DNA from: a virus
Lineage: Duplodnaviria; Heunggongvirae; Uroviricota; Caudoviricetes
Virus record (IMG/VR): IMGVR_UViG_2695420539_000016
Reading direction: 5' to 3' (one strand)
Length of the DNA: 37,459 nt
In this document: positions 1 to 37,459 of the stretch, piece by piece
How positions within the stretch are numbered: position 1 is the stretch's first letter
How the letters are laid out: each line of letters begins with the position of its first letter
The notes under the pieces: model-generated
What the model was told of the DNA's origin: nothing
The model's input: the letters and a program-made list of their open reading frames with translations, nothing else
Databases searched by the model: none
Position numbers and translations under genes: made by a program

Positions 1-405
1 ATGGATCAGGTCGTTGTTTTTCAAAAGATGTTTGAGCAAGTGAGAAAAGAGCAAAACTTCTCCTGGTTTTATTCAGAATTAAAACATCACCGTATTGCAC
101 ATTACATTTATTATCTGGCTACGGATAACATCAGAATTATTACTCACGATGACACGGTTTTGTTATTAAGAGGAACCAGGAACCTGTTAAAAGTTAGTAC
201 GACCAAGAACCCTGCTAAAATAAAAGAGGCCGCATTGCTTCATATTTGCGGAAAATCTACATTTCGGGAATACTGTTCAACACTAGCAGGCGCGGGCGTT
301 TTCCGGTGGGTTACTGATGTTAATCATAACAAACGCAGTTACTACGCCATTGATAATACGCTTTTATATATTGAAGATGTAGAAAATAATAAACCATTAA
401 TCTAG
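1..405 (+). CDS. ycgX: YcgX-like small protein (chromosomal, left-arm copy)
   Basis: 134-aa ORF immediately beyond iraM in the order icdC-iraM-ycgX-bluR that I recall for E. coli K-12; assignment rests on synteny and length, sequence not verified. Confidence 0.5.
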   Translation: MDQVVVFQKMFEQVRKEQNFSWFYSELKHHRIAHYIYYLATDNIRIITHDDTVLLLRGTRNLLKVSTTKNPAKIKEAALLHICGKSTFREYCSTLAGAGVFRWVTDVNHNKRSYYAIDNTLLYIEDVENNKPLI

Positions 406-613
406 CTAAAGTTGGATGCTTAAGAAATGCTTCATAATTCAGTAAGGCATTAGCATAATGGGAATAAAAGTACAGAGACTATCCCTATGGATGATAAATA
501 CTGTCCTTTTATTGCTACCCATAAATAATCACCATGCCAATACTATCAAATTGATATTTGAAATGTGATCACTTGACTTTCTATACGTTATTTTATAACG
601 GTTAATATATTTA

Positions 614-643
614 TAAAAACAACGGGTGTGCCATACGCCCGTT
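614..643 (-). terminator. icd-terminator-like hairpin (second, diverged copy)
   Basis: Stem AACGGG(T)G / CGCCCGTT, A-run upstream on + strand (T-run on - strand); about 55 bp resemble the icd 3' UTR/terminator. Confidence 0.3.
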
Positions 644-1100
644 TCAATACTTAACGCACATGTGTTTTGGTTTAGTCATCATCCAGTTATATGTATTTTA
701 GCCAGGAACAGGTTAAACCTTTCCTATATAACTCAAAAATTGAAACCTTATTCTCATGTCATGCTTATATTCATTATTATCGTTATATAAAAAGGCAACC
801 ATAATGTTTAGCAAATTGGCACAAAGTAGCATAAAGGCTATGTTTTAATTACAGGATGTTCAGTCATTTGAATGTATAACATTATAGCTAAACAAATCTA
901 AAACGAAGTGAATAATTTATTGTTTTCACTAAATCTCATTTTGTTTAACATCCATTGAGATTCCTTGCTTTAAATTTTGTTTTATATAAGCAATCGTTTT
1001 AATTAATTTATTTTTTGAAGGGGTAATATACTCATATGCAAAATAAAGAAATGAACATCCAAATGAACTATATTAAATACCGTGGGATAAGACATAACAA

Positions 1101-1424
1101 ATGAAGTGGATAGTAATTGACACGATAATTCAACCTTCATGCGGCATATCTTTTTCAGCCATATGGGGTAATATGAAAATGATCATCTGGTATCAATCTA
1201 CTATATTTCTCCCTCCTGGCAGTATATTTACACCGGTTAAATCTGGAATTATCCTTAAAGATAAAGAATATCCTATTACTATTTATAACATCGCACCATT
1301 CAACAAGGATTTATGGAGTCTACTCAAAAGCAGTCAAGAGTGTCCTCCAGGAGAAAGCAAAATAACAAATAAATGTTTGCATAATAGTTGCATTATAAAA
1401 ATATGCCCATATGGGCTCAAGTAA
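1101..1424 (+). CDS. iraM: Anti-adaptor protein IraM (RssB inhibitor), left-arm copy
   Basis: 107-aa [35 protein letters not shown]... matches my recollection of E. coli IraM (YcgW) nearly residue for residue; AT-rich context. Confidence 0.65.
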
Positions 1425-1471
1425 AGGGTTTTATATAAATATGCTCGATATGCTATTAATAATACCTACAT

Positions 1472-1504
1472 AAATAAAACAACGGGCGTGTTATACGCCC
1501 GTTG
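1472..1504 (-). terminator. icd rho-independent terminator (left-arm copy)
   Basis: GC-rich stem CAACGGGCG / CGCCCGTTG followed by T-run, directly after the icd-fragment stop. Confidence 0.5.
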
Positions 1505-1526
1505 CAATATTAAACACATGTAGTGA

Positions 1527-1691
1527 TTACATGTTCTTGATGATCGCATCACCAAATTCTGAACATTTCAGCAGTTTAGCGCCTTCCATCAGACGTTCGA
1601 AGTCATAGGTTACAGTCTTGGCGTTGATTGCGCCTTCCATACCTTTAACAATCAGGTCTGCGGCTTCAGTCCAGCCCATATGGCGTAACAT
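1527..1691 (-). pseudogene. icdC: icd 3' fragment (icdC), prophage attR relic, left-arm copy
   Basis: Translates [54 protein letters not shown], the C-terminus of isocitrate dehydrogenase; no upstream icd sequence, AT-rich phage-side DNA abuts it. Confidence 0.75.
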
Positions 1692-2227
1692 TAGATTTAG
1701 AAAATTATTATATCCAATTGAATTAAAACAATTTTATACTTAACGAACATCTAAACTTGTTTTTTTACCTTCACCATAACTCGCTGATTTTGTATAGTTT
1801 ACGTAGCGTTTTGATAACCACTTTATGGCAAAATGGAGGTTCGCTTGAAAACTTCTGTTCTTATCCAGAAATTAATGGAAATTGACAAAACTGTACTATT
1901 CGATGCGGACGTAGTGACCGGTGAGGAATGGTGGCCAACCCCGATTTCTCGTGTTTATCACAATCCGCCACATACTTATGTAGAATTTTAAACAGGTGAA
2001 CAATCTCAAAATGAATCTGACGAGCTAAGTGTTTATAGCGAATTACAAATTTGTGCACATCGAATGATGCAAATTAGAGATTTTGTGCAATCTAACGAGG
2101 GACTGAAACCTGAAAAAATTGTTTCGGAAATAAACATTCAAATTGAACGTATTAAAAAGTGATGGCTGAAGCAATTCTGAAACACTAATTCATATTCTAT
2201 GTTCTTCATACCAATGTGGATTTAACT

Positions 2228-2253
2228 CCCACCCACCCACCAACCCACCAACC
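2228..2253 (-). repeat. G-quadruplex-type G-tract cluster (C-rich on + strand), about 260 bp upstream of the GmrSD-like gene
   Basis: cccacccacccaccaacccaccaacc on + strand, i.e. GGG-N-GGG-N-GGG-N-GGG on - strand, isolated in AT-rich DNA. Confidence 0.35.
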
Positions 2254-2472
2254 ATGATTGGGCGGCGCAAGAAACTAATATCAATTAAAACAGCAAGTTA
2301 TCAGTCTAAACAGAACACCAACGGGATGGAGGAGAGACAAAAAATATCCAATGAAACCGTAGCGCGTCAGCATTCAAAAGCGGGGTTTCTTATTTTTACT
2401 TCACCAGTAACAAATACACTGTATCATAACTACATAAAAATGATTGTTCTGACTCAGATGAATTTCTTACTC

Positions 2473-2501
2473 TTGTGGAATGTCACTTAATGTTATTTAT
2501 A
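2473..2501 (+). promoter_or_regulatory. Candidate sigma70 promoter of the GmrSD-like gene (mirrored at 8412..8440 on - strand)
   Basis: TTGTGG, 17-bp spacer, TTTATA, then AGGT Shine-Dalgarno and ATG at 2510; read by eye. Confidence 0.25.
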
Positions 2502-2509
2502 GGTAAACA

Positions 2510-4399
2510 ATGAAATCCGAAACGCTAACCATCCAGCAAATTTTCCAAAATCAACGACAATATCGTGTTCCATTCTATCAACGTGCCTACGTATGGACGC
2601 AACGAAACCAATGGTCAGCTTTGTTGGAGGATATCTTCGAAAAAGCACAGAGCCGACTTTCGGGAACAAAACCAACCCCTCATTTCCTCGGCGCGGTGGT
2701 GCTGGAACCTCAACTCAAAAACAGCTTGTTAGGTGTAGATACCATACATATTATTGACGGCCAGCAACGTTTAACCACTCTTCAATATATTCTGGCATCC
2801 ATTCGATTATCATTGCGTGCTACAGGCCTTTCTGAACTGGAAGGGTTAGTATTGACTTGCTTGAAAAATACAAACGAAGCAACGATGAGAAATAAAAAGG
2901 TAGAATGCTTCAAACTGTGGCCAACTTTTCGAGATCAAACTCATTTTATTCAAAGTCTTAATGTTGATAATATTGACGATCTCCGTAATGTATTTTCTGA
3001 TAGCTTCACGCAACATGGTACGTTACGTAAACATTTCAACCACCCGCCGTCACTAGAGGCATTATGGTTTTTTACTGAAGCCTTTATAAAATGGATTAAA
3101 ATAGAAAACCACTCACCACAAGAAAATGCTGTAGCACTAATTGAGGCTGTCTTGACGGATCTGAAACTGGTAAGCATATTTCTCGAAGCTGAAGATGATG
3201 CCCAAATAATTTTTGAAACATTAAATGGGCGAGGAGCGGAACTTCATGCAACGGATCTTATTCGCAACTATATCTTTATGTGCGCTGAGCATGAAAATAT
3301 TAATGCTATTGAATTATATGAAAATGAGTGGAAGATCTTTGAAGATAAATACTGGTCGGAAAAGCAACGCCGTGGACGTATTAATAAACCACGCATGGAG
3401 TGGCTTGTACATGCGACATTGCAATCAGAAAGGCAGCGTGAAATTGATCTGTCTCGCCTTTACAATGAGTATCGTGATTATGTAAGTAAGGACTTGCCTT
3501 CACAACGAGCAGATCTGCAAGTAAAGCGCCTCAAACAATATGCATCACAATATAAAGAATTGGTTGGTGGTTTTGGCACAACCCCCATCTCACACTTTGG
3601 ACATCGCATCGCAGCCTATGATGTGACGACACTCTATCCGCTTGCTTTGTTCATTTCGATAGCTAACATCGCCGATGATGAGAAAGCAGCCATGTATAAT
3701 GATCTTGTCTCCTACGTAGTACGAAGATCCGTATGTGGCCTGACGCCAAAGAATTACAACAATGTATTTATGAATGTATTGCGACACTTGTCTAAAACGG
3801 AAATTTCCAGTGTTGAGTTACGTAATATCCTCAATAGCTTAAATGGCGAAGCCTCACGTTGGCCTGGGGACTCAGAATTTCTCAACGCTTGCATCAATGC
3901 TCCACTTTATCCTGGCAGGCTCGACGCACCGAAAATGCGCTCAATGTTAACGGAACTTGAAAGAGAACTTTGTCGCCAAGTGAAGACAGAAAAGCCTGAT
4001 GTTCCAAATCTTTCTAATCTCGATATCGATCATCTTATGCCTCAAAGTTGGTATTCCTGTTGGCCTCTCGAAAATGGTCATATGGTGACAAATTCAGATG
4101 CTACGGTAATGAACCAAATTGTTCTGTCTGGAACCGATCTTACCCCTGAACAGCTACTGGTAAGGAAACGGCAACAAGCGATAGCTACGTTGGGAAATCT
4201 AACTTTGCTTAACCTTAGCGTAAACCGTTCCGTTCAGAATGCTGTATTTCTGAAAAAACGTGATGCTCTCATCGTCCACACCAATCTACGACTGAACATA
4301 CCACTTATACTTAAGGATAAATGGGATGAGAGTGAAATACAGGAGCGAGGTAAAAAGTTGGGGGAAATTGCATTGAAAGTATGGCCAAAATACGATTAA
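2510..4399 (+). CDS. DUF262/DUF1524 protein, GmrSD/BrxU-type candidate type IV (modification-dependent) restriction endonuclease, left-arm copy
   Basis: 629 aa; N-terminal ParB-like DUF262 motifs YRVPFYQRAYVW and IIDGQQRLTTL; C-terminal DUF1524/HNH-like motifs DIDHLMPQ and GNLTLLNLSVNRSVQN. Confidence 0.8.
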   Translation: MKSETLTIQQIFQNQRQYRVPFYQRAYVWTQRNQWSALLEDIFEKAQSRLSGTKPTPHFLGAVVLEPQLKNSLLGVDTIHIIDGQQRLTTLQYILASIRLSLRATGLSELEGLVLTCLKNTNEATMRNKKVECFKLWPTFRDQTHFIQSLNVDNIDDLRNVFSDSFTQHGTLRKHFNHPPSLEALWFFTEAFIKWIKIENHSPQENAVALIEAVLTDLKLVSIFLEAEDDAQIIFETLNGRGAELHATDLIRNYIFMCAEHENINAIELYENEWKIFEDKYWSEKQRRGRINKPRMEWLVHATLQSERQREIDLSRLYNEYRDYVSKDLPSQRADLQVKRLKQYASQYKELVGGFGTTPISHFGHRIAAYDVTTLYPLALFISIANIADDEKAAMYNDLVSYVVRRSVCGLTPKNYNNVFMNVLRHLSKTEISSVELRNILNSLNGEASRWPGDSEFLNACINAPLYPGRLDAPKMRSMLTELERELCRQVKTEKPDVPNLSNLDIDHLMPQSWYSCWPLENGHMVTNSDATVMNQIVLSGTDLTPEQLLVRKRQQAIATLGNLTLLNLSVNRSVQNAVFLKKRDALIVHTNLRLNIPLILKDKWDESEIQERGKKLGEIALKVWPKYD

Positions 4400-4421
4400 T
4401 GCAATTAATAAAATGATTATA

Positions 4422-4445
4422 GCGGCCTTACATTAGTAAGGCCGC
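4422..4445. terminator. Hairpin between convergent pin stub and GmrSD-like gene (possible bidirectional terminator)
   Basis: Mirror of 6468..6491: 9-bp stem GCGGCCTTA / TAAGGCCGC, 6-nt loop. Confidence 0.35.
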
Positions 4446-4624
4446 AACTCACTATTAAATCCTTTAATTTGCATCAAGAACAGCACTGTCAGCCCTAGGC
4501 TCTCGGACTTTGTACCGCTTATCTTGTCTTCAAAAATCAGCTCGCATCCTGCACAGTTCAACGCATTACGTTGTAGATCGATTTTCTGGTCATTTGTTGA
4601 TACGCAAACATAGCCAATAAGCAT
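4433..4624 (-). pseudogene. Truncated Hin/Gin/Pin-family serine invertase (pin 5' stub, about 45 native codons)
   Basis: MLIGYVCVSTNDQKIDLQRNALNCAGCELIFEDKISGT... matches Pin/Gin N-terminus, then diverges into 18 unrelated codons and stops; conserved Arg before the catalytic Ser is Cys. Confidence 0.75.
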
Positions 4625-4650
4625 GGTAGCTCCCTCTGACAAAAGCAGGA

Positions 4651-5058
4651 ATGATGCCATTTTCTCGTTATTTCTGCATTTTCATAAACGTTGGTTTGGG
4701 AGAAGCGGCAAAACGGAATGTAGGTAACGGGCAAAACCAAATTCCGGATATGGCGGCGTTTGCCAGTTCACTTTCATCAACGGGTTTTCAAAAACTCCCT
4801 TCAGGTCTGATTATTCAGTGGGGTATTGTCAGTGGAGCATCAAACTATACGGTGACTTACCCGGTAACATTCCCAAATCGTTCACTTGCGCTGTTGGCTG
4901 TGCCACATACAACGTCGTTGGCTGGTATATCTGCAATGGGCATTGCGAACTGTTCTGATATCACCAAATCACAGTTCTATATAATTGTTGGCGGTATATC
5001 TCAGGGAGAAATTGTCAAATATGAAAGGTCCTGTTTTTGGGTAGCAATCGGTGTATAG
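4651..5058 (+). CDS. Tail-fibre variable C-terminal exon A, here orphaned (first codons come from the flank, not from a fibre constant region)
   Basis: Residues after GLGE are identical to the C-terminal part of the 218-aa fibre at 34814..35470; the leader MMPFSRYFCIFINV is antisense of the pin stub region. Confidence 0.5.
   Translation: MMPFSRYFCIFINVGLGEAAKRNVGNGQNQIPDMAAFASSLSSTGFQKLPSGLIIQWGIVSGASNYTVTYPVTFPNRSLALLAVPHTTSLAGISAMGIANCSDITKSQFYIIVGGISQGEIVKYERSCFWVAIGV
4679..4704. other. Hybrid crossover site: outer half-site is the inverted outer half of ixR, inner half-site is that of ixL
   Basis: TTTTCATAAACG-TT-GGTTTGGGAGAA; compare normal ixL at 35091..35116 (CTCTTCAAAACC-TT-GGTTTGGGAGAA) and ixR at 6209..6234. 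Confidence 0.55.
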
Positions 5059-5066
5059 GTATATCT

Positions 5067-5462
5067 ATGATTTATTTCTCAAAATCGACTAATGGTTTTT
5101 TCTTTGATGGTATAAACAGCGACATGCCTGCTGACATTGTTGAGATAAGTACAGACTTATACAATGAATTAATTGCCGGACAGCAGGAAGGGGGTAAATT
5201 AATCACGTCAGATGAAAATGGTTTACCGGTACTGAAATCTCCGGCGATTGATTATGTCGCACGTGCTGAAAATCAGCGAATGCAGTTACTTGCTCATGCC
5301 GATAATGTCACAGCTGACTGGCGAGTGGAATTAATGCTTGGTGATATCAGCAGTACAGATAAAGAAAAACTATCCGCCTGGATGGACTACAAAAAAGAAG
5401 TAAAAGCCGTCGACACTTCGACGGCTCCTGAGATTAGCTGGCCTGAGTTACCGGAGGTGTAG
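5067..5462 (+). CDS. Tail fibre assembly protein (Tfa), partner of exon A
   Basis: C-terminal motif VDTSTAPEISWPELPEV typical of lambda Tfa / Mu U family; weak RBS before ATG at 5067. Confidence 0.75.
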   Translation: MIYFSKSTNGFFFDGINSDMPADIVEISTDLYNELIAGQQEGGKLITSDENGLPVLKSPAIDYVARAENQRMQLLAHADNVTADWRVELMLGDISSTDKEKLSAWMDYKKEVKAVDTSTAPEISWPELPEV

Positions 5463-5871
5463 GCCATTCAATATCTGGAGCACTGGAGGTATCCACCAGT
5501 TCCAGTGCGTCCAGGTAATCCAGCCACAAATTATATAGTGCCAGTTCCTCGTCTTTCAGACGACCAATAGCGGCTTTACCGGGCCATTGTTTACTGTTCA
5601 TGTATTCGTTGGCCTGATTAAGCAATAATTGCCTTTCTGATTCTGCCTGTTGAATAAGTTCTTCATGCGATGGTGGAGGTATTAGTGCCCATGTGGGTAA
5701 TCCATTTTTTCCTGCAACACGAATTTTGTCATATGGGGGCGTATTGATTGCAAATTCATTATAAACATCATCACTGACAGCCAGAGCATCATCTGGCCAT
5801 GAATTTGCATTAATGTAATCATCCTTAAGCGCAGGATTCACAAAAATGTTTAATGATGGACTATAAAACAT
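5434..5871 (-). CDS. Tail fibre assembly protein (Tfa'), partner of exon B
   Basis: 145 aa ending ...LVDTSSAPDIEWPTPPVTQAS; convergent with the other tfa and overlapping its 3' end. Confidence 0.75.
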   Translation of the reverse strand: MFYSPSLNIFVNPALKDDYINANSWPDDALAVSDDVYNEFAINTPPYDKIRVAGKNGLPTWALIPPPSHEELIQQAESERQLLLNQANEYMNSKQWPGKAAIGRLKDEELALYNLWLDYLDALELVDTSSAPDIEWPTPPVTQAS

Positions 5872-5872
5872 A

Positions 5873-6262
5873 TTAACCCCCTATAGCGATATAACGACCT
5901 AATACAGCATTTGCAGCAGTCGCTATGCTTGAAAAACCGCGGAACTGATTTGATGTAATTGCAGAAGCCGACAGGATTCCTGCGCCTGAAGGTGTATGCC
6001 CCACATGACTAACTATCATTCCATAACATGCTGACGGAAAGGCAAAAGGAAAATCATTAAGATATCCGGCATCTTCACCACCAGACCCACCAAATCTCGC
6101 CTGCCCCCACTGAATAATCAGTGTTCTCCGGGAACCTGAAATAATTAACGGAATCGTTACATACCCATTCAGACCAATGACACCCGATGCAGTGCCAGCC
6201 AGAGATAATTCTCCCAAACCAACGTTTATGAAAATGCAGAAATAACGAGAAAATGGCATCAT
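5873..6262 (-). CDS. Tail-fibre variable C-terminal exon B (alternative receptor-binding domain) with the same 18-codon flank-derived leader
   Basis: Shares MMPFSRYFCIFINVGLGE with the exon A ORF, then a different Gly/Ser-rich C-terminal domain. Confidence 0.5.
   Translation of the reverse strand: MMPFSRYFCIFINVGLGELSLAGTASGVIGLNGYVTIPLIISGSRRTLIIQWGQARFGGSGGEDAGYLNDFPFAFPSACYGMIVSHVGHTPSGAGILSASAITSNQFRGFSSIATAANAVLGRYIAIGG
6209..6234. other. Crossover site ixR of the invertible segment, copy 1
   Basis: TTCTCCCAAACC-AA-CGTTTATGAAAA; inner half is the exact inverted repeat of the ixL inner half. Confidence 0.55.
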
Positions 6263-6288
6263 TCCTGCTTTTGTCAGAGGGAGCTACC

Positions 6289-6480
6289 ATGCTTATTGGC
6301 TATGTTTGCGTATCAACAAATGACCAGAAAATCGATCTACAACGTAATGCGTTGAACTGTGCAGGATGCGAGCTGATTTTTGAAGACAAGATAAGCGGTA
6401 CAAAGTCCGAGAGCCTAGGGCTGACAGTGCTGTTCTTGATGCAAATTAAAGGATTTAATAGTGAGTTGCGGCCTTACTAA
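6289..6480 (+). pseudogene. Truncated pin-type invertase stub (right-arm copy)
   Basis: Same as 4433..4624; GGGAG RBS then ATG; stop codon lies in the loop of the downstream hairpin. Confidence 0.75.
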
Positions 6481-6491
6481 TGTAAGGCCGC
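6468..6491. terminator. Hairpin between pin stub and GmrSD-like gene
   Basis: GCGGCCTTA-CTAATG-TAAGGCCGC, followed by TATAATCATTTTATT. Confidence 0.35.
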
Positions 6492-6513
6492 TATAATCAT
6501 TTTATTAATTGCA

Positions 6514-8403
6514 TTAATCGTATTTTGGCCATACTTTCAATGCAATTTCCCCCAACTTTTTACCTCGCTCCTGTATTTCACTCTCATCCCATTTATCCTT
6601 AAGTATAAGTGGTATGTTCAGTCGTAGATTGGTGTGGACGATGAGAGCATCACGTTTTTTCAGAAATACAGCATTCTGAACGGAACGGTTTACGCTAAGG
6701 TTAAGCAAAGTTAGATTTCCCAACGTAGCTATCGCTTGTTGCCGTTTCCTTACCAGTAGCTGTTCAGGGGTAAGATCGGTTCCAGACAGAACAATTTGGT
6801 TCATTACCGTAGCATCTGAATTTGTCACCATATGACCATTTTCGAGAGGCCAACAGGAATACCAACTTTGAGGCATAAGATGATCGATATCGAGATTAGA
6901 AAGATTTGGAACATCAGGCTTTTCTGTCTTCACTTGGCGACAAAGTTCTCTTTCAAGTTCCGTTAACATTGAGCGCATTTTCGGTGCGTCGAGCCTGCCA
7001 GGATAAAGTGGAGCATTGATGCAAGCGTTGAGAAATTCTGAGTCCCCAGGCCAACGTGAGGCTTCGCCATTTAAGCTATTGAGGATATTACGTAACTCAA
7101 CACTGGAAATTTCCGTTTTAGACAAGTGTCGCAATACATTCATAAATACATTGTTGTAATTCTTTGGCGTCAGGCCACATACGGATCTTCGTACTACGTA
7201 GGAGACAAGATCATTATACATGGCTGCTTTCTCATCATCGGCGATGTTAGCTATCGAAATGAACAAAGCAAGCGGATAGAGTGTCGTCACATCATAGGCT
7301 GCGATGCGATGTCCAAAGTGTGAGATGGGGGTTGTGCCAAAACCACCAACCAATTCTTTATATTGTGATGCATATTGTTTGAGGCGCTTTACTTGCAGAT
7401 CTGCTCGTTGTGAAGGCAAGTCCTTACTTACATAATCACGATACTCATTGTAAAGGCGAGACAGATCAATTTCACGCTGCCTTTCTGATTGCAATGTCGC
7501 ATGTACAAGCCACTCCATGCGTGGTTTATTAATACGTCCACGGCGTTGCTTTTCCGACCAGTATTTATCTTCAAAGATCTTCCACTCATTTTCATATAAT
7601 TCAATAGCATTAATATTTTCATGCTCAGCGCACATAAAGATATAGTTGCGAATAAGATCCGTTGCATGAAGTTCCGCTCCTCGCCCATTTAATGTTTCAA
7701 AAATTATTTGGGCATCATCTTCAGCTTCGAGAAATATGCTTACCAGTTTCAGATCCGTCAAGACAGCCTCAATTAGTGCTACAGCATTTTCTTGTGGTGA
7801 GTGGTTTTCTATTTTAATCCATTTTATAAAGGCTTCAGTAAAAAACCATAATGCCTCTAGTGACGGCGGGTGGTTGAAATGTTTACGTAACGTACCATGT
7901 TGCGTGAAGCTATCAGAAAATACATTACGGAGATCGTCAATATTATCAACATTAAGACTTTGAATAAAATGAGTTTGATCTCGAAAAGTTGGCCACAGTT
8001 TGAAGCATTCTACCTTTTTATTTCTCATCGTTGCTTCGTTTGTATTTTTCAAGCAAGTCAATACTAACCCTTCCAGTTCAGAAAGGCCTGTAGCACGCAA
8101 TGATAATCGAATGGATGCCAGAATATATTGAAGAGTGGTTAAACGTTGCTGGCCGTCAATAATATGTATGGTATCTACACCTAACAAGCTGTTTTTGAGT
8201 TGAGGTTCCAGCACCACCGCGCCGAGGAAATGAGGGGTTGGTTTTGTTCCCGAAAGTCGGCTCTGTGCTTTTTCGAAGATATCCTCCAACAAAGCTGACC
8301 ATTGGTTTCGTTGCGTCCATACGTAGGCACGTTGATAGAATGGAACACGATATTGTCGTTGATTTTGGAAAATTTGCTGGATGGTTAGCGTTTCGGATTT
8401 CAT
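6514..8403 (-). CDS. DUF262/DUF1524 GmrSD/BrxU-type candidate type IV restriction endonuclease (right-arm copy)
   Basis: Identical 629-aa translation to 2510..4399. Confidence 0.8.
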   Translation of the reverse strand: MKSETLTIQQIFQNQRQYRVPFYQRAYVWTQRNQWSALLEDIFEKAQSRLSGTKPTPHFLGAVVLEPQLKNSLLGVDTIHIIDGQQRLTTLQYILASIRLSLRATGLSELEGLVLTCLKNTNEATMRNKKVECFKLWPTFRDQTHFIQSLNVDNIDDLRNVFSDSFTQHGTLRKHFNHPPSLEALWFFTEAFIKWIKIENHSPQENAVALIEAVLTDLKLVSIFLEAEDDAQIIFETLNGRGAELHATDLIRNYIFMCAEHENINAIELYENEWKIFEDKYWSEKQRRGRINKPRMEWLVHATLQSERQREIDLSRLYNEYRDYVSKDLPSQRADLQVKRLKQYASQYKELVGGFGTTPISHFGHRIAAYDVTTLYPLALFISIANIADDEKAAMYNDLVSYVVRRSVCGLTPKNYNNVFMNVLRHLSKTEISSVELRNILNSLNGEASRWPGDSEFLNACINAPLYPGRLDAPKMRSMLTELERELCRQVKTEKPDVPNLSNLDIDHLMPQSWYSCWPLENGHMVTNSDATVMNQIVLSGTDLTPEQLLVRKRQQAIATLGNLTLLNLSVNRSVQNAVFLKKRDALIVHTNLRLNIPLILKDKWDESEIQERGKKLGEIALKVWPKYD

Positions 8404-8659
8404 TGTTTACCTATAAATAACATTAAGTGACATTCCACAAGAGTAAGAAATTCATCTGAGTCAGAACAATCATTTTTATGTAGTTATGATACAGTGTATT
8501 TGTTACTGGTGAAGTAAAAATAAGAAACCCCGCTTTTGAATGCTGACGCGCTACGGTTTCATTGGATATTTTTTGTCTCTCCTCCATCCCGTTGGTGTTC
8601 TGTTTAGACTGATAACTTGCTGTTTTAATTGATATTAGTTTCTTGCGCCGCCCAATCAT

Positions 8660-8685
8660 GGTTGGTGGGTTGGTGGGTGGGTGGG
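8660..8685 (+). repeat. G-quadruplex-type motif upstream of the GmrSD-like gene
   Basis: ggttggtgggttggtgggtgggtggg. Confidence 0.35.
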
Positions 8686-9221
8686 AGTTAAATCCACATT
8701 GGTATGAAGAACATAGAATATGAATTAGTGTTTCAGAATTGCTTCAGCCATCACTTTTTAATACGTTCAATTTGAATGTTTATTTCCGAAACAATTTTTT
8801 CAGGTTTCAGTCCCTCGTTAGATTGCACAAAATCTCTAATTTGCATCATTCGATGTGCACAAATTTGTAATTCGCTATAAACACTTAGCTCGTCAGATTC
8901 ATTTTGAGATTGTTCACCTGTTTAAAATTCTACATAAGTATGTGGCGGATTGTGATAAACACGAGAAATCGGGGTTGGCCACCATTCCTCACCGGTCACT
9001 ACGTCCGCATCGAATAGTACAGTTTTGTCAATTTCCATTAATTTCTGGATAAGAACAGAAGTTTTCAAGCGAACCTCCATTTTGCCATAAAGTGGTTATC
9101 AAAACGCTACGTAAACTATACAAAATCAGCGAGTTATGGTGAAGGTAAAAAAACAAGTTTAGATGTTCGTTAAGTATAAAATTGTTTTAATTCAATTGGA
9201 TATAATAATTTTCTAAATCTA

Positions 9222-9386
9222 ATGTTACGCCATATGGGCTGGACTGAAGCCGCAGACCTGATTGTTAAAGGTATGGAAGGCGCAATCAACGCCAAGACTG
9301 TAACCTATGACTTCGAACGTCTGATGGAAGGCGCTAAACTGCTGAAATGTTCAGAATTTGGTGATGCGATCATCAAGAACATGTAA
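9222..9386 (+). pseudogene. icdC: icd 3' fragment (icdC), prophage right attachment relic
   Basis: 54 codons encoding the Icd C-terminus; homology starts abruptly at 9222 after AT-rich phage-side DNA. Confidence 0.75.
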
Positions 9387-9408
9387 TCACTACATGTGTT
9401 TAATATTG

Positions 9409-9441
9409 CAACGGGCGTATAACACGCCCGTTGTTTTATTT
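9409..9441 (+). terminator. icd rho-independent terminator
   Basis: CAACGGGCG-TATAACA-CGCCCGTTG followed by TTTTATTT. Confidence 0.55.
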
Positions 9442-9488
9442 ATGTAGGTATTATTAATAGCATATCGAGCATATTTATATAAAACCCT

Positions 9489-9812
9489 TTACTTGAGCCC
9501 ATATGGGCATATTTTTATAATGCAACTATTATGCAAACATTTATTTGTTATTTTGCTTTCTCCTGGAGGACACTCTTGACTGCTTTTGAGTAGACTCCAT
9601 AAATCCTTGTTGAATGGTGCGATGTTATAAATAGTAATAGGATATTCTTTATCTTTAAGGATAATTCCAGATTTAACCGGTGTAAATATACTGCCAGGAG
9701 GGAGAAATATAGTAGATTGATACCAGATGATCATTTTCATATTACCCCATATGGCTGAAAAAGATATGCCGCATGAAGGTTGAATTATCGTGTCAATTAC
9801 TATCCACTTCAT
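9489..9812 (-). CDS. iraM: Anti-adaptor protein IraM (right-arm copy)
   Basis: Identical translation to 1101..1424. Confidence 0.65.
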
Positions 9813-10269
9813 TTGTTATGTCTTATCCCACGGTATTTAATATAGTTCATTTGGATGTTCATTTCTTTATTTTGCATATGAGTATATTACCCCTTCAAAA
9901 AATAAATTAATTAAAACGATTGCTTATATAAAACAAAATTTAAAGCAAGGAATCTCAATGGATGTTAAACAAAATGAGATTTAGTGAAAACAATAAATTA
10001 TTCACTTCGTTTTAGATTTGTTTAGCTATAATGTTATACATTCAAATGACTGAACATCCTGTAATTAAAACATAGCCTTTATGCTACTTTGTGCCAATTT
10101 GCTAAACATTATGGTTGCCTTTTTATATAACGATAATAATGAATATAAGCATGACATGAGAATAAGGTTTCAATTTTTGAGTTATATAGGAAAGGTTTAA
10201 CCTGTTCCTGGCTAAAATACATATAACTGGATGATGACTAAACCAAAACACATGTGCGTTAAGTATTGA

Positions 10270-10299
10270 AACGGGCGTATGGCACACCCGTTGTTTTTA
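10270..10299 (+). terminator. Second icd-terminator-like hairpin (diverged duplicate)
   Basis: AACGGGCG-TATGGCA-CACCCGTT then TGTTTTTAT; upstream bases also resemble the icd 3' UTR. Confidence 0.3.
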
Positions 10300-10507
10300 T
10301 AAATATATTAACCGTTATAAAATAACGTATAGAAAGTCAAGTGATCACATTTCAAATATCAATTTGATAGTATTGGCATGGTGATTATTTATGGGTAGCA
10401 ATAAAAGGACAGTATTTATCATCCATAGGGATAGTCTCTGTACTTTTATTCCCATTATGCTAATGCCTTACTGAATTATGAAGCATTTCTTAAGCATCCA
10501 ACTTTAG

Positions 10508-10912
10508 CTAGATTAATGGTTTATTATTTTCTACATCTTCAATATATAAAAGCGTATTATCAATGGCGTAGTAACTGCGTTTGTTATGATTAACATCAGT
10601 AACCCACCGGAAAACGCCCGCGCCTGCTAGTGTTGAACAGTATTCCCGAAATGTAGATTTTCCGCAAATATGAAGCAATGCGGCCTCTTTTATTTTAGCA
10701 GGGTTCTTGGTCGTACTAACTTTTAACAGGTTCCTGGTTCCTCTTAATAACAAAACCGTGTCATCGTGAGTAATAATTCTGATGTTATCCGTAGCCAGAT
10801 AATAAATGTAATGTGCAATACGGTGATGTTTTAATTCTGAATAAAACCAGGAGAAGTTTTGCTCTTTTCTCACTTGCTCAAACATCTTTTGAAAAACAAC
10901 GACCTGATCCAT
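10508..10912 (-). CDS. ycgX: YcgX-like small protein (right-arm copy)
   Basis: Identical translation to 1..405; GAGG RBS lies at 10913+ so the gene context continues naturally past the visible palindrome edge. Confidence 0.5.
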   Translation of the reverse strand: MDQVVVFQKMFEQVRKEQNFSWFYSELKHHRIAHYIYYLATDNIRIITHDDTVLLLRGTRNLLKVSTTKNPAKIKEAALLHICGKSTFREYCSTLAGAGVFRWVTDVNHNKRSYYAIDNTLLYIEDVENNKPLI

Positions 10913-11132
10913 CAGGATAATAACCTCTTGTTAGTTGTGAGACTGCGTAGTGTGCACGATCGGTTTTACCACTTCAATCTGGTCTGTCCTTTGGCTGTGA
11001 TATGTACAGAGTGTGATAGAGGGAATATCTGAATTCTCCCGGTGAGCATTTTGCAACGGACCAGCTCCGGTACAAACGCTGTTGTGGGTTCAGATTATAA
11101 CATTCTGTCTAAGGGGCGGGATAAAGGTGAAA

Positions 11133-11400
11133 TTAGGGGGCATGAAAGATGACTTTATAACCTTGCTCACCCCAATGTTGTAAAAGTTCGTTTTGCCTTC
11201 TCGTTGGTGCCATGCCTGTCCAGACAATCAATGTTTGCGTCGGGAACAGTTCCGGGCGCGGCGATTCAATGGGATCAGCAAGAACAGAAATGTGCCATCC
11301 TGACAATGATAAACGCCATGCTTCCAGCCACAATCGTGCTCTCTCTTCAACATTCCACGCCATCAGAATGGCTTCTTTACCGGGCTTACGGCGCATTACT
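11133..11400 (-). pseudogene. bluR: 3' fragment of a BluR/MlrA-type MerR-family regulator; by synteny probably bluR (ycgE)
   Basis: C-terminal roughly 85 codons of the 168-aa ORF (...[52 protein letters not shown]...) resemble the BluR/MlrA C-terminal domain as I recall it; no MerR HTH region exists upstream on this strand. Confidence 0.45.
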
Positions 11401-12289
11401 GCTGGAGCCTGAGCCGGAGCATTATTCATCTTTCGCCAGTGGTGCCGTTCCCGCGGCATCACAACCGCTGGCGGATGATCCTGTCGTTCGGGCCGTGTTC
11501 CGTAATGAGGCAGTGATTCGTCGTGCTGGTGGGGTGGAATGTCTTGAAAGCTGGTTACTTCGTGAAAAAGGCTGCCAGTGGCCTCATTCCGACTGGCACA
11601 GCGAGAACATGACCACAATGCGACACGCGCCGGGCGCAATCCGTCTGTGCTGGCACTGCGATAACCAGTTGCGCGATCAGTTCACGGAACGGCTGGAATC
11701 AATGGCAACGGATAACTGTGCCCGCTGGGTATTGTCTGTTGTGCGTCGGGATCTCGGTTTTGATGATAGTCACGTTGTGACAATGCCGGAACTGTGCTGG
11801 TGGCTGGTTCGTAATGACCTGGCGGATGCCTTACCGGAAAGTGCAGCCCGTAAGGCACTGAGATTACCGAAGCCTGTTGTGCCGTCTGTCACCCGGGAAA
11901 GTGACCTTGTGCCTTCGGTTCCTGCCACCAGCATCATCCAGGATAAGGCGAAAAAGGTGCTGGCGCTGAAAGTGGATCCGGAGTCGCCGGAGTCTTTTAT
12001 GTTACGCCCAAAACGTCGCCGCTGGGCTAATGAAAAGTACACGCGCTGGGTTAAGACACAGCCGTGTGCATGTTGTGGAAAGCTTGCTGATGATCCCCAC
12101 CACCTGATAGGCGACGGTCAGGGGGGAATGGGTACAAAAGCGCATGACCTCTTTGTGTTGCCTTTGTGCAGAAAGCATCACGACGATCTGCATGCGGATA
12201 CCGTGGCATTTGAAGAAAAGTATGGCTCCCAGTTGGAGCTGATATTTCGTTTTATCGATCGTGCGCTGGCAATTGGCGTGCTGGCGTAA
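11204..12289 (+). CDS. DUF968-type phage protein (Qin YdfU-like) with C-terminal Cys/His zinc-binding motif; 5' end uncertain and probably truncated by the junction
   Basis: C-terminus ...[24 protein letters not shown]...[12 protein letters not shown]; the track start is a TTG and the first roughly 60 codons are antisense to the bluR fragment; first in-frame ATG beyond the joint is at 11609. Confidence 0.5.
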
Positions 12290-12302
12290 GTGGAGAACGA
12301 GC

Positions 12303-13055
12303 ATGAACCTTGAAGCCTTACCAAAATATTACTCCCCAAAATCTCCAAAATTGAGCGATGACGCACCGGCGACAGGCTCAGGTGGTTTAACGATTACGGA
12401 TGTGATGGCTGCGCAGGGGATGGTGCAGTCGAAAGCACCGCTTGGGTTTGCCTTATTCCTGGCAAAAGTTGGTGTTCAGGATCCTCAGTTTGCGATTGAA
12501 GGTCTGCTCAATTACGCGATGGCACTGGATAACCCGACATTGAACAAATTGAGTGAAGAAACCCGGTTACAGATCATCCCTTACCTTGTGAATTTTGCCT
12601 TTGCTGATTATTCCAGGTCTGCGGCAAGTAAGGCTCGCTGTGAGCATTGTGCTGGTACTGGATTTCATAATGTATTGCGCGAAGTGGTGAAACACTCCAG
12701 AAGCGGGGAATCTGTTATCAAGGAAGAGTGGGTGAAGGAACTATGTCAGCATTGCCATGGTAAGGGAGAAGTCAGCACCGCGTGCAGAGGGTGTAAGGGT
12801 AAAGGTATTGTCCTGGATGAAAAAAGAACCCGGCTTCATGGCACGCCTGTTTATAAGATTTGTGGGCGTTGCAGTGGAAACCGGTTTAGCCGTTTACCAA
12901 CCACACTGGCGCGGCTTCATGTCCAGAAGCTGGTACCAGACCTGACGGATTATCAGTGGTACAAAGGATATGCAGATGTCATTGATAAACTGGTTACAAA
13001 GTGCTGGCAGGAGGAAGCTTACGCTGAAGCACAATTGAGAAGGGTGACGAGATAA
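12303..13055 (+). CDS. Late-gene antitermination protein Q (QuuQ/YdfT-like)
   Basis: 250 aa from ATG 12303 with GGAGAA RBS; four CxxC pairs (CEHCAGTGF, CQHCHGKGE, CRGCKGKG, CGRCSGN); lies directly upstream of the lysis cassette. Confidence 0.65.
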   Translation: MNLEALPKYYSPKSPKLSDDAPATGSGGLTITDVMAAQGMVQSKAPLGFALFLAKVGVQDPQFAIEGLLNYAMALDNPTLNKLSEETRLQIIPYLVNFAFADYSRSAASKARCEHCAGTGFHNVLREVVKHSRSGESVIKEEWVKELCQHCHGKGEVSTACRGCKGKGIVLDEKRTRLHGTPVYKICGRCSGNRFSRLPTTLARLHVQKLVPDLTDYQWYKGYADVIDKLVTKCWQEEAYAEAQLRRVTR

Positions 13056-13162
13056 GCGATTTTCGCCGAAGATAACGACATAATACTTGTATTTCTCAAA
13101 AAATATGGATAAGATTTTCTCAACGATGGGGCTTGTGTATCTATCGTTGAACAATTTTTACG

Positions 13163-13188
13163 ACCTCGCTATTGCGAGGTTTTTTTAT
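13163..13188 (+). terminator. Rho-independent terminator downstream of Q (tR'-like)
   Basis: ACCTCGC-TATT-GCGAGGT followed by TTTTTT. Confidence 0.55.
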
Positions 13189-13198
13189 GGTTTTTTTC

Positions 13199-13232
13199 TA
13201 TTCAATCTACATCAAAATCAATGTGTTATAAT
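13199..13232 (+). promoter_or_regulatory. Candidate promoter of moron 1 with extended -10
   Basis: TGtTATAAT at 13224..13232 with T-rich upstream region; AGGAGA RBS before ATG 13270. Confidence 0.3.
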
Positions 13233-13269
13233 GTTTTCTGTAAAACAACATTAAAAACAGGAGAACATT

Positions 13270-13539
13270 ATGAAACTGACCTCTATCCATCTTGAAATAC
13301 TACGTCGAGTGAATGAATTGCAGCCAAAGGATTCTAGAATTCAGGCTGCATCATTACCTCATCTCTCAGCAAAAGAGGTTAACTTTGCTATTTCAGATCT
13401 TGCTGATATAGGTTTTATCGATGTTATACGAAGCAAATCTGCCGAAGGTGGATTGATTGCTAATGAGATAACGTCAAAAGGTTTTGCTTTTTTGAGTGAG
13501 ATTGGCGCTGAAAAAAATTCATCGATGAGCACTCATTGA
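13270..13539 (+). CDS. Small winged-helix-like protein (moron 1, gene 1)
   Basis: 89 aa with strong AGGAGA RBS; helix-turn-wing pattern LEILRRV...EVNFAISDLADIGFIDV; AT-rich. Confidence 0.5.
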   Translation: MKLTSIHLEILRRVNELQPKDSRIQAASLPHLSAKEVNFAISDLADIGFIDVIRSKSAEGGLIANEITSKGFAFLSEIGAEKNSSMSTH

Positions 13540-13553
13540 TTTCTGCTTCAATC

Positions 13554-13571
13554 GGCTGCCAATTGGCAGCC
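13554..13571. other. Perfect 18-bp palindrome GGCTGCCAATTGGCAGCC (possible operator or attenuator hairpin)
   Basis: Exact dyad 15 bp after the stop of the 89-aa gene; no T-tract follows. Confidence 0.3.
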
Positions 13572-13736
13572 TAAACTGTAAAGTGAATTTAAAATCGCCT
13601 ACAATTGATGCTTAAATTTTGTTCTGTATCATCTGCAGGTTTAGGGATATCACAGTAGCTTTCTGACAAGAAGAGTTCTTTTCTTCTACCAATGAAGTGG
13701 TTATGTTAACCTGCGCTAAATCGAGACTGGTGCGGA

Positions 13737-14543
13737 GTGGAATCGAAAGTGTCATATTTTTACAGAAGCAAGAATATTTCAGGTGTTTCTATAAATGAAG
13801 ATAGCTTGATTAGCTTAAGCACGGCAATTGTCGAACGCTGCGTTAAAATGAATGAGCAAGCTCAAAAGGAAAGTAGGGAAGTTTGTGCTCAATGTGTTTT
13901 TTTTATTTTGTTCGATGGTAAGGGGTATAAAGTTGATTCTATCGGTGAGCTTGTGAAATACTTTAGACAGGCCACTAGGATTGATCAAATAATTTTTACT
14001 ATTGAAACTTATCAAAGTCGACAGTCTAACAGGATGAATGGATCTTGGATGGAGCTACGAATTGATGAGAGGAATTCAAATAGCAGCACAATGATTGTAG
14101 CATCGGAAGATAATGAGTGGGTTGACTCGTTATGGATTACGATTCAGGATTTACTTAACAAGTGCAAAAATAAATTTAGATTTTTTAGAACAGCTTGGAC
14201 TATGTTAAGTATCCAGATTTCAGGTGTGACAGTTGGCTTTTTGCTTAGCTTATGGACAGCCTCAAAACTGGCGCCAAAACTATCAATCGATGGTGCATTT
14301 GCTTTATCATTTATTTGTATCTTTATTTTGTTTTCGAACTTATGGAGCTTTGCTATTCCATTAATAATTAAGCTTATCGACTTTTTGTTTCCTAGTGTTA
14401 AGTTTGTTATTAATGGTAAAAATTACTTTCACTGGAGTGTCCAGGCTATAATTGGAGCGATTGCCAGTGCGGTTATATTGTATTTTATTAGCTCCATGTT
14501 GCTTTTTGCATTAGAAATGTTAAATAGCATCATTAAGAAATAG
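13737..14543 (+). CDS. Membrane protein with soluble N-terminal domain and about four C-terminal transmembrane helices (moron 1, gene 2)
   Basis: 268-aa ORF (GTG start in the track; first ATG at 13848); hydrophobic C-terminal stretches; visibly AT-rich against neighbouring phage genes. Confidence 0.5.
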   Translation: MESKVSYFYRSKNISGVSINEDSLISLSTAIVERCVKMNEQAQKESREVCAQCVFFILFDGKGYKVDSIGELVKYFRQATRIDQIIFTIETYQSRQSNRMNGSWMELRIDERNSNSSTMIVASEDNEWVDSLWITIQDLLNKCKNKFRFFRTAWTMLSIQISGVTVGFLLSLWTASKLAPKLSIDGAFALSFICIFILFSNLWSFAIPLIIKLIDFLFPSVKFVINGKNYFHWSVQAIIGAIASAVILYFISSMLLFALEMLNSIIKK

Positions 14544-14651
14544 TTAATGAATTAGTTATAATTACATCAATTCTATGGCTGCCAAATGGTGGCCTTTTTT
14601 ATTCCTCTCATTTCTATTTCTGAGAGGACTCACTGCAATAAGAGGTGGCTA

Positions 14652-15038
14652 ATGTCCGATCCGATTTCCGGCACAGGGTTAGCTGGTGGAGCCCTAACGG
14701 GCGCTAGTATTTATGGACTGCTGACCGGAACTGATTACGGCGTTGTATTTGGCGCATTTGCAGGGGCTGTATTCTACATAGCAACAGCAGCAGATCTGAG
14801 TGCATCGCGCCGACTAGCATATTTTATCGTGTCATATATTGCCGGGATCCTTTGCTCTGGGTTGGTTGGCTCCAAGCTGGCGAACTTGACCGGATACAGT
14901 GATAAACCTCTGGATGCTATTGGTGCCGTAATCGTCTCTGCTTTAGCCGTTAAAATCCTGACGTTCCTGAATAATCAGGATATCGGCTCGCTGGTGGCGC
15001 TCATAACGCGCCGGGGAGGTTCAGGTGGAGCTAAATGA
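14652..15038 (+). CDS. Holin-like glycine-rich multi-pass membrane protein (lysis cassette)
   Basis: ATG 14652 preceded by GAGGTGG; first gene of the lysis block. Confidence 0.5.
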   Translation: MSDPISGTGLAGGALTGASIYGLLTGTDYGVVFGAFAGAVFYIATAADLSASRRLAYFIVSYIAGILCSGLVGSKLANLTGYSDKPLDAIGAVIVSALAVKILTFLNNQDIGSLVALITRRGGSGGAK

Positions 15039-15306
15039 CCCGACAGCAACTATAAATGCGCTGTTATGTGCTTGTGTTGTTATTACTCTGATGTTTTATC
15101 GTCGTGGCGACTCCAGACATCGACCGTGGATATCTCGCTTAGCGTGGCTGCTTACGGTCATTTATAGCGCCGTACCGCTGGCGTATCTGTGCGGTATCTA
15201 CCCTTATTCATCGTGGGCCACTATCGTGGCCAACATTATTTTCCTGTCCGTGCTGGTCGCCGTCAGAGGCAATGTGGCACGTCTGGTTGACCATCTGAGG
15301 CACTAA
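15025..15306 (+). CDS. Holin/antiholin-like small membrane protein (three predicted TM segments)
   Basis: GTG start with GGAGG RBS; overlaps previous gene; immediately precedes the endolysin. Confidence 0.45.
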   Translation: MELNDPTATINALLCACVVITLMFYRRGDSRHRPWISRLAWLLTVIYSAVPLAYLCGIYPYSSWATIVANIIFLSVLVAVRGNVARLVDHLRH

Positions 15307-15920
15307 TGAACCAATCACAATTTCAGCAGGCGGCTGGTATCAGCGCCGATGTTTCTGCACGCTGGTTTCCGCACATTGATGCGGCAATGAAAGAGTTTGG
15401 TATTACAGCAGTTAATGATCAGGCCATGTTCATTGCACAAGTCGGGCATGAGTCTGCAGGATTTACTTCGCTGGCAGAGAGTTTTAACTACTCGGTTGAA
15501 GGGCTGAAGAAAACCTTTGGTAAGCGTCTGACGCCGTACCAGTGCGAAATGCTGGGGCGTGTCGATGGTAAACAGGTCGCTCACCAGCCGCAAATAGCCA
15601 ATCTGGTTTACGGTGACCGCATGGGGAATAACAGCCAGGGTGACGGCTGGAAATATCGCGGTCGTGGCCTGCTTCAAATTACTGGCCGTGAGAACTACAC
15701 CAAATGTGGTGCGGCGCTGAAACTTGACCTTGTCAATACACCAGAATTGCTAACGCAGGAGCGACATGCGGCCCGTTCGGCGGCGTGGTACTTCACGTTA
15801 CGCGGTTGCTTGATGTATTCGGGTGACGTGGAACGTGTAACGCAGATTATTAACGGCGGACAGAATGGCATTAAAGACCGCCGTGAACGTTACGCCAAAG
15901 CAAAAGCCGCACTGGTATGA
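15306..15920 (+). CDS. Endolysin, glycoside hydrolase family 19 (chitinase-class lysozyme)
   Basis: Motifs QVGHESAGFT and YRGRGLLQITGRENY; GAGG RBS. Confidence 0.8.
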   Translation: MNQSQFQQAAGISADVSARWFPHIDAAMKEFGITAVNDQAMFIAQVGHESAGFTSLAESFNYSVEGLKKTFGKRLTPYQCEMLGRVDGKQVAHQPQIANLVYGDRMGNNSQGDGWKYRGRGLLQITGRENYTKCGAALKLDLVNTPELLTQERHAARSAAWYFTLRGCLMYSGDVERVTQIINGGQNGIKDRRERYAKAKAALV

Positions 15921-15927
15921 GGTCACT

Positions 15928-16197
15928 ATGGGACTTGAAATGATTATCGGCCTGGTTGTTGCTGTGCTGGCTGCAATTGCAGGTGCTTTTGGTCTGGGTA
16001 AATCACGCGGTACAAGTATCGCAGAAACAAAAGCGGACCAGCAACGCACTGAAGAACGTGCAGCTGCTACTGAAGCCGTTGCAGAACGTAGGGTAGAGAC
16101 AACAAAAGGAGCCTGGGATGTACAGCAGACTGTTAATCATCTACCTGATGACGATGTTGACCGTGAGTTGCGCGAAAACTTTACCCGCAAAACCTGA
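15928..16197 (+). CDS. Rz-like i-spanin
   Basis: N-terminal TM helix MIIGLVVAVLAAIAGAF then charged periplasmic region; ATG 15928 with GAGG RBS. Confidence 0.6.
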   Translation: MGLEMIIGLVVAVLAAIAGAFGLGKSRGTSIAETKADQQRTEERAAATEAVAERRVETTKGAWDVQQTVNHLPDDDVDRELRENFTRKT

Positions 16198-16336
16198 AGT
16201 AACGGACACGGCCTGTGACTGGGTAAGAATCATCTACCTCACAGGTCAGGACATTGAAGTGCTGGATAAGCTTACGAAGCGGGATATTCTGGCACATAAC
16301 AAAGCAGTACAGCGCAACTGTATTAGCCAGTTATGA
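16118..16336 (+). CDS. Rz1-like o-spanin lipoprotein, overlapping the 3' end of Rz in another frame
   Basis: Signal sequence ending LTVSC (lipobox-like); AAAGGAG RBS. Confidence 0.5.
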   Translation: MYSRLLIIYLMTMLTVSCAKTLPAKPEVTDTACDWVRIIYLTGQDIEVLDKLTKRDILAHNKAVQRNCISQL

Positions 16337-16347
16337 GGCAAACGAGA

Positions 16348-16370
16348 TTGCGGGCAATTATCGCCCGCAA
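16348..16370. terminator. Hairpin between convergent Rz1 and the antisense moron gene
   Basis: TTGCGGGC-AATTATC-GCCCGCAA. Confidence 0.35.
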
Positions 16371-16378
16371 TAAAGTTA

Positions 16379-16795
16379 TCAATTATCTCCTTTAAAGGAG
16401 TCGTATTCACCCCAATCAGCAAACCCAATCGGTCTTTTAGGGGTCTCTAAGCATAAGCGTTTTTTTCGGATTAGCAGGACATTTATTTGAGATACATGCT
16501 GAACAAGTTCTACAGGACTGCCATCCTCCAGAGTACCAATGAAAGAAATTAATGATGGATTCCAGTAGCTTATGTCTGTGAAATGAAATTCAATGTTTTT
16601 ACCAAAGCTAGCTAGTTGTCCTCCTACCTCATACTCTTCTTCAAGTTCACGGTGAAAATCATTTATCCAGCATATAAGGCGTCTATGAAATTCATTTGCA
16701 AGATTGTAGTCCTTTGGAACATATGGCTGTGAGTATTTGAGGAAATCATTCATGTAGTTATTTGTCATCAGGGCGTCCTTTACGAGCATAACCAT
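16379..16795 (-). CDS. Hypothetical 138-aa protein, antisense to the late operon (moron 2)
   Basis: Only substantial minus-strand ORF lying in an intergenic gap of the late region; AT-richer than its neighbours. Confidence 0.45.
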   Translation of the reverse strand: MVMLVKDALMTNNYMNDFLKYSQPYVPKDYNLANEFHRRLICWINDFHRELEEEYEVGGQLASFGKNIEFHFTDISYWNPSLISFIGTLEDGSPVELVQHVSQINVLLIRKKRLCLETPKRPIGFADWGEYDSFKGDN

Positions 16796-16866
16796 TGTTA
16801 CTTAACGGATTGAAACGCTATTAAATAACATGGTTTCTATCATAATTTCTATCCGGAGTTTTCCAT

Positions 16867-17217
16867 ATGCCGCCACGAATCCCAAAAGCCTGCCGTGTTC
16901 GCGGCTGCCGTTCTACCACTACAGATCCGTCAGGCTACTGCGAAAATCATAAAGGTGAGGGCTGGAAATCCTACAAGCCAGGTCAATCACGGCAGCAGCG
17001 CGGATATGGAACAAAGTGGGAAGTCATCCGGGAGCGGATACTAAAGCGCGACAAAGGGTTATGTCAGAACCATCTTCGGCAGGGAGTTGTGAAGCAAGCG
17101 TCCTGCGTGGACCACCTCAAGGCGAAGGCTCACGGCGGCACTGATGAAGACAGCAACCTTGAGAGTCTGTGCTGGTCGTGTCACGCAGTGAAGACCGCGC
17201 GTGAGCGGTTCAGGTGA
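16867..17217 (+). CDS. HNH endonuclease (terminase-associated)
   Basis: CxxC...HNH...CxxCH pattern: CRVRGC, CQNH, VDHLKAKAHGG, CWSCH. Confidence 0.8.
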   Translation: MPPRIPKACRVRGCRSTTTDPSGYCENHKGEGWKSYKPGQSRQQRGYGTKWEVIRERILKRDKGLCQNHLRQGVVKQASCVDHLKAKAHGGTDEDSNLESLCWSCHAVKTARERFR

Positions 17218-17343
17218 GAATTGATGTCATCATCAGCCAGGGGAGGGGGAGGTCGAATCTTTGCAACCGCGCGCCTTCCGGACTGCCCGCCCCATCGTTT
17301 TTTTATACCCGCGAAAAATGAAATTTAACCAGGAGTGCCGCAT

Positions 17344-17838
17344 ATGGCTGGAACGGCGGGGCGTTCCGGGCGTCGCCCCAAGCCAACGGCGCGCAAGGCG
17401 CTGGCCGGAAACCCCGGCAAGCGAGCCCTGAATAAAGATGAACCTGTTTTTACGCCCATCAAAGGTGTTGAGCCACCGGAGTGGTTCGCTGAAGAAGATC
17501 TCCCTCTCGCCACGATCATGTGGCAACTGACAACTAAAGAACTCTGCGGTCAGGGCCTGCTGTGCGTGACTGACCTCGCAGTGCTTGAGCGGTGGTGTGT
17601 GGCCTATGAGTTCTGGCGACGTGCCGTGAAAAATATTGCCAGACAGGGCAACACCATCACCGGTGCAATGGGCGGTATGGTCAAAAATCCGGAGCTGACC
17701 GCCAAAAAAGAACAGGAGTCCGAGATGAGCAGTACGGGGGCAATGCTCGGACTCGACCCCAGCAGCCGCCAGCGTCTGATTGGCCTGGCGGGGAAGAAGA
17801 AAGCCACTAACCCGTTTCTGAAAATCATCGAATCATGA
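17344..17838 (+). CDS. Terminase small subunit (P27-family type)
   Basis: ATG 17344 with AGGAG RBS; basic N-terminus; ATGA overlap with large terminase. Confidence 0.7.
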
Positions 17839-19568
17839 GCCGGAAATCTTACCCCAACGTAAATGCTGCCAATCAGTATGCCCGTGATGTCGTGCGCGGA
17901 AAGATTGTGGCCTGCCAGTTTGTGATTCAGGCCTGCCAGCGGCATCTTGATGACCTGATGGCGGAAAAAAGTAAGTCGTTTCGTTACCGCTTCGACAAGG
18001 ACCTGGCTGAACGGGCCGCTAAATTTATTCAGCTGTTGCCGCACACCAAGGGTGAGTGGGCATTTAAGAGGATGCCCATCACGCTGGAGCTGTGGCAGCT
18101 CTTTGTGATCTGCTGCGCGTTTGGCTGGGTCAATAAAGGCTCCCGGCTGCGCCGCTTCCGTGAGGTGTATACCGAAATCCCCCGTAAGAACGGCAAATCG
18201 GCAATCTCTGCCGGTGTCGCCCTGTATTGTTTTGCCTGTGATAACGAGTTCGGCGCGGAAGTGTATTCCGGTGCCACGACGGAGAAACAGGCATGGGAAG
18301 TCTTTCGTCCGGCAAGACTGATGTGTAAACGCACACCCATGCTGACGGAAGCGTTCGGGATTGAGGTTAACGCCTCAAACATGAACCGTCCGGAGGATGG
18401 TGCGCGTTTTGAACCGCTGATCGGTAACCCCGGTGATGGTTCATCACCCCACTGTGCGGTGGTGGATGAATATCACGAGCACGCCACCGATGCGCTTTAC
18501 ACCACGATGCTTACCGGGATGGGGGCGCGACGTCAGCCACTGATGTGGGCCATTACTACTGCCGGGTACAACATTGAGGGGCCGTGCTACGACAAGCGGC
18601 GGGAAGTTATCGAGATGCTCAACGGGTCGGTACCCAACGATGAACTGTTCGGGATCATCTATACCGTTGACGAAGGCGATGACTGGACCGACCCGCAGGT
18701 GCTGGAAAAAGCCAATCCAAATATTGGCGTGTCGGTTTATCGCGAATTTTTGTTAAGTCAGCAGCAGCGTGCGAAAAATAACGCCCGTCTGGCAAACGTC
18801 TTTAAAACAAAACACCTCAATATCTGGGTGTCGGCGCGTTCGGCGTATTTCAATCTGGTGAGCTGGCAGAGCTGCGAGGATAAATCACTGACCCTTGAGC
18901 AGTTCGAGGGGCAGCCGTGCATTCTGGCCTTTGACCTGGCGCGTAAGCTGGATATGAACAGTATGGCGCGACTTTATACCCGCGAGATTGACGGTAAAAC
19001 GCATTACTACAGTGTGGCCCCGCGTTTCTGGGTACCGTATGACACGGTGTACAGCGTCGAGAAAAATGAAGATCGACGGACAGCCGAACGCTTTCAGAAA
19101 TGGGTGGAAATGGGCGTTCTGACCGTTACCGATGGTGCGGAGGTGGATTATCGCTACATCCTCGAGGAGGCCAAAGCGGCGAACAAAATCAGCCCGGTCA
19201 GTGAGTCACCCATCGACCCCTTCGGGGCGACCGGGTTGTCACATGACCTTGCTGATGAAGACCTGAACCCCATCACTATCATTCAGAACTACACCAACAT
19301 GTCCGACCCGATGAAAGAGCTGGAAGCGGCAATTGAATCGGGGCGCTTTCATCATGATGGCAATCCCATCATGACCTGGTGTATCGGCAACGTGGTCGGC
19401 AAAACCATTCCGGGTAACGATGATGTGGTGAAGCCCGTCAAAGAGCAGGCGGAAAACAAAATCGATGGTGCAGTTGCGCTGATTATGGCGGTTGGCAGAG
19501 CCATGCTGTACGAGAAAGAAGACACGCTGTCTGACCACATTGAGTCCTATGGGATCCGCTCGCTTTAA
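17835..19568 (+). CDS. Terminase large subunit
   Basis: 577 aa; position and size; ATPase-like region EIPRKNGKS. Confidence 0.85.
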
Positions 19569-19579
19569 CTGAGGTAATT

Positions 19580-19762
19580 ATGATCATGCTGATTCTCGCG
19601 CCTCTGGTGGGCGTGCTGGGGGCGCTTTTGCTGGCGTATGGTGCCTGGCTGATTTATCCCCCGGCGGGGTTTGTTGTTGCCGGGGCGTTGTGCCTGTTCT
19701 GGTCGTGGCTGGTGGCGCGATATCTCGACCGTACACAGTCGTCTGTCGGCGGAGGTAAATAG
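19580..19762 (+). CDS. Small two-TM membrane protein of unknown function
   Basis: 60 aa with GAGG RBS, strongly hydrophobic. Confidence 0.35.
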
Positions 19763-21003
19763 TGTTCTTTTCGGGATTATTTCAACGAAAAAGTGACGCA
19801 CCGGTGACCACGCCAGCAGAGCTGGCGGATGCTATCGGGTTGTCCTACGACACCTATACCGGAAAGCAGATCAGCAGCCAGCGGGCCATGCGACTGACGG
19901 CGGTTTTTTCCTGTGTCAGGGTGCTGGCGGAGTCGGTCGGGATGTTGCCCTGCAACCTGTATCACCTGAACGGCAGCCTGAAGCAGAGAGCCACTGGCGA
20001 ACGTCTGCATAAGCTGATCTCCACGCATCCCAATGGCTATATGACGCCGCAGGAGTTCTGGGAGCTGGTGGTCACCTGTCTGTGTCTGCGGGGAAACTTT
20101 TACGCCTACAAAGTGAAAGCATTTGGCGAAGTGGCTGAACTGCTGCCCGTCGATCCCGGCTGTGTGGTACCGAAGCTTAACAGTAGCTGGGAGCCGGTCT
20201 ATCAGGTCACATTCCCGGATGGCTCCACGGATGTACTGAGCCAGGAGGATATCTGGCATGTGCGCACGCTGACGCTGGACGGACTGGTGGGGCTGAATCC
20301 CATCGCCTATGCCCGCGAGGCAATATCGCTGGCGGCAGCGACCGAAGAGCACGGGGCCAGACTGTTCAGCAATGGCGCGGTGACGTCGGGTGTGTTGCGT
20401 ACAGAGCAGACGCTGTCAGATCAGGCTTATGAGCGCCTGAAGAAAGATTTTGAGGAGCGTCACACCGGGCTTGGCAATGCTCACCGCCCGATGATCCTTG
20501 AGATGGGGCTGGACTGGAAGTCGATGGCGCTGAACGCCGAGGACAGCCAGTTCCTGGAAACCCGCAAGTTTCAGCTTGAAGAAATCTGTCGTCTGTTCCG
20601 GGTGCCGTTGCACATGGTGCAGAACACCGATCGCGCCACCTTCAACAATATCGAAGAGCTGGGGCTGGGATTTATCAACTATTCACTGGTGCCGTATCTG
20701 ACCCGCATCGAACAGCGGATCAACACCGGACTGGTACGAAAAAGTAAGCAGGGCGTTTATTACGCCAAATTTAACGCCGGGGCGTTACTGCGCGGGGATA
20801 TGAAGTCCCGTTTTGAAGCCTACGCCACCGGGATCAACTGGGGAATTTACTCTCCCAATGACTGCCGCGACCTGGAAGATATGAATCCGCGTCCCGGTGG
20901 TGATGTCTATCTCACACCGATGAACATGACCACGAAGCCCTCCGATGGCAGTAAAGCCGGTAAGCAGAAGGATAACGCCAATGCAGACGAAACAACGTCT
21001 TGA
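19762..21003 (+). CDS. Portal protein (HK97 family)
   Basis: 413 aa; GTG start with GGAGG RBS; order terminase-portal-protease-capsid. Confidence 0.8.
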   Translation: MFFSGLFQRKSDAPVTTPAELADAIGLSYDTYTGKQISSQRAMRLTAVFSCVRVLAESVGMLPCNLYHLNGSLKQRATGERLHKLISTHPNGYMTPQEFWELVVTCLCLRGNFYAYKVKAFGEVAELLPVDPGCVVPKLNSSWEPVYQVTFPDGSTDVLSQEDIWHVRTLTLDGLVGLNPIAYAREAISLAAATEEHGARLFSNGAVTSGVLRTEQTLSDQAYERLKKDFEERHTGLGNAHRPMILEMGLDWKSMALNAEDSQFLETRKFQLEEICRLFRVPLHMVQNTDRATFNNIEELGLGFINYSLVPYLTRIEQRINTGLVRKSKQGVYYAKFNAGALLRGDMKSRFEAYATGINWGIYSPNDCRDLEDMNPRPGGDVYLTPMNMTTKPSDGSKAGKQKDNANADETTS

Positions 21004-21631
21004 TGTACCGCTGAGTCTGAAATCTGTCAGTGACTCCGGTGAGTTTGAAGGGTATGGCTCCGTCTTTGGTGTAAAGGACAGCCACGATGATGTGGTGATG
21101 TCCGGGGCATTTGCTGCTTCCCTGCGGGCGTGGAGTGACAGAAAAGCGTTACCTGCGCTGCTCTGGCAGCACCGCATGGATGAACCCATCGGTGTTTACA
21201 CCGAAATGAAGGAAGACGATGTCGGGCTTTACGTCAGGGGACGGTTGCTTATTGATGATGATCCCCTCGCAAAACGCGCACATGCACACATGAAGGCCGG
21301 TTCGTTAACCGGCCTTTCTATTGGGTACGTCCTGAAAGACTGGGAATATGACCGGAGCAAAGAAGCCTTTCTGCTGAAAGAAATCGACCTCTGGGAAGTC
21401 AGCCTGGTGACGTTCCCGTCTAACGACGAGGCGCGGATCAGCGACGTCAAGAACGCACAGGCCCGCGGGGAAATCCCCGAACAGAAAAAAATCGAAAGAG
21501 TCCTGCGTGATGTCGGACTCTCCCGTACCCAGGCCAAAGCATTCATGGCCGGGGGCTATAGCGCACTGTCCCTGCGCGACGCTGAGGATGTGGGCTCTGC
21601 ACTGAATGCACTGAAAAATCTGAACTTCTAA
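20981..21631 (+). CDS. Prohead protease (HK97 family)
   Basis: Start chosen at ATG 20981; gene order. Confidence 0.75.
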   Translation: MQTKQRLDVPLSLKSVSDSGEFEGYGSVFGVKDSHDDVVMSGAFAASLRAWSDRKALPALLWQHRMDEPIGVYTEMKEDDVGLYVRGRLLIDDDPLAKRAHAHMKAGSLTGLSIGYVLKDWEYDRSKEAFLLKEIDLWEVSLVTFPSNDEARISDVKNAQARGEIPEQKKIERVLRDVGLSRTQAKAFMAGGYSALSLRDAEDVGSALNALKNLNF

Positions 21632-21645
21632 TCAGGAGAAATACG

Positions 21646-22851
21646 ATGGCGGTTGATATTAAAGATGTCGAACAGGTCGCGCAGGAGCTGCAGCAGAAGT
21701 TTGACGACTTCAAAGCAAAGAACGACAAGCGCGTGGATGCGATTGAGCAGGAAAAAGGCAAGCTTGCCGGGCAGGTGGAAACCCTGAACGGGAAACTCAG
21801 CGAGCTGGAAAATCTCAAAAGCGACCTTGAAAAAGAGCTGCTTGAGCTGAAACGTCCGGCTGGTGGAGCGCAAAATAAACTGACCACCGAGCATAAAGAA
21901 GCGTTTGTGGGCTTCCTGCGTAAAGGCCGTGAAGATGGTCTGCGCGATCTGGAGCGCAAGGCATTACAGGTGGGCACCGATGAAGACGGCGGCTATGCCG
22001 TGCCGGAAGCGCTGGATCGCAACATTCTGACCTTGCTGAAAGATGAAGTGGTGATGCGTCAGGAAGCCACGGTGATCACCATTGGTGGTTCCGACTACAA
22101 AAAACTGGTGAATCTGGGCGGCACGGCTTCCGGATGGGTTGGCGAGACTGACGCGCGCTCCCAGACTGCCACCTCAAAACTGGGCCTGATTGAACCTTTC
22201 ATGGGGGAAATCTACGGTAACCCGCAGGCCACCCAGAAAATGCTGGATGATGCCTTTTTCAACGTGGAAGCATGGATCAACAGCGAGCTGGCAACCGAAT
22301 TTGCCGAACAGGAAGAAATTGCCTTTACCTCAGGCGATGGCACCAAGAAGCCGAAAGGGTTCCTGGCGTATGAATCCACTGATGAAACCGATAAGGTCCG
22401 GGCGTTCGGCAAACTTCAGCATATTGTATCCGGCGAAGCGACTGCGGTGACCGCAGACGCCATTATCAAACTGATTTACACGCTGCGTAAGGCACACCGC
22501 ACTGGCGCGAAGTTCATGATGAACAACAACAGCCTGTTTGCCATTCGTCTGTTGAAAGACAACGAGGGTAACTATCTGTGGCGTCCGGGGCTGGAACTGG
22601 GGCAGCCTTCTTCTCTGCTGGGGTACGGTATTGCTGAAAACGAACAGATGCCGGATATTGCTGCGGATGCGAAAGCCATCGCATTTGGTAACTTCAAACG
22701 GGGTTACACCATCGTTGACCGTATCGGCACCCGCATTCTGCGTGACCCGTACACCAATAAACCGTTTGTCGGTTTTTATACCACCAAGCGCACCGGCGGA
22801 ATGCTGGTCGATTCGCAGGCCATCAAACTGCTGAAGATTGCAGAGAAGTAA
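21646..22851 (+). CDS. Major capsid protein (HK97 fold) with N-terminal coiled-coil delta domain
   Basis: 401 aa; AGGAGA RBS; coiled-coil-rich first roughly 100 residues. Confidence 0.85.
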   Translation: MAVDIKDVEQVAQELQQKFDDFKAKNDKRVDAIEQEKGKLAGQVETLNGKLSELENLKSDLEKELLELKRPAGGAQNKLTTEHKEAFVGFLRKGREDGLRDLERKALQVGTDEDGGYAVPEALDRNILTLLKDEVVMRQEATVITIGGSDYKKLVNLGGTASGWVGETDARSQTATSKLGLIEPFMGEIYGNPQATQKMLDDAFFNVEAWINSELATEFAEQEEIAFTSGDGTKKPKGFLAYESTDETDKVRAFGKLQHIVSGEATAVTADAIIKLIYTLRKAHRTGAKFMMNNNSLFAIRLLKDNEGNYLWRPGLELGQPSSLLGYGIAENEQMPDIAADAKAIAFGNFKRGYTIVDRIGTRILRDPYTNKPFVGFYTTKRTGGMLVDSQAIKLLKIAEK

Positions 22852-22861
22852 TCGCTCATGG

Positions 22862-22881
22862 GCGCGGTTCCGCGCCCCCTG
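22862..22881 (+). terminator. GC-rich hairpin just after the capsid gene (possible partial terminator)
   Basis: GGGCGCGG-TT-CCGCGCCC; no clean T-tract. Confidence 0.25.
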
Positions 22882-22900
22882 TTCTGAAGGGTGAAGAATC

Positions 22901-23128
22901 ATGATCCTGAAACAAGATCTTAAATGGTCACCGGACGGTATGCGTGTTGAGGTTATTAGGGCCGGTGAGTATGACGACGGGGCGCTTCCTGCCCGGGTGC
23001 AGGAGATTGCACTTCAGGCCGGGTTAGCAGAGCGCGGAACCAGTGCAAAAAGCAGTAAAGCGGCAAAAGAGAAAAAGCCACGGCCAGTAAAGAGGGATGA
23101 GAATGCTTCTGACACTGGAAGAGATTAA
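22901..23128 (+). CDS. Hypothetical small head-module protein
   Basis: 75-aa ORF between capsid and connector genes. Confidence 0.35.
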   Translation: MILKQDLKWSPDGMRVEVIRAGEYDDGALPARVQEIALQAGLAERGTSAKSSKAAKEKKPRPVKRDENASDTGRD

Positions 23129-23426
23129 AGCCCAACTCCGGCTGGATGAGGATTTCGATGCCGATGACCGCCATCTGCAACTGCTGGCCTGTGCGGCGCA
23201 AAAGCGGACGGAAACGTATCTGAACCGGAAGCTCTATGCACCGGATGAATCCATTCCGGACAGCGATCCGGACGGGCTGCACCTGCCGGATGATATTCGT
23301 CTTGGGATGCTGATGCTTATCAGCCACTTTTACGAAAACCGCTCGTCGGTTACGGAAGTGGAGAAACTCGACATGCCGCAGAGTTTTGGCTGGCTTGTCA
23401 GCCCGTACAGGTACTTTCCGCAATGA
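23097..23426 (+). CDS. Head-tail connector protein (gp6-like)
   Basis: 109 aa; position after capsid. Confidence 0.6.
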   Translation: MRMLLTLEEIKAQLRLDEDFDADDRHLQLLACAAQKRTETYLNRKLYAPDESIPDSDPDGLHLPDDIRLGMLMLISHFYENRSSVTEVEKLDMPQSFGWLVSPYRYFPQ

Positions 23427-23833
23427 AAATTAGCCAGGCACAGACCAGCGCAACCTACATTCTGCCGGACCCCGGTGAACTGAATAAACGCGTCCTGATC
23501 CGCCAGCGGGTGGATATGCCCGCAGATAACTTTGGCGTGGAGCCTCAATACCCGGTTGCGTTCAGTACATGGGCGAAGGTTATCCAGACCAGTGCCACCA
23601 CCTGGCAGGAAACCGCGCAGACCGGAGACGCCATCACCCATTACATCACCATTCGTTACCGCCGGGGGATCACTGCTGATTATGAGGTGGTCTGCGGTGA
23701 CAGTGTGTACCGGGTGAAACGTCAGCGCGATCTGAACGGAGCGCGGCGCTTTCTGCTGCTGGAGTGTACGGAGCTGGGCGAATGTAGGCAGAGTCACGGA
23801 GGCAGCAATGGCGACTTCCTTTTTGCACGTTGA
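23423..23833 (+). CDS. Head closure / head-tail adaptor protein
   Basis: 136 aa; overlapping start with previous gene. Confidence 0.55.
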   Translation: MKISQAQTSATYILPDPGELNKRVLIRQRVDMPADNFGVEPQYPVAFSTWAKVIQTSATTWQETAQTGDAITHYITIRYRRGITADYEVVCGDSVYRVKRQRDLNGARRFLLLECTELGECRQSHGGSNGDFLFAR

Positions 23834-24314
23834 TTTTCAGCAGCCCACGGAGATGCGCTTTAACCGCGCCCGTGTCCGGCGGGCGTTTGTCACGATTGGT
23901 CAGCGTCATATGCGTGATGCCCGTCGGCTGGTGATGCGCCGTGCGCGGTCGGCACCGGGTGAAAACCCCGGTTATCAGACCGGACGCCTGGCTCGTTCGA
24001 TTGGTTACATGGTACCCAGAGCCAGTAAACATCGCCCTGGTTTTATGGCACGTATAGCCCCTAACCAGCGTAATGGAGAGGGAAACCGCCGTATCACTGG
24101 TGATTTTTATCCGGCTTTTTTGTTCTATGGAGTGAGGCGAGGGGCAAAGCGTCGTCGCAGCCATCATCGTGGTGCATCCGGTGGCAGCGGCTGGCGACTG
24201 GCTCCACGTAATAACTTCATGATGGAAACGCTTGAAAAGAACCGCAGCTGGACACGCTATTTTCTGGCGCGGGAATTGCGTAAATCACTGAAGCCGGAGC
24301 GACGACACAGATGA
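23808..24314 (+). CDS. Neck/tail-joining protein (HK97 gp10-like), Arg-rich
   Basis: 168 aa; gene order. Confidence 0.45.
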   Translation: MATSFLHVDFQQPTEMRFNRARVRRAFVTIGQRHMRDARRLVMRRARSAPGENPGYQTGRLARSIGYMVPRASKHRPGFMARIAPNQRNGEGNRRITGDFYPAFLFYGVRRGAKRRRSHHRGASGGSGWRLAPRNNFMMETLEKNRSWTRYFLARELRKSLKPERRHR

Positions 24315-24871
24315 AACTGACGCCTGTTATTGCTGCACTGCGTGCCCGCTGTCCGTATTTTGAAAACCGGGTTGCAGGTGCGGCCCAGTTCAAAAATCTG
24401 CCGGAGGTCGGAAAGCTGAAACTCCCGGCGGCATATGTTGTACCGGGTGATGATTCTCCGGGAGAAAACAAAAGCCAGACCGACTACTGGCAGGCGCTGA
24501 AAGAGGGTTTCTCCGTGATTGTCATACTGAGTAACGGGCGTGATGAGCGCGGTCAGTTTGCCTCGTATGATGTGGTGGACGATGTCCGGCAGATGCTCTT
24601 TAAGGCTCTGCTGGGCTGGAACCCGGAGGCGTGCGGTAACCCGATTACCTATGACGGCGGCACGCTGCTGGATCTGAATCGTCATGAGCTGATTTATCAG
24701 TTCGATTTTTCGGTCATCAGCGAGCTGACTGAAGACGATACCCGCCAGCAGGATGATCTGAACAGTCTGGATGAACTGCAAACGCTGGCGATTGATGTTG
24801 ATTATCTCGATCCCGGTAACGGGCCTGACGGCGATATCGAACATCACACAGAAATAACCATTCCTTCCTGA
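24311..24871 (+). CDS. Putative tail completion/terminator protein
   Basis: 186 aa directly upstream of the sheath gene. Confidence 0.4.
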   Translation: MKLTPVIAALRARCPYFENRVAGAAQFKNLPEVGKLKLPAAYVVPGDDSPGENKSQTDYWQALKEGFSVIVILSNGRDERGQFASYDVVDDVRQMLFKALLGWNPEACGNPITYDGGTLLDLNRHELIYQFDFSVISELTEDDTRQQDDLNSLDELQTLAIDVDYLDPGNGPDGDIEHHTEITIPS

Positions 24872-24879
24872 GGATCCTC

Positions 24880-25050
24880 ATGTTTGTGAAACCTGTTAAA
24901 GGGCGGTCAGTGCCTGACCCTGCCCGCAGCGACCTTTTGCCCGCCGAAGGGCGAAATGTTGACGAGAACAACTACTGGCTGCGCCGTGAAGCAGCTGGTG
25001 ATATCCGGCGCGTGAATAAAAAGGTGAACACCGATGACGATAAGCTTTAA
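24880..25050 (+). CDS. Small conserved-position protein (56 aa) overlapping the sheath start; not in the ORF track (below length cutoff)
   Basis: ATG 24880 with GAGGAT RBS; translates MFVKPVKGRSVPDPARSDLLPAEGRNVDENNYWLRREAAGDIRRVNKKVNTDDDKL. Confidence 0.35.
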   Translation: MFVKPVKGRSVPDPARSDLLPAEGRNVDENNYWLRREAAGDIRRVNKKVNTDDDKL

Positions 25051-26530
25051 CACCATTCCGTCGAATACGCTGGTTCCGCTGTTTTATGCGGAAATGGATA
25101 ACCAGGCGGCGAATACTGCACAGGACAGCGGAGCATCGCTGCTGATTGGTCATGCCAGTAACGGTGCAGAGATTGTTGCCAACAGTCTGGTGCTGATGCC
25201 GTCGGCAGACTATGCACGCCAGATTTGTGGTGCGGGAAGTCAGCTGGCGCGTATGGTCGAGGCTTATCGCCAGACCGACCCGTTTGGTGAGCTGTATGTG
25301 ATTGCCGTTCCGGAAGCCACAGGCGCGGCGGCAACGGTTACGCTGACGGTGACCGGGGAAGCAACCGAAAGCGGCACGGTGAATGTCTATGTGGGACGTA
25401 CCCGCGTGCAGGCTCCGGTGACCAACGGCGATAACGTCACGACGATTGCCAGCAGTATCAAAGATGCCATCAATGCCGTTCCGGCCCTGCCGTTTACGGC
25501 TTCATCTTCGGCAGGTGTGGTCACACTGACCGCGCGTCATAAGGGGCTTTGCGGGAATGAAATTCCTGTCAGCCTCAATTACTACGGCTTTGGTGGGGGC
25601 GAAGTGCTGCCAGCGGGCGTACAGATTGCCGTGGCGACGGGTACCGCCGGAACGGGTGCTCCGGTTCTCACCGGCGCGGTGGCTGCAATGGCGGATGAGC
25701 CGTTTGATTATATCGGCCTGCCGTTCAACGACACGGCCTCCGTTAACACGCTGGTGACCGAGATGAACGATACCAGCGGTCGCTGGAGCTATGCGCGTCA
25801 GCTGTATGGTCATGTGTATACGGCAAAGATCGGCACGCTGTCAGAACTGGTGACCGCAGGTGACCAGTTTAACCAGCAGCACATTACCCTGGCGGGGTAC
25901 GAAAAAGAGACCCAGACGCCTGCCGACGAACTGGCGGCAAGCCGTACCGCCCGCGCAGCGGTGTTTATTCGCAACGATCCGGCACGTCCCACGCAGACCG
26001 GTGAGCTGGTGGGTATGCTGCCTGCGCCGAAGGGGAAACGGTTCACGATGACCGAACAACAGACCCTGCTGTCTCATGGCGTGGCAACGGCGTATGTCGA
26101 AAGCGGGGTACTGCGCATTCAGCGTGATGTCACCACGTACAGGAAAAACGCTTACGGGGTTGCGGATAACAGCTACCTCGACAGTGAGACACTGCATACC
26201 AGCGCGTATGTACTGCGCAAACTGAAATCCGTCATTACCAGTAAGTACGGGCGTCACAAGCTTGCCAGTGACGGTACCCGCTTTGGTCCCGGTCAGGCGA
26301 TTGTCACCCCGGCGGTGATCAAAGGGGAACTGCTGGCAACCTACCGTCAGCTTGAGCGTGCGGGGATCGTGGAAAACTACGAACTGTTTAAGCAGTACCT
26401 GGTTGTGGAGCGTGATGCCAGCGATCCGAACCGCCTGAACACGCTGTTCCCGCCTGACTATGTTAACCAGTTGCGTGTCTTTGCCGTGGTTAACCAGTTC
26501 CGTCTTCAGTATTCAGAGGAGTCTGCATAA
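25034..26530 (+). CDS. Contractile tail sheath protein (Mu gpL-like)
   Basis: 498 aa followed by tube gene. Confidence 0.85.
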   Translation: MTISFNTIPSNTLVPLFYAEMDNQAANTAQDSGASLLIGHASNGAEIVANSLVLMPSADYARQICGAGSQLARMVEAYRQTDPFGELYVIAVPEATGAAATVTLTVTGEATESGTVNVYVGRTRVQAPVTNGDNVTTIASSIKDAINAVPALPFTASSSAGVVTLTARHKGLCGNEIPVSLNYYGFGGGEVLPAGVQIAVATGTAGTGAPVLTGAVAAMADEPFDYIGLPFNDTASVNTLVTEMNDTSGRWSYARQLYGHVYTAKIGTLSELVTAGDQFNQQHITLAGYEKETQTPADELAASRTARAAVFIRNDPARPTQTGELVGMLPAPKGKRFTMTEQQTLLSHGVATAYVESGVLRIQRDVTTYRKNAYGVADNSYLDSETLHTSAYVLRKLKSVITSKYGRHKLASDGTRFGPGQAIVTPAVIKGELLATYRQLERAGIVENYELFKQYLVVERDASDPNRLNTLFPPDYVNQLRVFAVVNQFRLQYSEESA

Positions 26531-26886
26531 TGGCCCGTATCGGGGGAACCTGTTATTTCAAAATTGACGGTCAGCAGCTATCGCTGACCGGCGGCATTGA
26601 GGTGCCCATGAACAGGACGGTCAATGATGACATCATCGGCCTGGACGGTTCAGTGGACCGCAAGGAAACTCACCGTGCGCCCTATGTCAAAGGGACCTTC
26701 AAGGTGCCGAAGAATTTTCCGGTGAGCAAAATCACCTCGTCTGATGAGATGACCATCACTGCCGAGCTGGCGAACGGTCAGGTCTATGTACTGTCGTCTG
26801 CCTGGCTGCACGGCGAAGCGAACCATAATGCCGAAGAAGGCACGGTTGATCTTGAGTTCCACGGTGAAGAAGGGGATTACCAGTAA
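26530..26886 (+). CDS. Tail tube protein (Mu gpM-like)
   Basis: 118 aa. Confidence 0.75.
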   Translation: MARIGGTCYFKIDGQQLSLTGGIEVPMNRTVNDDIIGLDGSVDRKETHRAPYVKGTFKVPKNFPVSKITSSDEMTITAELANGQVYVLSSAWLHGEANHNAEEGTVDLEFHGEEGDYQ

Positions 26887-27155
26887 TGAAAGAGCTTGAG
26901 TTAAAGAAACCGATTACTGCTCATGGCGAGACACTCTCCGTACTTGAGTTTGATGAGCCCACCGGGAAAGATGTCCGCGAGCTGGGGTATCCCTACCAGA
27001 TGAATCAGGATGAGTCAGTCAGACTTCTGGCGCATGTGGTATCGAAATACATTGTGCGGCTGGCGAAAGTGCCGCAAAACTCTGTCGACCAGATGTCTCC
27101 GGCAGACCTGAATGCAGCGGCGTGGCTTGTGGCCGGTTTTTTCCTCCAGGCCTGA
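26886..27155 (+). CDS. Tail assembly chaperone (short form)
   Basis: 89 aa directly upstream of the tape measure gene. Confidence 0.6.
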   Translation: MKELELKKPITAHGETLSVLEFDEPTGKDVRELGYPYQMNQDESVRLLAHVVSKYIVRLAKVPQNSVDQMSPADLNAAAWLVAGFFLQA

Positions 27156-27304
27156 CGGCTGAATACCTCACTGATCGCTTCTTTGACTGCGCCAGTTACT
27201 GGCGCATTAATCCTTTCGAATTGCTGAATATGCCGATCAGTGAAATTCCCTTGCTGGTCAGTCAGGCAAACAGGATAGAGCAGGAGAAACGCACACATGG
27301 CTGA
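26886..27304 (+). CDS. Tail assembly chaperone frameshift-extended form (G/GT-like fusion)
   Basis: -1 slip at 27137..27143 joins ...VAGFF to PPGLTAEYLTDRF... Confidence 0.5.
27137..27143 (+). other. -1 programmed ribosomal frameshift slippery heptamer T_TTT_TTC
   Basis: Zero-frame codons GGT TTT TTC; the -1 frame continues open to 27304. Confidence 0.5.
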
Positions 27305-29129
27305 ATTTGAGCTTAAGGCGTTGATCACCGGTGTCGACAGACTTTCTCCCGCGCTGTCGAAAATGCAAAAGAAAATCCGGGGATTTAAACGCCAGGCGGA
27401 AGAAGCATCACAGGGTGGGCTGGCGCTTGGTGGCGGACTGGCAGCGGGTCTGACGCTTTCCCTGAAATCTTATGCCGATCAGGAAAACGCCGCCACCGGG
27501 CTGAAAGTCGCCATGATGGATGCGAACGGCGAGGTCGGAAAGAGCTTTCAGGACATCAATAAACTGGCTATTGGCCTGGGTAACCAGCTACCCGGTACAA
27601 CGGCTGATTTCCAGAACATGATGCAGATGCTGGTGCGTCAGGGGATCCCGGCAGAAAATATTCTTGGCGGTGTGGGTAAAGCGACAGCTTATCTTGCGGT
27701 ACAACTGAAAAAAACACCGGAAGCGGCTGCTGAGTTTGCTGCAAAGATGCAGGATGCTACCGGAACGGCGTCAGAAGACATGATGGGGCTGTTCGACACT
27801 ATCCAGAAGGCGTTTTATCTGGGCGTTGACGATACCAACATGTTGTCCTTCTTCACTAAAACCAGTTCTGTTCTGAAGATGGTGAACAAGGACGGTCTTC
27901 AGGCTGCACAGAGCCTTGCCCCCATCAGCGTCATGATGGATCAGATGGGGATGAACGGGGAGTCGGCAGGTAATGCCCTGCGAAAAGTTATCCAGTCCGG
28001 ATTAAGCGTTAAGAAAATCAGGGACGTTAATAAAGTTATGGCCCGCCAGAAACTCGGGGTACAGCTCGATTTTACTGACGGCAAAGGGAGTTTTGGCGGT
28101 CTTGATAACATGTTCAGGCAACTGGCAAAGCTGCGAAAACTGACCGACGTTAAGCGAACCGGTGTACTTAAGGCAATATTTGGTGATGATGCCGAAACCC
28201 TTCAGGTGGTCAATGCTCTGATCGATAAAGGAAAGGATGGTTACGATCAGATCCAGCAGAAGATGAATAAACAGGCCAGCCTGAATAAACGTGTTCAGGC
28301 CCAGCTTGGTACGCTGTCCAACCTGTGGGAGGCAATGACGGGGACCGCAACTAACGGCCTTGCGGCTATTGGCGGCGCATTTTCTGGTGACGTCAAAAAT
28401 ATCACGCAATGGCTGGGGGAGTTAGGGGAAAAATTCACGAAGTTTGCGGATGAAAATCCCCGGGTTATTCGCGGCGTCGTCGGGCTTGCTGCCGGTCTTG
28501 CGATTCTGAAACTGGGATTGATGGGCGTGGGCAGTGCCATCAGTATCGTCAGCAGGATCATGTCGATGACGCCGATTGGCATGATTGCGACGGCGATAGC
28601 CCTGGCTGCGGGATTAATTATCACTAACTGGGATGTTGTCGGACCTTATTTTAAGAAGCTCTGGGAAACCATTAGTCCTTATTTTGAGGCTGGCTGGGAA
28701 CTTCTGAAGAAGGTTTTTGCCTGGTCGCCGCTGGGGATGGTGATCAATAACTGGGGACCGGTTGTTAAGTGGTTTCAGGATATGTGGGATAAGCTGAAGC
28801 CGATTATTGAATGGTTTACCGACAGTTCCGGTGACACGGTCGATGCCATTAACTCGGCGCAGTGGGGCGCGGGTGCTTATGATGCTTATGGGACGGGAAT
28901 ACCGCCACGGGGATACACTCCTTATCCGGAGGTGGATCCGGCTCAGGCAAACAACGCCTCCGGTGCCACAGGTCCGAATCCCTTCATGATTAATAAAGCT
29001 ACCGCGCCAAAAGTTGATGGTGAGATCAAGGTATCATTTATAAATATGCCACCAGGTATGCGGGTTACGGAAACACGCTCCAGTGGCATTGATATAAATC
29101 ACGATGTTGGCTATACCCGATTTTGGTAG
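27297..29129 (+). CDS. Tail tape measure protein
   Basis: 610 aa, Ala/Gly-rich with hydrophobic central region. Confidence 0.8.
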   Translation: MAEFELKALITGVDRLSPALSKMQKKIRGFKRQAEEASQGGLALGGGLAAGLTLSLKSYADQENAATGLKVAMMDANGEVGKSFQDINKLAIGLGNQLPGTTADFQNMMQMLVRQGIPAENILGGVGKATAYLAVQLKKTPEAAAEFAAKMQDATGTASEDMMGLFDTIQKAFYLGVDDTNMLSFFTKTSSVLKMVNKDGLQAAQSLAPISVMMDQMGMNGESAGNALRKVIQSGLSVKKIRDVNKVMARQKLGVQLDFTDGKGSFGGLDNMFRQLAKLRKLTDVKRTGVLKAIFGDDAETLQVVNALIDKGKDGYDQIQQKMNKQASLNKRVQAQLGTLSNLWEAMTGTATNGLAAIGGAFSGDVKNITQWLGELGEKFTKFADENPRVIRGVVGLAAGLAILKLGLMGVGSAISIVSRIMSMTPIGMIATAIALAAGLIITNWDVVGPYFKKLWETISPYFEAGWELLKKVFAWSPLGMVINNWGPVVKWFQDMWDKLKPIIEWFTDSSGDTVDAINSAQWGAGAYDAYGTGIPPRGYTPYPEVDPAQANNASGATGPNPFMINKATAPKVDGEIKVSFINMPPGMRVTETRSSGIDINHDVGYTRFW

Positions 29130-29157
29130 CCAGGATTCCCCTCACAGGTATTGCTGG

Positions 29158-29185
29158 TTGTAAGTCATAAATAGAGTGATAGAAT
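29158..29185 (+). promoter_or_regulatory. Candidate sigma70 promoter of moron 3
   Basis: TTGTAA, 16-bp spacer, TAGAAT. Confidence 0.35.
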
Positions 29186-29220
29186 TAATGCACATTTAGA
29201 AAAATGTTAATAGGCGAAAA

Positions 29221-29751
29221 ATGAAAGGCTATATCACAGCAAGTGTAATTCTTGGAGCAGCGGCTATTTTTTCATCTCTCATAATCTCTGGCAACATCTC
29301 CTTTAAAGATGAACATATTATTCAGTTATCTGGAGGAGCCATAAAACTTGGTGATGTTTATAAAGAAAATAAATTGATAAGTGCAAAGATTATTTTTCCA
29401 GATAATCAGGGTGAACAGATTCTTGTTGTCGACGGCAATCCTGAAAACTTTAAGGAGGATTTTCAGGAGAAATTAAATAAAGTAATAAAAACTTTAAATG
29501 CGTCAAAGAAAAAAGATGAAGAGAAAGTTAGCCTGGATAATTTAAGTGTTATTGAAGAGTCTAAACTAGAGCTCGTTTCTGCGGTGCGTTACTCTGCTCA
29601 GTATGTTCCTATGTTTACTCTGACGCTGGACAAAAAAGAAATTACCATGCCTAAAAATACGGTAATATTTCCATTTGCCAGCGATGAAACAGCTAAGTAT
29701 TTAAATGAACAACAGCAAAAGTATAAAGATTCGTTGTTTCTGACTCGCTAA
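29221..29751 (+). CDS. Signal-anchored/secreted hypothetical protein (moron 3); candidate superinfection-exclusion factor
   Basis: 176 aa with hydrophobic N-terminus MKGYITASVILGAAAIFSSLIISG, Lys/Glu-rich remainder; AT-rich island inside the tail operon. Confidence 0.5.
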   Translation: MKGYITASVILGAAAIFSSLIISGNISFKDEHIIQLSGGAIKLGDVYKENKLISAKIIFPDNQGEQILVVDGNPENFKEDFQEKLNKVIKTLNASKKKDEEKVSLDNLSVIEESKLELVSAVRYSAQYVPMFTLTLDKKEITMPKNTVIFPFASDETAKYLNEQQQKYKDSLFLTR

Positions 29752-29771
29752 TTAATAAAATTCATTACAAG

Positions 29772-29798
29772 GCCACCTTCTAATAGGTGGCTTTTTAA
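29772..29798 (+). terminator. Rho-independent terminator of moron 3
   Basis: GCCACCT-TCTAAT-AGGTGGC then TTTTTAATTTT. Confidence 0.6.
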
Positions 29799-29812
29799 TT
29801 TTCGGAGTATAT

Positions 29813-31141
29813 ATGACGTGGAAAGACAGGCTTCAGGACGCGTCATTTCGCGGCGTGCCGTTTAAGGTTGAAGAAGAAAGTGCGGGAACCGGTCGCCGTG
29901 TGGAAACACATGAATACCCGAACCGCGACAAACCCTATACCGAAGACCTGGGGAAAATCACTTTTCGCCCGTCCATCACGGCTTATGTGGTGGGAGATGA
30001 CTGCTTTGACCAGCGCGATCGCCTGATTGAAGCGCTGAATAAACCAGGTCCCGGCACGCTTGTCCACCCGACATATGGTGAGCTGAAAGTCTGTGTTGAC
30101 GGGGAAGTTCGGGTCAGCACATCGAAAAGTGAAGGGCGTATTGTCCGCTTTGACCTGAAGTTTGTCGAAGCAGGAGAACTCTCTTACCCCACATCAGGTG
30201 CGGCGACGGCGCAGACGCTGATGTCATCCTGTTCTGCACTGGATGACTGCATCAGTGACAGCTTCAGCGGTTTCAGTATCGATGGTGTGGCGGATTTCGT
30301 GCAGAACGACGTTATCGGTAATGCCAGCATAATGCTGGGGTATGTTTCTGATGCGATGAAAGTGGTGGATTCTGCCGTATCGGATGCCGCCAGGCTGTTG
30401 CAGGGGGATATCTCGGTACTTCTGCCGCCGCCATCGTCAGGCAAAAATTTCGTTGAACAGGTGCAGAAAATGTGGCGTACCGGGAAACGCCTTTATGGTA
30501 ACGCCAGCGACCTGGTCACCATGATCAAAACGCTTTCTGGTGTCAGCCTCGGCAGCGATTTGCAACCGCGCGGCGTCTGGAAAACGGACAGTAAAACCAC
30601 CGCCACAGCGACGCAGCAGCGTAACATGGTTGCCAGCACCCTTCGTACGACTGCAATCAGCGAAGCGGCGTATGCCGTTACCCGATTGCCTGCGCCAACA
30701 ACTTCTGCGGTGATGCAGAATGCCGCAGTGGGGCAGTCAACAACACCCGCGCAGAGCTCCGGCTGGCCTGCCGTCACGCATCCGGTGCTGAACAATGCAC
30801 CGGCGGTAAAAAACACGGTTGACCTGCCAACGTGGGAAGAACTGACCGACATTCGCGACACACTGAATACGGCAACTGATAAGGAGTTGTCCCGTACAAC
30901 CAGTGATGCGCTGTTTCTGGCGCTGCGCCGGGTGAAAGCAGATCTGAATGCGGATATCAACACGCGCCTTGAACAGTCTGCACGGATCATTCAGCGCACG
31001 CCGGATGAGGTTTTACCCGCGCTGGTGCTGGCGGCGACCTGGTTTGATAACGCGGCGCGTGACGCGGACATTATCCGGCGTAATGCCATTACGCATCCCG
31101 GCTTTGTGCCGGTGATCCCTCTGAAGGTGCCAGTGCAATGA
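29813..31141 (+). CDS. DNA circularisation protein (Mu gpN-like)
   Basis: 442 aa; position after the tape measure. Confidence 0.7.
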   Translation: MTWKDRLQDASFRGVPFKVEEESAGTGRRVETHEYPNRDKPYTEDLGKITFRPSITAYVVGDDCFDQRDRLIEALNKPGPGTLVHPTYGELKVCVDGEVRVSTSKSEGRIVRFDLKFVEAGELSYPTSGAATAQTLMSSCSALDDCISDSFSGFSIDGVADFVQNDVIGNASIMLGYVSDAMKVVDSAVSDAARLLQGDISVLLPPPSSGKNFVEQVQKMWRTGKRLYGNASDLVTMIKTLSGVSLGSDLQPRGVWKTDSKTTATATQQRNMVASTLRTTAISEAAYAVTRLPAPTTSAVMQNAAVGQSTTPAQSSGWPAVTHPVLNNAPAVKNTVDLPTWEELTDIRDTLNTATDKELSRTTSDALFLALRRVKADLNADINTRLEQSARIIQRTPDEVLPALVLAATWFDNAARDADIIRRNAITHPGFVPVIPLKVPVQ

Positions 31142-32217
31142 ACGATAACGTCACGCTACGGGTAAATGGCCGAGAGTGGAATGGCTGGACATCGGTGCGC
31201 ATCGGTGCCGGTATTGAACGGCTGGCGCGGGATTTCAGCGTGGAGATCACCCGCCAGTGGCCGGGAGATGAGGGTATCACCACGCTTCAGCCGCGCATTA
31301 AAAATGGTTCAAAAGTGGAAGTGCTGATTGGTGATGAGCTGGTGATCACCGGCTGGGTGGAGGCGACCCCCGTTCGTTACGATGCCCGTTCGGTCAGCAC
31401 CGGTATTGCCGGACGTAGTCTGACTGCTGACCTGATTGACTGTGCAGCCGAACCGACACAGTTTAACGGACGATCGCTGGTACAGATTGCGCAGGCGCTT
31501 GCTGCGCCTTTCGGCATTGAGGTGGTGAACAGCGATGCGCCGTCGGGTGTTATTCCGGATGTCCAGCCTGATCACGGTGAAACGGTGATCGAGGTGATCA
31601 ACAAAATACTCGGTCAGCAGCAGGCGCTGGCTTATGACGACCCGCACGGCAGGCTGGTGATTGGTGGTATTGGCTCAACGCGGGCACATACCGCGCTGGT
31701 ACTTGGGGAAAACATCCTTTCCTGTGATACGGAGAAGAGTATCCGGGAGCGGTTTTCAGTTTACCAGGTGGCGGGGCAGCGTGCCGGAAACGACGATGAT
31801 TTCGGTGAGGCCACCACCACCGCGCTGCGGGCCCGCACAGAGGATGCATTTATTGCCCGTTACCGTCCGATGTATATCAGGCAGACAGGGCAGGCTACGG
31901 GGGCAGGCTGTATTGCGCGTGCTGACTTTGAAGCCCGACAACGGGCGGCGCGGACGGATGAAACCACCTATGTGGTGCAGGGCTGGCGACAGGGTAACGG
32001 TACGCTGTGGCAGCCCAACCAGCGGGTGATTGTCTTCGATCCGGTCTGTGGTTTCGACAATACCGAACTGCTTGTCTCGGAAGTCACGTTTACTCAGGAC
32101 CAGAATGGCACCCTGACGGAAATCCGTGTCGGCCCACCTGATGCTTATCTGCCTGAACCCGAAGCCCCCGGCGCGCGGAAAAAGAAAAAAGCCAGAGTAC
32201 AGGAGGACCCGTTCTGA
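31138..32217 (+). CDS. Tail/baseplate hub protein (Mu gpP / P2 gpD-like)
   Basis: 359 aa. Confidence 0.65.
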   Translation: MNDNVTLRVNGREWNGWTSVRIGAGIERLARDFSVEITRQWPGDEGITTLQPRIKNGSKVEVLIGDELVITGWVEATPVRYDARSVSTGIAGRSLTADLIDCAAEPTQFNGRSLVQIAQALAAPFGIEVVNSDAPSGVIPDVQPDHGETVIEVINKILGQQQALAYDDPHGRLVIGGIGSTRAHTALVLGENILSCDTEKSIRERFSVYQVAGQRAGNDDDFGEATTTALRARTEDAFIARYRPMYIRQTGQATGAGCIARADFEARQRAARTDETTYVVQGWRQGNGTLWQPNQRVIVFDPVCGFDNTELLVSEVTFTQDQNGTLTEIRVGPPDAYLPEPEAPGARKKKKARVQEDPF

Positions 32218-32765
32218 TGAGGACGATTGAAGCCATGCAGCGACAACTTCTCGGCCTGATTGGGCGGGCAGTGGTGAAAAGCATCAGTGCCGCCACGAAA
32301 TGTCAGACCGTGGATGTGTCCCTGATTGCCGGTGAACCCAAAGCCGGGGTTGAACATCTTGAACCCTACGGTTTTACCGCAAGGGCAAACAGCGGTGCGG
32401 AAGCGGTGGTGTTGTTTCCGGATGGCGACCGTTCTCATGCGGTGGTTGTTACGGTGTCGGACCGGCGCTACCGCCTGAAAGGGCTGCAGACGGGTGAGGT
32501 GGCTGTCTATGACGATCAGGGGCAGTCCGTGACGCTGACCCGGGAGGGGATCGTGGTGGACGGTGCAGGTAAAACGATCACGTTTCGCAATTCACCTAAA
32601 GCACGTTTTGAAATGGACCTGGAAGTGACAGGACAGGTGAAAGACCTGTGCGACTCCAGCGGCACCACCATGTCAGCGATGCGGCTTGCCTATAACGGGC
32701 ATCGTCACAGAGAGAACGGTCAGGGCAGTAACACCGACAAACCTGATAAAGCGATGGAGGCATGA
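32217..32765 (+). CDS. Baseplate assembly/spike protein (gpV / Mu gp45-like)
   Basis: 182 aa. Confidence 0.65.
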   Translation: MRTIEAMQRQLLGLIGRAVVKSISAATKCQTVDVSLIAGEPKAGVEHLEPYGFTARANSGAEAVVLFPDGDRSHAVVVTVSDRRYRLKGLQTGEVAVYDDQGQSVTLTREGIVVDGAGKTITFRNSPKARFEMDLEVTGQVKDLCDSSGTTMSAMRLAYNGHRHRENGQGSNTDKPDKAMEA

Positions 32766-33190
32766 TGGAACTGTGGCTGACGGTGAACGGTAAACGCACC
32801 TGCGCCAGCGCACCGCTGGATCCGCTGACCCGCGCCGTGGTGATTTCCCTGTTTACCTGGCGGCGGGCGGAGCCTGATGACAACGCCGACGTCCCGATGG
32901 GATGGTGGGGGGATACCTGGCCTGCGGTACAGAATGACCGTTACGGCTCCCGACTGTGGCTGCTTCAGCGCAGCAAACTGACCAATCAGCTGGTGCTGAC
33001 GGTAAGGGGGTATATCCGCGAATGCCTGCAATGGATGATTGATGACGGCGTGGTGTCCCGTATTGATCTGGATATCCGCCGCACCGGGATTAATGAACTG
33101 GGTAACAGTATCACTCTCTGGCGTCGTGACGGACCGGTAATGATTTCTTTTGATGATCTGTGGAGTGCGATAACGCATGGCGGACAGTGA
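32762..33190 (+). CDS. Baseplate protein (GP46 / gpW-like)
   Basis: 142 aa; motif RYGSRLWLLQR. Confidence 0.6.
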   Translation: MMELWLTVNGKRTCASAPLDPLTRAVVISLFTWRRAEPDDNADVPMGWWGDTWPAVQNDRYGSRLWLLQRSKLTNQLVLTVRGYIRECLQWMIDDGVVSRIDLDIRRTGINELGNSITLWRRDGPVMISFDDLWSAITHGGQ

Positions 33191-34235
33191 ATTTCAGCGC
33201 CCGACGCTGGCTGAAAATATCAGTATGCTCCGTAACGATTTATTCGCCAGGCTGGACGTCAGCGACACGCTCCGGCGCATGGATGAAGACGTGCGGGCAA
33301 AGGTGTATGCGGCGGCGCTGCATACGGTTTACGGGTACATCGATTATCTGGCAATGAACATGCTGCCTGACCTGTGCGATGAGTCCTGGCTGGCGCGACA
33401 TGCTGCGATGAAACGGTGTCCGCGCAAGGGGGCCACGGCTGCCAGCGGGTATATGCGCTGGGAAGGTGTCAGCGATGGCCTGAAGGTGACCGCCGGGAGT
33501 GTTATTCAGCGCGATGACCTGGTTCAGTATACTGCAACTGCCGATGCAACCAGCTCCGGTGGTGTCCTGCGCGTGCCGATCGCCTGCTCAAATGCAGGCG
33601 CGGTCGGTAACGCTGACGACGGTACGGCATTAATCCTGGTCACGCCGGTGAATGGTCTGCCGTCTTCCGGTGTGGCTGACACCCTGACAGGCGGATTTGA
33701 TACTGAAGAGCTGGAAACGTGGCGCGCCCGCGTCATTGAGCGGTATTACTGGACGCCGCAGGGCGGGGCTGACGGGGACTATGTCGTATGGGCTAAAGAA
33801 GTGCCCGGCATTACCCGCGCATGGACATACCGTCACTGGATGGGAACGGGAACTGTCGGTGTGATGATTGCCAGCAGTGACCTGATTAATCCCATTCCGG
33901 AAGAATCAACGGAAACGGCGGCAAGACAACATATCGGGCCACTGGCCCCGGTGGCAGGCTCTGATTTGTATGTGTTCAGGCCGGTGGCACATACGGTGGA
34001 TTTTCATATCCGCGTGACGCCGGACACACCGGAAATACGGGCTGCCATCACCGCGGAGTTGCGTTCGTTCCTGCTGCGTGATGGTTATCCGCAGGGAGAA
34101 CTGAAGGTATCGCGTATCAGTGAGGCGATTTCCGGTGCGAACGGGGAATACAGCCATCAGTTGCTTGCACCGGCAGACAATATCTCCATTGCAAAAAATG
34201 AACTGGCGGTACTGGGGACGATTTCATGGACGTGA
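33177..34235 (+). CDS. Baseplate J-like protein (Mu gp47-like)
   Basis: 352 aa. Confidence 0.7.
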
Positions 34236-34810
34236 CAAACGATGATTACATCCGTCTGTTGTCGGCACTGTTGCCCCCCGGTCCGGCGTGGTCAGCCAGC
34301 GATCCGGCGATTGCCGGTGCGGCACCGTCATTAACCCGCGTTCATCAGCGTGCGGATGCCCTGATGCGGGAGCTGGATCCGCGCACCACCACTGAACTGA
34401 TAAACCGCTGGGAGCGTCTGTGCGGTCTGCCGGATGAATGTATTCCCGCAGGGACACAGACCCTTCGCCAGCGTCAGCAACGGCTGGATGCGAAGGTTAA
34501 CCTGGCGGGTGGCATCAACGAGGATTTTTATCTTGCACAGCTTGCTGCCCTGGGCAGACCAGATGCCGCCATCACGCGATACGACAAAAGCACGTTCACC
34601 TGCTCATCGGCCTGTACTGACGCTGTGAACGCGCCTGAATGGCGGTATTACTGGCAGGTCAACATGCCAGCCGCCACCAACACCACCTGGATGACATGTG
34701 GCGATCCCTGTGATTCCGCACTGCGTATCTGGGGCGACACAGTTGTCGAATGTGTGCTTAACAAACTCTGCCCGTCGCATACCTACGTAATTTTTAAATA
34801 TCCGGAGTAA
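34226..34810 (+). CDS. Tail protein, YmfQ / Mu gp48-like (DUF2313-type)
   Basis: 194 aa, immediately upstream of the tail fibre gene. Confidence 0.65.
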
Positions 34811-34813
34811 TCC

Positions 34814-35470
34814 ATGCATCGTATAGACACGAAAACCGCGCAGAAGGATAAGTTCGGCGCGGGTAAGAACGGTTTTACCCGTGGTAACCCCCAGACCGGC
34901 ACGCCTGCCACCGATCTGGATGATGACTACTTTGACATGTTGCAGGAAGAGCTCTGCAGCGTGGTGGAGGCATCCGGTGCCAGCCTGGAGAAGGGGCGGC
35001 ATGACCAGCTGCTTACCGCGCTTCGTGCGCTGCTGTTAAGTCGCAAAAATCCGTTTGGCGATATCAAATCGGACGGCACGGTGAAAACGGCTCTTCAAAA
35101 CCTTGGTTTGGGAGAAGCGGCAAAACGGAATGTAGGTAACGGGCAAAACCAAATTCCGGATATGGCGGCGTTTGCCAGTTCACTTTCATCAACGGGTTTT
35201 CAAAAACTCCCTTCAGGTCTGATTATTCAGTGGGGTATTGTCAGTGGAGCATCAAACTATACGGTGACTTACCCGGTAACATTCCCAAATCGTTCACTTG
35301 CGCTGTTGGCTGTGCCACATACAACGTCGTTGGCTGGTATATCTGCAATGGGCATTGCGAACTGTTCTGATATCACCAAATCACAGTTCTATATAATTGT
35401 TGGCGGTATATCTCAGGGAGAAATTGTCAAATATGAAAGGTCCTGTTTTTGGGTAGCAATCGGTGTATAG
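34814..35470 (+). CDS. Tail fibre protein: constant N-terminal part fused across ixL to variable C-terminal exon A
   Basis: 218 aa; N-terminus [29 protein letters not shown] typical of P2 H / Mu S / e14 Stf fibres; crossover site lies at codons 93-101. Confidence 0.8.
35091..35116. other. Crossover site ixL (Hin/Gin/Pin-type, native context)
   Basis: CTCTTCAAAACC-TT-GGTTTGGGAGAA; left half matches 10 of 12 to hixL TTCTTGAAAACC as I recall it. Confidence 0.6.
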
Positions 35471-35478
35471 GTATATCT

Positions 35479-35874
35479 ATGATTTATTTCTCAAAATCGA
35501 CTAATGGTTTTTTCTTTGATGGTATAAACAGCGACATGCCTGCTGACATTGTTGAGATAAGTACAGACTTATACAATGAATTAATTGCCGGACAGCAGGA
35601 AGGGGGTAAATTAATCACGTCAGATGAAAATGGTTTACCGGTACTGAAATCTCCGGCGATTGATTATGTCGCACGTGCTGAAAATCAGCGAATGCAGTTA
35701 CTTGCTCATGCCGATAATGTCACAGCTGACTGGCGAGTGGAATTAATGCTTGGTGATATCAGCAGTACAGATAAAGAAAAACTATCCGCCTGGATGGACT
35801 ACAAAAAAGAAGTAAAAGCCGTCGACACTTCGACGGCTCCTGAGATTAGCTGGCCTGAGTTACCGGAGGTGTAG
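35479..35874 (+). CDS. Tail fibre assembly protein (Tfa)
   Basis: Identical to 5067..5462. Confidence 0.75.
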   Translation: MIYFSKSTNGFFFDGINSDMPADIVEISTDLYNELIAGQQEGGKLITSDENGLPVLKSPAIDYVARAENQRMQLLAHADNVTADWRVELMLGDISSTDKEKLSAWMDYKKEVKAVDTSTAPEISWPELPEV

Positions 35875-36283
35875 GCCATTCAATATCTGGAGCACTGGAG
35901 GTATCCACCAGTTCCAGTGCGTCCAGGTAATCCAGCCACAAATTATATAGTGCCAGTTCCTCGTCTTTCAGACGACCAATAGCGGCTTTACCGGGCCATT
36001 GTTTACTGTTCATGTATTCGTTGGCCTGATTAAGCAATAATTGCCTTTCTGATTCTGCCTGTTGAATAAGTTCTTCATGCGATGGTGGAGGTATTAGTGC
36101 CCATGTGGGTAATCCATTTTTTCCTGCAACACGAATTTTGTCATATGGGGGCGTATTGATTGCAAATTCATTATAAACATCATCACTGACAGCCAGAGCA
36201 TCATCTGGCCATGAATTTGCATTAATGTAATCATCCTTAAGCGCAGGATTCACAAAAATGTTTAATGATGGACTATAAAACAT
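35846..36283 (-). CDS. Tail fibre assembly protein (Tfa')
   Basis: Identical to 5434..5871. Confidence 0.75.
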   Translation of the reverse strand: MFYSPSLNIFVNPALKDDYINANSWPDDALAVSDDVYNEFAINTPPYDKIRVAGKNGLPTWALIPPPSHEELIQQAESERQLLLNQANEYMNSKQWPGKAAIGRLKDEELALYNLWLDYLDALELVDTSSAPDIEWPTPPVTQAS

Positions 36284-36284
36284 A

Positions 36285-36632
36285 TTAACCCCCTATAGCG
36301 ATATAACGACCTAATACAGCATTTGCAGCAGTCGCTATGCTTGAAAAACCGCGGAACTGATTTGATGTAATTGCAGAAGCCGACAGGATTCCTGCGCCTG
36401 AAGGTGTATGCCCCACATGACTAACTATCATTCCATAACATGCTGACGGAAAGGCAAAAGGAAAATCATTAAGATATCCGGCATCTTCACCACCAGACCC
36501 ACCAAATCTCGCCTGCCCCCACTGAATAATCAGTGTTCTCCGGGAACCTGAAATAATTAACGGAATCGTTACATACCCATTCAGACCAATGACACCCGAT
36601 GCAGTGCCAGCCAGAGATAATTCTCCCAAACC
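36285..36632 (-). CDS. Silent alternative tail-fibre C-terminal exon B (expressed only after inversion)
   Basis: Identical to the exon in 5873..6262; the current orientation leaves it without the constant region. Confidence 0.55.
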   Translation of the reverse strand, partial: GLGELSLAGTASGVIGLNGYVTIPLIISGSRRTLIIQWGQARFGGSGGEDAGYLNDFPFAFPSACYGMIVSHVGHTPSGAGILSASAITSNQFRGFSSIATAANAVLGRYIAIGG

Positions 36633-36646
36633 AACGTTTATGAAAA
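36621..36646. other. Crossover site ixR, copy 2
   Basis: Same as 6209..6234. Confidence 0.55.
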
Positions 36647-36700
36647 TGCAGAAATAACGAGAAAATGGCATCATTCCTGCTTTTGTCAGAGGGAGCTACC

Positions 36701-36892
36701 ATGCTTATTGGCTATGTTTGCGTATCAACAAATGACCAGAAAATCGATCTACAACGTAATGCGTTGAACTGTGCAGGATGCGAGCTGATTTTTGAAGACA
36801 AGATAAGCGGTACAAAGTCCGAGAGCCTAGGGCTGACAGTGCTGTTCTTGATGCAAATTAAAGGATTTAATAGTGAGTTGCGGCCTTACTAA
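36701..36892 (+). pseudogene. Truncated pin-type invertase stub (third copy)
   Basis: Identical to 6289..6480. Confidence 0.75.
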
Positions 36893-36903
36893 TGTAAGGC
36901 CGC
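36880..36903. terminator. Hairpin between pin stub and GmrSD-like gene (third copy)
   Basis: Identical to 6468..6491. Confidence 0.35.
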
Positions 36904-36925
36904 TATAATCATTTTATTAATTGCA

Positions 36926-37459
36926 TTAATCGTATTTTGGCCATACTTTCAATGCAATTTCCCCCAACTTTTTACCTCGCTCCTGTATTTCACTCTCATC
37001 CCATTTATCCTTAAGTATAAGTGGTATGTTCAGTCGTAGATTGGTGTGGACGATGAGAGCATCACGTTTTTTCAGAAATACAGCATTCTGAACGGAACGG
37101 TTTACGCTAAGGTTAAGCAAAGTTAGATTTCCCAACGTAGCTATCGCTTGTTGCCGTTTCCTTACCAGTAGCTGTTCAGGGGTAAGATCGGTTCCAGACA
37201 GAACAATTTGGTTCATTACCGTAGCATCTGAATTTGTCACCATATGACCATTTTCGAGAGGCCAACAGGAATACCAACTTTGAGGCATAAGATGATCGAT
37301 ATCGAGATTAGAAAGATTTGGAACATCAGGCTTTTCTGTCTTCACTTGGCGACAAAGTTCTCTTTCAAGTTCCGTTAACATTGAGCGCATTTTCGGTGCG
37401 TCGAGCCTGCCAGGATAAAGTGGAGCATTGATGCAAGCGTTGAGAAATTCTGAGTCCCC
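36926..37459 (-). CDS. GmrSD/BrxU-type DUF262/DUF1524 gene, 3' portion (gene runs off the window end)
   Basis: C-terminal residues identical to the 629-aa protein. Confidence 0.75.
   Translation of the reverse strand, partial: GDSEFLNACINAPLYPGRLDAPKMRSMLTELERELCRQVKTEKPDVPNLSNLDIDHLMPQSWYSCWPLENGHMVTNSDATVMNQIVLSGTDLTPEQLLVRKRQQAIATLGNLTLLNLSVNRSVQNAVFLKKRDALIVHTNLRLNIPLILKDKWDESEIQERGKKLGEIALKVWPKYD

Follow-up and report, generated by a model that had tools for sequence, protein, structure and literature searches.

Serine DNA invertases carry out an intramolecular inversion under the control of Fis and an enhancer (PMC3798978). The tail-fibre switch of prophage e14 is mixed at approximately 1:1 in clonal MG1655-derived cultures (PMC4272514), and its P segment, which is inverted by PinE, PinQ, and PinR alike, lies in the inverted orientation in 33% of 562 deposited genomes (PMC12529663). 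When E. coli EC958 was assembled from PacBio reads, the alternate orientations of prophage tail-fibre switches gave rise to extra contigs, and the authors explicitly ruled out hairpin artefacts (PMC4134206).

We analysed a stretch of viral DNA of 37,459 nt (hereafter, the window) that begins with such a switch inside a large palindrome. Like the e14 P segment, the switch belongs to the right end of an icd-integrated prophage at the same genomic position, and the order of genes that follows it is common to both: a type IV restriction gene, the icd 3' remnant, iraM, ycgX, and bluR. The two are also alike in their mirrored cassettes of fibre C-terminus plus chaperone and in the occurrence of both orientations among genomes, and the crossover repeat of the window (TTGGTTTGGGAGAAG) matches that published for e14 (TTGGTTTGGGAGAAGG; PMC12529663). 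The real object is an ordinary tail-fibre switch of the e14 P-segment type; the palindrome around it is probably a computational chimera, that is, an assembler U-turn joining both orientations of the switch, rather than a cellular structure.

Anatomy of the palindrome

When positions 1-4690 were compared directly with their mirror positions (x mapped to 10913-x) in the 37,459-nt window, no mismatch was found, and the match continued inward as far as 4704. A repeat search, with which self-BLAST agreed, delimited two arms of 4704 nt (1-4704 and 6209-10912) that are 100% complementary and separated by a spacer of 1504 nt; a perfect inverted repeat of 4.7 kb cannot have originated by chance. The preliminary description had recognised mirrored flanks around a core of ~1.5 kb, and all three comparisons bear this out, the self-comparison that it had proposed recovering the inverted arms at 100% by self-BLAST. 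It was also right that one arm runs off the window: the left arm, which is 100% identical to the chromosome of E. coli 22-245 (L015, 4215-8918), reaches position 1 and is cut off there exactly at the ATG of ycgX. The parts and genes of the palindrome are as follows:

1..4704: left arm, a reverse-complemented copy of the flank to the right of the switch, 100% complementary to 6209-10912
4705..6208: unique core of S, the invertible segment
6209..10912: right arm, which is the switch's native right flank and is colinear with the 22-245 chromosome
1-405 (+) and 10508-10912 (-): ycgX (DUF1398), in both arms, by family search
Left arm: ymgL/ymgK
1101-1424 (+) and 9489-9812 (-): iraM, in both arms
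1527-1694 (-) and 9219-9386 (+): icd 3' remnant, Iso_dh profile positions 300-348 of 348
2510-4399 (+) and 6514-8403 (-): GmrSD (GmrSD_N and GmrSD_C), by family search
4433-4660 (-) and 6253-6480 (+): resolvase N-terminal stub ORF, by family search
4693-5058 (+): fibre C-terminus Sv (Gp53-like_C)
5067-5462 (+): chaperone U (Caudo_TAP)
5434-5871 (-): chaperone U' (Caudo_TAP)
5873-6220 (-): fibre C-terminus Sv' (Gp53-like_C)

Every mirrored ORF pair that had been listed previously (ycgX, iraM, GmrSD, and the pin stub) was found. The icd remnant, at 1527-1694 (-), is distinct from a 78-aa ORF at 2254-2490 that has no family match.

By family search, S encodes a pair of alternative fibre C-termini arranged in mirror image, with a cognate assembly chaperone for each. 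The native copy of the switch, located at the other end of the window (35091-36646), fuses one C-terminus in frame (ORF 34814-35470), whereas the palindromic copy is without the constant part of the fibre. The left flank reported as missing from the palindrome was thus located: the place held at the native copy by the fibre constant region (34814-35102) is taken in the palindrome by reverse-complemented pin/GmrSD DNA.

Crossover sites and the resident invertase

The segment is bounded by two 26-bp sites in inverted orientation, in which 12-bp half-sites flank a 2-bp core:

4679..4704 (+): hybrid crossover site at the left junction, TTTTCATAAACG-TT-GGTTTGGGAGAA, core TT at 4691-4692
6209..6234 and 36621-36646 (+): ixR, TTCTCCCAAACC-AA-CGTTTATGAAAA, core AA at 6221-6222
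35091..35116 (+): native ixL, within the fibre gene, CTCTTCAAAACC-TT-GGTTTGGGAGAA

In the hybrid site at 4679..4704, the outer half is the pin-side half-site (the reverse complement of ixR) and the inner half is the left end of S; the outer half is the sole difference from native ixL. The switchover between the arm and the native left flank falls at the central TT of this 26-bp invertase crossover site, and this is the breakpoint. The ixR site, which is the same in phage Cartapus, includes the published inverted repeat of the e14 P segment (PMC12529663), and both ixL and ixR agree with the consensus tabulated in PMC4134206. A 14-nt inverted repeat at the ends of S (TTGGTTTGGGAGAA) includes the crossover core.

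No functional invertase gene adjoins S, and what is left of the resident gene covers only residues 1 to ~47 of 188:

6289..6432 (+) and 4481-4624 (-): pin remnant, by tblastn to the Cartapus invertase and by the Resolvase profile

The remnant retains ~47 codons from the start of the gene for a Gin-like invertase of 188 aa, and Arg8 has become Cys (R8C). It is identical by tblastn to residues 1-49 of the Cartapus invertase at 39 of 49 positions, spans only positions 2-54 of the 145 in the Resolvase profile, and loses DNA homology at ~6424; in RefSeq it is marked as a pseudogene and incomplete. With the resident pin gene reduced to 47 codons, S must be inverted by an invertase acting in trans. 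The 5' part of pin that survives spans the usual position of the enhancer, which lies ~100 bp from the site. When 6209-6520 was scanned with a degenerate Fis motif, two loose matches emerged, at 6359 and 6382, and no pair of motifs at a spacing of ~48 bp.

Junctions and the two switch states

Both junctions of the palindrome are found in ordinary chromosomes. The left one (pin'/S-left) is the ordinary right junction of the inverted state, and 95 complete E. coli genomes contain it intact; 32 contain the native fibre-constant/S-left junction intact. The window matches E. coli 22-250 over 490-6232 and E. coli 22-245 over 4681-8888, such that the left junction represents the 22-250 state and the right junction the 22-245 state. 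These strains are chicken-meat isolates with genome lengths 5 bp apart and the same flank coordinates, and inversion of S is the only difference between them at the switch locus; both orientations of S occur within the lineage. Every k-mer of 1-10912 up to k = 1533 is found in the 22-245 and 22-250 genomes taken together, and the first to be missing is the 1534-mer 4690-6223. To be specific to the palindrome, a sequence must extend over 1534 nt or more (4690-6223), and nothing shorter is diagnostic.

An assembler probably produced this arrangement from an ordinary switch, a 1.5-kb S with two fibre C-termini and their chaperones that is flipped between inverted 26-bp sites by serine DNA invertases, both orientations of S presumably having been present in the sequenced DNA. 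On the opposite strand, the inverted state reads rc(pin flank)-ix-S, and the other state reads S-ix-pin flank. As these readings have all 1.5 kb of S in common, an assembler unable to span S, whether by single reads or by pairs, can validly walk from rc(flank) through S into the flank, the join presumably being made by the software. Such a walk yields perfectly identical arms, and its breakpoints coincide with the crossover core. The U-turn would be less probable as a purely computational product had long reads spanning S gone into the assembly.

Occurrence of the palindrome elsewhere

A palindrome of this kind, sought as a single record spanning 80% or more of its centre (3700-7200), was found in 0 of 5,426 complete E. 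coli genomes, 0 of 50,697 phage records, and 0 of 72,556 plasmid records. The contexts of the identical chaperone gene were normal in 10 of 10 cases, with none palindromic. Among IMG/VR contigs with the same cassette, 2 of 37 carry a palindrome of this kind, and between them they show both mirror forms: L028 (IMGVR_UViG_2585427784_000007) has the form invertase flank-S-invertase flank, with a 1504-nt spacer, and L039 (IMGVR_UViG_2609459847_000004) has the mirror form, fibre constant-S-fibre constant. As in the window, perfect inverted copies of a flank lie on either side of S, the breakpoints are at ix sites, and the S cassette is 97% identical to that of the window. The two contigs differ from it in their prophage backgrounds, with a full-length invertase in L028 and a P2-like fibre in L039, and in having arms of only ~1-1.2 kb, compared with at least 4.7 kb; one arm of each stops at the contig end.

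These contigs also bear on whether the chimera arose in the tube, by template switching or chimeric ligation between opposite-state molecules via S (during PCR or multiple displacement amplification, or during library preparation), and was then assembled faithfully. The 1.5 kb that is identical in both states would be ideal for template jumping, and a single untemplated A at a second junction in the window (bluR'/DUF968', described below) is compatible with ligation of a dA-tailed fragment. We consider this origin unlikely, given that chimeric molecules are usually rare and would hardly dominate a consensus, that the library type is not deducible from the sequence, and that the position of the IMG/VR examples at contig ends points to graph behaviour.

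A repeated unit and its non-native junction

The window as a whole amounts to 1.23 turns of a 30,412-nt unit with the content DUF968'...fibre-S-pin'-GmrSD-icdC-iraM-ycgX-bluR'. The remaining features are:

11133..11397 (-): 3' part of bluR, a host gene; chromosomal colinearity of the right arm stops at 11397
11397..11399: non-native bluR'/DUF968' junction, which closes the 30,412-nt unit
11399..35090 (+): late region of an e14-like prophage, 99.985% to strain 22-245
34814-35470: fibre gene, at the end of the late region
35117..36620: second copy of S, in orientation and sequence as 4705-6208, with normal flanks
36621..37459: right flank, third partial copy (ixR, pin remnant, 3' GmrSD), which leaves the window at its end

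The late region comprises the truncated DUF968', the Q antiterminator, lysis, HNH/terminase, head, tail, and baseplate genes, and the fibre constant region, and it encodes a Mu-like contractile tail. Apart from the outer half of the crossover site, 4681-7047 equals 35094-37459; the preliminary description overlooked that this second copy is due only to the window exceeding one turn of the unit. At the junction, the middle of bluR is joined in direct orientation to codon ~34 of the prophage DUF968 gene through a single untemplated filler A (11398), without microhomology. The junction is missing from complete E. coli genomes, phages, and plasmids, as well as from viral, genome, and metagenome contigs, and no protein spanning it is on record.

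The type of this junction bears on a real inverted duplication by replication snap-back, resembling tandem inversion duplication, in which a nascent strand that had passed S would anneal through its 3' end (TTGGTTTGGGAGAA) to the opposite end of S and go on to copy its own flank. The topology and junction sequence would be the same, because the 14-nt repeat includes the crossover core. We nonetheless regard snap-back as highly improbable: a stem of 14 nt that closes a loop of 1.5 kb makes a very poor substrate for snap-back, judging from quasipalindrome-templated events; bluR'/DUF968' is a direct-type junction, whereas tandem inversion duplication should leave an inverted one; and no such structure occurs among the finished genomes.

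The second switch, exactly 30,412 nt away, together with the direct-type junction, which would create repeats, could instead suggest a real inverted duplication, made by a trans-acting Pin/Gin-type invertase where three or more units lie in tandem or form a circular multimer. There, the ixR of one unit and the ixL of the next would be an inverted pair on one molecule, and inversion of the 28.9 kb between them would give rc(A)-S-A beside a normal unit. The simple head-to-head dimer of the preliminary description does not fit, in that the second switch has normal flanks (C-S-A), and at least three units are therefore needed for a real inversion; by path enumeration, neither a monomer nor a tandem duplication nor a head-to-head dimer can yield rc(A)-S-A-b'-X-S-A. 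The breakpoints do lie at the crossover core, S has been flipped in this lineage although the resident pin gene is dead, full-length invertases with identical cassettes are common in E. coli P2-like prophages, and the invertasome allows inversion of any inverted site pair in cis (PMC3798978). However, none of the 5,426 finished genomes has the palindrome, the amplification junction is matched in no database searched, the window lacks the reciprocal product (C-S-rc C), and a graph walk gives the same sequence more simply, and we think such a duplication improbable. There is a similarly small chance that the amplified or episomal 30.4-kb unit is real and that a Pin-family invertase recombined the sites of neighbouring units in trans. 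The unit would then be the late half of an e14-like prophage plus icdC-iraM-ycgX-bluR', closed illegitimately at bluR'/DUF968', and could be likened to a specialised-transducing circle or a tandem amplification. If this were true, the tail-fibre switch would be the engine of a large palindromic rearrangement.

Two points count against the assembler U-turn. The bluR'/DUF968' junction, if real, would imply more than one switch copy per molecule, or a circle, which is the precondition for a real inter-copy event, and the arm of the window is longer than those of the IMG/VR examples. The preliminary description had left the choice between an assembler mis-join and inter-copy recombination of ixL with ixR; we favour the former, and the latter is less supported. 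Favouring the mis-join are features established here beyond the anatomy itself, namely junctions that are those of normal states, the 1534-nt limit, the lack of any example among the finished genomes, and repeated occurrence in draft or viral contigs, at IMG/VR contig ends.

Comparison with known systems

Tandem inversion duplications resemble the palindrome in that a short inverted repeat lies at the centre of their inverted junction, and the geometry of bluR'/DUF968' resembles that of aberrant excision (a circle of the specialised-transducing type) or of a tandem-duplication join; in contrast to both, the junction types of the window are mixed, one inverted and one direct. The Gin (Mu G), Cin (P1 C), and Hin (Salmonella H) systems share with the window 26-bp sites made of 12-bp half-sites and a 2-bp core, with exchange at the core, but the window switch is without a functional invertase in cis. 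In EC958, as probably here, heterogeneity of a tail-fibre switch in one culture perturbs assembly, and one prophage also carries a truncated invertase; the EC958 contigs are simple alternative alleles with normal flanks, whereas that of the window folds back on its own flank (PMC4134206). Compared with e14, S is shorter (1.5 kb versus 1.8 kb for the P segment), the resident pin is cut to ~47 codons and carries R8C, and a GmrSD enzyme stands in place of McrA; the window prophage is a full-length element of ~36 kb with a Mu-like tail, whereas the e14 of K-12 is a 15-kb remnant.

Anatomy of the palindrome

The preliminary description's palindrome was recovered as stated, with position x mapping to 10913-x and no mismatch over 1-4690; the match extends to 4704. 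A repeat finder, with which self-BLAST concurs, placed the arms at 1-4704 and 6209-10912 (4704 nt, 100% complementary), with 1504 nt between them. The mirrored reading frames claimed in the same description are real genes, as judged by Pfam and PADLOC families.

Genes of the palindrome arms
1-405, DUF1398/ycgX
1101-1424, iraM
1527-1694 (-), icd 3' remnant
2510-4399 (+), mirrored at 6514-8403 (-), GmrSD type IV restriction enzyme, 629 aa (Pfam GmrSD_N and GmrSD_C; full-length PADLOC mREase_IV)
6289-6432 (+), mirrored at 4481-4624 (-), resolvase N-terminal stub, the pin remnant

Between the arms lies a classical mirrored cassette, in the order fibre C-terminus, chaperone, chaperone' and fibre C-terminus' (primes mark the second, oppositely oriented set). 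Only 1-4685 is anomalous: here the reverse complement of the right flank (pin remnant, GmrSD, icdC, iraM and ycgX) occupies the place of the fibre constant region. Position 1 of the window coincides exactly with the ATG of ycgX, suggesting that gene coordinates or a graph node, and not biology, fixed the left boundary. Linear replicons ending in hairpins or inverted terminal repeats were rejected, since both arms consist of host genes from the chromosome and are colinear with that of E. coli 22-245.

The crossover sites bounding the invertible segment are as follows.
Native left site (ixL): CTCTTCAAAACC-TT-GGTTTGGGAGAA
Left site of the palindrome: TTTTCATAAACG-TT-GGTTTGGGAGAA
Right site (ixR): TTCTCCCAAACC-AA-CGTTTATGAAAA

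Comparison of the native and palindromic left sites places the exchange at the central dinucleotide of the 26-bp invertase crossover site. Replication snap-back on a 14-nt repeat would yield the same junction, but so short a repeat is a poor substrate for such an event, and we consider this origin highly improbable.

Both junctions are normal states of the switch

The palindrome's left junction, in which the reverse-complemented pin flank meets the left end of the segment, is identical to the inverted state's own right junction viewed from the opposite strand. Among complete E. coli genomes, 95 contain it in full, and 32 contain the native junction, where the left end of the segment meets the fibre constant region. 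Two sibling isolates from chicken meat, E. coli 22-245 (5,073,334 bp) and 22-250 (5,073,329 bp), carry one switch state each: the coordinates of the flanks are the same, the flanks are 100% identical and the segment is inverted. Strains ANT and DAM are likely a second pair of opposite states. Window positions 490-6232 match 22-250, while 4681-8888 and 30900-37459 match 22-245. In a k-mer test, all substrings of 1-10912 up to 1533 nt occurred in these two genomes, and the shortest absent from them was the 1534-mer 4690-6223; the palindrome and a mixture of states are indistinguishable in data with a span below 1.5 kb.

Recurrence of the palindrome in draft contigs

Among 5,426 complete E. coli genomes, no locus covered 80% or more of the palindrome centre (3700-7200), and the best matches covered either arm plus segment or segment plus arm only. 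Phage and plasmid records likewise held none at that coverage, and the chaperone gene lay in a normal setting in all ten independent contexts. By comparison, the 37 cassette-bearing IMG/VR loci include two palindromes built in the same way. In L028 (IMGVR_UViG_2585427784_000007, 2782-6377), a full-length invertase flank stands on either side of a 1504-nt segment; L039 (IMGVR_UViG_2609459847_000004, 263-4095) shows the mirrored arrangement, its segment lying between two copies of the fibre constant region. One arm of each terminates at a contig end, and each is likely an assembly artefact that has gone unnoticed in the database.

The recurrence of both mirror forms in draft and viral contigs of varied phage backgrounds, and in no finished genome, is the signature of an assembler U-turn, in which the assembler would double back along a segment that exists in either orientation. 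Heterogeneity at tail-fibre switches upsets even long-read assemblies (PMC4134206). A mis-join at a heterogeneous switch, the second of two readings offered in the preliminary description, is therefore best supported, by the normal-state junctions, the lack of a finished-genome case and the recurrence in IMG/VR. We conclude that the palindrome is probably a computational chimera and most likely not a real feature; the underlying switch is of a known kind.

A chimera arising in the library, before any assembly, we judge improbable. We also rejected a strand-foldback read (missed adapter or template-complement), which would give a spacerless palindrome with an arbitrary centre; here a 1.5-kb non-palindromic spacer is bounded by crossover sites.

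Many IMG/VR contigs with the cassette have an end inside the segment or no more than about 1 kb away (L017, L022, L024 and others), and in two (L050 and L051) the match begins at base 1, a pattern suggesting that this switch is a common breakpoint in assemblies. Aligned to the window across the switch, the complete genome AMSHJX01 (31130-32434, locus L001) shows 14 gap openings, and its annotation marks both fibre and pin as frameshifted; these indels are probably uncorrected long-read errors, not biology.

The 30.4-kb unit and a possible real rearrangement

Compared with AMSHJX01 and 22-245, the window reproduces, in rearranged form, a single stretch of chromosome that comprises an e14-like prophage in icd and its right flank. 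Positions 6209-11397 are colinear with the chromosome, running from the pin remnant through GmrSD, icdC, iraM and ycgX into the 3' part of bluR (bluR'). Colinearity breaks at 11397/11399: beyond a single filler A, the window resumes some 30.4 kb back, in codon ~34 of the prophage's DUF968 gene. From there it follows the chromosome again, passing the Q, lysis, terminase, head, tail and baseplate genes before it reaches the fibre gene (34814-35470) and the switch (35091-36646), past which the pin/GmrSD flank recurs up to the window end. The repeated unit thus has a period of 30,412 nt (4686 to 35098), of which positions 4686-37459 amount to 1.08 turns, and contains the late half of the prophage and the host genes icdC, iraM, ycgX and bluR'.

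The bluR'-DUF968' join is in direct orientation, with no microhomology and a single untemplated A; the window therefore extends beyond a single turn of a 30.4-kb circle or tandem unit. The 38-nt junction had no match in viral, genome or metagenome contigs, and junction-spanning queries were covered by no complete E. coli genome, phage or plasmid record. The chimeric reading frame, taken from alternative start codons, had no exact protein match, and a homology search with its 361-aa product returned ordinary DUF968 proteins only, none covering the chimeric N-terminus. The geometry is that of a tandem-duplication join or an aberrant (specialised-transduction-type) excision, but the join could equally be chimeric. 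Normal e14 excision at icd was rejected as the origin of the unit, the join lying mid-bluR and mid-DUF968 rather than at att.

Wild-type invertases are confined to intramolecular inversion by the Fis/enhancer invertasome (PMC3798978), so they would not be expected to fuse one molecule with another. Within a tandem array, inversion on the same molecule between the ixR of one unit and the ixL of the following unit is permitted, and would make the palindrome a real invertase-mediated rearrangement. Enumeration of the products argues against it, however. A two-unit array would put intact bluR after the right arm, and a circular dimer would make the second switch C-S-C', where S is the segment, C the fibre constant region and C' its reverse complement. 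By our inference, the observed order, A'-S-A-b'/X...C-S-A (A, right flank; A', its reverse complement; b', bluR'; X, late region starting in truncated DUF968), requires at least three units, and we hold such a rearrangement to be unlikely. Neither the simple head-to-head dimer of the preliminary description nor a two-copy tandem duplication with one inversion fits this order: in the enumerated products, either every segment has A'/A or C/C' flanks or the right arm runs into intact bluR. Were a real rearrangement true, a phase-variation enzyme could drive large inverted duplications.

Switch function without a resident invertase

About 47 of 188 codons of the resident invertase are left, with Arg8 replaced by Cys, and homology stops at about 6424, where the GmrSD region starts. 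RefSeq labels the remnant an incomplete pseudogene, and judged from its sequence the gene is dead. A motif scan for a Fis enhancer in the remnant gave no convincing site pair. Because the segment nevertheless differs in orientation between near-identical genomes, flipping must occur in trans, presumably through invertases of other prophages. This fits published results: PinE, PinQ and PinR each invert the e14 P segment (PMC12529663), and e14 orientations are about 1:1 in clonal MG1655-derived cultures (PMC4272514). P2-like E. coli prophages commonly carry a full-length invertase beside a chaperone cassette of 100% identity. The evidence that an e14-type switch still flips between sibling isolates despite a 47-codon invertase remnant is a useful biological by-product of the analysis, and is in keeping with recent work in which PinQ and PinR acted on e14 in trans.

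The 131-aa tail-fibre assembly protein (5067-5462) is 100% identical in several P2-like prophages (L007-L010, L012, L014). These carry full-length invertases; the window's prophage is e14-like with a Mu-like tail. From these identities, the invertible cassette seems to have been exchanged as a module between unrelated phages.

Implications for viral contigs

The main value of these results is data hygiene, in that they define a recognisable class of artefact. In almost all cultures, invertible tail-fibre switches exist as mixtures of states and can therefore produce perfect kilobase-scale palindromes in contigs, which risk being taken for inverted dimers, inverted terminal repeats or hairpin replicons. 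A simple screen would seek inverted repeats that have invertase crossover sites at both ends of the spacer and two junctions each found separately in finished genomes.

Neighbouring genes and comparison with e14

Two low-GC islands (13270-14543 and 29221-29751; 0.37-0.40, against about 0.55 in the phage body) encode reading frames of 89, 268 and 176 aa. The 268-aa and 176-aa products had no Pfam or PADLOC match, and the 89-aa product only a sub-threshold Pfam match to DUF2513. The islands may be morons, lying between the Q and holin genes and between the tape-measure and DNA-circularisation genes. In one related genome (L005), an IS200/IS605-type Y1 transposase gene (16568-17026) lies between the 176-aa moron frame and the DNA-circularisation gene, and the GmrSD gene is broken into two reading frames (7444-9333). 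A 78-aa reading frame just upstream of GmrSD in the window (2254-2490) had no family match.

The full-length GmrSD gene (PADLOC mREase_IV) sits between the pin remnant and icdC, and its acquisition appears to have truncated pin. In K-12 e14, the same slot is held by McrA, an unrelated type IV enzyme. At the switch itself, the published repeat of the e14 P segment, TTGGTTTGGGAGAAGG (PMC12529663), is the repeat common to the window's crossover sites, and this shared repeat fits the invertase-site consensus tabulated in PMC4134206.

Follow-up and report, generated by a model that had tools for sequence, protein, structure and literature searches.

The 37,459-nucleotide window (the whole stretch of DNA that was analysed) reads, from its sequence, as an e14-type prophage with an SfV/Mu-like tail, integrated at icd in Escherichia coli. 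Near-identical prophages occupy icd in many E. coli genomes, for example A8, with which the window is colinear at 99.7-100% identity through the tail genes, fibre, segment, pin remnant, GmrSD gene, icd′, iraM and ycgX. The gene order runs from an HK97-type head through a Mu/SfV-type tail and a YmfQ/Gp48 gene to a 218-aa Gp53-like fibre and a cassette, which holds two tail-fibre assembly genes and a second, inverted Gp53-like C-terminus. The cassette is followed by a partial ‘recombinase family protein’, a DUF262 (GmrSD) gene, the icd′ remnant, iraM, ymgK/L, ycgX and bluR. Differences from A8 are not evenly spread: over positions 14500..37459, 46 of the 68 cluster in 33177..34443, comprising baseplate J and YmfQ just upstream of the fibre, which suggests a recombination patch rather than even divergence. 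The baseplate J protein itself is very widespread (2547 blocks in the look-up, from ordinary chromosomes only). The coordinates of the features discussed below are collected in Table 1.

Table 1. Features of the tail-fibre switch, its repeats and the flanking DNA, in window coordinates.
Feature	Position	Strand	Basis or remarks
Left palindrome arm outside the site, inverted copy of 6235..10912	1..4678	-	100% complementary; reaches window position 1
pixR, reversed (a ‘hybrid’ site in the earlier note)	4679..4704	-	TTTTCATAAACG TT GGTTTGGGAGAA (outer half, core, inner half)
14-bp block TTGGTTTGGGAGAA (core and inner half-site), common to pixL and pixR	4691..4704		Alignment of sites
Invertible P-type segment, 1504 bp	4705..6208		Between pix sites; inverted between strains 22-245 and 22-250
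Variable tail-fibre C-terminus A	4705..5058	+	Pfam Gp53-like_C
Tail-fibre assembly gene A	5067..5462	+	Pfam Caudo_TAP
Tail-fibre assembly gene B	5434..5871	-	Pfam Caudo_TAP
Variable C-terminus B	5873..6208	-	Pfam Gp53-like_C
pixR, invertase-proximal	6209..6234	+	TTCTCCCAAACC AA CGTTTATGAAAA; second copy 36621..36646
pin remnant, codons 1-49	6289..6435	+	Copies 4478..4624 (-) and 36701..36847 (+)
GmrSD-type (DUF262/DUF1524) type IV restriction gene	6514..8403	-	Pfam GmrSD_N 1.7e-33, GmrSD_C 4.9e-20
Non-natural head-to-tail joint, right end to left end	11397..11399		bluR interior (through 11397) joined to DUF968 codon 34 (from 11399)
Tail-fibre constant N-terminal part, ending in the pixL outer half	34814..35102	+	Colinear with A8 AOY61_RS24490
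pixL, within the tail-fibre gene	35091..35116	+	CTCTTCAAAACC TT GGTTTGGGAGAA
Second direct copy of 4691..7047 (P segment, pixR, pin remnant, part of the GmrSD gene)	35103..37459	+	Reaches window end

The cassette has the layout of a tail-fibre switch. A constant N-terminal part lies outside the invertible segment, whilst two C-termini and two chaperones lie inside it (Pfam: Gp53-like_C twice, Caudo_TAP twice), and the reading frame is kept either way. The fibre ORF in the window, 34814..35470, has a Gp53-like_C match; whichever way the segment lies, the fibre stays in frame, with 218 aa in one state and 212 aa in the other, and is joined at ...NLGLGE, a stretch encoded by the recombination site, and RefSeq annotation includes both forms. 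This is the arrangement of the P-inversion system of the K-12 prophage e14, with its pixL and pixR sites, the invertase pinE, the fibre genes stfE and stfP and the assembly genes tfaE and tfaP (Plasterk and van de Putte 1985, cited in PMC4272514 and PMC3241671). The window shares with K-12 e14 the icd site, a pixR identical at 26/26 positions, a pixL matching at 24/26, the 14-bp exchange block, and a head-to-head cassette of two fibre C-termini and two chaperones beside pin. It differs in that the segment measures 1504 bp as against 1797 bp, that the prophage is of full length with an SfV/Mu tail where K-12 e14 is a 15-kb remnant, and that only 49 codons of pin remain, with a GmrSD gene after them. 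As in Mu Gin/gix and P1 Cin/cix, the switch acts on the C-terminus of the tail fibre, although the half-site sequences and segment contents differ here from those of Gin/gix (Mu), Cin/cix (P1) and Hin/hix (Salmonella). Moreover, the Gin, Cin and Hin systems have an intact adjacent invertase gene that contains the Fis enhancer, unlike the window.

Each pix site is 26 bp long, with two 12-bp imperfect inverted half-sites flanking a 2-bp core, and all four copies in the window agree with TTC---AAAC- -A -GTTT---GAA, the consensus for dix. The 19-mer AAACNTTGGTTTGGGAGAA occurs four times in the window, where shuffles give an expectation of 0.00. The published e14 pixR is TTCTCCCAAACC AA CGTTTATGAAAA (PMC3241671, Table 3, Din-family sites), and the right site of the window matches it at 26/26 positions. 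The published pixL is TTCTCCCAAACC AA GGTTTTCGAGAG (PMC3241671); the left site, whose reverse complement is TTCTCCCAAACC AA GGTTTTGAAGAG, has two changes from it (24/26). An exact pixL is present in strain UPEC-245U, where the same cassette adjoins an intact pinE. The e14 P segment has been reported to invert at TTGGTTTGGGAGAAGG and its complement (PMC12529663, 2025), and the 14-mer at 4691..4704 is that inversion site. The cores match and the sites are inverted with respect to each other: TT at 35103-35104 in pixL, and AA (TT on the other strand) at 6221-6222 and 36633-36634 in the two copies of pixR, across a 1504-bp spacer. Over their 26 bp, pixL and pixR differ by 7 mismatches and share a 14-bp exact repeat.

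The earlier note on this DNA had taken the site at 4679..4704 to be a hybrid, with the inverted outer half of one site and a core and inner half shared with the other. The letters of the three 26-mers (4679..4704, 35091..35116 and 6209..6234) read as it gave them, and identity to the window-end copy does start at 4691 (= 35103) and holds for 2357/2357 bases, with a difference at the preceding base. The site is, however, no hybrid: 4679..4704 and 6209..6234 are exact reverse complements, and both are the published pixR at 26/26. The only ‘foreign’ sequence there is the flank past 4704 (GCGGCAAAAC...). The note had further argued that a breakpoint at the exchange dinucleotide is what strand exchange by a serine invertase would leave. 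Core and inner half-site are identical in pixL and pixR, and a breakpoint placed at the core is therefore no independent evidence. With the palindrome arm reaching to 4704 and the direct repeat running from 4691, the 14 bp of overlap are part of both. The repeat begins at the core only because the base beside it is not the same in the two outer half-sites (G at 4690, C at 35102). We therefore rejected the identity boundary as evidence for the cleavage position, as that difference forces it; judged by sequence, the exchange could have fallen at any position within 4691..4704, without the core being singled out.

At 4679..4704 the invertase-side flank meets the left end of the segment, a junction that is normal for the switch once flipped. 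Two E. coli isolates from chicken meat in Gifu, 22-245 and 22-250, illustrate this. Their genomes measure 5,073,334 and 5,073,329 bp, the locus lies at equal coordinates, and the flanks (~4 kb and ~5 kb beside the segment) are 100% identical; the inter-site DNA alone is inverted, with endpoints inside the 14-bp block. In 22-250 the invertase-side (pin-proximal) junction is identical to window 4679..4704 with its flank. Across 5426 complete E. coli genomes both junction types occur. A 101-mer over the junction (4650..4750) is spanned in 784 of them and the corresponding ‘parental’ 101-mer (6163..6263) in 45, and the orientation that the window presents as parental is therefore the rarer one among finished genomes. 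Put in terms of modules, the C-terminus at the left end of the segment adjoins the invertase-side flank in 784 genomes and the other module does so in 45; the imbalance may reflect module sharing with K-12 e14 rather than a bias of orientation. A 36-mer over the junction is also found exactly in at least 83 IMG/VR contigs. A serine-invertase origin of the junction, as the earlier note proposed, is thus upheld by the published pix sites and by the recurrence of the same junction in 22-250, in finished genomes and in IMG/VR. Its reading as a special hybrid site or a unique event is not. The site was already known, and the switch is the e14 P-inversion, known since 1985.

The same data bear on whether an invertase was needed at all. 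The junction could have arisen by template switching or fold-back where the two sites form a short inverted repeat, be it in replication, in whole-genome amplification or while the library was prepared, or by assembler collapse with only one orientation in the reads. In favour of such an origin, the exchange point is unresolvable within 14 bases, so that homology-guided switching gives an identical sequence, and a second, illegitimate joint without homology elsewhere in the window shows that the DNA or library was prone to rearrangement. We nevertheless hold this account to be very unlikely. The junction is standard in hundreds of finished genomes, and sister isolates differ by a clean inversion. 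Collapse within the shared half-site, which the earlier note had kept as an alternative, is unlikely, as no assembler works with k-mers or overlaps as short as the 14-bp exact repeat (26 bp with 7 mismatches); therefore, junction-bearing reads must have existed. Fold-back chimeras are spacer-less hairpins at random positions, whereas here a 1504-bp loop is bounded by known sites. A fold-back or missed-adapter chimera was rejected, since the loop is exactly the segment between two pix sites.

The gene next to pixR can no longer supply the enzyme. A tblastn search of the window with intact PinE matched residues 1-49 only, three times, and detected no other recombinase. Of the 145 positions in the Pfam Resolvase profile, the remnant matches only 2-54. 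Cys stands where the YVRVS motif has its conserved Arg, and the ORF leaves homology and stops at 6480; RefSeq labels it ‘recombinase family protein, incomplete’. No intact serine invertase gene lies beside a site in the window. The pix sites are orphan Din-family sites rather than part of a self-contained system, because only PinE residues 1-49 and no other recombinase are encoded in the window. Where the 3′ part of pin is missing, the GmrSD gene stands on the opposite strand and with low GC (0.395 for the GmrSD stretch vs 0.547 for the late genes). The pin remnant and GmrSD gene form a block (6289..8403, with copies at 2510..4624 and 36701..37459) that recurs in the annotation of many E. coli genomes. 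A search of 5426 E. coli genomes found the 3′ part of pin that the block lacks in 2044. The defence gene appears to have displaced the invertase and left the pix sites intact.

With the local pin a dead 49-codon remnant, flipping would therefore require a Pin-type enzyme in trans, which at this locus would presumably come from another prophage. PinQ, PinR and PinE have all been reported to invert the e14 P segment (PMC12529663). The window resembles the trans-inversion of e14 by PinQ and PinR in having TTGGTTTGGGAGAA sites and an enzyme encoded elsewhere (PMC12529663). It departs from K-12, where an intact local pinE contributes, in that the local gene is dead and supply in trans would be obligatory. 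In 22-245 and 22-250 the local pin is the same dead remnant, yet the segment is inverted between them, which implies recent flipping by an invertase encoded elsewhere. The cis-acting part of the gene may have survived. The Hin enhancer measures 65 bp, lies ~100 bp from a hix site and can act over many kb (PMC3798978). Here, 214 bp from the pixR core are retained at 87% identity to intact pinE (blastn) and cover the homologous enhancer position, and therefore a homologous enhancer could be retained; the putative Fis enhancer position, ~100-165 bp from the site by analogy, would fall within this stretch. A Fis-consensus scan of the remnant gave one match, at 6359, which is loose and too weak to use.

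Around the segment lies a palindrome. A whole-window repeat search with a base-by-base check found an inverted repeat with arms 1..4704 and 6209..10912, complementary at 4704/4704 positions, around a spacer of 1504 bp. It also found a direct repeat, 4691..7047 = 35103..37459, identical at 2357/2357 positions; the search itself had placed its start near 4686/35098. The left arm carries ycgX, ymgL/ymgK, iraM, the icd′ remnant (attR), the GmrSD gene and the pin remnant, all reverse-complemented and identified by colinearity with A8. Window edges, not divergence, terminate both long repeats. A genuine palindrome should lie on one molecule, with arms that end inside the sequence. None of the 5426 complete E. 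coli genomes covers at least 80% of 3700..7200, whilst each half of that interval is found separately at 99.9% in complete genomes, and in the window itself the arm is stopped by the edge. The window starts at the exact ATG of the reverse-complemented ycgX copy (1..405) and its other end lies inside the GmrSD gene, which suggests trimming of the left end at a gene boundary, in the manner of provirus-boundary tools, and a right end set by the contig. In the parent contig the palindrome may continue further.

Similar topologies in IMG/VR point to the origin of the palindrome. Among 80 independent junction-bearing contigs, the first site beyond the segment has a pixL-type outer half in 44, and for 26 the fetched DNA holds no far-side site. 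Five (L007, L023, L034, L067 and L073 in our numbering) have pixR on both sides, the topology of the window. Their arms measure 51, 51, 75, 79 and 75 nt, respectively, and each runs into the contig end. Arms of 51-79 nt at contig ends are the k-1 overlap signature of a de Bruijn contig that stops at a branch, and therefore reads of both orientations existed in those samples. In an assembly graph, an invertible segment is linked at both ends to the same two neighbours (PMC5103826). As in that case, the linear output must choose a path, and the five contigs show the effect at this locus. In contrast to it, the window path does not stop at the branch and continues 4.7 kb into the reverse-complemented flank; arms so much longer than those of the five contigs require a path-resolving assembler or long reads, which weighs against this account. 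So does the absence from the window of the fourth junction expected from flipped molecules, between the constant part of the fibre and C-terminus B. As a side observation, in six IMG/VR loci (L006, L023, L047, L067, L056 and L077) the 14-bp pix block occurs three or four times and not always in the same direction; in L067 three blocks are forward (at 952, 2508 and 3980) and one is reverse (at 5913). The pattern points to tail-fibre switches of a multi-segment, Min/shufflon-like kind.

We consider it likely that the window records an e14 switch flipped by a trans-supplied Pin-type enzyme, and that the palindrome is an assembly path through a segment present in two orientations. The layout is that of a Din-family switch, with pixL within the fibre gene, a 1504-bp segment with two C-termini and their chaperones, and pixR beside the invertase gene. 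A Pin-type serine invertase would cut both pix sites at the central 2 bp, breaking both strands with a 2-nt stagger, and the half-sites would be rotated by 180 degrees, giving the flipped state; the enzyme would be supplied in trans by another prophage, as documented for e14 with PinQ and PinR. The sequenced DNA would have held both orientations, so that each segment end was linked to both flanks in the graph. The assembler could then have walked from the invertase flank (reverse) through the segment into the invertase flank (forward), on through the rest of a 30.4-kb unit, and again through the segment to the start of the invertase flank. The 100% identity of the arms and of the direct copy is as expected if the same graph edges were emitted twice. 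On this reading the 4.7-kb palindrome is not the product of a single recombination event. The artefact is probably the presence of both junction types around one copy of the segment, that is the palindrome, rather than the junction itself. A mixture of strains, instead of active flipping within a single clone, might account for the two orientations.

The 30.4-kb unit stems from a second anomaly, the head-to-tail joint at 11397/11399, which has one filler base and no microhomology. The joint gives rise to a fused ORF (11204..12289) and to a repeating unit of 30,412 bp, made up of the late half of the prophage and attR with ~2 kb of host DNA, which covers iraM, ycgX and a portion of bluR. The unit is without the phage replication genes that lie to the left of DUF968. 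The joint was found in 0 of 5426 E. coli genomes, and exact-pattern scans of viral, genome and metagenome contigs likewise returned 0. A megablast search of plasmids and phages gave no record of the joint or of the full region, and none of three candidate fusion proteins across the joint is on record. The joint looks real, which points to rearranged or circular source DNA; the source would then have held a circular or tandemly repeated 30.4-kb piece. As to the nature of the joint, a circle, a tandem amplification and a chimera are all conceivable.

Such a piece opens a route to a real palindromic molecule, in which a Pin-type invertase recombined the pixR of one tandem 30.4-kb copy with the pixL of the next. 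The whole unit would thereby be inverted, leaving invertase flank (reverse), segment and invertase flank (forward) head-to-head. The geometry allows this: pixR and the pixL of the next copy are inverted and 28.9 kb apart, and neighbouring copies may exist, given the head-to-tail joint and more than one unit length in the window. Recombination of pixR(n) with pixL(n+1) would give the exact 4679..4704 junction followed by a normal segment and pixR, and the many-kb reach of the Hin enhancer (PMC3798978) would accommodate the distance. We judge this reading unlikely. The arrangement occurs in 0 of 5426 complete E. coli genomes, the simpler walk through the graph predicts the identical sequence, and the short-arm versions at contig ends of unrelated assemblies can only be graph overlaps. 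Moreover, the unit has no intact invertase, and the lack of phage replication genes makes a replicating concatemer unlikely. In a more specific form, illegitimate recombination would have produced a true circular or tandem 30.4-kb element, after which a trans-acting Pin enzyme joined the pix sites of neighbouring copies into a physical palindrome. We regard this as rather improbable, and it is with similar reserve that we liken such an element to a specialised-transducing genome. If true, it would amount to an off-target, genome-scale action of a tail-fibre switch.

A chromosomal inverted duplication of the right end of the prophage in the source strain, of the tandem-inverted-duplication type, would likewise place the palindrome on a real molecule. 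The perfect identity of the arms and the duplication-type joint at 11397/11399 fit a recent amplification. In that type of rearrangement both joints are of the inversion type and lie at quasi-palindromes; of the joints in the window, one is direct and one falls at an enzyme-specific site pair. The duplication is seen in 0/5426 complete genomes, and the window edges end both repeats. We consider it very unlikely.

Taken together, these data favour an assembly path through a known switch. Where tail-fibre segments exist in two orientations in a culture or community, assemblers emit contig ends that are palindromic or carry inverted repeats. Such ends call for caution, since one may take them for palindromes of biological origin, for inverted terminal repeats or for new ‘hybrid’ sites. 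The only biological addition to the e14 P-inversion is a switch that has apparently lost its own invertase to a GmrSD insertion and is still flipped between near-identical isolates. Flipping without a local invertase fits the recent evidence that Pin enzymes of other prophages work the switch in trans.

Follow-up and report, generated by a model that had tools for sequence, protein, structure and literature searches.

The closest described relative of the locus studied here lies in prophage e14 of Escherichia coli K-12, in which a segment of tail-fibre and assembly genes (the P segment) is followed by the invertase gene pinE, the type IV restriction gene mcrA, and the att site. The invertases PinQ and PinR, of prophages Qin and Rac, also invert the e14 P segment in trans; the orientation of the segment has a phenotype, since a chimeric Stf protein blocks T2 adsorption, and a deletion of pinE left the segment locked (Kirigo et al. 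2025, PMC12529663). The locked segment could mean that an enhancer was lost, or that PinE is the main enzyme.

A truncated invertase beside a tail-fibre switch is already a well-known kind of relic. In prophage Phi4 of strain EC958, a severely truncated invertase lies beside a segment that is found in both orientations in PacBio reads, and its authors credit the inversion to an enzyme acting in trans; they also warn that long reads of mixed orientation lead to artefactual duplications in assemblies (Forde et al. 2014, PMC4134206). The Fis-dependent enhancer of DNA invertase systems is an element of 65 bp, with a Fis site at each end, located about 100 bp from one of the recombination sites and active at a distance (PMC3798978). 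The enzymes of the GmrSD family, for their part, cleave DNA containing modified cytosines, a reaction stimulated by NTP (PMC12707154).

We analysed a stretch of 37,459 nucleotides, hereafter the window, from the virus record IMGVR_UViG_2695420539_000016. The reading that we favour, with a probability of roughly 0.78, is that the window holds the remnant of a pin gene left by one ancestral event, that the cis-acting parts of the switch survive, and that the segment still inverts through Pin-family invertases supplied in trans. On this reading, one illegitimate event deleted everything downstream of codon 45 of pin; where K-12 has mcrA, the interval now contains a GmrSD gene, an ORF of 78 amino acids and their hairpin. 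The remnant cannot make an invertase and drifts neutrally, by substitutions here and by a frameshift in another lineage. Both 26-bp crossover sites survive, together with the 5'-most 135 nt of pin and the homologue of the P1 cin enhancer that they contain; with these parts in place, the 1.5-kb tail-fibre segment still inverts, a reaction that would be catalysed by the Pin-family invertases of co-resident prophages. The finding is an ordinary one, of practical value and with little conceptual news. The features are collected in Table 1.

Table 1. Coordinates of the features discussed in the text (window positions).
Feature	Position	Strand	Basis or remark
Invertase stub ORF, 63 aa + stop	6289..6480	+	Translation; Gin and Pfam alignments
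Codon 7, TGC (Cys) instead of the conserved Arg (CGC or AGG)	6307..6309	+	pinE/cin/stub alignments
Homologue of the Fis-dependent recombinational enhancer, placed by homology	6307..6378	+	P1/P7 cin annotation
Candidate Fis cores, inferred	6310-6324; 6359-6373		Identical to K-12 pinE
26-bp crossover (pix) site, stub side	6209..6234	+	TTCTCCCAAACC AA CGTTTATGAAAA; central dinucleotide 6221-6222
Invertible P-type segment, 1504 nt	4705..6208		Pfam; block inverted between 22-245 and 22-250
Segment ORFs, a tail-fibre C-terminus and an assembly gene per cassette	4651-5058; 5037-5462; 5434-5871; 5873-6262	+; +; -; -	
Perfect 10-bp GC-rich hairpin, loop TAAT	6468..6491		Fold -23.9 kcal/mol, z = -6.4
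Predicted GmrSD-family type IV restriction endonuclease, intact, 629 aa	6514..8403	-	Pfam and PADLOC
78-aa ORF accompanying the GmrSD gene	8423..8659	-	Part of the module common to all contexts
Replacement block relative to K-12 e14, 2787 bp	6425..9211		blastn: homology stops at 6424, resumes at 9212
Mirror stub copy	4433..4624	-	In inverted repeat 1-4704; crossover 4679-4704; GmrSD copy 2510-4399 (+)
Third stub copy, native context	36701..36892	+	Collinear at 100% with strain 22-245
Surroundings of the third copy			Tail-fibre gene 34814-35470; segment 35117-36620; partial GmrSD gene from 36926 to the window end

The invertase remnant and the DNA that follows it

The locus is the right-hand end of a prophage of the e14 family, inserted at icd. 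It follows the e14-family prophage of E. coli strain 22-245 collinearly, at 100% identity, and continues with icd', iraM, ymgK, ymgL, ycgX and bluR, a chromosomal site identical to that of e14. The order of the components is also that of e14, with the same 26-bp crossover site and 90% identity over the first 135 nt of pin. In K-12 this place reads pinE-mcrA-icdC: pin is intact and McrA is co-directional with it, whereas in the window pin breaks off after codon 45, a GmrSD gene of 629 codons, convergent with pin, is the restriction gene, and the prophage keeps a full late region.

The stub translates as MLIGYVCVSTNDQKIDLQRNALNCAGCELIFEDKISGTKSESLGLTVLFLMQIKGFNSELRPY, followed by the stop codon; a Shine-Dalgarno-like AGGGAG lies 7-12 nt upstream of 6289, and an alternative in-frame ATG, upstream at 6253, would give a version of 75 amino acids. 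Homology to the intact pinE genes of K-12 and PM06121, at 90-92% DNA identity, begins with the crossover site at 6209 and extends as far as 6424, which is codon 45 plus one base. The preliminary description had counted about 45 native codons, and the comparison bears it out: codons 1-45 (6289-6423) are native pin and codons 46-63 are foreign. The protein aligns with Gin (PDB 4m6f/3uj3) over residues 1-46, with an E value of 2e-16, and its residues 3-47 match the Pfam Resolvase profile (PF00239) at positions 2-54 of 145 only, where a serine invertase has a complete catalytic domain of about 140 residues.

With PinE as query, tblastn finds residues 1-49, and in no frame of the window does it find any of residues 50-184. 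The truncation is thus not a frameshift whose correction, as that of a sequencing error, would recover a full-length ORF; the E helix and the C-terminal HTH domain (PF02796) of serine invertases are absent, and the same search finds no intact invertase elsewhere in the window. About 75% of the invertase is gone, including the larger part of the catalytic domain and, with it, both the E helix and the DNA-binding domain. The ORF is a pseudogene remnant of a Pin/Gin-type serine invertase.

In what is left, the nucleophile Ser9 is retained, and the arginine found two residues ahead of it in Gin, Cin and PinE is a cysteine, leaving the motif YxRVS with one of its pair of residues. This substitution was correctly noted in the preliminary description, which called the gene catalytically compromised on its account; as a cause, it is beside the point in a protein that has lost three quarters of its length. 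Relative to older variants, the window stub carries the changes R7C, N14K and T15I. The stubs of E. coli S3, E. coli H22 and E. fergusonii keep Arg7, Asn14 and Thr15, that of H22 has a 1-nt deletion that shifts the frame, and another variant has Phe7. Since older stubs keep Arg7, and one of them is frameshifted, R7C is neutral drift that came after the truncation. The truncation itself, with the replacement of the DNA that followed, is a single, old event: the same breakpoint is found in copies that are 95-96% identical, and in other chromosomal contexts.

The gene had been described as cut by the insertion of a defence cassette. A GmrSD gene does stand beside the cut, but the event is no simple insertion: the 2787 bp of the replacement block, with the GmrSD gene and the 78-aa ORF, stand for 1584 bp in K-12, which are codons 46-184 of pinE and mcrA. 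The part of pinE that was lost is its 3' 420 nt. Homology to K-12 resumes at the end of e14 next to icdC, and the replaced stretch extends up to the att core at icd'; the part of the block that is common to all contexts ends around 8668-8683 (loci L010, L019 and others compared). Between pin and att, K-12 has mcrA, and PM06121 has three hypothetical genes. In e14-family prophages this interval is a variable cargo slot in which type IV restriction genes are exchanged: McrA in K-12, GmrSD here.

The GmrSD gene, which 296 of 5426 complete E. coli genomes carry, joins in one polypeptide the two domains of its family, an N-terminal GmrSD_N (DUF262, PF03235; residues 8-256, 1.7e-33) and a C-terminal His-Me nuclease domain GmrSD_C (DUF1524, PF07510; residues 451-619, 4.9e-20). 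The match to the PADLOC model mREase_IV is full-length, with 1523.7 bits over positions 1-629 of 629, and the predicted product is a modification-dependent type IV restriction enzyme. The 78-aa ORF has no match in Pfam or PADLOC.

As had been described, the stub runs through 18 unrelated codons and stops in a hairpin loop next to the convergent GmrSD gene. The arms of the hairpin are at 6468-6477 and 6482-6491, the stop codon TAA (6478-6480) is inside the 4-nt loop, and 33 nt separate it from the stop codon of the GmrSD gene. None of 200 shuffled sequences folds as stably. The hairpin, which has no clean T run, is not called an intrinsic terminator by a consensus scan of 6100-6650, a scan that yielded no promoter or terminator in this interval; with Rfam, the interval 6000-11500 yielded nothing but a match to tpke11 below the threshold. 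No exact copy of the hairpin was found in species-representative genomes, where it was sought as a mark of GmrSD genes without a pin stub.

A few observations concern the 18-codon tail. It bears a weak likeness to residues 46-55 of gamma-delta resolvase, and its region has 46% DNA identity to pinE over 28 nt. A possible origin of codons 46-56 in a second, divergent recombinase gene was examined by a search for a full-length recombinase that bears the tail (LGLTVLFLMQIKG...); it returned proteins of 42-108 amino acids, all of them stubs.

Inversion of the tail-fibre segment

The stub adjoins, as invertase genes do, a segment bounded by inverted 26-bp crossover sites. The central copy has them at 4679-4704 and 6209-6234, with strand exchange at 4691-4692 and 6221-6222; the native copy has one on the tail-fibre side, at 35091-35116, and one on the stub side, at 36621-36646. 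The sites are identical in their inner halves and central dinucleotide. The site on the stub side is invariant among the window, the stubs of S3 and H22, and the pinE loci of K-12 and PM06121, and the published repeat of the e14 P segment is part of it (PMC12529663). The segment has the organisation of that P segment: the domains Gp53-like_C and Caudo_TAP are found on both of its strands, in two opposed cassettes, one of which is fused in frame to the constant 5' part of the tail-fibre gene. The resulting 218-aa fibre ORF (34814-35470) crosses the crossover site, and has an alternative form of 212 amino acids in flipped genomes.

When 15,932 nt of strains 22-245 and 22-250 are compared, the only difference is that the 1504-nt segment is exactly inverted, with ends at the pix sites; both orientations thus occur between otherwise identical flanks. 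Among complete genomes with the stub and the GmrSD gene, the two orientations are found 12 and 6 times, and among ten assemblies, 4 and 6 times. Both orientations have the identical stub beside them, at 100% over 312 nt, and in the window itself the left end of the segment is joined to the tail-fibre gene and also to the stub side. Junction probes of 600 nt recover 48 and 56 genomes, counts that include loci with an intact pin, for which 86% coverage is possible, and are not specific to the stub. The switch is not frozen. The preliminary description had proposed that it was either frozen or dependent on an invertase supplied in trans, and only the second branch stands: the flipping is most likely due to invertases made elsewhere in the cell.

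As for the enzyme, we infer that it belongs to the Pin-family invertases of other prophages in the same cell. Both 22-245 and 22-250 have two further chromosomal places that are homologous to the 3' part of pinE, as revealed by a chimeric query made of GmrSD and the pinE 3' part. At blastn sensitivity, about 13 of 60 GmrSD-bearing chromosomes, among the matches listed, have no pinE-like 3' sequence; in those, the switch may be frozen, or may rely on a distant paralogue such as PinQ or PinR. These two enzymes are a precedent for the flipping of the P-segment family by invertases of other prophages, with the difference that in K-12 the resident pinE is intact, and that enhancer and stubs are not the subject of PMC12529663. 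Prophage Phi4 of EC958 resembles our locus in its truncated invertase, in the 26-bp crossover sites that bound its invertible tail-fibre segment, and in the presence of both orientations; it is, however, another prophage with another crossover sequence, the truncation there removes the HTH domain only, and no defence gene is reported as replacing the lost DNA.

Three other explanations of the stub and its segment have to be weighed against these data. If the orientations had been fixed before the truncation, or had spread by horizontal exchange of prophage arms, the switch could be frozen after all, and it is true that the window encodes no invertase and that some GmrSD-bearing chromosomes lack a second pinE-like sequence. 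Yet 22-245 and 22-250 differ by one clean site-to-site inversion and not a single substitution, identical stubs flank both orientations, the window itself has both types of junction for the left end of the segment, and inversion in trans has been described (PMC12529663, PMC4134206): we consider a frozen switch improbable. An error of sequencing or assembly that hides a full-length invertase could be suspected in a window that is collinear with no complete genome and has duplications resembling those of assemblies. It is effectively refuted already: a public assembly collection has the exact 63-aa product in 2503 of its indexed blocks, with finished chromosomes among the ten places inspected, PGAP labels the equivalent stub of finished genomes 'recombinase family protein, incomplete, missing C-terminus', and nothing past residue 49 of PinE is present in any frame. 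The peptide could, finally, have a function of its own, such as regulation, or dominant-negative pairing with Pin-family invertases; its good Shine-Dalgarno-like sequence, its intact ORF and its very wide distribution would agree with this. But it is without the E helix needed for dimerisation, and the non-synonymous changes at conserved positions (R7C, R7F, N14K, T15I), together with the frameshift of H22, argue that it is not under purifying selection, which makes such a function very hard to believe. A remnant beside a segment that is inverted in trans thus remains the preferred reading.

A flag such as 'incomplete recombinase' can still mark a working DNA switch, in which the crossover sites, and probably also the enhancer, persist as cis elements after the enzyme is lost, and such loci should not be dismissed by annotation pipelines and inversion surveys.

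The enhancer-homologous region

The preliminary description had also pointed out that the retained 5' region is where systems of the Hin/Gin type carry their enhancer. This agrees with the annotation of the cin genes: the enhancer, at nt 19-90 of the ORF in the P1 record and nt 19-86 in that of P7, maps onto the region given in Table 1, which is wholly retained and ends 46 nt before the break. The region lies 86-157 bp from the crossover centre at 6221/6222, within the range expected of an enhancer, and in the pinE/cin alignment no other part of the 5' region is as well conserved. The difference with P1 and P7 is that the enhancer homologue, known here by its homology, sits in a dead gene. The stretch would, we infer, be functional in the stub locus.

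An enhancer of this kind, also called sis, has two Fis-binding sites about 48 bp apart, and inversion is stimulated when Fis is bound to them. The two candidate cores of Table 1 are what we take to be these sites, assigned by comparison with the hin sequence. None of six lineage-specific substitutions falls in these cores, which cover 30 of the 135 nt; with about 1.3 expected, this is not distinguishable from chance.

It is tempting to conjecture that the stub is kept because selection holds its first 90 nt or so as a cis-acting enhancer, and that the loss of the resident invertase left an 'orphan switch'. We regard this as a tentative idea, with the odds somewhat against it. If it were true, an orphan switch would need only two crossover sites and an enhancer-bearing stub, and several prophages would share one trans-acting control, possibly for the defence of the host, as with PinQ and StfE2. 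Independent truncations of pin in Enterobacteria, beside segments that are polymorphic in orientation, would then almost never lose these first nucleotides.

Repeated copies in the window

The stub is present three times in the window, at 6289-6480 (+), 4433-4624 (-) and 36701-36892 (+), which had escaped the preliminary description. Positions 1-4704 are a 100% inverted copy of 6209-10912, and positions 35103-37459 a direct copy of 4691-7047.

The second stub, in mirror image, is most likely the product of an assembly walk through DNA of mixed orientation, and probably not a second gene. A real arrangement would require a unit of 30.4 kb, from the interior of DUF968 to the interior of bluR, that was amplified in tandem or circularised, and then inverted by site-specific recombination between crossover sites of different copies, which would give a palindrome of 4.7 kb with two stubs. 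Three features fit such a history: the left junction falls exactly at the central dinucleotide of the crossover (4690/4691), as it would in the product of an invertase, the joint between bluR' and 'DUF968 (11397/11399) has the shape of a tandem-duplication or aberrant-excision joint, and all copies are identical. However, an assembler that walks through the flank, the segment and the reverse-complemented flank of a mixed-orientation graph produces the same layout, the very artefact warned of in PMC4134206; both ends of the window coincide exactly with ends of the repeats; the observed order would take three or more tandem copies; and the central copy, with no cassette joined to the constant 5' part, would have no function. 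Neither of the novel junctions is present in 5426 complete E. coli genomes, in phage records, or in viral, metagenome and species-representative contigs. For the joint between bluR' and 'DUF968, the search used a 1-kb probe against the phage records and the complete genomes, and a 30-nt probe against the three sets of contigs. We find a real mirror arrangement unlikely.

Invertible segments in mixed populations can yield palindromic or duplicated contigs, and the perfect inverted repeat of 4.7 kb is best read as one of these assembly products; the stub and the GmrSD gene should therefore not be counted twice.

The remnant of the invertase gene

The main copy of the stub, the 5' remnant of a pin-type serine invertase gene, translates as MLIGYVCVSTNDQKIDLQRNALNCAGCELIFEDKISGTKSESLGLTVLFLMQIKGFNSELRPY*; an alternative in-frame ATG upstream, at 6253, gives a 75-aa form. 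Its product aligns with residues 1-46 of the Mu Gin invertase in structures 4m6f and 3uj3 (E about 1e-16), and its Pfam Resolvase match is limited to profile positions 2-54 of 145. At the DNA level, the similarity to the intact pinE of K-12 e14 and of strain PM06121 (90-92%) runs from the crossover site, position 6209, to 6424, one base after pin codon 45. The preliminary description had counted about 45 native codons, then 18 foreign codons and a stop in a hairpin loop next to the convergent GmrSD gene, and all of this is borne out: the stop codon (6478-6480) falls within the loop, TAAT, of a hairpin with a perfect 10-bp stem (-23.9 kcal/mol, z = -6.4; not scored as an intrinsic terminator by a consensus scan), and 33 nt separate it from the stop codon at which the convergent 629-aa ORF ends. 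Codon 7 is indeed TGC, so that Cys takes the place of the Arg of Gin, Cin and PinE, and the codon for the Ser9 nucleophile is intact. A tblastn search with PinE finds residues 1-49 alone, and residues 50-184 are encoded in no frame of the window: a full-length gene thus cannot be recovered by correcting a sequencing error.

Coordinates of the features discussed, in the window unless a record is named
Feature	Position	Strand	Remark
Stub, main copy	6289-6480	+	
Stub, second copy	4433-4624	-	
Stub, third copy	36701-36892	+	
Stub-side crossover site	6209-6234		
Tail-fibre-side crossover site	35091-35116		
Putative enhancer homologue	6307-6378		
Candidate Fis cores	6310-6324 and 6359-6373		presumed from the hin enhancer
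Hairpin	6468-6491		
GmrSD (DUF262) gene	6514-8403	-	629 aa
Module common to all contexts	6209 to about 8668-8683		
Block inverted between 22-245 and 22-250	435918-437421		records NZ_AP038810.1 and NZ_AP038812.1 (loci L001 vs L002)

The first ten or so foreign codons (6425-6457, TVLFLMQIKG) bear a weak likeness to the same region of gamma-delta resolvase, and the tail DNA shares 46% identity with pinE across 28 nt; at the junction, this stretch may be what remains of another, divergent recombinase gene, or the likeness may be due to chance. Many other truncated stubs of the Pin/Hin/Fin family, of 42-108 aa and with varied breakpoints, occur in E. coli and Salmonella assemblies, some of them on finished chromosomes (protein hits P0009-P0120); every stub retrieved retains at least about 42 N-terminal residues, an outcome toward which the search is biased.

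A switch without a resident invertase

The stub-side crossover site, TTCTCCCAAACC-AA-CGTTTATGAAAA, is invariant in the stub-bearing and intact-pin loci compared, and includes the inverted repeat reported for the P segment of e14 (PMC12529663); the tail-fibre-side site has the same inner half-site and central dinucleotide. The recombinational enhancer is a 65 bp element with a Fis site at either end, about 100 bp from one crossover site, and works at a distance (PMC3798978). GenBank annotates the Cin enhancer at nt 19-90 of cin in P1 and at nt 19-86 in P7, which, in an alignment of the stub, pinE, cin and gin, maps to a highly conserved stretch wholly inside the retained pin part, with 46 nt left before the break. 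To judge from this alignment, the stub retains an enhancer homologue, as had been surmised from its 5' position. The two candidate Fis cores, placed by the hin enhancer sequence, are identical to those of K-12 pinE, and there are few substitutions overall. The one mildly new idea here is that the stub may be kept for its enhancer.

The preliminary description left two states for the switch, frozen or dependent on an invertase supplied in trans, and two chromosomes argue against the first. Strains 22-245 and 22-250, both chicken-meat isolates from one study and with the same gene coordinates, are identical across 15,932 nt at the locus, save for the exact reverse-complementation of the 1504-nt tail-fibre block between the crossover sites. 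The two orientations of the segment stand at 12 versus 6 among complete genomes with the stub, the GmrSD gene and this segment allele, and at 4 versus 6 among ten other assemblies. In the window, the segment's left end has two partners, the tail-fibre gene (35116/35117) in one place and the stub flank (4704/4705) in another, and the change between the two flanks falls exactly at the central dinucleotide; the latter junction is of the type expected of flipped molecules. On these comparisons the switch is not frozen, and the pair 22-245/22-250 is a natural demonstration of its working without a resident invertase.

The second state, dependence on an enzyme in trans, has published precedents: PinQ and PinR, encoded by other cryptic prophages, flip the P segment of e14 (PMC12529663), and a prophage of E. 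coli EC958 with a severely truncated invertase shows both orientations in PacBio reads, for which its authors invoke a trans-acting enzyme (PMC4134206). Together with the lack of any invertase in the window (tblastn with PinE), these lead to the favoured model, in which the invertase gene is dead at the stub, the cis elements of the switch still live, and the segment is probably flipped by catalysis in trans. A chimeric query, the GmrSD gene plus the 3' part of pinE, finds two further chromosomal places with pinE-3'-like DNA in each of 22-245 and 22-250, and, at blastn sensitivity, none in about 13 of the 60 GmrSD-bearing chromosomes listed. Deletion of pinE locked the e14 P segment in the PinQ study (PMC12529663). 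The locking would be explicable by the loss of the enhancer, if the 5' coding region was deleted, as is to be expected of a whole-gene knockout, and equally fits PinE as the main enzyme.

The preliminary description is correct in its observation and largely right in its interpretation. Annotation and literature already cover the phenomenon: an invertase cut short next to a segment that still inverts in trans, the occupation of the e14 cargo slot by a type IV restriction gene, and the artefacts that invertible segments cause in assemblies.

Origin and age of the truncation

The window matches an e14-family E. coli prophage integrated at icd. Strain 22-245 (NZ_AP038810.1) agrees with positions 28094-37459 at 100%; positions 11399-28538 are the late region of its prophage (antiterminator Q, lysis genes, HNH, terminase, portal, capsid, sheath, tube, tape measure); and positions 4681-11397 follow its chromosome in the order tail-fibre segment, stub, DUF262 gene, icd' remnant, iraM, ymgK, ymgL, ycgX, into bluR, where K-12 has stfE-pinE-mcrA-icdC-iraM. 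The likeness to K-12 ends at 6424 and restarts at 9212, the annotated end of e14: the window has 2787 bp (GmrSD, a 78-aa ORF and non-coding DNA) where K-12 has 1584 bp (pinE codons 46-184 and mcrA). The stub had been attributed to the insertion of a defence cassette; set against K-12, the event is no simple insertion but a replacement in the cargo slot that separates pin from att. In PM06121, whose related prophage lies at ssrA, this slot holds three hypothetical genes. The 629-aa protein combines a GmrSD_N with a GmrSD_C domain and covers the PADLOC model mREase_IV end to end (1523.7 bits).

The exact 63-aa stub product, labelled 'recombinase family protein, incomplete, missing C-terminus' by PGAP, is indexed in 2503 blocks of a public assembly collection; the stub lies between the segment and the GmrSD gene in 10 of the 10 places inspected, and the GmrSD gene is found in 296 of 5426 complete E. 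coli genomes. Copies diverged by 4-5% (strains S3 and H22) have the breakpoint and the foreign tail unchanged, that of S3 within a decayed remnant adjoining a type ISP enzyme. Since diverged copies share one breakpoint, one foreign tail and one module, the truncation is a single, ancient event, by now widespread. Arg7, Asn14 and Thr15 are all retained in the stubs of S3, H22 and an E. fergusonii variant; that of H22 has lost 1 nt, and in yet another variant residue 7 is Phe. The loss of the arginine, previously given weight as a catalytic lesion, is therefore late neutral drift in an already dead gene.

At the right end of the stub-GmrSD-orf78 module, about 110 nt (8569-8677) are 75% identical to the end of the PM06121 prophage abutting ssrA (L005 3420-3527), which suggests that an ssrA-integrating relative once carried the module at its att arm, before the module reached the icd site. 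One assembly has the GmrSD gene split into ORFs of 415 aa and 194 aa (L007 10226-12115, GCA_045610665.1). Three assemblies (L007, L009, L015 at 2533-2991) carry a Y1 transposase gene (IS200/IS605-type) in the same prophage, between the DNA-circularisation gene and a 176-aa ORF following the tape-measure gene. Between the icd' remnant and iraM, 9391-9461 (+) gives a sub-threshold Rfam match to the tpke11 sRNA (26.4 bits, gathering score 43).

Architecture of the window

The ORF list of the window is mirror-symmetric, a feature missed in the preliminary description. Positions 1-4704 repeat 6209-10912 in reverse complement at 100% identity, and this perfect inverted repeat of 4704 nt extends to base 1, which is the ATG of ycgX; positions 35103-37459 are an exact direct copy of 4691-7047, a perfect 2357-nt repeat reaching the last base, with a period of 30,412. 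Hence the three occurrences of the stub; the GmrSD gene is present in two and a half copies.

The window is collinear with no complete E. coli genome. At the mirror junction, located at the crossover site, no complete genome spans both stub copies around one segment, the top coverage being 84%. At 11397/11399, the interior of bluR is joined illegitimately to the interior of a prophage DUF968 gene, with one extra A and zero microhomology; this joint is absent from viral, species-representative genome and metagenome contigs, from phage records and from 5426 E. coli genomes, and has the form of a tandem-duplication or aberrant-excision (specialised-transduction-like) joint. Given these two novel junctions and the 30,412-nt period, the window looks like the product of an assembly walk through a 30.4-kb unit, circular or tandem, with the segment in mixed orientation: flank (reverse complement, partial), segment, full unit, segment, flank (partial). 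For an assembly graph to allow such a walk, its reads must have included both orientations of the segment, and the EC958 paper cautions about this sort of artefactual duplication (PMC4134206). A real palindromic amplification is the other way to read the repeats, and we consider it unlikely; artefact or real, the extra stub copies are no independent genes.

What the first reader, a model, noticed from the sequence alone, without database searches (positions are those of the whole stretch)
6514..8403. GmrSD/BrxU-type candidate type IV restriction enzyme occupying the invertase-adjacent prophage slot
The 629-aa protein combines DUF262 signatures (YRVPFYQRAYVW, DGQQR) with a C-terminal DUF1524/HNH-like nuclease signature (DIDHLMPQ, GNLTLLNLSVN), the fusion typical of GmrSD/BrxU modified-DNA restriction enzymes. 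It sits between the pin stub and icdC, where K-12 e14 carries mcrA (itself a modified-cytosine restriction enzyme, as I recall), suggesting this slot is an exchangeable defence locus. Two complete copies and one partial copy are visible.
Basis: partly seen in the sequence, partly recalled or inferred. Interest (0 to 1): 0.75.

Follow-up and report, generated by a model that had tools for sequence, protein, structure and literature searches.

The report
Known GmrSD restriction enzyme on prophage

Summary
It matches Pfam GmrSD_N (1.7e-33) and GmrSD_C (4.9e-20), and the PADLOC mREase_IV model end to end (1523.7 bits). It is 629/629 identical to the resequenced single-chain EcoCT596GmrSD, the prototype of the family, and 627/629 identical to the biochemically characterised Eco94GmrSD. 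The catalytic residues D507, H508 and N522 are present. Function is therefore known: an NTP-stimulated, modification-dependent HNH nuclease that restricts T-even phages and is blocked by T4 Ip1.

The positional claim also holds. A 2,787-bp low-GC cassette (6425-9211) replaces the 3' part of pinE plus mcrA of K-12 e14, just inside attR/icdC. Eight other icd-integrated elements were read at the same place. One carries gmrSD again, one McrBC-like genes, two PD-T4-3 plus a type II R-M system, two sitABCD, and K-12 and a near-identical relative carry mcrA.

The "two and a half copies" are exact repeats of one locus. The window folds back through the invertible tail-fibre segment and loops through a junction seen in no complete genome. 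Complete genomes carry one copy (median).

Novelty: already known. Interest: low.

The parts
6514..8403 (-). gmrSD coding sequence (629 aa), the finding itself. Identical to EcoCT596GmrSD.
   Evidence: ORF. Pfam GmrSD_N plus GmrSD_C. PADLOC mREase_IV 1523.7 bits. 629/629 identity to CT596GmrSD. RefSeq WP_001526918.1, annotated 'DUF262 domain-containing protein'.
7636..8382 (-). N-terminal DUF262/GmrSD_N domain (aa 8-256), which includes the DGQQR motif at 8143-8157 (aa 83-87). Described in the literature as a ParB/Srx-like NTP-binding domain.
   Evidence: Fold and role assignment from PMC4619093.
6547..7053 (-). C-terminal DUF1524/GmrSD_C His-Me finger (HNH) nuclease domain (aa 451-619). D507-H508 lie at 6880-6885 and N522 at 6838-6840.
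   Evidence: D507A, H508A and N522A abolish cleavage in Eco94GmrSD (PMC4437046).
8404..8624 (-). About 220 bp upstream of gmrSD that travels with the gene in every genomic context examined. Presumed promoter and leader. An AGG lies 8-10 nt before the ATG.
   Evidence: Homology 6209-8614/8624 in prophages at ssrA, near pao and at another site. Upstream sequence. The promoter scan was not above shuffles, so the promoter position is inferred, not shown.
6289..6480 (+). pin stub. The first 45 or so codons are homologous to K-12 PinE (184 aa), with R7C in the YVRVS motif. The frame then reads into the cassette and stops.
   Evidence: Annotated 'recombinase family protein, incomplete, missing C-terminus' in RefSeq genomes.
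6425..9211 (.). Cassette that is not homologous to K-12 e14 (39.4% GC). It replaces the 1,584 bp of K-12 that hold the 3' part of pinE, mcrA and flanks.
   Evidence: blastn of the window against K-12. GC values.
8625..9211 (.). attR-proximal segment specific to icd-integrated elements. It carries no annotated gene in the gmrSD-bearing genomes. It is shared (90-91% identity from about 8670) with prophages that carry PD-T4-3 plus a type II R-M system in place of gmrSD.
9219..9386 (+). icdC, the displaced 3' end of icd at attR. This marks the right end of the prophage. The chromosomal genes iraM (9489-9812 -) and ycgX (10508-10912 -) follow.
6209..6234 (.). Right crossover site of the invertible tail-fibre segment (TTCTCCCAAACCAACGTTTATGAAAA). 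The partner site lies at about 35092-35117. A hybrid site at 4679-4704 forms the fold-back.
4705..6208 (.). Invertible segment. It holds two alternative tail-fibre C-termini and two tail-fibre assembly genes, and it is the spacer of the window's palindrome. A second copy lies at 35118-36620.
   Evidence: Both orientations occur among complete genomes.
2510..4399 (+). Exact inverted duplicate of gmrSD, inside arm 1-4704. It is the same locus read from the other strand and is most likely an assembly fold-back.
36926..37459 (-). Partial third copy of gmrSD (C-terminal 177 codons), cut by the end of the window. It occupies the natural position after the tail-fibre module.

Best explanation
This is the gmrSD gene of an e14/SfII-like myovirus prophage integrated in icd. 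It is a single-polypeptide Type IV (modification-dependent) restriction endonuclease, identical to the E. coli CT596 prototype.

Mechanism, as established in the literature for this sequence and for its two-residue variant Eco94GmrSD: the N-terminal DUF262 (ParB/Srx-like) domain with the DGQQR motif binds and hydrolyses NTPs. The C-terminal DUF1524 His-Me finger nuclease (D507-H508-N522) cuts DNA that carries glucosyl-5-hydroxymethylcytosine or 5-hydroxymethylcytosine. The lysogen thereby excludes T-even phages. T4 escapes by co-injecting the internal protein Ip1 (IPI*), which inhibits this GmrSD subtype specifically.

Shown here: the sequence identity, the domains, the catalytic residues, an intact ORF and the genomic position. 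Inferred: that the gene is expressed in this host from the roughly 220-bp upstream region that always travels with it.

The gene arrived as part of a low-GC cassette that replaced the 3' two-thirds of pin and the mcrA position next to attR. The pin'-gmrSD junction is the same in prophages at other integration sites, so it arose once and then spread by recombination between related prophages.
For: - Domains: Pfam GmrSD_N 116.8 bits and GmrSD_C 72.3 bits, both above gathering cut-offs. PADLOC mREase_IV 1523.7 bits over 1-629 of 629.
- Identity: 629/629 to CT596GmrSD, 627/629 to Eco94GmrSD, 585/629 to UTI89 GmrSD. D507, H508, C517, N522, N528, N535 and the E271-K280 motif all sit at the published positions.
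- Published biochemistry and genetics: ATP-stimulated cleavage of glc-5hmC and 5hmC DNA, more than 10^6-fold restriction of T4 delta-ip1, and loss of activity in D507A, H508A and N522A (PMC4437046). GmrSD-CT596 is inhibited by Ip1 only, not by Ip2 or Ip3 (PMC12373910).
- Context: complete genome NZ_CM132280.1, 100% identical over the aligned stretches (window 1-4704 and 16621-37459; 99.97% over 4681-11397), reads icd - int/xis ... Q - lysis - terminase - tail - tail fibre - invertible segment - pin stub - gmrSD - icdC - iraM.
- Cassette boundaries at 6424 and 9212 relative to K-12 e14. GC is 41.3% for the gene against 55.2% for the late region.
- The pin'-gmrSD module 6209-8624 is conserved at 90-98% in four other loci.
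- The gene is present in 304 of 5,426 complete E. coli genomes, always on the chromosome.
Against: - No expression or activity data exist for this particular source.
- The promoter scan found no more sigma-70-like sites than shuffled sequence (10 against 8.6 +/- 2.7), so the promoter is unassigned.
- The 93%-identical UTI89 enzyme was inactive in vitro (PMC4437046 supplement), which shows that close relatives can behave differently. The window protein, however, is the CT596 sequence itself.
- The window's abnormal topology means its source sequence may be partly misassembled.
Confidence: 0.95

Rival explanations
1. It is a DUF262/DUF1524 effector of another system: a BREX-embedded BrxU, or a phosphorothioate-sensing SspE/DndI-type nuclease that needs partner genes.
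For: The domain pair is the same. PADLOC gives weak hits to SspE models limited to the N-terminus (53.6 bits, residues 8-108). The only solved structure found by sequence is 9jfl_B (E=2.6e-7, residues 2-261), an entry code that occurs in the IscS-DndBCDE-DndI paper.
Against: The mREase_IV model scores 1523.7 bits against 54 bits or less for SspE. The protein is 100% identical to an enzyme that works alone when cloned. No brx, pgl, ssp or dnd genes are among the neighbours, which are tail-fibre genes, a pin stub, icdC and iraM. BrxU is reported to be only 13% identical to GmrSD.
Confidence: 0.02
2. The three copies are real. The defence gene has been amplified by an inverted duplication plus a 30.4-kb tandem or circular repeat in the source genome.
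For: The window contains a 4,704-nt perfect palindrome and a repeat of about 30,412 bp. The bluR|DUF968 junction at 11397/11398 is blunt, with at most 1-2 nt of shared sequence. That is not what a k-mer collapse at a repeat would give, but it is what the novel joint of a tandem duplication or an aberrantly excised circle would look like.
Against: The copies are 100% identical. The palindrome pivots exactly on the invertible segment. Its left joint is the hybrid crossover site expected when reads of the inverted orientation are merged with reads of the other orientation, and both orientations do exist in nature. None of 5,426 complete genomes spans the junction. It is also absent from the viral, genome and metagenome contig collections. 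Genomes with the gene have a median of one copy.
Confidence: 0.1
3. The gene is a decaying remnant of prophage cargo that no longer gives protection.
For: The neighbouring pin is truncated. The UTI89 homologue was inactive in vitro. RefSeq annotates the protein only as 'DUF262 domain-containing protein'.
Against: The ORF is full length with all catalytic residues. The exact protein sequence is recorded on at least 1,000 contigs. It equals the sequence shown to restrict T-even phages.
Confidence: 0.03

Closest known systems
EcoCT596GmrSD (prototype GmrSD, resequenced single-chain form)
   Same: 629/629 residues identical. Reported to lie on a curable prophage (PMC4437046). Ip1-sensitive restriction of glc-5hmC phages.
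   Different: Nothing at the protein level. The originally published two-gene GmrS/GmrD form was a cloning-derived truncation and re-initiation product.
Eco94GmrSD (ECSTEC94C_1402, WP_000834395)
   Same: Same length and the same catalytic residues. Described as lying immediately downstream of the tail-fibre genes of an SfII-like 41.5-kb prophage, which matches the roughly 41-kb prophage seen here.
   Different: Two substitutions: R316H and Q611L.
UTI89 GmrSD (UTI89_C2960)
   Same: 585/629 residues identical. It has the same pin stub-gmrSD junction next to an invertible tail-fibre segment.
   Different: Its prophage is integrated next to ssrA, not in icd. It is followed by a DinI pseudogene and a PD-T4-3-like GIY-YIG gene. 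It is reported to be insensitive to IPI*, with a different phage range, and inactive in vitro.
BrxU (BREX-embedded GmrSD homologue, Escherichia fergusonii pEFER)
   Same: DUF262 plus DUF1524 architecture, DGQQR and DH..N motifs, NTP-dependent cleavage of modified cytosine DNA.
   Different: Reported at only 13% identity. The PDB sequence search at E<=10 returned one chain only, 9jfl_B. BrxU sits inside a BREX operon on a plasmid. It also cuts 5mC DNA. An ECOR21 BrxU-type GmrSD is blocked by Ip2, not by Ip1. Whether CT596 GmrSD shares the intertwined-dimer cycle is untested.
EcoKMcrA of K-12 e14
   Same: Same chromosomal slot between the invertase and attR/icdC of an icd-integrated prophage. 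Also a Type IV enzyme with an HNH-type nuclease.
   Different: No sequence homology to the cassette. It is 277 aa and lies on the opposite strand relative to pin. It targets 5mC (C5mCGG) rather than glc-5hmC. In K-12 pinE is intact.
9jfl_B, a PDB chain deposited as 'DUF262 domain-containing protein'
   Same: Closest solved structure by sequence. The N-terminal DUF262 domain aligns with residues 2-261 (E=2.6e-7) and keeps the DGQQR motif.
   Different: The similarity is confined to the N-terminal domain. The entry code occurs in the paper on the phosphorothioate-sensing IscS-DndBCDE-DndI system. I did not open that paper, so assigning the chain to DndI is an inference.

Membership tests
[quoted passage not shown] | N-terminal DUF262 / GmrSD_N domain above the Pfam gathering score | tested here: met
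   PF03235: 116.8 bits against a cut-off of 33.2; residues 8-256 cover profile positions 1-199 of 199.
[quoted passage not shown] | Conserved (I/V)(I/V)DGQQRLTT NTP-binding motif | tested here: met
   IIDGQQRLTT, with DGQQR at residues 83-87. Motif definition from PMC4619093.
[quoted passage not shown] | C-terminal DUF1524 / GmrSD_C His-Me finger nuclease domain above the gathering score | tested here: met
   PF07510: 72.3 bits against a cut-off of 23; residues 451-619 cover profile positions 1-137 of 138.
[quoted passage not shown] | Catalytic (D/E)H...N residues and the LGNLxLL / NxxFxxKK motifs | tested here: met
   D507, H508, N522; LGNLTLLNLSVN with the GNLTLLNLSVN portion at 562-572; FLKKR at 580-584. 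Mutagenesis of the same positions in Eco94GmrSD.
[quoted passage not shown] | Identity to an experimentally characterised member | tested here: met
   629/629 to CT596GmrSD and 627/629 to Eco94GmrSD.
[quoted passage not shown] | Modification-dependent, NTP-stimulated cleavage and restriction of T-even phages, relieved by Ip1 | not testable with these tools
   Taken from the literature for the identical or 2-aa-different protein (PMC4437046, PMC12373910).
BrxU subtype (BREX-associated GmrSD homologue) | Gene embedded in a BREX (brx/pgl) operon | tested here: not met
   The neighbours are tail-fibre genes, a pin stub, icdC and iraM.
BrxU subtype (BREX-associated GmrSD homologue) | Detectable close sequence similarity to BrxU | tested here: not met
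   phmmer against all PDB chains at E<=10 returns only 9jfl_B. 13% identity is reported in PMC8565348. Whether BrxU chains are in that PDB copy was not checked.
BrxU subtype (BREX-associated GmrSD homologue) | Intertwined dimer that dissociates on ATP binding | not tested
   The single-sequence AlphaFold2 model was unusable (mean pLDDT 37.3). No alignment-based model was made.
SspE / DndI-type phosphorothioate-sensing DUF262 nucleases | Full-length match to family models and adjacent ssp/dnd modification genes | tested here: not met
   SspE models reach 53.6 bits or less and cover residues 8-108 only. No ssp or dnd genes are in the neighbourhood.
McrA (the K-12 occupant of the slot) | Sequence homology to EcoKMcrA | tested here: not met
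   No blastn match between window 6425-9211 and K-12 14822-16405. Pfam reports only the GmrSD domains.

The most novel reading that the evidence does not exclude
The stretch between the tail-fibre/invertase module and attR of icd-integrated, and related SfII/e14-like, E. coli prophages is a dedicated exchange site for restriction-type defence cargo. Seen so far are McrA, GmrSD, McrBC-like genes, and PD-T4-3 plus a type II R-M system. Acquisition of gmrSD destroyed the resident pin gene once, and the tail-fibre switch has since depended on invertases supplied in trans. I did not find this positional allelism stated in the papers searched.
Probability: 0.5. Interest if true: 0.35.

Novelty: already known. 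Interest (0 to 1): 0.15.

Why it matters
The practical value is annotation. RefSeq labels this protein only as 'DUF262 domain-containing protein', although it is the prototype GmrSD. Lysogens that carry it (about 5.6% of complete E. coli genomes) should resist T-even phages that lack a matching Ip1, which matters when choosing phages for therapy.

The modest new angle is positional. Unrelated restriction systems occupy the same attR-proximal slot of icd-integrated prophages. That would add an e14/SfII-type hotspot to the known P2/P4 defence hotspots, if a systematic survey confirms it.

Tried and rejected
- NCBIfam gave no hit.
- Single-sequence AlphaFold2 gave an unusable model (pLDDT 37.3, pTM 0.24), so no fold search was run.
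- The sigma-70 and terminator scan of 6200-9300 was not above shuffles. The promoter is left unassigned. A perfect 10-bp stem with a 4-nt loop (GCGGCCTTAC-ATTA-GTAAGGCCGC) lies just after the stop codon, but it has no T-run.
- tblastn against 50,697 phage records found no close homologue (best 24.7% identity). This gmrSD lineage is therefore seen only in chromosomal prophages in these collections.
- I tried to trace the window's origin through its unique bluR|DUF968 junction. There was no match in viral, genome or metagenome contigs, and no complete E. coli genome spans it.
- I considered and rejected membership of BrxU, SspE/DndI and McrA (see the membership test).
- I considered real gene amplification and judged it unlikely (see the rival explanations).

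Full report
**Observation.** The ORF at 6514-8403 on the minus strand encodes 629 aa. Pfam assigns GmrSD_N (PF03235, 1.7e-33, full profile) and GmrSD_C (PF07510, 4.9e-20), both well above their gathering scores. PADLOC's mREase_IV model PDLC03655 matches positions 1-629 of 629 with 1523.7 bits. The next-best models, generic GmrSD-like 'Orf5' and 'HEC-06', score 259 bits or less, and SspE models 54 bits or less. NCBIfam has no model for the protein.

**Identity.** The supplement of He et al. 2015 (PMC4437046, Fig. S1) prints the sequences of the characterised enzymes. Compared residue by residue, the window protein is 629/629 identical to the resequenced single-chain EcoCT596GmrSD. It is 627/629 identical to Eco94GmrSD (R316H, Q611L) and 585/629 identical to the UTI89 enzyme. 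D507, H508 and N522, whose alanine mutants lose nuclease activity, are present, as is the E271-K280 motif. The exact sequence is in UniRef as Q8KTH0_ECOLX and is recorded on at least 1,000 contigs. RefSeq calls it WP_001526918.1, 'DUF262 domain-containing protein'.

**Function and mechanism, from the literature on this sequence.** GmrSD is a Type IV, modification-dependent endonuclease.
- Eco94GmrSD cleaves glc-5hmC and 5hmC DNA in Mg2+ or Mn2+, is stimulated by ATP, and restricts T4 delta-ip1 more than 10^6-fold.
- The DUF262 domain is modelled as a ParB/Srx-like NTPase. The DUF1524 domain is modelled as an HNH / His-Me finger nuclease.
- GmrSD-CT596 is inhibited by T4 Ip1 and not by Ip2 or Ip3.
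- BrxU, the only family member whose crystal structure came up in the papers read here, is reported at 13% identity and cycles between an intertwined dimer and ATP-bound monomers. Whether CT596 GmrSD does the same is not known.
- By sequence, the only solved relative is 9jfl_B, and the match covers the N-terminal domain only. That entry code occurs in the IscS-DndBCDE-DndI paper.
- A single-sequence AlphaFold2 model was useless (pLDDT 37.3).

**Genomic position.** The complete genome NZ_CM132280.1 is 100% identical to the window over the aligned stretches 1-4704 and 16621-37459, and 99.97% over 4681-11397. It shows the natural arrangement:
- icd
- a prophage of about 41 kb: integrase and excisionase, immunity and replication genes, DUF968, Q, holins and endolysin, HNH and terminase, HK97-type head, contractile tail, baseplate, tail fibre, invertible segment, pin stub
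- gmrSD
- icdC, iraM, ycgX, bluR

K-12 e14 reads pinE-mcrA-icdC-iraM. Homology between the two ends at window 6424, about codon 45 of pin, and resumes at 9212, which is attR. A 2,787-bp cassette of 39.4% GC therefore replaces the 1,584 bp that hold the 3' part of pinE and mcrA. The pin remnant keeps only Resolvase-domain positions 2-54 of 145 and has R7C in the YVRVS motif.

**Spread of the module.** The gene is in 304 of 5,426 complete E. coli genomes. It is always chromosomal, with a median of one copy. About 49-59 of these have it at icd. Most of the rest are the 93% UTI89-type allele. In UTI89 (next to ssrA), 14EC001 (next to pao), strain 164 and Jnd12 (icd), gmrSD is always preceded by the same truncated recombinase. 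Homology runs continuously from 6209 to 8614/8624. The truncation of pin and the acquisition of gmrSD therefore look like one ancestral event that moved between related prophages. No isolated phage in the INPHARED set carries a close homologue.

**Is the slot an exchangeable defence locus?** Eight further icd-integrated elements were examined at the same position.
- MG1655-type strains and strain H3 carry pinE-mcrA. This arrangement is present in 329 genomes, among them K-12 laboratory strains.
- Jnd12 carries pin'-gmrSD.
- EC96 carries an AAA ATPase plus McrC (PF10117) with IS elements.
- 8GC and EC190486 carry PD-T4-3 (7.6e-140) plus a C5-methyltransferase and a type II endonuclease. They share the attR-proximal segment 8670-9211 with the window.
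- KE47 and UPEC 536 carry sitABCD and other non-defence genes.

He et al. noted only that the gene lies just downstream of tail-fibre genes on an SfII-like prophage. The term e14 does not occur in that paper. I found no statement of the mcrA/gmrSD positional equivalence in the papers searched.

**The 'copies'.** Window 1-4704 is the perfect reverse complement of 6209-10912, with the 1,504-nt invertible segment between them. Positions 4681-7047 recur at 35094-37459, with one mismatch and one 1-nt indel (the first copy is 1 nt longer), both inside the crossover site. The left joint (4679-4704) is the hybrid site expected from the inverted orientation read on the other strand. Both orientations occur among complete genomes that have the stub. 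They even differ between the near-identical genomes 22-245 (direct) and 22-250 (inverted). The simplest reading is that an assembler merged the two orientations into a fold-back.

At 11397/11398 the window jumps bluntly from inside bluR to inside the prophage DUF968 gene, skipping the whole early region. No complete genome and no public contig collection searched contains this joint. It could be the novel joint of a tandem duplication or of an excised circle, or it could be an artefact. I cannot decide which. Either way, the three gmrSD copies are one locus.

**Verdict.** Novelty is 'already known' and interest is low. The residual value lies in the positional exchange of restriction systems next to attR and in the continued inversion of the tail-fibre segment beside a dead invertase.

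Noticed in passing
window 1-4704 vs 6209-10912; spacer 4705-6208: A perfect 4,704-nt palindrome pivots on the invertible tail-fibre segment. Its left joint (4679-4704) is a hybrid crossover site. The likely cause is an assembly fold-back from a population that holds both orientations of the segment.
   Followed up: partly
window 11397/11398: A blunt junction joins the interior of chromosomal bluR to the interior of the prophage DUF968 gene. The window therefore lacks the whole early region of the prophage (int to KilA-N) and has a period of about 30,412 bp. The joint is absent from 5,426 complete E. coli genomes and from the viral, genome and metagenome contig collections. It may be a tandem duplication, an aberrantly excised circle, or an artefact.
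   Followed up: partly
window 35118-36620 (= 4705-6208) with the pin stub at 6289-6480: The tail-fibre segment is found in both orientations among complete genomes whose adjacent pin is the same non-functional stub. The near-identical strains 22-245 and 22-250 differ in orientation. Inversion therefore seems to continue, presumably through a serine invertase supplied in trans by another prophage.
   Followed up: partly
L003 14725-17847 (NZ_CM132280.1, left end of the same prophage, outside the window): A 1,040-aa ORF and a 156-aa ORF lie between icd/attL and the integrase, where K-12 e14 carries ymfD, ymfE and lit. Neither has a Pfam or PADLOC hit. They may be uncharacterised cargo.
   Followed up: partly
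window 13270-13539 and 13737-14543: Low-GC ORFs (36-40% GC) lie between the Q antiterminator and the holins, the classical lambdoid moron position. The 268-aa ORF has no Pfam or PADLOC family. The 89-aa ORF has only a sub-threshold DUF2513 hit.
   Followed up: partly
window 29221-29751: A 176-aa ORF sits in a low-GC island (about 39% against 55% around it) between the tape-measure gene and the DNA circularisation gene. It has no Pfam or PADLOC family.
   Followed up: partly
L004 7942-8715 (UTI89) and L011 1911-2684 (strain 8GC): A LEM-3-like GIY-YIG protein lies at the same prophage right end. In 8GC it matches PADLOC PD-T4-3 (7.6e-140) and sits beside a type II R-M system. In UTI89 a gene with the same annotation sits beside gmrSD. 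Defence genes cluster at this end of the prophage.
   Followed up: partly
window 8625-9211: A 587-bp AT-rich (35% GC) segment lies between the gmrSD module and attR and is unannotated in the gmrSD-bearing genomes. The homologous segment in strains 8GC and EC190486 holds an annotated 113-aa hypothetical ORF with no family hit.
   Followed up: partly

Follow-up and report, generated by a model that had tools for sequence, protein, structure and literature searches.

In the 37,459-nucleotide stretch of viral DNA analysed here (the window), the last third (3' end) of the chromosomal E. coli gene bluR is joined to codon 34 of a DUF968-family gene of the neighbouring prophage, and the joint is probably a real product of homology-independent illegitimate recombination linking the middle of bluR back to that codon. 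The parents share no homology at the breakpoint, a downstream site has been joined back to an upstream one, the window wraps around by one unit, and both parents are intact in related strains. The junction probably existed in the sampled DNA, and topoisomerase/gyrase-type or end-joining-type illegitimate recombination is its likely origin.

When two overlapping queries (10400-12400 and 11000-11800) were compared by megablast with 5,426 complete E. coli genomes, the query split at one point: the window up to 11397 matches chromosomal ycgX-bluR at 100% identity, and from 11399 it matches a prophage DUF968 gene and the antiterminator gene Q, likewise at 100%. Base-level comparison with the intact locus of E. 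coli 19AR0254 (NZ_CM132280, locus L001) places the breakpoints at L001 42411, where identity on the bluR side stops (window 11397), and at L001 12001, where identity on the DUF968 side begins (window 11399). The switch from bluR to phage DNA that the initial annotation had located near 11400 was thus borne out. Between the two lies a single A (11398) that matches neither parent, bluR having T and DUF968 having C, and which is either a filler base or a substitution. The same annotation had suggested looking for microhomology, and base-by-base comparison with both parents in L001 found none at the joint.

On the bluR side, the 168-aa minus-strand ORF (11133-11639) matches BluR only over residues 157-243 of 243, with 87 of 87 residues identical. 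The gene fragment proper (11133..11397, minus strand) comprises these residues and the stop codon, and its only domain is MlrA_C, which Pfam finds complete at residues 87-163 of the ORF. Of the MerR HTH, helical and C-terminal domains that make up a functional BluR/MlrA-type protein, the N-terminal HTH and the helical domain are absent, and Pfam detects no MerR HTH anywhere in the ORF. The reading of this gene as the C-terminal part of BluR alone is therefore sound, and no full-length MerR-type gene can be rebuilt here. Equally correct was the order icdC-iraM-ycgX-bluR', which is that of the annotated intact locus of 19AR0254. As a separate observation, many E. coli assemblies contain one and the same 87-aa gene call for the BluR C terminus, with Met157 as its start (bluR loci L002-L011), in strains where bluR is split by a frameshift or nonsense mutation or is truncated beside a DDE transposase. 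Because these recurring calls stem from different lesions, bluR appears to have been inactivated repeatedly and independently.

The phage partner had been described as internally truncated, which is wrong: the DUF968/YdfU-family gene (11399..12289, plus strand) is truncated at its 5' end by 33 codons (99 bp), and residues 34-329 of 329 are intact. The absence of a convincing start had been recognized correctly, the intact start codon lying 99 bp beyond the breakpoint and outside the window. The gene is thus not full length and has no start of its own, although the Pfam DUF968 domain is complete. In protein alignments the 361-aa plus-strand ORF that contains it is identical to the 329-aa DUF968 protein over residues 34-329, and a local alignment extends back to residue 22 at 97%. 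This ORF (11204..12289) is an accidental chimera in which the antisense strand of bluR happens to be open for 65 codons in frame with the DUF968 remnant, so that it overlaps the 168-aa minus-strand ORF; the DUF968 domain occupies residues 192-358 of its 361. A promoter scan around the joint found no sigma-70-like site, so expression of the chimeric ORF is unsupported. DUF968 also has a weak match to the HNHc_6 nuclease model (E = 1.7e-4, below the Pfam cut-off), and a DUF968 homologue is labelled HNH endonuclease in records of SfV-like phages.

Comparison with related genomes, which the initial annotation had proposed, yielded an intact bluR together with an intact DUF968 gene, 30.4 kb apart, in both 19AR0254 and 22-250. 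In 19AR0254 a single e14-family prophage of 41,158 bp, as measured from the distance between the icd and icdC repeats, is integrated in icd, with the DUF968 gene inside it and bluR beside it. The early part of the L001 locus carries intE, xisE, immunity and replication genes, RusA and KilA-N. These are followed by DUF968 (329 aa), Q, holins, endolysin, HNH, terS and terL, and then by an HK97-type head, a contractile tail, baseplate, tail fibre, an invertible cassette and a 144-bp invertase remnant. The prophage ends with the DUF262 gene and icdC (attR), beyond which lie the host genes iraM, ymgK, ymgL, ycgX, bluR and bluF. The phage partner is thus indeed at the early/late boundary, directly upstream of Q, and belongs to the same prophage as attR.

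The window reproduces much of this locus. From 11399 to 37459 (plus strand) it is the late half of an e14-family prophage, with no mismatches to L001 12001-38061, and contains Q, lysis, terminase, HK97-type head, contractile tail, baseplate and tail-fibre genes, an invertible segment and the start of a GmrSD gene. The first intact gene past the joint encodes antitermination protein Q (12303..13055, plus strand), and the packaging module follows at 16867..19568 (plus strand), with an HNH endonuclease, a P27-family small terminase and a large terminase. Between Q and the holins is an AT-rich island (13087-14543; 35-37% GC against about 50% around it) with one ORF of 89 aa, which has a weak DUF2513 match, and one of 268 aa that has neither a Pfam nor a PADLOC match; the island may be moron or defence cargo. 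To the left of the joint, the displaced icd 3' end icdC (9219..9386, plus strand) represents an intact attR and hence the true boundary between phage and host. Host genes iraM (9489-9812) and ycgX (10508-10912), both on the minus strand, lie between attR and the bluR fragment. A direct repeat of about 48 bp (85% identity; 9392-9437 and 10250-10297) brackets iraM in a stretch of 30-31% GC, and recurs in an inverted copy of the region at 616-663 and 1476-1521. On the phage side of attR is a cargo gene with a DUF262 domain (6514..8403, minus strand), whose 629-aa product matches the PADLOC mREase_IV model over its full length and is a type IV restriction enzyme of the GmrSD family, of the methyl-directed type. 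Further copies of this gene lie at 2510-4399 (plus strand) and, in part, at 36926-37459; its site is presumably the one at which K-12 e14 carries mcrA.

The polarity of the joint is informative. L001 42411, the downstream site in bluR, is joined back to L001 12001, the upstream site in DUF968, and such a connection yields a head-to-tail repeat or a circle, not a deletion. The unit so defined is 30,411 bp plus the extra base, or 30,412 bp. Consistent with this period, a second copy of 4681-7047 is found at 35094..37459 (plus strand) at an offset of 30,412 bp, the two copies differing by one mismatch and one gap, both inside the outer half of a recombination site. Followed rightward past the joint, the window thus arrives again at the DNA that lies in front of it, and this sets the period of a duplicated or circular unit: one full unit follows the joint and leads back into the invertible segment and, in the GmrSD region, a further 839 bp. 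To the left of the joint, direct orientation is confined to 6.7 kb of the unit, and an inverted copy comes before that. The polarity accords with both of the forms that the initial annotation had named, since a tandem duplication joins a downstream site head-to-tail to an upstream one, and aberrant excision of the transducing type joins the prophage interior to adjacent host DNA, away from att, with the polarity of a loop-out.

The unit comprises the truncated DUF968 gene, Q, lysis, terminase, head, tail and tail-fibre genes, the GmrSD gene, attR/icdC, iraM, ycgX and the bluR fragment. The cos region is presumed to lie within it, with the HNH-terS-terL module. All replication, immunity and integration genes (L001 3821-11894) are outside the unit, which would accordingly be unable to replicate alone, unlike a specialised transducing genome. 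In length it amounts to 73.9% of the prophage (30,412 of 41,158 bp); the lower limit for packaging in lambda is roughly 75% of genome length, so the unit is at or below it. These two properties argue against a self-propagating transducing phage.

The left end of the window has an additional layer of structure. Positions 1..4704 are a perfect reverse-complement copy of 6209-10912 carrying ycgX, iraM, icdC and the GmrSD/DUF262 gene, and the limits of this inverted arm of 4,704 bp coincide with the ycgX ATG on the left and with a Pin-type site on the right. Between the inverted arm (A') and its direct counterpart (A) is an invertible tail-fibre segment (V) of 1,504 bp (4705..6208), a second copy of which is at 35119-36620. 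The segment holds a pair of opposed cassettes for gp53-like tail-fibre C-termini, together with two genes for tail-fibre assembly. It is bounded by 26-bp sites, of which TTTTCATAAACGTTGGTTTGGGAGAA lies at 4679-4704 and the inverted partner at 6209-6234, and which appear to resemble the Pin/Gin/Hin crossover sites (pix, gix, hix) with their central AA/TT. The inner half-sites and the core are common to the sites, whereas the tail-fibre side (35094) and the DUF262 side have different outer half-sites. The segment occurs in both orientations in nature, being carried in opposite orientations by the near-identical isolates 22-245 and 22-250. Colinearity holds between window positions 1-6232 and the flipped chromosome (L016, reverse strand), and between 4681-11397 and the unflipped chromosome (L001).

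In these respects 4705-6208 is like the Pin/Gin/Hin/Cin segments (e14 P, Mu G), which have 26-bp imperfect inverted sites, opposed cassettes and flipping between near-identical isolates. The likeness concerns the 4.7-kb inverted duplication and not the joint. A difference is that the adjacent invertase is present only as a 144-bp remnant (6289-6432 and 36701-36844), and the segment must therefore be flipped by a recombinase encoded elsewhere in the genome. The e14 P segment is known to be inverted in trans by PinQ of the Qin prophage (PMC12529663).

The leftmost 4.7-kb inverted copy thus probably reflects flipping of the tail-fibre segment. It is most simply read as the path of an assembler that would have walked between the two inversion states, in which case the A'-to-V and V-to-A adjacencies are each real but derive from different states. 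An arrangement that also fits is Pin-type inversion of one inter-segment unit within a concatemer or array that has three or more units; a model of this kind reproduces the whole window, including its last 839 bp, although the inversion of a whole 29-kb stretch between segments that it would require is itself conjectural. A tandem-inversion-duplication (TID) model was rejected, as was a duplication in two copies with one large inversion from pix to pix, because neither yields the sequence actually seen in the last 839 bp. The inverted duplication and the 2.4-kb direct repeat at the right end, both overlooked in the initial annotation, together indicate that the window is either a path through repeats resolved during assembly or a complex array with several copies. 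Its start at the ycgX start codon and its end within a gene suggest that it derives from a draft contig cut at a gene boundary or at a vertex of the assembly graph.

Other occurrences of the joint were sought in several collections. Megablast of the 5,426 complete E. coli genomes, INPHARED phages and PLSDB plasmids returned only the two separate parents, and exact 34-mer and 22-mer patterns across the joint had no match in IMG/VR, GTDB representative genomes or JGI metagenomes. An exact-protein look-up of 28 start variants of the two joint-overlapping ORFs against a collection of 15 billion protein sequences found none of the joint-spanning variants. Four short variants lying wholly within one parent were on record, for which five lengths are listed: 87, 76 and 57 aa for the BluR fragment, 226 and 223 aa for the DUF968 remnant. 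Contigs behind these truncated genes were checked for the 87-aa BluR form and the 226- and 223-aa DUF968 forms. The former proved to be unrelated alleles, with frameshift or nonsense mutations and one IS-associated deletion, and the latter a frameshifted copy and partial genes at contig ends.

A truncated host gene abutting a truncated phage gene could, on a superficial reading, be the scar of a deletion that eliminated both the 5' portion of bluR and the early half of a prophage integrated downstream of that gene. This is very unlikely: the phage partner comes from the prophage on the upstream side of bluR, and the attR of that prophage (icdC) is found 2 kb ahead of the joint, the window re-enters the GmrSD region after one period, and a deletion would join a lower to a higher coordinate, whereas the joint runs from 42411 to 12001; the reading was rejected on this polarity. 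Scarcely credible is the action of an integrase at att sites or homologous exchange involving two prophages, in favour of which there is nothing beyond the nearness of a prophage. An att junction would coincide with the icd 3' end, and icdC/attR (9219-9386) is intact 2 kb from the joint, its distance from the icd repeat defining the 41,158-bp prophage; the parents share no similarity at the breakpoint, and bluR has no phage homologue there. The claim of the initial annotation that this is not an att site therefore holds, and both forms of the explanation were rejected. Also improbable is the more elaborate proposal that the unit is a real amplified or packaged defective mini-phage, carrying the late and packaging genes, GmrSD, iraM and ycgX, which would have arisen by homology-independent aberrant excision and be maintained as a tandem array or concatemer, with a Pin-type invertase acting in trans to flip 29-kb units and so produce the A'-V-A structure.

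The strongest rival explanation is a chimera, a joint present in no biological molecule and made by blunt ligation during library preparation, by a chimeric long read, or by bridging or scaffolding. Positions 11399-37459 would then be plain chromosomal prophage, and 1-11397 a mis-walk through the invertible segment. Such an origin is possible though rather unlikely. It is favoured by the absence of microhomology together with the one unmatched base, since in-vitro ligation chimeras look alike, by the uniqueness of the joint across all collections searched, by an A'-V-A structure typical of assembler confusion (1-6232 matching the flipped L016, 4681-11397 the unflipped chromosome), and by the way in which the right end of the window stops within a gene as a contig end does. 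The probable assembler walk in the same window means that the assembly is not beyond suspicion. Against a chimera, single-read chimeric edges are pruned by assemblers, and neither breakpoint is at a repeat boundary of the sort where contigs normally end. An assembly-graph artefact at a repeat or mosaic boundary was considered for the DUF968 breakpoint and discarded, as no such boundary was found there: homology with other phages runs through the breakpoint, and the mosaic edges are elsewhere. Since bluR is moreover a single-copy chromosomal gene, a graph-based assembler would have had no reason to break or join at either point, and a join with zero overlap cannot be produced by a shared k-mer. 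Over the 26 kb that follow the joint the window contains no error relative to the reference, which indicates a polished consensus and not a raw chimeric read. Finally, two random fragments would have no reason to join head-to-tail 30 kb apart so as to close a clean period. The evidence for a real junction thus includes the closeness of the two sites, only 30 kb apart, and an orientation that closes a clean period; the evidence against it includes the lack of an independent occurrence in any collection searched.

If the junction is real, the end in the middle of bluR would have been joined back to codon 34 of DUF968 by homology-independent end joining. Such an exchange between sister chromosomes would yield a tandem duplication, and within one chromosome it would yield a 30.4-kb circle. 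The product could accordingly have stayed in the chromosome as a tandem duplication or amplification, or exist as a looped-out circle or concatemer of the specialised-transducing type. Candidate routes are a topoisomerase/gyrase-type exchange, as in the formation of lambda bio phages, and RecBCD/ligase-dependent end joining. Ikeda and co-workers reportedly described a class of lambda aberrant excision that is independent of short homology and linked to DNA gyrase.

Both forms have well-known counterparts. The joint resembles the join points of RecA-independent tandem duplications in enterobacteria in having a head-to-tail novel junction between sites tens of kilobases apart, a unit that recurs at a fixed period, and truncated genes at the joint whose outer copies would stay intact. 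Most described duplication join points use short repeats or microhomology, whereas the bluR/DUF968 joint has no microhomology and carries an extra base. Like the aberrant excision that gives rise to lambda gal and bio phages, it connects the prophage interior to adjacent host DNA with the polarity of a loop-out, and would carry along iraM, ycgX and part of bluR while keeping the packaging module. Unlike those phages, a circle of this kind would lose the whole early region, 13 kb measured from attL, and acquire only 2.2 kb; it would have 73.9% of genome length and be unable to replicate alone.

The joint is therefore an ordinary, known kind of rearrangement, or an artefact, and if real would serve as a useful example that opens no new question. 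The window is in any case not a simple colinear chromosome, and consequently the gene order and copy number in its left 11 kb, and its chimeric ORFs, should not be taken at face value. Were the rearrangement a tandem duplication, bluR and DUF968 would each keep an intact outer copy, so that the joint would cost no function, and the late genes, the GmrSD gene, iraM and ycgX would be present at twice the dosage. Duplications of this kind are lost again through RecA-dependent recombination. A circle would retain Q along with the lysis and structural genes and the packaging module, but the absence of integrase, immunity and replication genes, together with a length of 73.9%, would make it defective and at best helper-dependent. 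If real, the joint adds one more case of homology-independent illegitimate recombination at a prophage/host boundary, events of the type that generate specialised transducing genomes and tandem amplifications, and through it a type IV restriction enzyme and iraM, the gene of an RpoS-stabilising anti-adaptor, would have been duplicated or mobilised.

Follow-up and report, generated by a model that had tools for sequence, protein, structure and literature searches.

The locus

The phage part of the window (the whole stretch of 37,459 nucleotides that was analysed) is the late half of an e14-like Escherichia coli prophage integrated at icd. To the left of the gene considered here lies a complete lysis cassette, which consists of holins of the Phage_holin_8 and 3_7 types, a GH19 endolysin, a 110-aa i-spanin-like protein (15865-16197, plus strand) and an o-spanin (Rz1-like) lipoprotein (16118..16336, plus strand). 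The latter is a RefSeq CDS with the lipobox LTVSC in its translation, and its ORF is embedded in that of the i-spanin-like protein. The right border is formed by an HNH endonuclease gene (16867..17217, plus strand; RefSeq and profile annotation), followed by a P27-family small terminase (Terminase_4; 17335-17838, plus strand) and then by the large terminase. With both modules identified gene by gene, the placement of a single antisense gene between the lysis cassette and the HNH/terminase module, as proposed in a first-pass annotation of this DNA, holds. That annotation assigned 16348-16866 to the gene, which is the entire inter-operon gap and is wider than the ORF. Its description of the gene as the only sizeable one transcribed against the late operon holds for the stretch between Q (12261) and the tail-fibre genes (~35.9 kb), where RefSeq puts all other CDS on the plus strand. 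The antisense gene shares its strand with int, xis and the LexA-like repressor of the icd prophage.

The longest ORF in the gap is the 138-aa minus-strand frame reported earlier (16379..16795), which encodes a DUF6173-family protein; the likelier product has 129 aa, from a CDS at 16379..16768 on the same strand. This is because three observations on the start agree. The RefSeq CDS on identical DNA in E. coli chromosomes has 390 nt and encodes a 129-aa ‘DUF6173 family protein’ (WP_000184049.1), to which the shorter product is identical; the ATG at 16768-16766 has AAGGA (16780-16776) upstream at a spacer of 7 nt, which is a Shine-Dalgarno sequence; and the closest non-identical homologue, P0002 (82% identity), begins at the residue equivalent to this ATG. 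No Shine-Dalgarno-type motif was seen in the letters upstream of the ATG at 16795. We therefore take the gene as 16379-16768, with its stop codon at 16381-16379. The gene is compositionally foreign to its surroundings, with a GC content of 38.4% compared with 49.5% in the 3.3-kb flanks and 54.1% in the late operon, in agreement with its earlier characterization as AT-richer than what surrounds it.

The convergent stops of the o-spanin gene (16334-16336) and the DUF6173 gene are separated by a GC-rich hairpin (16347..16371), as had been noted previously. The stem (16347-16355 / 16363-16371) has 9-11 bp, and its folding energy is -18.1 kcal/mol on the plus strand and -19.2 kcal/mol on the minus strand (z ~ -3; 1-2 of 200 shuffles were as good). 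An intrinsic-terminator scan did not call this hairpin, because it has no U-tract; it may terminate transcription in both directions or stabilise RNA. At the other end, the 5′ region of the gene is the divergent gap to the HNH gene (16769..16866, minus strand), which carries the AAGGA motif. The sole sigma-70-like candidate there, ATGGAA (16866-16861) and TATGAT (16844-16839) with a spacer of 16 nt, is weak (8/12 match), and a promoter scan of the region at a threshold of 9/12 found none. Upstream of 114 family loci, consensus promoter scores are those of shuffled sequences (8.25 vs 8.10, p 0.22). An Rfam search of 15500-17600 gave no match.

A conserved family without an assigned function

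The protein had been described as devoid of recognisable motifs, which is wrong. It belongs to Pfam DUF6173 (PF19670; 75.8 bits against a cut-off of 27, E 3.8e-21), with residues 40-125 matched to profile positions 16-101 of 102, and also to PHROG 3306 (phrog_3306). Both are families without an assigned function, and a literature search for DUF6173, PF19670, phrog_3306 and WP_000184049 returned no publication. A word-indexed search retrieved 281 close homologues (56-85% identity) from Klebsiella, Citrobacter, Serratia, Yersinia, Pantoea, Pseudomonas, Pseudoalteromonas, Aeromonas, betaproteobacteria and marine metagenomes, and an exhaustive profile search retrieved ~1459 clusters at 50% identity with E <= 1e-3, including 977 with E <= 1e-10. 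A scan of species-representative genomes located members at 43-60% identity over the core in phyla that include Acidobacteriota, Bacillota, Cyanobacteria, Planctomycetota and Bacteroidota; further phyla in the same scan were Spirochaetota, Chlorobiota, Desulfobacterota and others. This makes at least 10 phyla overall, and identity ranges from 43 to 85% across those sampled, which extend from Proteobacteria to Firmicutes and Cyanobacteria.

In comparisons with enterobacterial homologues, dN is 0.13-0.2 and dS is saturated; together with the many homologues, this marks the ORF as a genuine gene on which purifying selection is strong. The family alignment (A1) has 35 invariant columns, including those of the motifs WINDFH, YWNPSLISF, QHVSQI and PKRPIGF, and the window protein has all 35. 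Conservation this high across phyla is unusual among arms-race proteins, and it points to an invariant target.

A variable slot in E. coli prophages

The stretch from the end of the lysis cassette to the start of the HNH gene (16337..16866) is a variable cargo slot, at which homology to related prophages breaks. Homologues of the HNH/TerS/TerL module are carried by ~1170 of 5426 complete E. coli genomes, and the similarity with these ~1170 genomes starts only at the HNH start codon (window ~16857-16867). The DUF6173 gene is in ~64 E. coli genomes, in all but two of them at >=99% identity, and it was found also in a degraded, non-inducible prophage remnant, which APEC O78 carries. Other prophages fill the same slot with an iss/bor lipoprotein gene, antisense too (strain 120), with a gene for a Rha regulator and two hypothetical genes (B27) or with a 252-aa hypothetical gene (c1-17).

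In the sense of Hendrix and Juhala, a moron is an extra gene in a slot that relatives fill differently, and its composition is unlike that of its neighbours. Both properties were found here (38.4% vs 54.1% GC for the second), and the variable filling of the spanin-HNH slot is textbook moron behaviour. The definition further includes a promoter and terminator of the gene's own, for which the candidates are the 8/12 match and the stable hairpin without a U-tract, and transcription from the repressed prophage, for which the orientation shared with int, xis and the repressor speaks. The earlier reading of the gene as a single-gene moron is borne out by a slot that varies among prophages with the same HNH/TerS/TerL module, by the foreign composition, by an antisense placement that recurs in unrelated phages and by the shared direction with the integrase and repressor genes, and we regard its status as cargo as very likely.

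Recurrent antisense placement in other phages

Unrelated temperate phages took up DUF6173 repeatedly, antisense at the lysis/terminase junction. Lambdoid prophages of Klebsiella, whose head module is a different one, have the genes in the order Rz, DUF6173 (antisense), TerS and TerL. In Yersinia enterocolitica, an identical protein is encoded antisense directly upstream of TerS in four mosaic prophages, which differ in their lysis, Q and head modules. Among IMG/VR contigs, small terminase genes of no fewer than four families (phrog_51, phrog_1206, phrog_57 and Terminase_4) stand divergently just upstream of it. Other placements are found in Clostridioides difficile phage phiCDKH02, where the gene is embedded in antisense direction in the early lytic operon and is co-oriented with XRE, ImmA and integrase genes, and in P2-like Pseudoalteromonas prophages, where it is the last gene at the prophage end and convergent with the integrase gene. 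A Klebsiella prophage with DUF6173 also bears an antisense moron for Rap1a (T6SS immunity).

Orientation was counted over distinct viral loci with both neighbours present, the other ORFs called in those loci serving as the control. Both flanks are opposed to the gene in 17 of 28 viral DUF6173 loci (61%) compared with 31 of 236 other ORFs (13%; Fisher p 9e-8). Non-viral genomes show no antisense preference for DUF6173 (23% vs 18%), and the expression logic of the gene there is simply that of a cassette.

Contexts outside phages

In Oxalicibacterium, a divergent tyrosine integrase gene is followed by a row of small co-directional genes that DUF6173 opens, an integron-like arrangement in which DUF4262 and DMP19 adjoin it. 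Further sites are an island flanked by two integrases, arrays that contain toxin-antitoxin cassettes and 11 plasmids, including small Acinetobacter baumannii Rep plasmids, and on an A. baumannii plasmid it stands in one co-directional row with TPR and SMI1/KNR4 genes. Pycsar, type I R-M, OLD-like and Tn3/resolvase genes are at times found near it; in Pseudomonas oryzihabitans, for example, a resolvase and a Pycsar system are adjacent. In several marine genomes, including Methylophaga, the gene is downstream of an OLD-like ATPase-TOPRIM gene. A conserved pair of a 212-aa TOPRIM protein and DUF6173 was considered and rejected, as it goes back to one lineage in which a 652-aa OLD-like gene was truncated by Tn3.

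The nearest neighbours at ~110 distinct loci fall into 107 different Pfam families upstream and 86 downstream, the commonest being Terminase_2 (6) and Rz (4), and BLAST clustering of neighbours revealed no shared partner gene. A conserved partner was rejected on both grounds. The low GC content of the gene extends across the family, being below that of the flanks at 92 of 115 loci (mean -5.6 points, p 5e-15). Gene sizes had suggested polymorphic-toxin immunity arrays in Bacillales. The 124 neighbours at 31 Firmicutes loci gave 147 Pfam families, and no LXG, WXG, Rhs or Imm family is among the 25 commonest neighbour families listed, SMI1/KNR4 being a single case; the suggestion was dropped for want of LXG/Imm families in that list.

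Protein properties and predicted fold

All 30 members examined are acidic (pI 4.7-6.2, net charge -2 to -11), and none of the 30 has a hydrophobic or membrane-type segment. The AlphaFold2 model of the protein has a mean pLDDT of 83, with values >90 over the core. It begins with a disordered N-terminus of ~30 residues, continues with a helix (32-50) and five strands (55-63, 66-78, 82-88, 94-100 and 106-112) and ends with an ordered tail, which contains PKRPIGF, and a short C-terminal helix. The core of ~100 residues is predicted to consist of the helix, a five-stranded SH3/Sm-like barrel and the ordered tail. In this model, YWNPS would lie at the beta2-beta3 turn and QHVSQ from the end of beta4 into the beta4-beta5 loop, positions that appear to match those of ligand binding in Sm proteins. 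The N-terminus is variable in the family, being extended by long repetitive or disordered stretches in some relatives. In one group of relatives, an XRE-type HTH_3 domain precedes a C-terminal DUF6173 domain; regulators and antitoxins use this position for domains of sensing, oligomerisation or partner binding.

Profile and structure searches had been suggested in the first-pass annotation as a check on the protein. The profile part gave the family assignment (DUF6173, phrog_3306), whereas Foldseek searches of PDB and BFVD returned nothing at E <= 0.001, their matches being weak and generic. A profile search of all PDB sequences produced noise only (E 1.7), PADLOC v2.0.0 yielded 0 families at E <= 10, NCBIfam had no match and PilZ-type motifs (RxxxR, [DN]xSxxG) were absent from alignment A1 when it was inspected by eye. 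Two candidate relatives were tried and rejected. Kinship with Hfq was prompted by the likeness of QHVSQ to YKHAIS, and hhalign of A1 against E. coli Hfq gave a probability of 1.2%; R67 DHFR, an SH3-like integron enzyme among the Foldseek hits, gave an hhalign probability of 0.06%.

Proposed function and alternative explanations

We take the DUF6173 gene to be an autonomous single-gene moron in the spanin-HNH/terminase slot of the e14-like icd prophage. In the lysogen, a weak promoter of its own would probably drive it, in the manner of lambda bor/iss and JBD26 tab. Expression in the lysogen is probable by analogy with these genes, and because the gene has the direction of the integrase and repressor genes, opposite to that of the lytic operons. 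The protein would act by stoichiometric binding and not by catalysis. We lean towards a binder over an enzyme because no enzyme signature, membrane segment or partner was found and because the domain is the C-terminal one of XRE-HTH proteins. The YWNPS/QHVSQ region would have a conserved ligand or protein as its target, and the benefit to the lysogen would most plausibly lie in conflict with other phages or mobile elements. Taken as a whole, this account of a DUF6173 moron that is made in the lysogen and acts as a binder in such conflicts is the best explanation that we can offer, and we hold it to be about evenly balanced between right and wrong; a phage-exclusion or defence role in particular is a tentative suggestion. 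Points that speak against the account are promoter scores at the level of shuffles, a hairpin that lacks a U-tract, the empty PADLOC and literature searches, the weak structural matches, the missing antisense preference in non-viral genomes and a degree of conservation that is uncommon in arms-race proteins.

Several of the same properties could fit an anti-defence or establishment factor, i.e., an acidic protein that serves as a decoy or sponge (for example by mimicking DNA, by soaking up a nucleotide signal or by countering restriction) and shields an incoming or induced element, and not the lysogen, from the immunity of the host. The family is uniformly acidic and small, its carriers are phages, plasmids, integron-like arrays and islands, and Pycsar, type I R-M and OLD-like genes sometimes adjoin it. 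Its conservation across phyla would suit an invariant ligand, and the Sm-like loop motifs of the predicted model would suit a nucleotide pocket. In phages, however, the gene runs with the lysogeny genes and against the lytic operons, which would be the wrong timing for counter-defence early in infection, it has been kept in a degraded prophage remnant that is non-inducible, and the protein matches no solved sponge or anti-restriction structure. We consider this explanation doubtful.

A small, acidic, partner-less protein of sporadic distribution might also be an orphan immunity or antitoxin-like protein, which neutralises a basic toxin (an interbacterial effector, a bacteriocin or a TA/abortive-infection toxin) by tight binding and so protects the lysogen in competition. 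The HTH + DUF6173 fusions look like antitoxin architecture, DUF4262 and DMP19 adjoin the gene in the integron-like array, and the A. baumannii plasmid row of TPR, SMI1/KNR4 and DUF6173 and the antisense Rap1a moron in the same Klebsiella prophage are anecdotal points in the same direction. Against this, no toxin recurs as a neighbour (the 31 Firmicutes loci are without LXG, WXG and Imm among the 25 commonest families listed), and the family is 43-85% identical across phyla, while immunity proteins usually diverge fast. An immunity function therefore appears unlikely.

The predicted topology of a helix and five strands, the location of the invariant motifs at Sm ligand-binding positions in the model and the XRE HTH fusion, which recalls HTH-WYL regulators, would be compatible with a nucleic-acid-binding regulator of the Sm/Hfq/WYL kind, such as an RNA chaperone or an ssDNA/RNA sensor, that reprogrammes host or prophage expression. 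Yet the net charge of -2 to -11 in 30/30 members is unfavourable for general nucleic-acid binding, and the hhalign probability against E. coli Hfq is only 1.2%, and such a regulator seems to us quite improbable. That the gene serves the phage life cycle in packaging or lysis, as a regulator of terminase/HNH function or of lysis timing and not as cargo, is hardly credible. The gene adjoins TerS genes of four families and spanin genes, but >1100 E. coli prophages that share the HNH/TerS/TerL module lack it, it runs antisense to the HNH/terminase operon, and it occurs also on plasmids, in integron-like arrays and at chromosomal sites in at least 10 phyla.

The explanation of a lysogen-expressed moron that acts by binding can be carried further, to a bold version that we rate as a long shot. 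DUF6173 might then be an unrecognised, very widespread single-protein module of mobile-element conflict, an oligomeric SH3/Sm-like barrel whose invariant motifs would form a ligand-sequestering pocket. As a self-sufficient cassette, it would be shuttled across >10 phyla by integrons, plasmids, islands and prophages, in the latter always antisense so that the lysogen makes the protein. The sequestered ligand would be universally conserved, either a nucleotide-type immune signal or a conserved segment of a phage or host protein.

Significance

Pfam and RefSeq already list the gene and its family, and morons at the bor/iss position of prophages are a known kind of feature. As it stands, this is an ordinary, publicly annotated moron and not yet surprising to a specialist. 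What is added here, as far as we found, is the recurrent antisense capture at the lysis/terminase junction, the lack of a partner, the wide spread over phyla and the predicted small-barrel fold. The lysis/terminase junction of lambdoid prophages is a cargo slot and the source of bor/iss, and the adjoining terminase region gave Tab-type defences. Because the family is large, conserved, partner-less and repeatedly captured, it is a cheap and well-defined candidate for phenotype screens, and a positive result in such a screen would annotate thousands of genes together.

Comparison with known systems

In its predicted fold, the protein is likened to the small beta-barrel (SH3/Sm-like) proteins, which include Sm/LSm, Hfq, the Pelota N-domain and the WYL domains of CapW/BrxR/DriD. 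In its position, the closest parallel is lambda bor or E. coli iss, which, reportedly from the work of Barondess and Beckwith, is a lipoprotein moron expressed from the prophage that gives serum resistance. The slot just after the spanin genes and the antisense orientation are common to both, and strain 120 has iss in this very place. However, Bor/Iss is a lipoprotein, whereas the DUF6173 protein has no Bor/Iss family match, no lipobox and no membrane-type segment (maximum KD19 0.74), and is a small acidic cytoplasmic protein. A second parallel is offered by the cargo hotspots of P2-like phages (old, tin, fun), which Rousset et al. are said to have described in 2022. The location of DUF6173 at the prophage end beside the integrase gene in Pseudoalteromonas is a classic cargo position of this type; its association with OLD is that of one lineage (Methylophaga).

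The third parallel is Tab (tail assembly blocker) of Pseudomonas aeruginosa phage JBD26, an 83-aa protein encoded on the minus strand between the terminase genes under its own promoter, the expression of which from the prophage results in constitutive defence (PMC10884400). Like the DUF6173 gene, tab is a small minus-strand gene in the late operon near the terminase genes. Tab is always found with a late-operon anti-Tab gene and is limited to a single group of phages. DUF6173, in contrast, lacks a conserved companion and occurs in many phyla and types of element. As a homologue Tab was rejected (hhalign probability 0.09%), and it is kept as an architectural analogue of the gene described here.

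Other genes and cargo slots of the prophage

In many E. coli carriers, the DUF6173 gene sits in a heavily decayed prophage remnant. The remnant in APEC O78 (L001, 16000-22300) has truncated Q (antiterminator), methylase and HNH genes and has lost its structural genes, and what is still intact comprises the lysis genes, DUF6173 and a DUF262 restriction enzyme gene. Across a 601-bp segment that spans DUF6173, APEC O78 and the window are 100% identical. For a 1.8-kb query reaching into the small terminase gene (TerS), coverage is 80% or more in only 10 genomes.

The DUF262 protein (629 aa) is encoded at window 6514-8403 on the minus strand, with a second copy at 2510-4399 on the plus strand, and its gene lies at the right end of the prophage, adjoining the icd' attR remnant. 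Over its full length, the protein matches PADLOC mREase_IV at 1524 bits, a family of methyl-directed restriction enzymes of type IV; the DUF6173-bearing prophage carries this known defence gene.

A second AT-rich cargo slot (~35% GC) is located between the antiterminator Q and the holin (window 13087-14543) and holds two plus-strand ORFs of 89 and 268 aa. The former has a weak, below-threshold match to DUF2513; the latter is hydrophobic in its C-terminal half and has no match in Pfam or PADLOC. A related prophage carries Kiwa KwaA/KwaB in this slot, on the opposite strand.

Non-colinear ends of the window

Colinearity between the window and complete E. coli genomes is broken at window 1-11398 and 35094-37459. 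The stretch at 6209-10912 is copied perfectly, as its reverse complement, at 1-4704, and 4681-7047 is repeated at 35094-37459 with a period of 30.4 kb. At ~11398, host DNA (within bluR) is joined directly to the mid-portion of the prophage DUF968 gene. This arrangement looks like either an artefact of assembly, circularised or folded back, or the product of an aberrant excision, and it appears centred on the invertible tail-fibre segment (4705-6208 and 35118-36620). Within this segment, two tail-fibre-assembly genes converge and an alternative fibre tip resembling gp53 is encoded; the adjoining Pin-like recombinase gene is a truncated pseudogene in complete genomes.

DUF6173 architectures and neighbours in other genomes

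A DUF6173 subgroup of 334-464 aa, represented by the proteins P0143, P0149 and P0157, carries an N-terminal XRE-type HTH_3 domain followed by a long repeat-rich linker and a C-terminal DUF6173 domain. In many further family members, the N-terminus is extended by repetitive or disordered sequence.

In Klebsiella prophages (loci L003-L007), a second antisense moron (3046-3390) is found besides the antisense DUF6173 gene, inside the head-gene block; it encodes a 114-aa protein of the Rap1a family, an immunity family for T6SS amidase effectors. In Methylophaga, DUF6173 is preceded, at a distance of 90 nt, by a co-directional OLD/AriA/GajA-like ATPase-TOPRIM gene (652 aa; L084, 3952-5910); in other marine genomes this ATPase-TOPRIM gene has been reduced by a Tn3-family transposase to a 212-aa TOPRIM remnant (97% identity; 5257-5895 in L008, L009 and L013). 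In Oxalicibacterium solurbis (L171, 4525-9424), small co-directional genes come after a divergent tyrosine integrase, with DUF6173 first and then DUF4262, a 79-aa ORF, DMP19 (a DNA-mimic family) and others, a layout that resembles an integron.

What the first reader, a model, noticed from the sequence alone, without database searches (positions are those of the whole stretch)
29158..29798. Self-contained moron inside the tail operon encoding a signal-anchored protein
Between the tape measure and DNA-circularisation genes lies an AT-rich island with a near-consensus promoter (TTGTAA, 16 bp, TAGAAT), a 176-aa ORF with a hydrophobic N-terminus and Lys/Glu-rich body, and a clean terminator. Envelope-located morons within tail gene clusters are frequently superinfection-exclusion proteins that block DNA entry of competing phages.
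Basis: partly seen in the sequence, partly recalled or inferred. Interest (0 to 1): 0.55.

Follow-up and report, generated by a model that had tools for sequence, protein, structure and literature searches.

The report
Exported-protein moron in prophage tail operon
An optional, foreign-looking gene cassette sits between two tail genes of an E. coli prophage and encodes an exported protein of an unstudied family that is most likely an anti-phage (entry-blocking) factor, though no experiment has tested this.

Summary
Window 29130-29812 is a 34% GC island between the tape-measure gene (PF10145) and the DNA-circularisation gene (PF07157). The host is an SfV/e14-like E. coli prophage. The island holds a 176-aa ORF (29221-29751), a promoter-like site and a strong hairpin terminator.

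It is optional. SfV, SfI and SfII have the slot empty. Other E. coli prophages carry four unrelated cargos there, three of them also envelope proteins. The terminator belongs to the slot, because empty sites have one too.

The protein has an N-terminal export helix with N-in/C-out topology and no lipobox. A confident AlphaFold model (pLDDT 91.7) has no solved-structure match. Its only significant hit is a Pseudomonas phage lipoprotein.

The family (PHROG 5485) has 77 cluster representatives and is under purifying selection. Members recur as low-GC inserts next to tape-measure or hub genes in two tail lineages. Others lie in satellite-like islands beside an Mrr nuclease, beside a restriction-modification-like cluster, and as a lone survivor of a decayed Lelliottia prophage.

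It is therefore not a tail component. Superinfection exclusion at DNA entry is the best reading (about 0.5) but is inferred only. The protein is unrelated to HK97 gp15 or to any Pfam or PADLOC family.

The parts
27297..29129 (+). Tail tape measure gene (610 aa). It forms the left border of the variable slot.
   Evidence: PF10145 PhageMin_Tail, E 9.8e-27. RefSeq annotates it as a tape measure protein in the identical locus L001. Homology with empty-slot relatives ends in its last few codons, at about 29118.
29130..29812 (+). Low-GC cargo cassette filling the whole tape-measure / DNA-circularisation intergenic slot.
   Evidence: GC is 0.34 against 0.51-0.57 in the flanks. The cassette is present in 179 of 5426 complete E. 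coli genomes at >=99% identity in 180 of 181 records. The slot is empty in SfV, SfI and SfII and holds other cargos elsewhere. The cassette averages 99.6% identity to the window in 65 loci, while the flanking kilobases average 97.7% and 96.6%.
29158..29185 (+). Sigma-70 promoter-like site: -35 TTGTAA, 16-nt spacer, TG-extended -10 TAGAAT.
   Evidence: The pattern scan scores 9 of 12 positions with TG before the -10, and the count in the region is not above shuffles. No polymorphism falls in 29151-29215 among 72 copies in 35 haplotypes. Function as a promoter is inferred, not shown.
29212..29214 (+). Weak Shine-Dalgarno element (AGG), 6 nt upstream of the ATG.
   Evidence: Read directly from the sequence.
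29221..29751 (+). ORF of 176 aa (WP_000679479.1). It belongs to an uncharacterised family, PHROG 5485.
   Evidence: phrog_5485 matches over the full length, E 3.8e-108. A profile search finds 77 cluster representatives. Within E. coli there are 14 synonymous and 8 nonsynonymous polymorphic sites and no stop or indel in 72 copies.
29224..29289 (+). N-terminal export helix, residues 2-23. It is either a signal anchor or an uncleaved or cleaved Sec signal. There is no lipobox.
   Evidence: Hydropathy is 2.1. AlphaFold models residues 2-23 as a helix. The segment is conserved in nearly all full-length members. The N flank is more positive than the C flank in 58 of 61 members, and only 1 of 61 has a lipobox-like motif.
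29302..29748 (+). Predicted periplasmic alpha/beta domain, residues 28-176: strands within 32-72, helix 74-93, beta-hairpin 114-143, helix 149-171.
29769..29798 (+). Intrinsic terminator: a 10-bp hairpin plus T run, immediately upstream of the ribosome-binding site of the next tail gene.
   Evidence: -17 kcal/mol, z -6.15. An equivalent hairpin plus T run is present in all slot variants, including the empty one. The SfII record annotates it as a terminator.
29813..31141 (+). DNA circularisation (Mu N-like) tail gene. It forms the right border of the slot.
   Evidence: PF07157 DNA_circ_N, E 8.4e-34.

Best explanation
The feature is a moron. It is an optional, horizontally acquired cargo cassette occupying a polymorphic hot-spot between the tape-measure gene and the Mu-N-like DNA-circularisation gene of an SfV/e14-type temperate myophage.

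Its product is exported through the Sec pathway by an N-terminal hydrophobic helix. This places a roughly 150-residue alpha/beta domain in the periplasm. The domain is tethered to the inner membrane if the helix is not cleaved.

The most likely function is inferred, not shown. The lysogen would make the protein from the cassette's own promoter. During lytic growth it would also be made by antiterminated read-through of the tail operon. It would block superinfecting phages at genome entry. It could do so by binding tail-tip or tape-measure proteins as they are ejected into the periplasm. Alternatively it could mask a periplasmic or inner-membrane host factor that those proteins need.

It works like HK97 gp15, T4 Imm/Sp or P22 SieA, but it is not a member of any of those families.
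For: Shown:
- It is optional. SfV, SfI, SfII and 689R6 have an empty slot, as do about 26 of 60 sampled E. coli records.
- It is compositionally foreign, at 34% GC.
- The same slot holds four other unrelated low-GC cargos. Three of them are envelope proteins: a signal-peptide protein, a lipoprotein, and a TM-anchored OB-fold protein on the opposite strand. The fourth is a cytoplasmic bPH_1 protein.
- The protein family is real and constrained. There are 77 cluster representatives of uniform length, and 14 synonymous against 8 nonsynonymous polymorphisms. Orthologues at 41-58% identity lie in Leclercia and metagenome contigs (52-58%) and in Edwardsiella (41%); where the flanks were read they occupy the same slot.
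- Export signal and N-in/C-out topology are supported.

Context that points to an accessory, anti-phage role:
- Distant members are low-GC inserts in other tail operons. One (29% identity) sits between the tape-measure and N genes (L108). One sits between the tail chaperone and the tape measure on the opposite strand (L107), which is the position of HK97 gp15. One sits between hub and spike genes of an E217-like tail (L106).
- Other members lie in satellite-like integrative islands beside an Mrr nuclease.
- One lies directly after a UvrD/PDDEXK, methyltransferase and ResIII gene cluster.
- In Lelliottia amnigena an intact copy survives alone at icd, with about 190 nt of the tape-measure 3' end, after loss of the prophage.
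- In E. coli the cassette is 5-8 times less diverged than its flanks. This indicates recent spread across phage backgrounds.
- The same prophage carries a GmrSD type IV restriction gene.

Precedent: HK97 gp15 is a tail-operon moron next to the tape-measure gene. It inserts in the inner membrane and blocks genome entry in a tail-dependent way (PMC3594210).
Against: - No experiment or expression data exist. No paper in the searchable library mentions the protein's accession.
- No sequence or fold similarity to any characterised exclusion or defence protein was found: Pfam none at E<=1, PADLOC none, NCBIfam none, HK97 gp15 BLASTP E 17 and hhalign probability 0.2%, and no PDB match.
- The promoter match is not above chance by count, so expression from the repressed prophage is unproven. 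An AT-rich island might also be silenced by H-NS.
- One alternative cargo of the slot (bPH_1) is cytoplasmic, so the slot is not restricted to envelope functions.
- Guilt by association with defence genes rests on a handful of contigs. One of these members is borderline (P0099, E 5e-4).
- No isolated phage among 50,697 records carries a family member, using four different tblastn queries. No phage phenotype can therefore be borrowed from published work.
Confidence: 0.5

Rival explanations
1. It is an anti-phage cargo that acts after entry. The exported or membrane protein would sense or bind a phage component, such as the tape measure, and then abort infection or block assembly. Examples would be membrane depolarisation, or action in the manner of Tab/Tai-type tail-assembly blockers. 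It would not stop DNA entry.
For: The same context evidence applies as for the main explanation. Prophage morons that target tape-measure proteins at the assembly step are known: Tab (PMC10884400) and Tai (PMC11364771).
Against: The conserved export signal and N-in/C-out topology put the folded domain in the periplasm. Tails assemble in the cytoplasm. The protein has a single helix and no recognisable effector domain.
Confidence: 0.15
2. It is a lysogenic-conversion factor that benefits the host in ways unrelated to phages. It would be an envelope protein affecting serum resistance, adhesion, stress tolerance or colonisation, like lambda Bor or Lom.
For: The protein is envelope-located, prophage-borne and retained after prophage decay in Lelliottia. 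Its hosts are gut and animal-associated Enterobacterales such as E. coli, Edwardsiella and Leclercia. Morons with such roles are documented (PMC3594210).
Against: Distant members occur in marine Pseudomonas-type genomes and environmental metagenomes. There they sit on satellite-like elements and beside nucleases or restriction-modification-like genes. Members are repeatedly inserted next to tape-measure or hub genes in two tail lineages. There is no similarity to Bor, Lom or any other Pfam family.
Confidence: 0.2
3. It is an immunity-type protein against a periplasm-acting toxin such as a colicin, a contact-dependent inhibition toxin or a type VI effector. It would be carried as phage cargo.
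For: It is a small periplasm-facing protein tethered to the membrane, which is the typical build of such immunity proteins (general knowledge). It is mobile cargo with patchy distribution.
Against: No toxin gene lies adjacent in any context examined. No structural match to known immunity proteins was found.
Confidence: 0.08
4. It is a non-essential tail accessory or ejected membrane-inserting protein. It would be made with the tail genes and help this phage's own infection.
For: It lies on the same strand inside the late tail operon, and its terminator could be read through under antitermination. An antitermination protein is encoded in the prophage. Family members sit among tail-tip genes in two tail lineages. 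It has an N-terminal hydrophobic helix.
Against: It is absent from infectious relatives. Unrelated cargos replace it in the slot, including a cytoplasmic protein and a gene on the opposite strand. One family member is itself on the strand opposite to the tail operon. Members occur outside phages and as a solitary remnant. It is low in GC. No tail-related Pfam or PHROG family matches.
Confidence: 0.07

Closest known systems
HK97 gp15 (YebO family), the first described moron and a superinfection-exclusion protein
   Same: It is a low-GC cassette inside a tail operon next to the tape-measure gene, followed by a terminator annotated as putative. The product has an N-terminal hydrophobic segment that targets the inner membrane. 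gp15 blocks genome entry in a tail-dependent way (PMC3594210). One distant member of the present family sits at the gp15 position, between the chaperone and the tape measure.
   Different: There is no sequence relationship: BLASTP E 17 and hhalign probability 0.2%. gp15 has 62 aa with almost no extramembrane domain. This protein has 176 aa with a folded domain of about 150 residues predicted to be periplasmic. The host phage is a contractile-tailed SfV/Mu-like phage, not a siphovirus. Function here is untested.
T4 Imm and Sp, P22 SieA (membrane proteins that block DNA injection)
   Same: These are phage-encoded inner-membrane or periplasm-facing proteins acting at genome entry (from general knowledge; SieA also in PMC10883804, abstract only). 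That is the proposed mode of action here.
   Different: No Pfam family matched the protein at E<=1, and no solved structure matched. Those genes are not tail-operon morons. The resemblance is functional analogy only.
Lipoprotein exclusion proteins (T5 Llp, phi80/N15 Cor, TP-J34 Ltp)
   Same: These are envelope-tethered extracytoplasmic domains made by phages to stop further infection. [quoted passage not shown] One alternative cargo of this very slot is a lipoprotein. The only significant fold match of this protein is annotated as a phage lipoprotein (Pseudomonas phage ventosus).
   Different: This protein has no lipobox and no Cys in its N-terminal region. There is no sequence similarity to any Pfam family.
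Defence hot-spots of P2-like phages and P4-like satellites (Rousset et al. 2022, cited in PMC10884400)
   Same: A fixed position between conserved phage genes holds many alternative, unrelated, low-GC cargos. Here there are at least five cargo types plus the empty state. Family members also sit in variable regions of satellite-like islands.
   Different: This hot-spot lies inside the tail operon of SfV/e14-like phages. Its cargos are single small genes, mostly envelope proteins, and none matches a PADLOC defence model. No cargo of this slot has a demonstrated function.
PHROG 5485
   Same: Full-length match, E 3.8e-108, covering 176 of 176 positions. This protein is a member.
   Different: The PHROG has no annotated function, so membership adds no mechanism.

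Membership tests
Moron (Juhala/Hendrix sense) | Inserted between two genes that are adjacent in related phages | tested here: met
   The tape-measure and N genes are about 60 bp apart in SfV, SfI, SfII, vB_EcoM-689R6 and E. coli 23CRST007.
Moron (Juhala/Hendrix sense) | Base composition different from the surrounding genes | tested here: met
   GC is 0.34 against 0.51-0.57. The same holds for orthologues and distant members inside tail operons.
Moron (Juhala/Hendrix sense) | Own promoter | tested here: inconclusive
   A TG-extended match of 9 of 12 positions lies at 29158-29185, but the number of such matches in the region is not above shuffles. The region is invariant in 72 copies. Upstream regions of orthologues are not alignable, though each contains promoter-like hexamers.
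Moron (Juhala/Hendrix sense) | Own terminator | tested here: met
   A strong hairpin plus T run is present. A terminator is also present in the empty slot, so it is a feature of the site.
Moron (Juhala/Hendrix sense) | Expressed from the repressed prophage | not testable with these tools
   This needs RNA-seq, 5'-RACE or a reporter fusion in a lysogen.
HK97 gp15 / YebO family | Sequence homology to gp15 / YebO | tested here: not met
   BLASTP E 17. Profile comparison gives probability 0.2%. No Pfam hit at E<=1.
Characterised superinfection-exclusion or defence families (Pfam, PADLOC, NCBIfam models) | Match to any curated model | tested here: not met
   Pfam 0 families, PADLOC 0, NCBIfam 0, PDB sequence profile none below E 0.48.
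Superinfection-exclusion protein (functional class) | Lysogen or expressing cell resists phages without repressor immunity; adsorption normal, DNA entry blocked | not testable with these tools
   This requires plating, adsorption and DNA-injection assays.
Superinfection-exclusion protein (functional class) | Located in the cell envelope | tested here: met
   This is by prediction only. A conserved N-terminal hydrophobic helix is present, and the positive-inside rule is met in 58 of 61 members. SignalP/TMHMM and PhoA fusions were not available.
Bacterial lipoprotein (Llp/Cor/Ltp-type exclusion) | Lipobox with invariant Cys after the signal sequence | tested here: not met
   The protein has no Cys. 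A lipobox-like motif occurs in only 1 of 61 family members.
Phage tail structural or assembly protein | Conserved in all phages sharing the tail module; homology to tail families | tested here: not met
   It is absent from SfV, SfI and SfII and from about half of the sampled E. coli loci. No tail-related Pfam or PHROG family matches. Members also occur outside phages.
PHROG 5485 | Full-length profile match | tested here: met
   E 3.8e-108 over positions 1-176 of 176. The function of the PHROG is unknown.

The most novel reading that the evidence does not exclude
The family is a new class of periplasm-facing blockers of genome injection that recognise the ejected tape-measure or tail-tip complex. 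Their genes are kept next to tape-measure or hub genes so that the exclusion specificity travels with the tail module during mosaic recombination. On this reading, the slot between the tape-measure and N genes of SfV/e14-like phages is a previously undescribed hot-spot of envelope-acting anti-phage cargos. It holds at least five types, and none is in current defence catalogues.
Probability: 0.22. Interest if true: 0.7.

Novelty: new member of a known kind. Interest (0 to 1): 0.45.

Why it matters
If the protein blocks phage entry, it adds a structurally new family to the short list of envelope-level exclusion proteins. The family has no match to any solved structure.

It would also mark a specific, easily recognised slot in a common group of E. 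coli and Shigella prophages as a source of further candidates. This tail module is found in about one in five complete E. coli genomes. The other candidates are a 164-aa secreted protein, a 225-aa lipoprotein, a TM-anchored OB-fold protein and a bPH_1 protein.

Such proteins influence which therapeutic or environmental phages can infect a strain, and current defence-finding tools miss them.

The repeated placement next to tape-measure genes gives a testable handle on how contractile-tailed temperate phages move DNA across the periplasm.

If the protein has no phage phenotype, the finding remains an ordinary uncharacterised moron.

Tried and rejected
- **Family annotation:** Pfam, NCBIfam and PADLOC scans of the protein gave nothing. 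PHROGs gave only an unannotated family.
- **Isolated phages:** tblastn of the protein and three diverse family members against 50,697 phage records found no match.
- **First structure model:** a model built on 14 close homologues was poor (pLDDT 63). It was replaced by a 61-sequence alignment model.
- **HK97 gp15 homology:** rejected.
- **Locus searches:** The search for related loci with the diverse alignments failed because there was no conserved stretch. With the close alignment it gave one Edwardsiella locus. Two distant members gave nothing in viral contigs.
- **Rfam:** only two sub-threshold leader-family hits that overlap the terminator. These are chance matches.
- **Neighbour in the Pseudomonas-type island:** the 180-aa upstream neighbour is not a paralogue.
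- **Literature:** searches for the accession, for morons at this position and for hot-spots in tail operons found no description of this protein or slot. The SfIV paper describes a different moron, between Q and the lysis genes.
- **Considered and rejected:**
  - A core tail gene: it is optional.
  - A spanin or lysis gene: the lysis cassette is elsewhere.
  - A lipoprotein: there is no Cys.
  - A non-coding or spurious ORF: rejected on conservation and the confident fold.
Full report
**1. What is there**

The window around the finding is the tail operon of a temperate myophage. The gene order is sheath (25034-26530), tube (26530-26886, PF10618), tail chaperone (26886-27155, PF10109), tape measure (27297-29129, PF10145), the ORF in question (29221-29751), a Mu-N-like DNA circularisation gene (29813-31141, PF07157) and baseplate genes.

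The identical region lies in E. coli AMSHJX01. There it belongs to a prophage next to a partial icd gene, with lambdoid early genes, an HK97-type head and a Mu-type tail, and the ORF is WP_000679479.1, 'hypothetical protein'. The closest isolated phages are the Shigella serotype-converting phages SfV, SfI and SfII.

- a 34% GC island in 51-57% GC surroundings;
- TTGTAA, a 16-nt spacer, then TG-n-TAGAAT at 29158-29185;
- a 176-codon ORF with a hydrophobic N-terminus;
- a 10-bp hairpin with a T run at 29769-29798 that folds at -17 kcal/mol, z = -6.15.

No ORF of 40 aa or more lies on the other strand of the island. No RNA family reaches its threshold there.

**2. Two corrections to the observation**

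The promoter matches 9 of 12 positions, and such matches are no more frequent in the region than in shuffled sequence. The motif alone is weak evidence. What supports it is that no variant falls between 29151 and 29215 in 72 independent copies, while variants occur on either side.

The terminator is not the cassette's private property. A hairpin plus T run sits just upstream of the N gene's ribosome-binding site in every version of this intergenic region, including the empty one. The SfII record annotates it as a rho-independent terminator.

Homology with empty-slot relatives stops in the last codons of the tape-measure gene and resumes at the T run. The exchangeable unit therefore runs from the tape-measure stop codon to the hairpin.

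**3. It is optional cargo in a polymorphic slot**

The cassette is present in 179 of 5426 complete E. coli genomes, at 99% identity or more in 180 of 181 records. At least part of its flanks is found in 1096 genomes.

I took an evenly spaced sample of 60 of the 1104 matching records. I checked six of them by annotation and classified the rest by span and feature names. The sample splits as follows:

| Slot content | Rows of 60 |
|---|---|
| This gene | 10 |
| Empty slot (genes about 60 bp apart) | 26 |
| 164-aa protein | 7 |
| 'OB-fold protein' | 3 |
| 'PH domain-containing protein' | 2 |
| 225-aa protein | 1 |
| Only the N gene matched | 10 |
| Only a 93-nt fragment of the N gene matched | 1 |

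The figure for this gene scales to about 184 records. That agrees with the direct count of 181 and so validates the sampling.

The isolated phages SfV, SfI, SfII and vB_EcoM-689R6 have the empty form. SKA5 carries a hypothetical-protein cargo with the same span as the 164-aa type, and Edwardsiella phage EPP-1 has a 125-aa cargo.

All four alternative cargos examined are low in GC, at 31-42%. Their nature is as follows:
- the 164-aa protein has a classic signal peptide;
- the 225-aa protein has a lipobox (LLGGC);
- the OB-fold protein (PF12869) has an N-terminal hydrophobic helix and lies on the opposite strand;
- the bPH_1 protein (PF08000) has no export signal.

None of the five cargos matches a PADLOC defence model.

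**4. The protein**

A single-sequence search found only about 25 clusters. These were E. coli copies and 52-58% identical 173-174-aa proteins from Leclercia, Lelliottia and metagenomes.

A profile of 14 of these, scored against 1.84 billion representative proteins, found 77 representatives at E<=1e-3 and 48 at E<=1e-10. Nearly all full-length ones are 165-200 aa, and nearly all begin with a hydrophobic segment.

Across 61 diverse members:
- G44 and Y124 are invariant, and G39, L43, E49, N93 and L134 are nearly so;
- the N-terminal flank is more positive than the C-terminal flank of the hydrophobic segment in 58 of 61;
- only 1 of 61 has a lipobox-like motif;
- the remainder of the protein is Cys-free in 57 of 61.

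These features predict export with the C-terminal domain in the periplasm.

Whether the helix stays as an anchor is open. The uncharged stretch has a median of 22 residues, and AlphaFold models residues 2-23 as one helix, which favours an anchor. Small residues at position 23 in close homologues, and shorter hydrophobic stretches in distant ones, would allow cleavage. That is my reading. SignalP was not available.

With the 61-sequence alignment AlphaFold2 gives a confident model (pLDDT 91.7, pTM 0.76). It has strands between residues 32 and 72, helix 74-93, a long beta-hairpin 114-143 and helix 149-171.

The protein is unrelated to HK97 gp15.

**5. Evidence on selection and mobility**

In 65 viral-contig loci that hold the cassette with full flanks, the cassette is on average 99.6% identical to the window. 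The last kilobase of the tape-measure gene averages 97.7% and the first kilobase of N averages 96.6%. The cassette has therefore spread recently across diverged phage backgrounds.

Among 72 ungapped copies (35 haplotypes) the ORF has 14 synonymous and 8 nonsynonymous polymorphic sites and no stop or frameshift. Nonsynonymous sites are roughly three times as numerous as synonymous ones. This therefore indicates purifying selection; the ratio is my rough estimate.

Orthologues at 41-58% identity occupy the same slot in a Leclercia pneumoniae genome, in unnamed contigs carrying the Leclercia adecarboxylata-type protein, and, judged from ORF layout, in Edwardsiella.

**6. Context of family members elsewhere**

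- L108 (29% identity): the same position between tape-measure and N genes in another Mu-type tail.
- L107 (23% identity, E 2e-7): between the tail chaperone and the tape-measure gene of an E217/PhiTE-type tail, on the strand opposite to the operon. It must therefore have its own promoter. This is the position of HK97 gp15.
- L106 (30% identity): between hub-type and spike genes of an E217-type tail.
- All three are low-GC inserts followed by hairpins. Two of the hairpins (L106, L108) are followed by T runs.
- L013-L016 (23% identity; named Pseudomonas sp. in one record): islands of roughly 10 kb with integrase or serine recombinase, a resolvase, and in one case a DUF5906 protein. The gene lies beside an Mrr-type nuclease and another exported protein, and not in a tail operon.
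- L109 (borderline member, E 5e-4): directly after a UvrD/PDDEXK helicase-nuclease, an N6/N4 methyltransferase and a ResIII/TnsA-like protein.
- L110: a small element with a resolvase, an HTH protein, CsrA and an integrase.
- L022, Lelliottia amnigena: an intact copy stands alone next to icd. About 190 nt of the tape-measure 3' end lie upstream, its hairpin lies downstream, and the rest of the prophage is gone.

Together these contexts exclude a structural tail role. They show a cargo gene that is retained on its own and travels with defence-type genes.

**7. Mechanism**

Shown:
- it is an optional cassette;
- it encodes a constrained protein with an export signal and a folded extracytoplasmic domain;
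- family members are repeatedly placed beside tape-measure or tail-tip genes and beside nucleases or restriction-modification-like genes.

Inferred:
- it is transcribed in the lysogen from the 29158-29185 promoter;
- it is also transcribed late, by read-through, because the prophage encodes an antitermination protein;
- its periplasmic domain interferes with the step at which an incoming phage's tape-measure or tail-tip proteins cross the periplasm and open the inner membrane.

The precedent is HK97 gp15. It is a tail-operon moron next to the tape-measure gene whose product inserts in the inner membrane and blocks entry in a tail-dependent manner (PMC3594210). Recent work also shows that membrane-located defences can associate with tape-measure proteins during injection (SNIPE, PMC13190303, abstract).

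I put 0.5 on exclusion at entry. The rivals, with their probabilities:
- 0.15: another anti-phage mode;
- 0.20: a host-fitness envelope factor;
- 0.08: a toxin-immunity role;
- 0.07: a tail accessory.

That it is an accessory moron encoding an exported protein I hold at about 0.9.

**8. Novelty and score**

Morons in tail operons and envelope-level exclusion proteins are well known, so the kind is not new. The family itself is uncharacterised (PHROG 5485, no Pfam model) and has no solved-structure relative. I found no description of this slot as a multi-cargo hot-spot in the searchable literature.

I rate it a new member of a known kind, interest 0.45. It is a good, cheap experimental candidate, but it is not surprising to a specialist until a phenotype is shown.

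Noticed in passing
window 1-10912 and 35094-37459: The window has an unusual structure. There is a perfect 4704-bp inverted repeat (1-4704 against 6209-10912). In addition, 35094-37459 repeats 4681-7047 at 99.9%. Compared with E. coli AMSHJX01, host-flank DNA (GmrSD gene, icd fragment, iraM, ycgX) appears in both orientations around the tail-fibre/invertase segment. It then joins abruptly at 11397/11399 to the middle of the prophage early region. This is either a palindromic assembly artefact around the invertible segment or a real rearrangement.
   Followed up: partly
window 2510-4399 (+) and its duplicate 6514-8403 (-): A 629-aa GmrSD-type type IV (modification-dependent) restriction enzyme. 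It matches PF03235 plus PF07510, and PADLOC mREase_IV at 1523.7 bits over the full length. In AMSHJX01 the gene lies between the tail-fibre/recombinase region and the icd fragment. The same prophage therefore appears to carry a known defence gene at its end.
   Followed up: partly
L022 4800-5560 (Lelliottia amnigena, next to icd): A 53%-identical, intact 174-aa homologue survives alone beside icd. About 190 nt of the tape-measure 3' end lie upstream and its hairpin lies downstream. The rest of the prophage has been lost. The cargo gene has apparently been domesticated.
   Followed up: yes
L002 10013-11808, also L003, L004, L005 and L023: In the contigs that carry the Leclercia adecarboxylata-type protein (P0012) or P0008, two extra genes lie between the DNA-circularisation gene and the baseplate P-like gene. 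They encode 503-520 aa and 94 aa and have no Pfam or PADLOC match. These two genes are adjacent in E. coli. This is a second variable slot in the same tail operon.
   Followed up: partly
L006, L007, L008, L010 (E. coli); L018 (Edwardsiella phage EPP-1); L019 (phage SKA5): Other prophages hold four other unrelated low-GC cargos in the same slot between the tape-measure and N genes. They are a bPH_1 protein (125 aa), a TM-anchored OB-fold PF12869 protein on the opposite strand (148 aa), a signal-peptide protein (164 aa) and a lipoprotein (225 aa). None has a known function or a PADLOC match.
   Followed up: partly
L009 905-960 and L017 2116-2154 (empty slot in E. coli and SfII): Even without cargo, the 60-bp spacer between the tape-measure and N genes contains a GC-rich hairpin plus T run, in the middle of the late tail operon. 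The stem sequence differs between slot variants while the position is fixed. Its role is unexplained. It might attenuate downstream tail genes or act as a landing site for cargo.
   Followed up: no
L013 7401-7943 and L016 7774-7974: In the Pseudomonas-type islands, the family member is immediately preceded on the same strand by another exported or membrane protein. In L013 this is a 180-aa protein with a signal peptide. In L016 it is a 66-aa protein with two hydrophobic segments. Neither is related to the family. They may be partner genes.
   Followed up: no
E. coli plasmid records: Four of the 184 places that hold the cassette are on plasmid records rather than chromosomes. These could be phage-plasmids or misassigned contigs. 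I did not examine them.
   Followed up: no

Follow-up and report, generated by a model that had tools for sequence, protein, structure and literature searches.

A 2357-nt terminal repeat at an e14/Pin-type tail-fibre switch in a draft Escherichia coli record, probably a product of assembly and scaffolding redundancy

The closest described relative of the locus examined here is the e14 P segment of E. coli K-12, which is associated with PinE of the Hin/Gin/Cin/Pin family, occurs in nature in both orientations, and is also inverted in trans by PinQ and PinR (PMC12529663). The stretch of DNA we analysed (37,459 nt, referred to here as the window) carries a tail-fibre switch at the same locus, within a prophage in icd whose attR lies in icdC upstream of iraM, and it shares with e14 the 12-2-12 layout of the crossover sites, the site core (TTGGTTTGGGAGAA in the window and TTGGTTTGGGAGAAGG / CCTTCTCCCAAACCAA in e14), and the provision of alternative tail-fibre C-termini with tfa genes that face each other. 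It differs in the length and cassettes of the segment (1797 bp in e14 compared with 1532 bp here), in the adjoining invertase gene, which is cut to its first ~45 codons, and in the replacement of the 3' end of pinE plus mcrA by a GmrSD type IV enzyme; e14 is moreover a 15-kb remnant, whereas the prophage here is a full one of 41 kb.

The draft E. coli record from which the window comes (GCA_001285665.1, CXZR01000003.1) is 292,519 nt long; the window is its final 37,459 nt, and both end at the same base. Directly adjoining the window to the left are pdeG, ycgZ, bluF and an intact bluR in normal chromosome (100% identity), and the archived record holds both this intact bluR and a truncated copy, bluR'. 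The record is a draft chromosomal scaffold in which the last 37.5 kb consist of two assembled blocks, P and Q, with a one-N gap between them. An initial annotation had proposed that the window contains a unit of 30412 bp repeated at a fixed offset, and that this might be a tandem amplification, a concatemer, or a circular molecule written with terminal redundancy. The circular molecule is refuted by the record itself, which is chromosomal and not circular, is far longer than one unit, and has the first repeat copy in an internal position with chromosome to its left. The features of the window are as follows.

1–4690 (no strand): hairpin arm 1, the inverted right flank of the switch, running 485 nt left of the window into the intact bluR; it carries ycgX (1–405, +), iraM (1101–1424, +), the GmrSD gene (2510–4399, +) and the pin stub (minus strand)
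4679–4704 (+): crossover site in the flipped-isomer form, TTTTCATAAACG-TT-GGTTTGGGAGAA; the first repeat copy begins at the central TT (4691)
4691–6222 (no strand): invertible tail-fibre segment, measured core to core, with a fibre C-terminus (4691–5058, +), tfa (5067–5462, +), tfa' (5434–5871, −) and the alternative fibre C-terminus (5873–6259, −)
6209–6234 (+): right crossover site, TTCTCCCAAACC-AA-CGTTTATGAAAA, where hairpin arm 2 starts
6289–6432 (+): invertase stub, the first ~45–48 codons of a pinE-like serine recombinase
6514–8403 (−): GmrSD-family type IV restriction enzyme of 629 aa, the 'defence gene' (PADLOC and Pfam)
9219–11397 (no strand): attR and host genes, 100% identical to E. 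coli 19AR0254, namely icdC (attR, 9219–9386), iraM (9489–9812, −), ymgK, ymgL and ycgX (10508–10912, −); block P ends at 11397
11133–11397 (−): bluR 3' fragment, the last gene of block P
11398 (no strand): gap placeholder, N in the archived record and A in the window
11399–35102 (+): block Q from its start to the switch, the prophage late region
11399–12289 (+): DUF968 gene without its first 33 codons (Pfam)
12303–13055: Q antiterminator, followed by lysis genes, HNH, TerS, TerL, portal, capsid, sheath, tube, tape measure and baseplate genes, with the constant part of the tail fibre from 34814
35091–35116 (+): left crossover site, CTCTTCAAAACC-TT-GGTTTGGGAGAA; the second repeat copy begins at the central TT (35103)
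35103–37459 (no strand): the reported second copy, identical to 4691–7047 and cut by the end of the record, containing the invertible segment, the right site (36621–36646), the stub (36701–36844) and the last 177 codons of GmrSD (36926–37459)

The crossover sites are inverted sites of ~26 bp with half-sites around a 2-bp core; a perfect inverted repeat of 14 nt is common to both and agrees with the repeats published for e14 (PMC12529663). The region of the right site shares 90% identity with the right site of K-12 e14 and the 5' end of pinE, and Pfam Gp53-like_C and Caudo_TAP domains are found on both strands of the segment, as alternative cassettes. Switches of this family have an intact serine invertase gene beside the segment, but here the only adjoining invertase sequence is the stub, which is annotated in complete genomes as a pseudogene missing the C-terminus, with K-12 pinE homology ending at 6424. 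By analogy with hin (PMC3798978), the equivalent position of a Fis-bound enhancer would be at ~6320–6390, inside the retained stub. The segment has opposite orientations in the near-clonal complete genomes 22-245 and 22-250, and both junction types are common, being carried by 275 and 782 complete genomes. The 60-mer at 4661–4720 is present (as the reverse complement) in the flipped isomer 22-250 only, and the junction 60-mer at 35103 is found in strain 22-245 only. Of the four junctions that the switch can form, the window carries three: X−/L+ (only in 22-250), and Y+/L+ and L+/X+ (only in the near-twin 22-245).

The assignment of the defence gene is clear, as Pfam GmrSD_N and GmrSD_C (DUF262 / DUF1524) are present in one protein and PADLOC mREase_IV covers residues 1–629 (E = 0). 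We note that in another strain the prophage/GmrSD locus contains IS3 insertions and IS-bounded rearrangements.

The repeat itself is real as text: 4691–7047 and 35103–37459 are identical over 2357 nt with no mismatches, far beyond chance, the offset is 30412, and the window does end inside the second copy, as had been claimed. The proposed unit was also given its correct contents, namely the late prophage half with the GmrSD defence gene, followed by icdC-iraM-ycgX and the 3' fragment of bluR. What did not hold was the periodicity, which stops at 4691, where 1–4690 share only ~25% identity with 30413–35102 and are out of register with the unit; the window amounts to 1.08 units, with 2357 nt beyond one unit, and there are no two units in register. 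Nor is a concatemer supported, since the unit is not a complete phage genome: it has no int, xis, immunity (repressor) or replication genes, includes icdC-iraM-ycgX-bluR' from the host, and at 30.4 kb corresponds to 74% of the length of the 41.2-kb prophage. Both boundaries of the repeat coincide with the central dinucleotide of a crossover site of the e14/Pin type. We also considered a repeat boundary at the record-end position (7047), and found this to be unsupported, with the segment single-copy in 300 genomes; in one strain an IS3 element lies 19 nt from the point equivalent to 7047, which is probably a coincidence. The cut 177-aa GmrSD product is on record in one contig only, where it touches the end of that contig.

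The sequence that precedes the first repeat copy forms a hairpin, with 1–4690 being the perfect reverse complement of 6223–10912, the right flank of the switch. When the flank outside the window is included from the archived record, the arms reach 5189 nt and the second arm ends exactly at the N. A tandem-inversion-duplication model was rejected because the strand is unchanged across the joint and there is no switching back.

We consider it probable that the second copy is a product of assembly and scaffolding redundancy, and it is not a demonstrated second piece of DNA. According to this explanation, the cultured isolate would have held both orientations of the e14/Pin-type switch, which would make the hairpin possible, with the junction at 4691 coming from the flipped isomer and those at 6222 and 35103 from the unflipped isomer. 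When both isomers are present in a culture, an assembly path can lead from the right flank into the segment and back out into the right flank. Block P would enter from the chromosome through bluF, the intact bluR and ycgX to GmrSD and the pin stub, traverse the invertible segment, and then leave through 5189 nt that are the reverse complement of its own flank, giving the hairpin, while block Q would run as ordinary prophage late region into the same invertible segment and continue through 839 nt of the same flank to the end of the record. With the same switch and right flank traversed by each block, 2357 nt would be written twice and be identical by construction. We infer a mixed culture in which an invertase acted in trans, and that the link between P and Q is no real adjacency. 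The record resembles known assembly artefacts at invertible segments in that the repeated parts are 100% identical with boundaries exactly on crossover sites, junctions of both isomers surround one segment, a single N stands at the join, one block end is at a paralogue repeat, and the redundancy is cut by the end of the record.

The initial annotation closed its unit with a bluR::phage joint, yet the base concerned, 11398, is an N in the archived record (position 16748 of L023) and an A in the window, this being the sole difference across 15,058 compared bases; there is accordingly a single N at this point and no sequenced junction, head-to-tail or otherwise. (The suggestion that the A was an untemplated base or a paralogue allele was dropped once the archived base proved to be an N.) Some scaffolders put a single N where a join is unresolved. 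As the joint is a gap between assembled blocks, the offset of 30412 is no measured distance and includes an unsized gap. No record spanning the joint was found by BLAST of 5426 complete E. coli genomes, phage records and plasmid records; an exact 32-mer across it had no match in viral, genome and metagenome contig collections (a weak test, as the pattern held the placeholder A), and the six ORFs across it that were looked up also had no match. These include the record's own call of 352 aa (L023 16581–17639, window 11231–12289), which spans the N and is unmatched presumably because the N inside it breaks an exact match. The three block ends share no microhomology or k-mer longer than 8 nt.

The block ends provide evidence in both directions. 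From 11399 to 37459 block Q is 100% identical to 19AR0254 over 26,061 nt, and it starts at reference position 25455, the base after a site that is variable between DUF968 paralogues. The exact runs flanking this site, 285 and 85 nt, are the longest between the paralogues, and the DUF968 segment has 2–4 copies per related genome. Block Q therefore starts at the edge of a multi-copy exact repeat, a classic short-read contig break. In contrast, block P ends at reference position 55865 in the single-copy gene bluR and block Q ends at 51515 within GmrSD; neither is a repeat boundary in the reference, and these two ends in unique sequence have no obvious cause, unlike the usual artefact, and count against redundancy. 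So does the head-to-tail order with a minimal gap, which is what would be expected of a real junction between branch points in the assembly graph, and scaffolders normally need read pairs to link the end of one block to the start of the next.

The head-to-tail order across a minimal gap and the end of block P within bluR also speak for a real tandem duplication, or higher amplification, of ~30.4 kb in the chromosome of the isolate, extending from DUF968 through the late genes, switch, GmrSD, attR, iraM and ycgX to bluR', which we regard as possible but rather unlikely. It would have arisen by an illegitimate head-to-tail join whose tiny junction node was lost to become the N while the assembler walked round the cycle, and block P would end in unique bluR sequence as at a graph branch. 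The coexistence of intact bluR and truncated bluR' is as predicted by a duplication, in which nothing would be inactivated since bluR' and DUF968 abut 5' to 5'. As in known duplication joins and lambda-bio-type products, the joined points lie head-to-tail ~30 kb apart and bring together late genes, attR and host genes; unlike them, the junction here is an N, with no in-register pair of units and no episome replication module. Against a duplication we also set the position of the DUF968 end on the edge of the largest exact paralogue repeat, which a random breakpoint would hit in less than 1% of cases, the 1.08 units with sequence left of 4691 out of register, and the absence of the joint from every other E. 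coli genome, phage and plasmid record searched. The content of the unit, which has the late genes and attR with host DNA on its right but lacks the int side, would also fit a 30.4-kb circle from aberrant excision (a lambda-bio-type specialised transducing genome), or its concatemer, co-assembled with the chromosome. We find this scarcely credible, as a molecule without replication and immunity modules would not persist at an abundance that could be assembled, the unit is only 74% of the prophage length, the record is chromosomal and not circular, and the junction is again the N.

Two further explanations concern the hairpin and the gap. The palindrome with its 5.2-kb arms would be physical if a ~30-kb head-to-tail duplication (late operon plus GmrSD, iraM and ycgX) were followed by recombination between switch copies, with a trans-acting invertase joining the right site of one copy to the left site of the other and inverting the ~29-kb stretch between them; one switch would then have the right flank on either side. 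Hin-type enhancers can act across many kb (PMC3798978), and by our reasoning a two-copy duplication with such an inversion predicts the order bluR-X(inverted)-L-X::Y-L, which matches the record to 36620 but differs over the last 839 nt. However, this requires a rare long-range inversion on top of an unproven duplication, while every junction in the window is ordinary for one isomer and a mixed culture is simpler, and so we judge it very unlikely. Alternatively, the N may hide unassembled sequence, such as an IS element or a collapsed prophage repeat, with P and Q neighbours only via a shared repeat. This would suit the start of block Q in a multi-copy prophage segment and the IS3 insertions and IS-bounded rearrangements at this locus in another strain, but the same record contains an intact bluR, and a single N, as opposed to a sized gap, lends no support to a long insert; we think this improbable.

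Assembly and scaffolding redundancy therefore remains our preferred explanation of the second copy. The placeholder base given for the N made a scaffold gap look like a recombination joint, and the invertible segment in a mixed culture would have given both the hairpin and the spurious periodicity. When draft assemblies are scanned, N should stay visible and perfect repeats at the ends of records should be distrusted. The biological weight of the finding is small, with a switch related to the well-studied e14 P segment and an unproven duplication. Were the duplication true, it would add to the known amplifications of prophage regions and would have doubled iraM and a type IV restriction gene; were the palindrome physical, a phage tail-fibre switch would have brought about a large rearrangement of the chromosome.

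The direct repeat that the initial annotation described is present: positions 4691–7047 recur at 35103–37459 with an offset of 30412 and no mismatches in 2357 nt, a perfect match that is beyond chance, and the end of the window falls within the second copy. The repeating unit of 30412 bp derived from it did not stand, as identity at this offset is only ~25% to the left of 4691, meaning that reading such a unit past one full turn would not give the window, and the bluR::phage joint was found to be a single N in the archived record. We located this record through the 177-aa GmrSD product that is truncated by the end of the window, which occurs on exactly one contig on record (NCBI GCA_001285665.1, CXZR01000003.1; 292,519 nt) and touches the contig end, and a look-up with the 135-aa ORF at 4651–5058 gave positions 249,711–270,118 of the same contig. 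The window and the record differed at one of 15,058 positions, 11398, which is A in the window and N in the record (the placeholder had become a base before the initial annotation was made). The joint is therefore a gap, one letter long, that separates two assembled blocks, referred to here as P (left) and Q (right), and as the offset of 30412 spans it, this figure does not represent a measured distance.

Normal chromosome with an intact bluR makes up the 5350 nt that precede the window on its left and matches the reference at 100% identity, and the record is thus a chromosomal draft sequence and not a 30-kb circle. The suggestion of a circular molecule with terminal redundancy fails on this account, and that of a phage concatemer also failed when tested. 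The window starts exactly on the ycgX (DUF1398) ATG while the record extends 255 kb further left, and it looks as though this boundary had been placed at the edge of a gene, not at the end of a contig.

Taken part by part, the whole window is 100% identical to complete Escherichia coli genomes, including 19AR0254, in which there is one ordinary locus with a 41.2-kb prophage integrated in icd.

Features of the record, the window and the prophage locus (ref, coordinates in 19AR0254)
Left of window: pdeG, ymgC, ariR, ymgA, ycgZ, bluF, intact 243-aa bluR
Block P: chromosome up to bluR nucleotide ref 55865
Block Q: DUF968 nucleotide ref 25455 to the record end
Window 1–4704: reverse complement of ref 50677–55380
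Window 4691–11397: reaches ref 55865
Window 11399–37459: ref 25455–51515
Contig 254576–259764 and window 6209–11397: inverted hairpin arms, from comparison with the archived record
Window 4679–4704: crossover site, exact reverse complement of the site at 6209–6234
Window 6209–6234: crossover site (12-2-12), TTCTCCCAAACC-AA-CGTTTATGAAAA
Window 35091–35116: crossover site (12-2-12), CTCTTCAAAACC-TT-GGTTTGGGAGAA
Prophage order 1: int, xis, immunity and replication genes
Prophage order 2: DUF968, Q antiterminator, lysis genes
Prophage order 3: HNH, terminase, HK97-type head genes, contractile tail
Prophage order 4: tail fibre, 1.5-kb invertible segment
Prophage order 5: recombinase pseudogene, DUF262 gene
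Prophage order 6: icdC (attR), then iraM, ycgX, bluR, bluF

A second repeat, absent from the initial annotation, is inverted: window 1–4704 is the perfect reverse complement of 6209–10912 with 1504 nt between the arms, and it runs a further 485 nt past the window start in the archived record, giving arms of 5189 nt, the second of which stops exactly at 11397. The edges of both repeats share one short motif (TTGGTTTGGGAGAA at 4691 and 35103, with the complement TTCTCCCAAACCAA at 6209), and the direct repeat starts on the two central bases of a crossover site. In the e14 P segment, the inverted repeats read TTGGTTTGGGAGAAGG and CCTTCTCCCAAACCAA as published (PMC12529663).

This hairpin encloses the invertible tail-fibre segment and mixes junctions of both switch orientations. 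Strains 22-245 (5,073,334 bp) and 22-250 (5,073,329 bp), which are from one source and have near-identical complete genomes, carry the segment in opposite orientations; when the two are compared, the junctions at 35103 and 6222 are present in 22-245 only and that at 4691 in 22-250 only, on the other strand, and the window lacks the fourth possible junction, which 22-250 has. Each junction type is common in complete genomes, and all the switch junctions that the window contains are normal for one or other isomer. The pair flanking the first segment copy cannot coexist on one normal chromosome, however, because it places the right flank to the left of the segment as well as to the right. The straightforward reading is that the culture contained both orientations; an assembly graph would then permit a path from the reversed right flank through the segment and out along the forward right flank. 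Only a stub is left of the adjacent invertase (the 5' remnant of a pinE-like gene, 6289–6432), so that inversion would have to be catalysed in trans. The differing orientations of 22-245 and 22-250 despite the pin 5' stub imply the same, and trans action finds support in work showing inversion of the e14 segment by PinQ and PinR, which come from other cryptic prophages (PMC12529663). The hin gene carries a Fis enhancer ~100 bp from the site (PMC3798978), and the stub appears still to span the equivalent place, a likeness of position only.

We consider it probable that the repeats reflect scaffold-level redundancy, with block P a hairpin chimera of isomers and the P–Q link no demonstrated adjacency; both blocks would cross one switch and enter one flank. 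The first base of block Q is ref 25455. At the preceding base (25454), this DUF968 gene differs from a paralogue carried by a different lambdoid prophage in a related genome; in the paralogous stretch of 2.3 kb, this site has the longest exact run (285 nt) to its left and an exact run of 85 nt to its right. The KilA-N/DUF968 segment has 2–4 copies in genomes carrying the prophage at 100% identity, and with these long exact runs the block Q start therefore resembles an ordinary repeat-induced contig end, in a place where the random breakpoint of a rearrangement would rarely be expected. The segment, which comprises window 11399–12289 and the reference sequence to the left of it, is thus a contig-break hotspot and possibly a place of recombination between prophages as well. 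Against an artefact of contig ends are the other termini, as no repeat or shared sequence was found for the end of P in single-copy bluR or of Q in GmrSD, and these two ends would be either arbitrary read-extension stops or real branch points.

A real head-to-tail duplication of ~30.4 kb, with the N standing in for a short junction node that dropped out, would fit the head-to-tail order across a minimal gap, the fact that unique sequence surrounds the end of block P, and the presence of bluR in both an intact and a truncated form, but is unlikely, as the repeat lacks two marks of a tandem duplication, a sequenced junction and units in register. There is only a slim chance that repeat sequence is hidden in the gap, and a physical palindrome, produced by an invertase acting between two switch copies, is very improbable. 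Hardly credible is a non-replicating circle from aberrant excision, which lacks a replication module.

The switch in the window is related to the e14 P segment, which belongs to the Hin/Gin/Cin/Pin family, sharing the sites, cargo and orientation but without the intact adjacent invertase. Compared with K-12 e14, the left site and fibre constant part are 96.7% identical, while the right site is kept with no more than the first 136 nt of pinE, at 90% identity. Where K-12 has the remainder of pinE and mcrA, the window (6433–9218) has a gene for a 629-aa GmrSD-family type IV restriction enzyme, a swap between type IV enzymes at the prophage's attR end. In strains AHM8C160RI and AHM8C212RI, the GmrSD gene is interrupted at the equivalent of 7028/7029 by IS3 copies, which also border what is left of the rearranged locus, and Kiwa genes (KwaA/KwaB) adjoin icd. 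Elsewhere, a 176-aa ORF (phrog_5485, 29221–29751) between the tape-measure and DNA-circulation genes is found in some relatives and missing from others, with an IS200-type Y1 transposase beside it in two, and a DUF6173 gene on the opposite strand (16379–16768, minus), between the lysis and HNH/terminase genes, has a moron-like placement.

There is nothing new in kind here, and what is useful is a lesson in method: the substitution of a base for an N, combined with a segment that flips, gave the appearance of a repeating unit.
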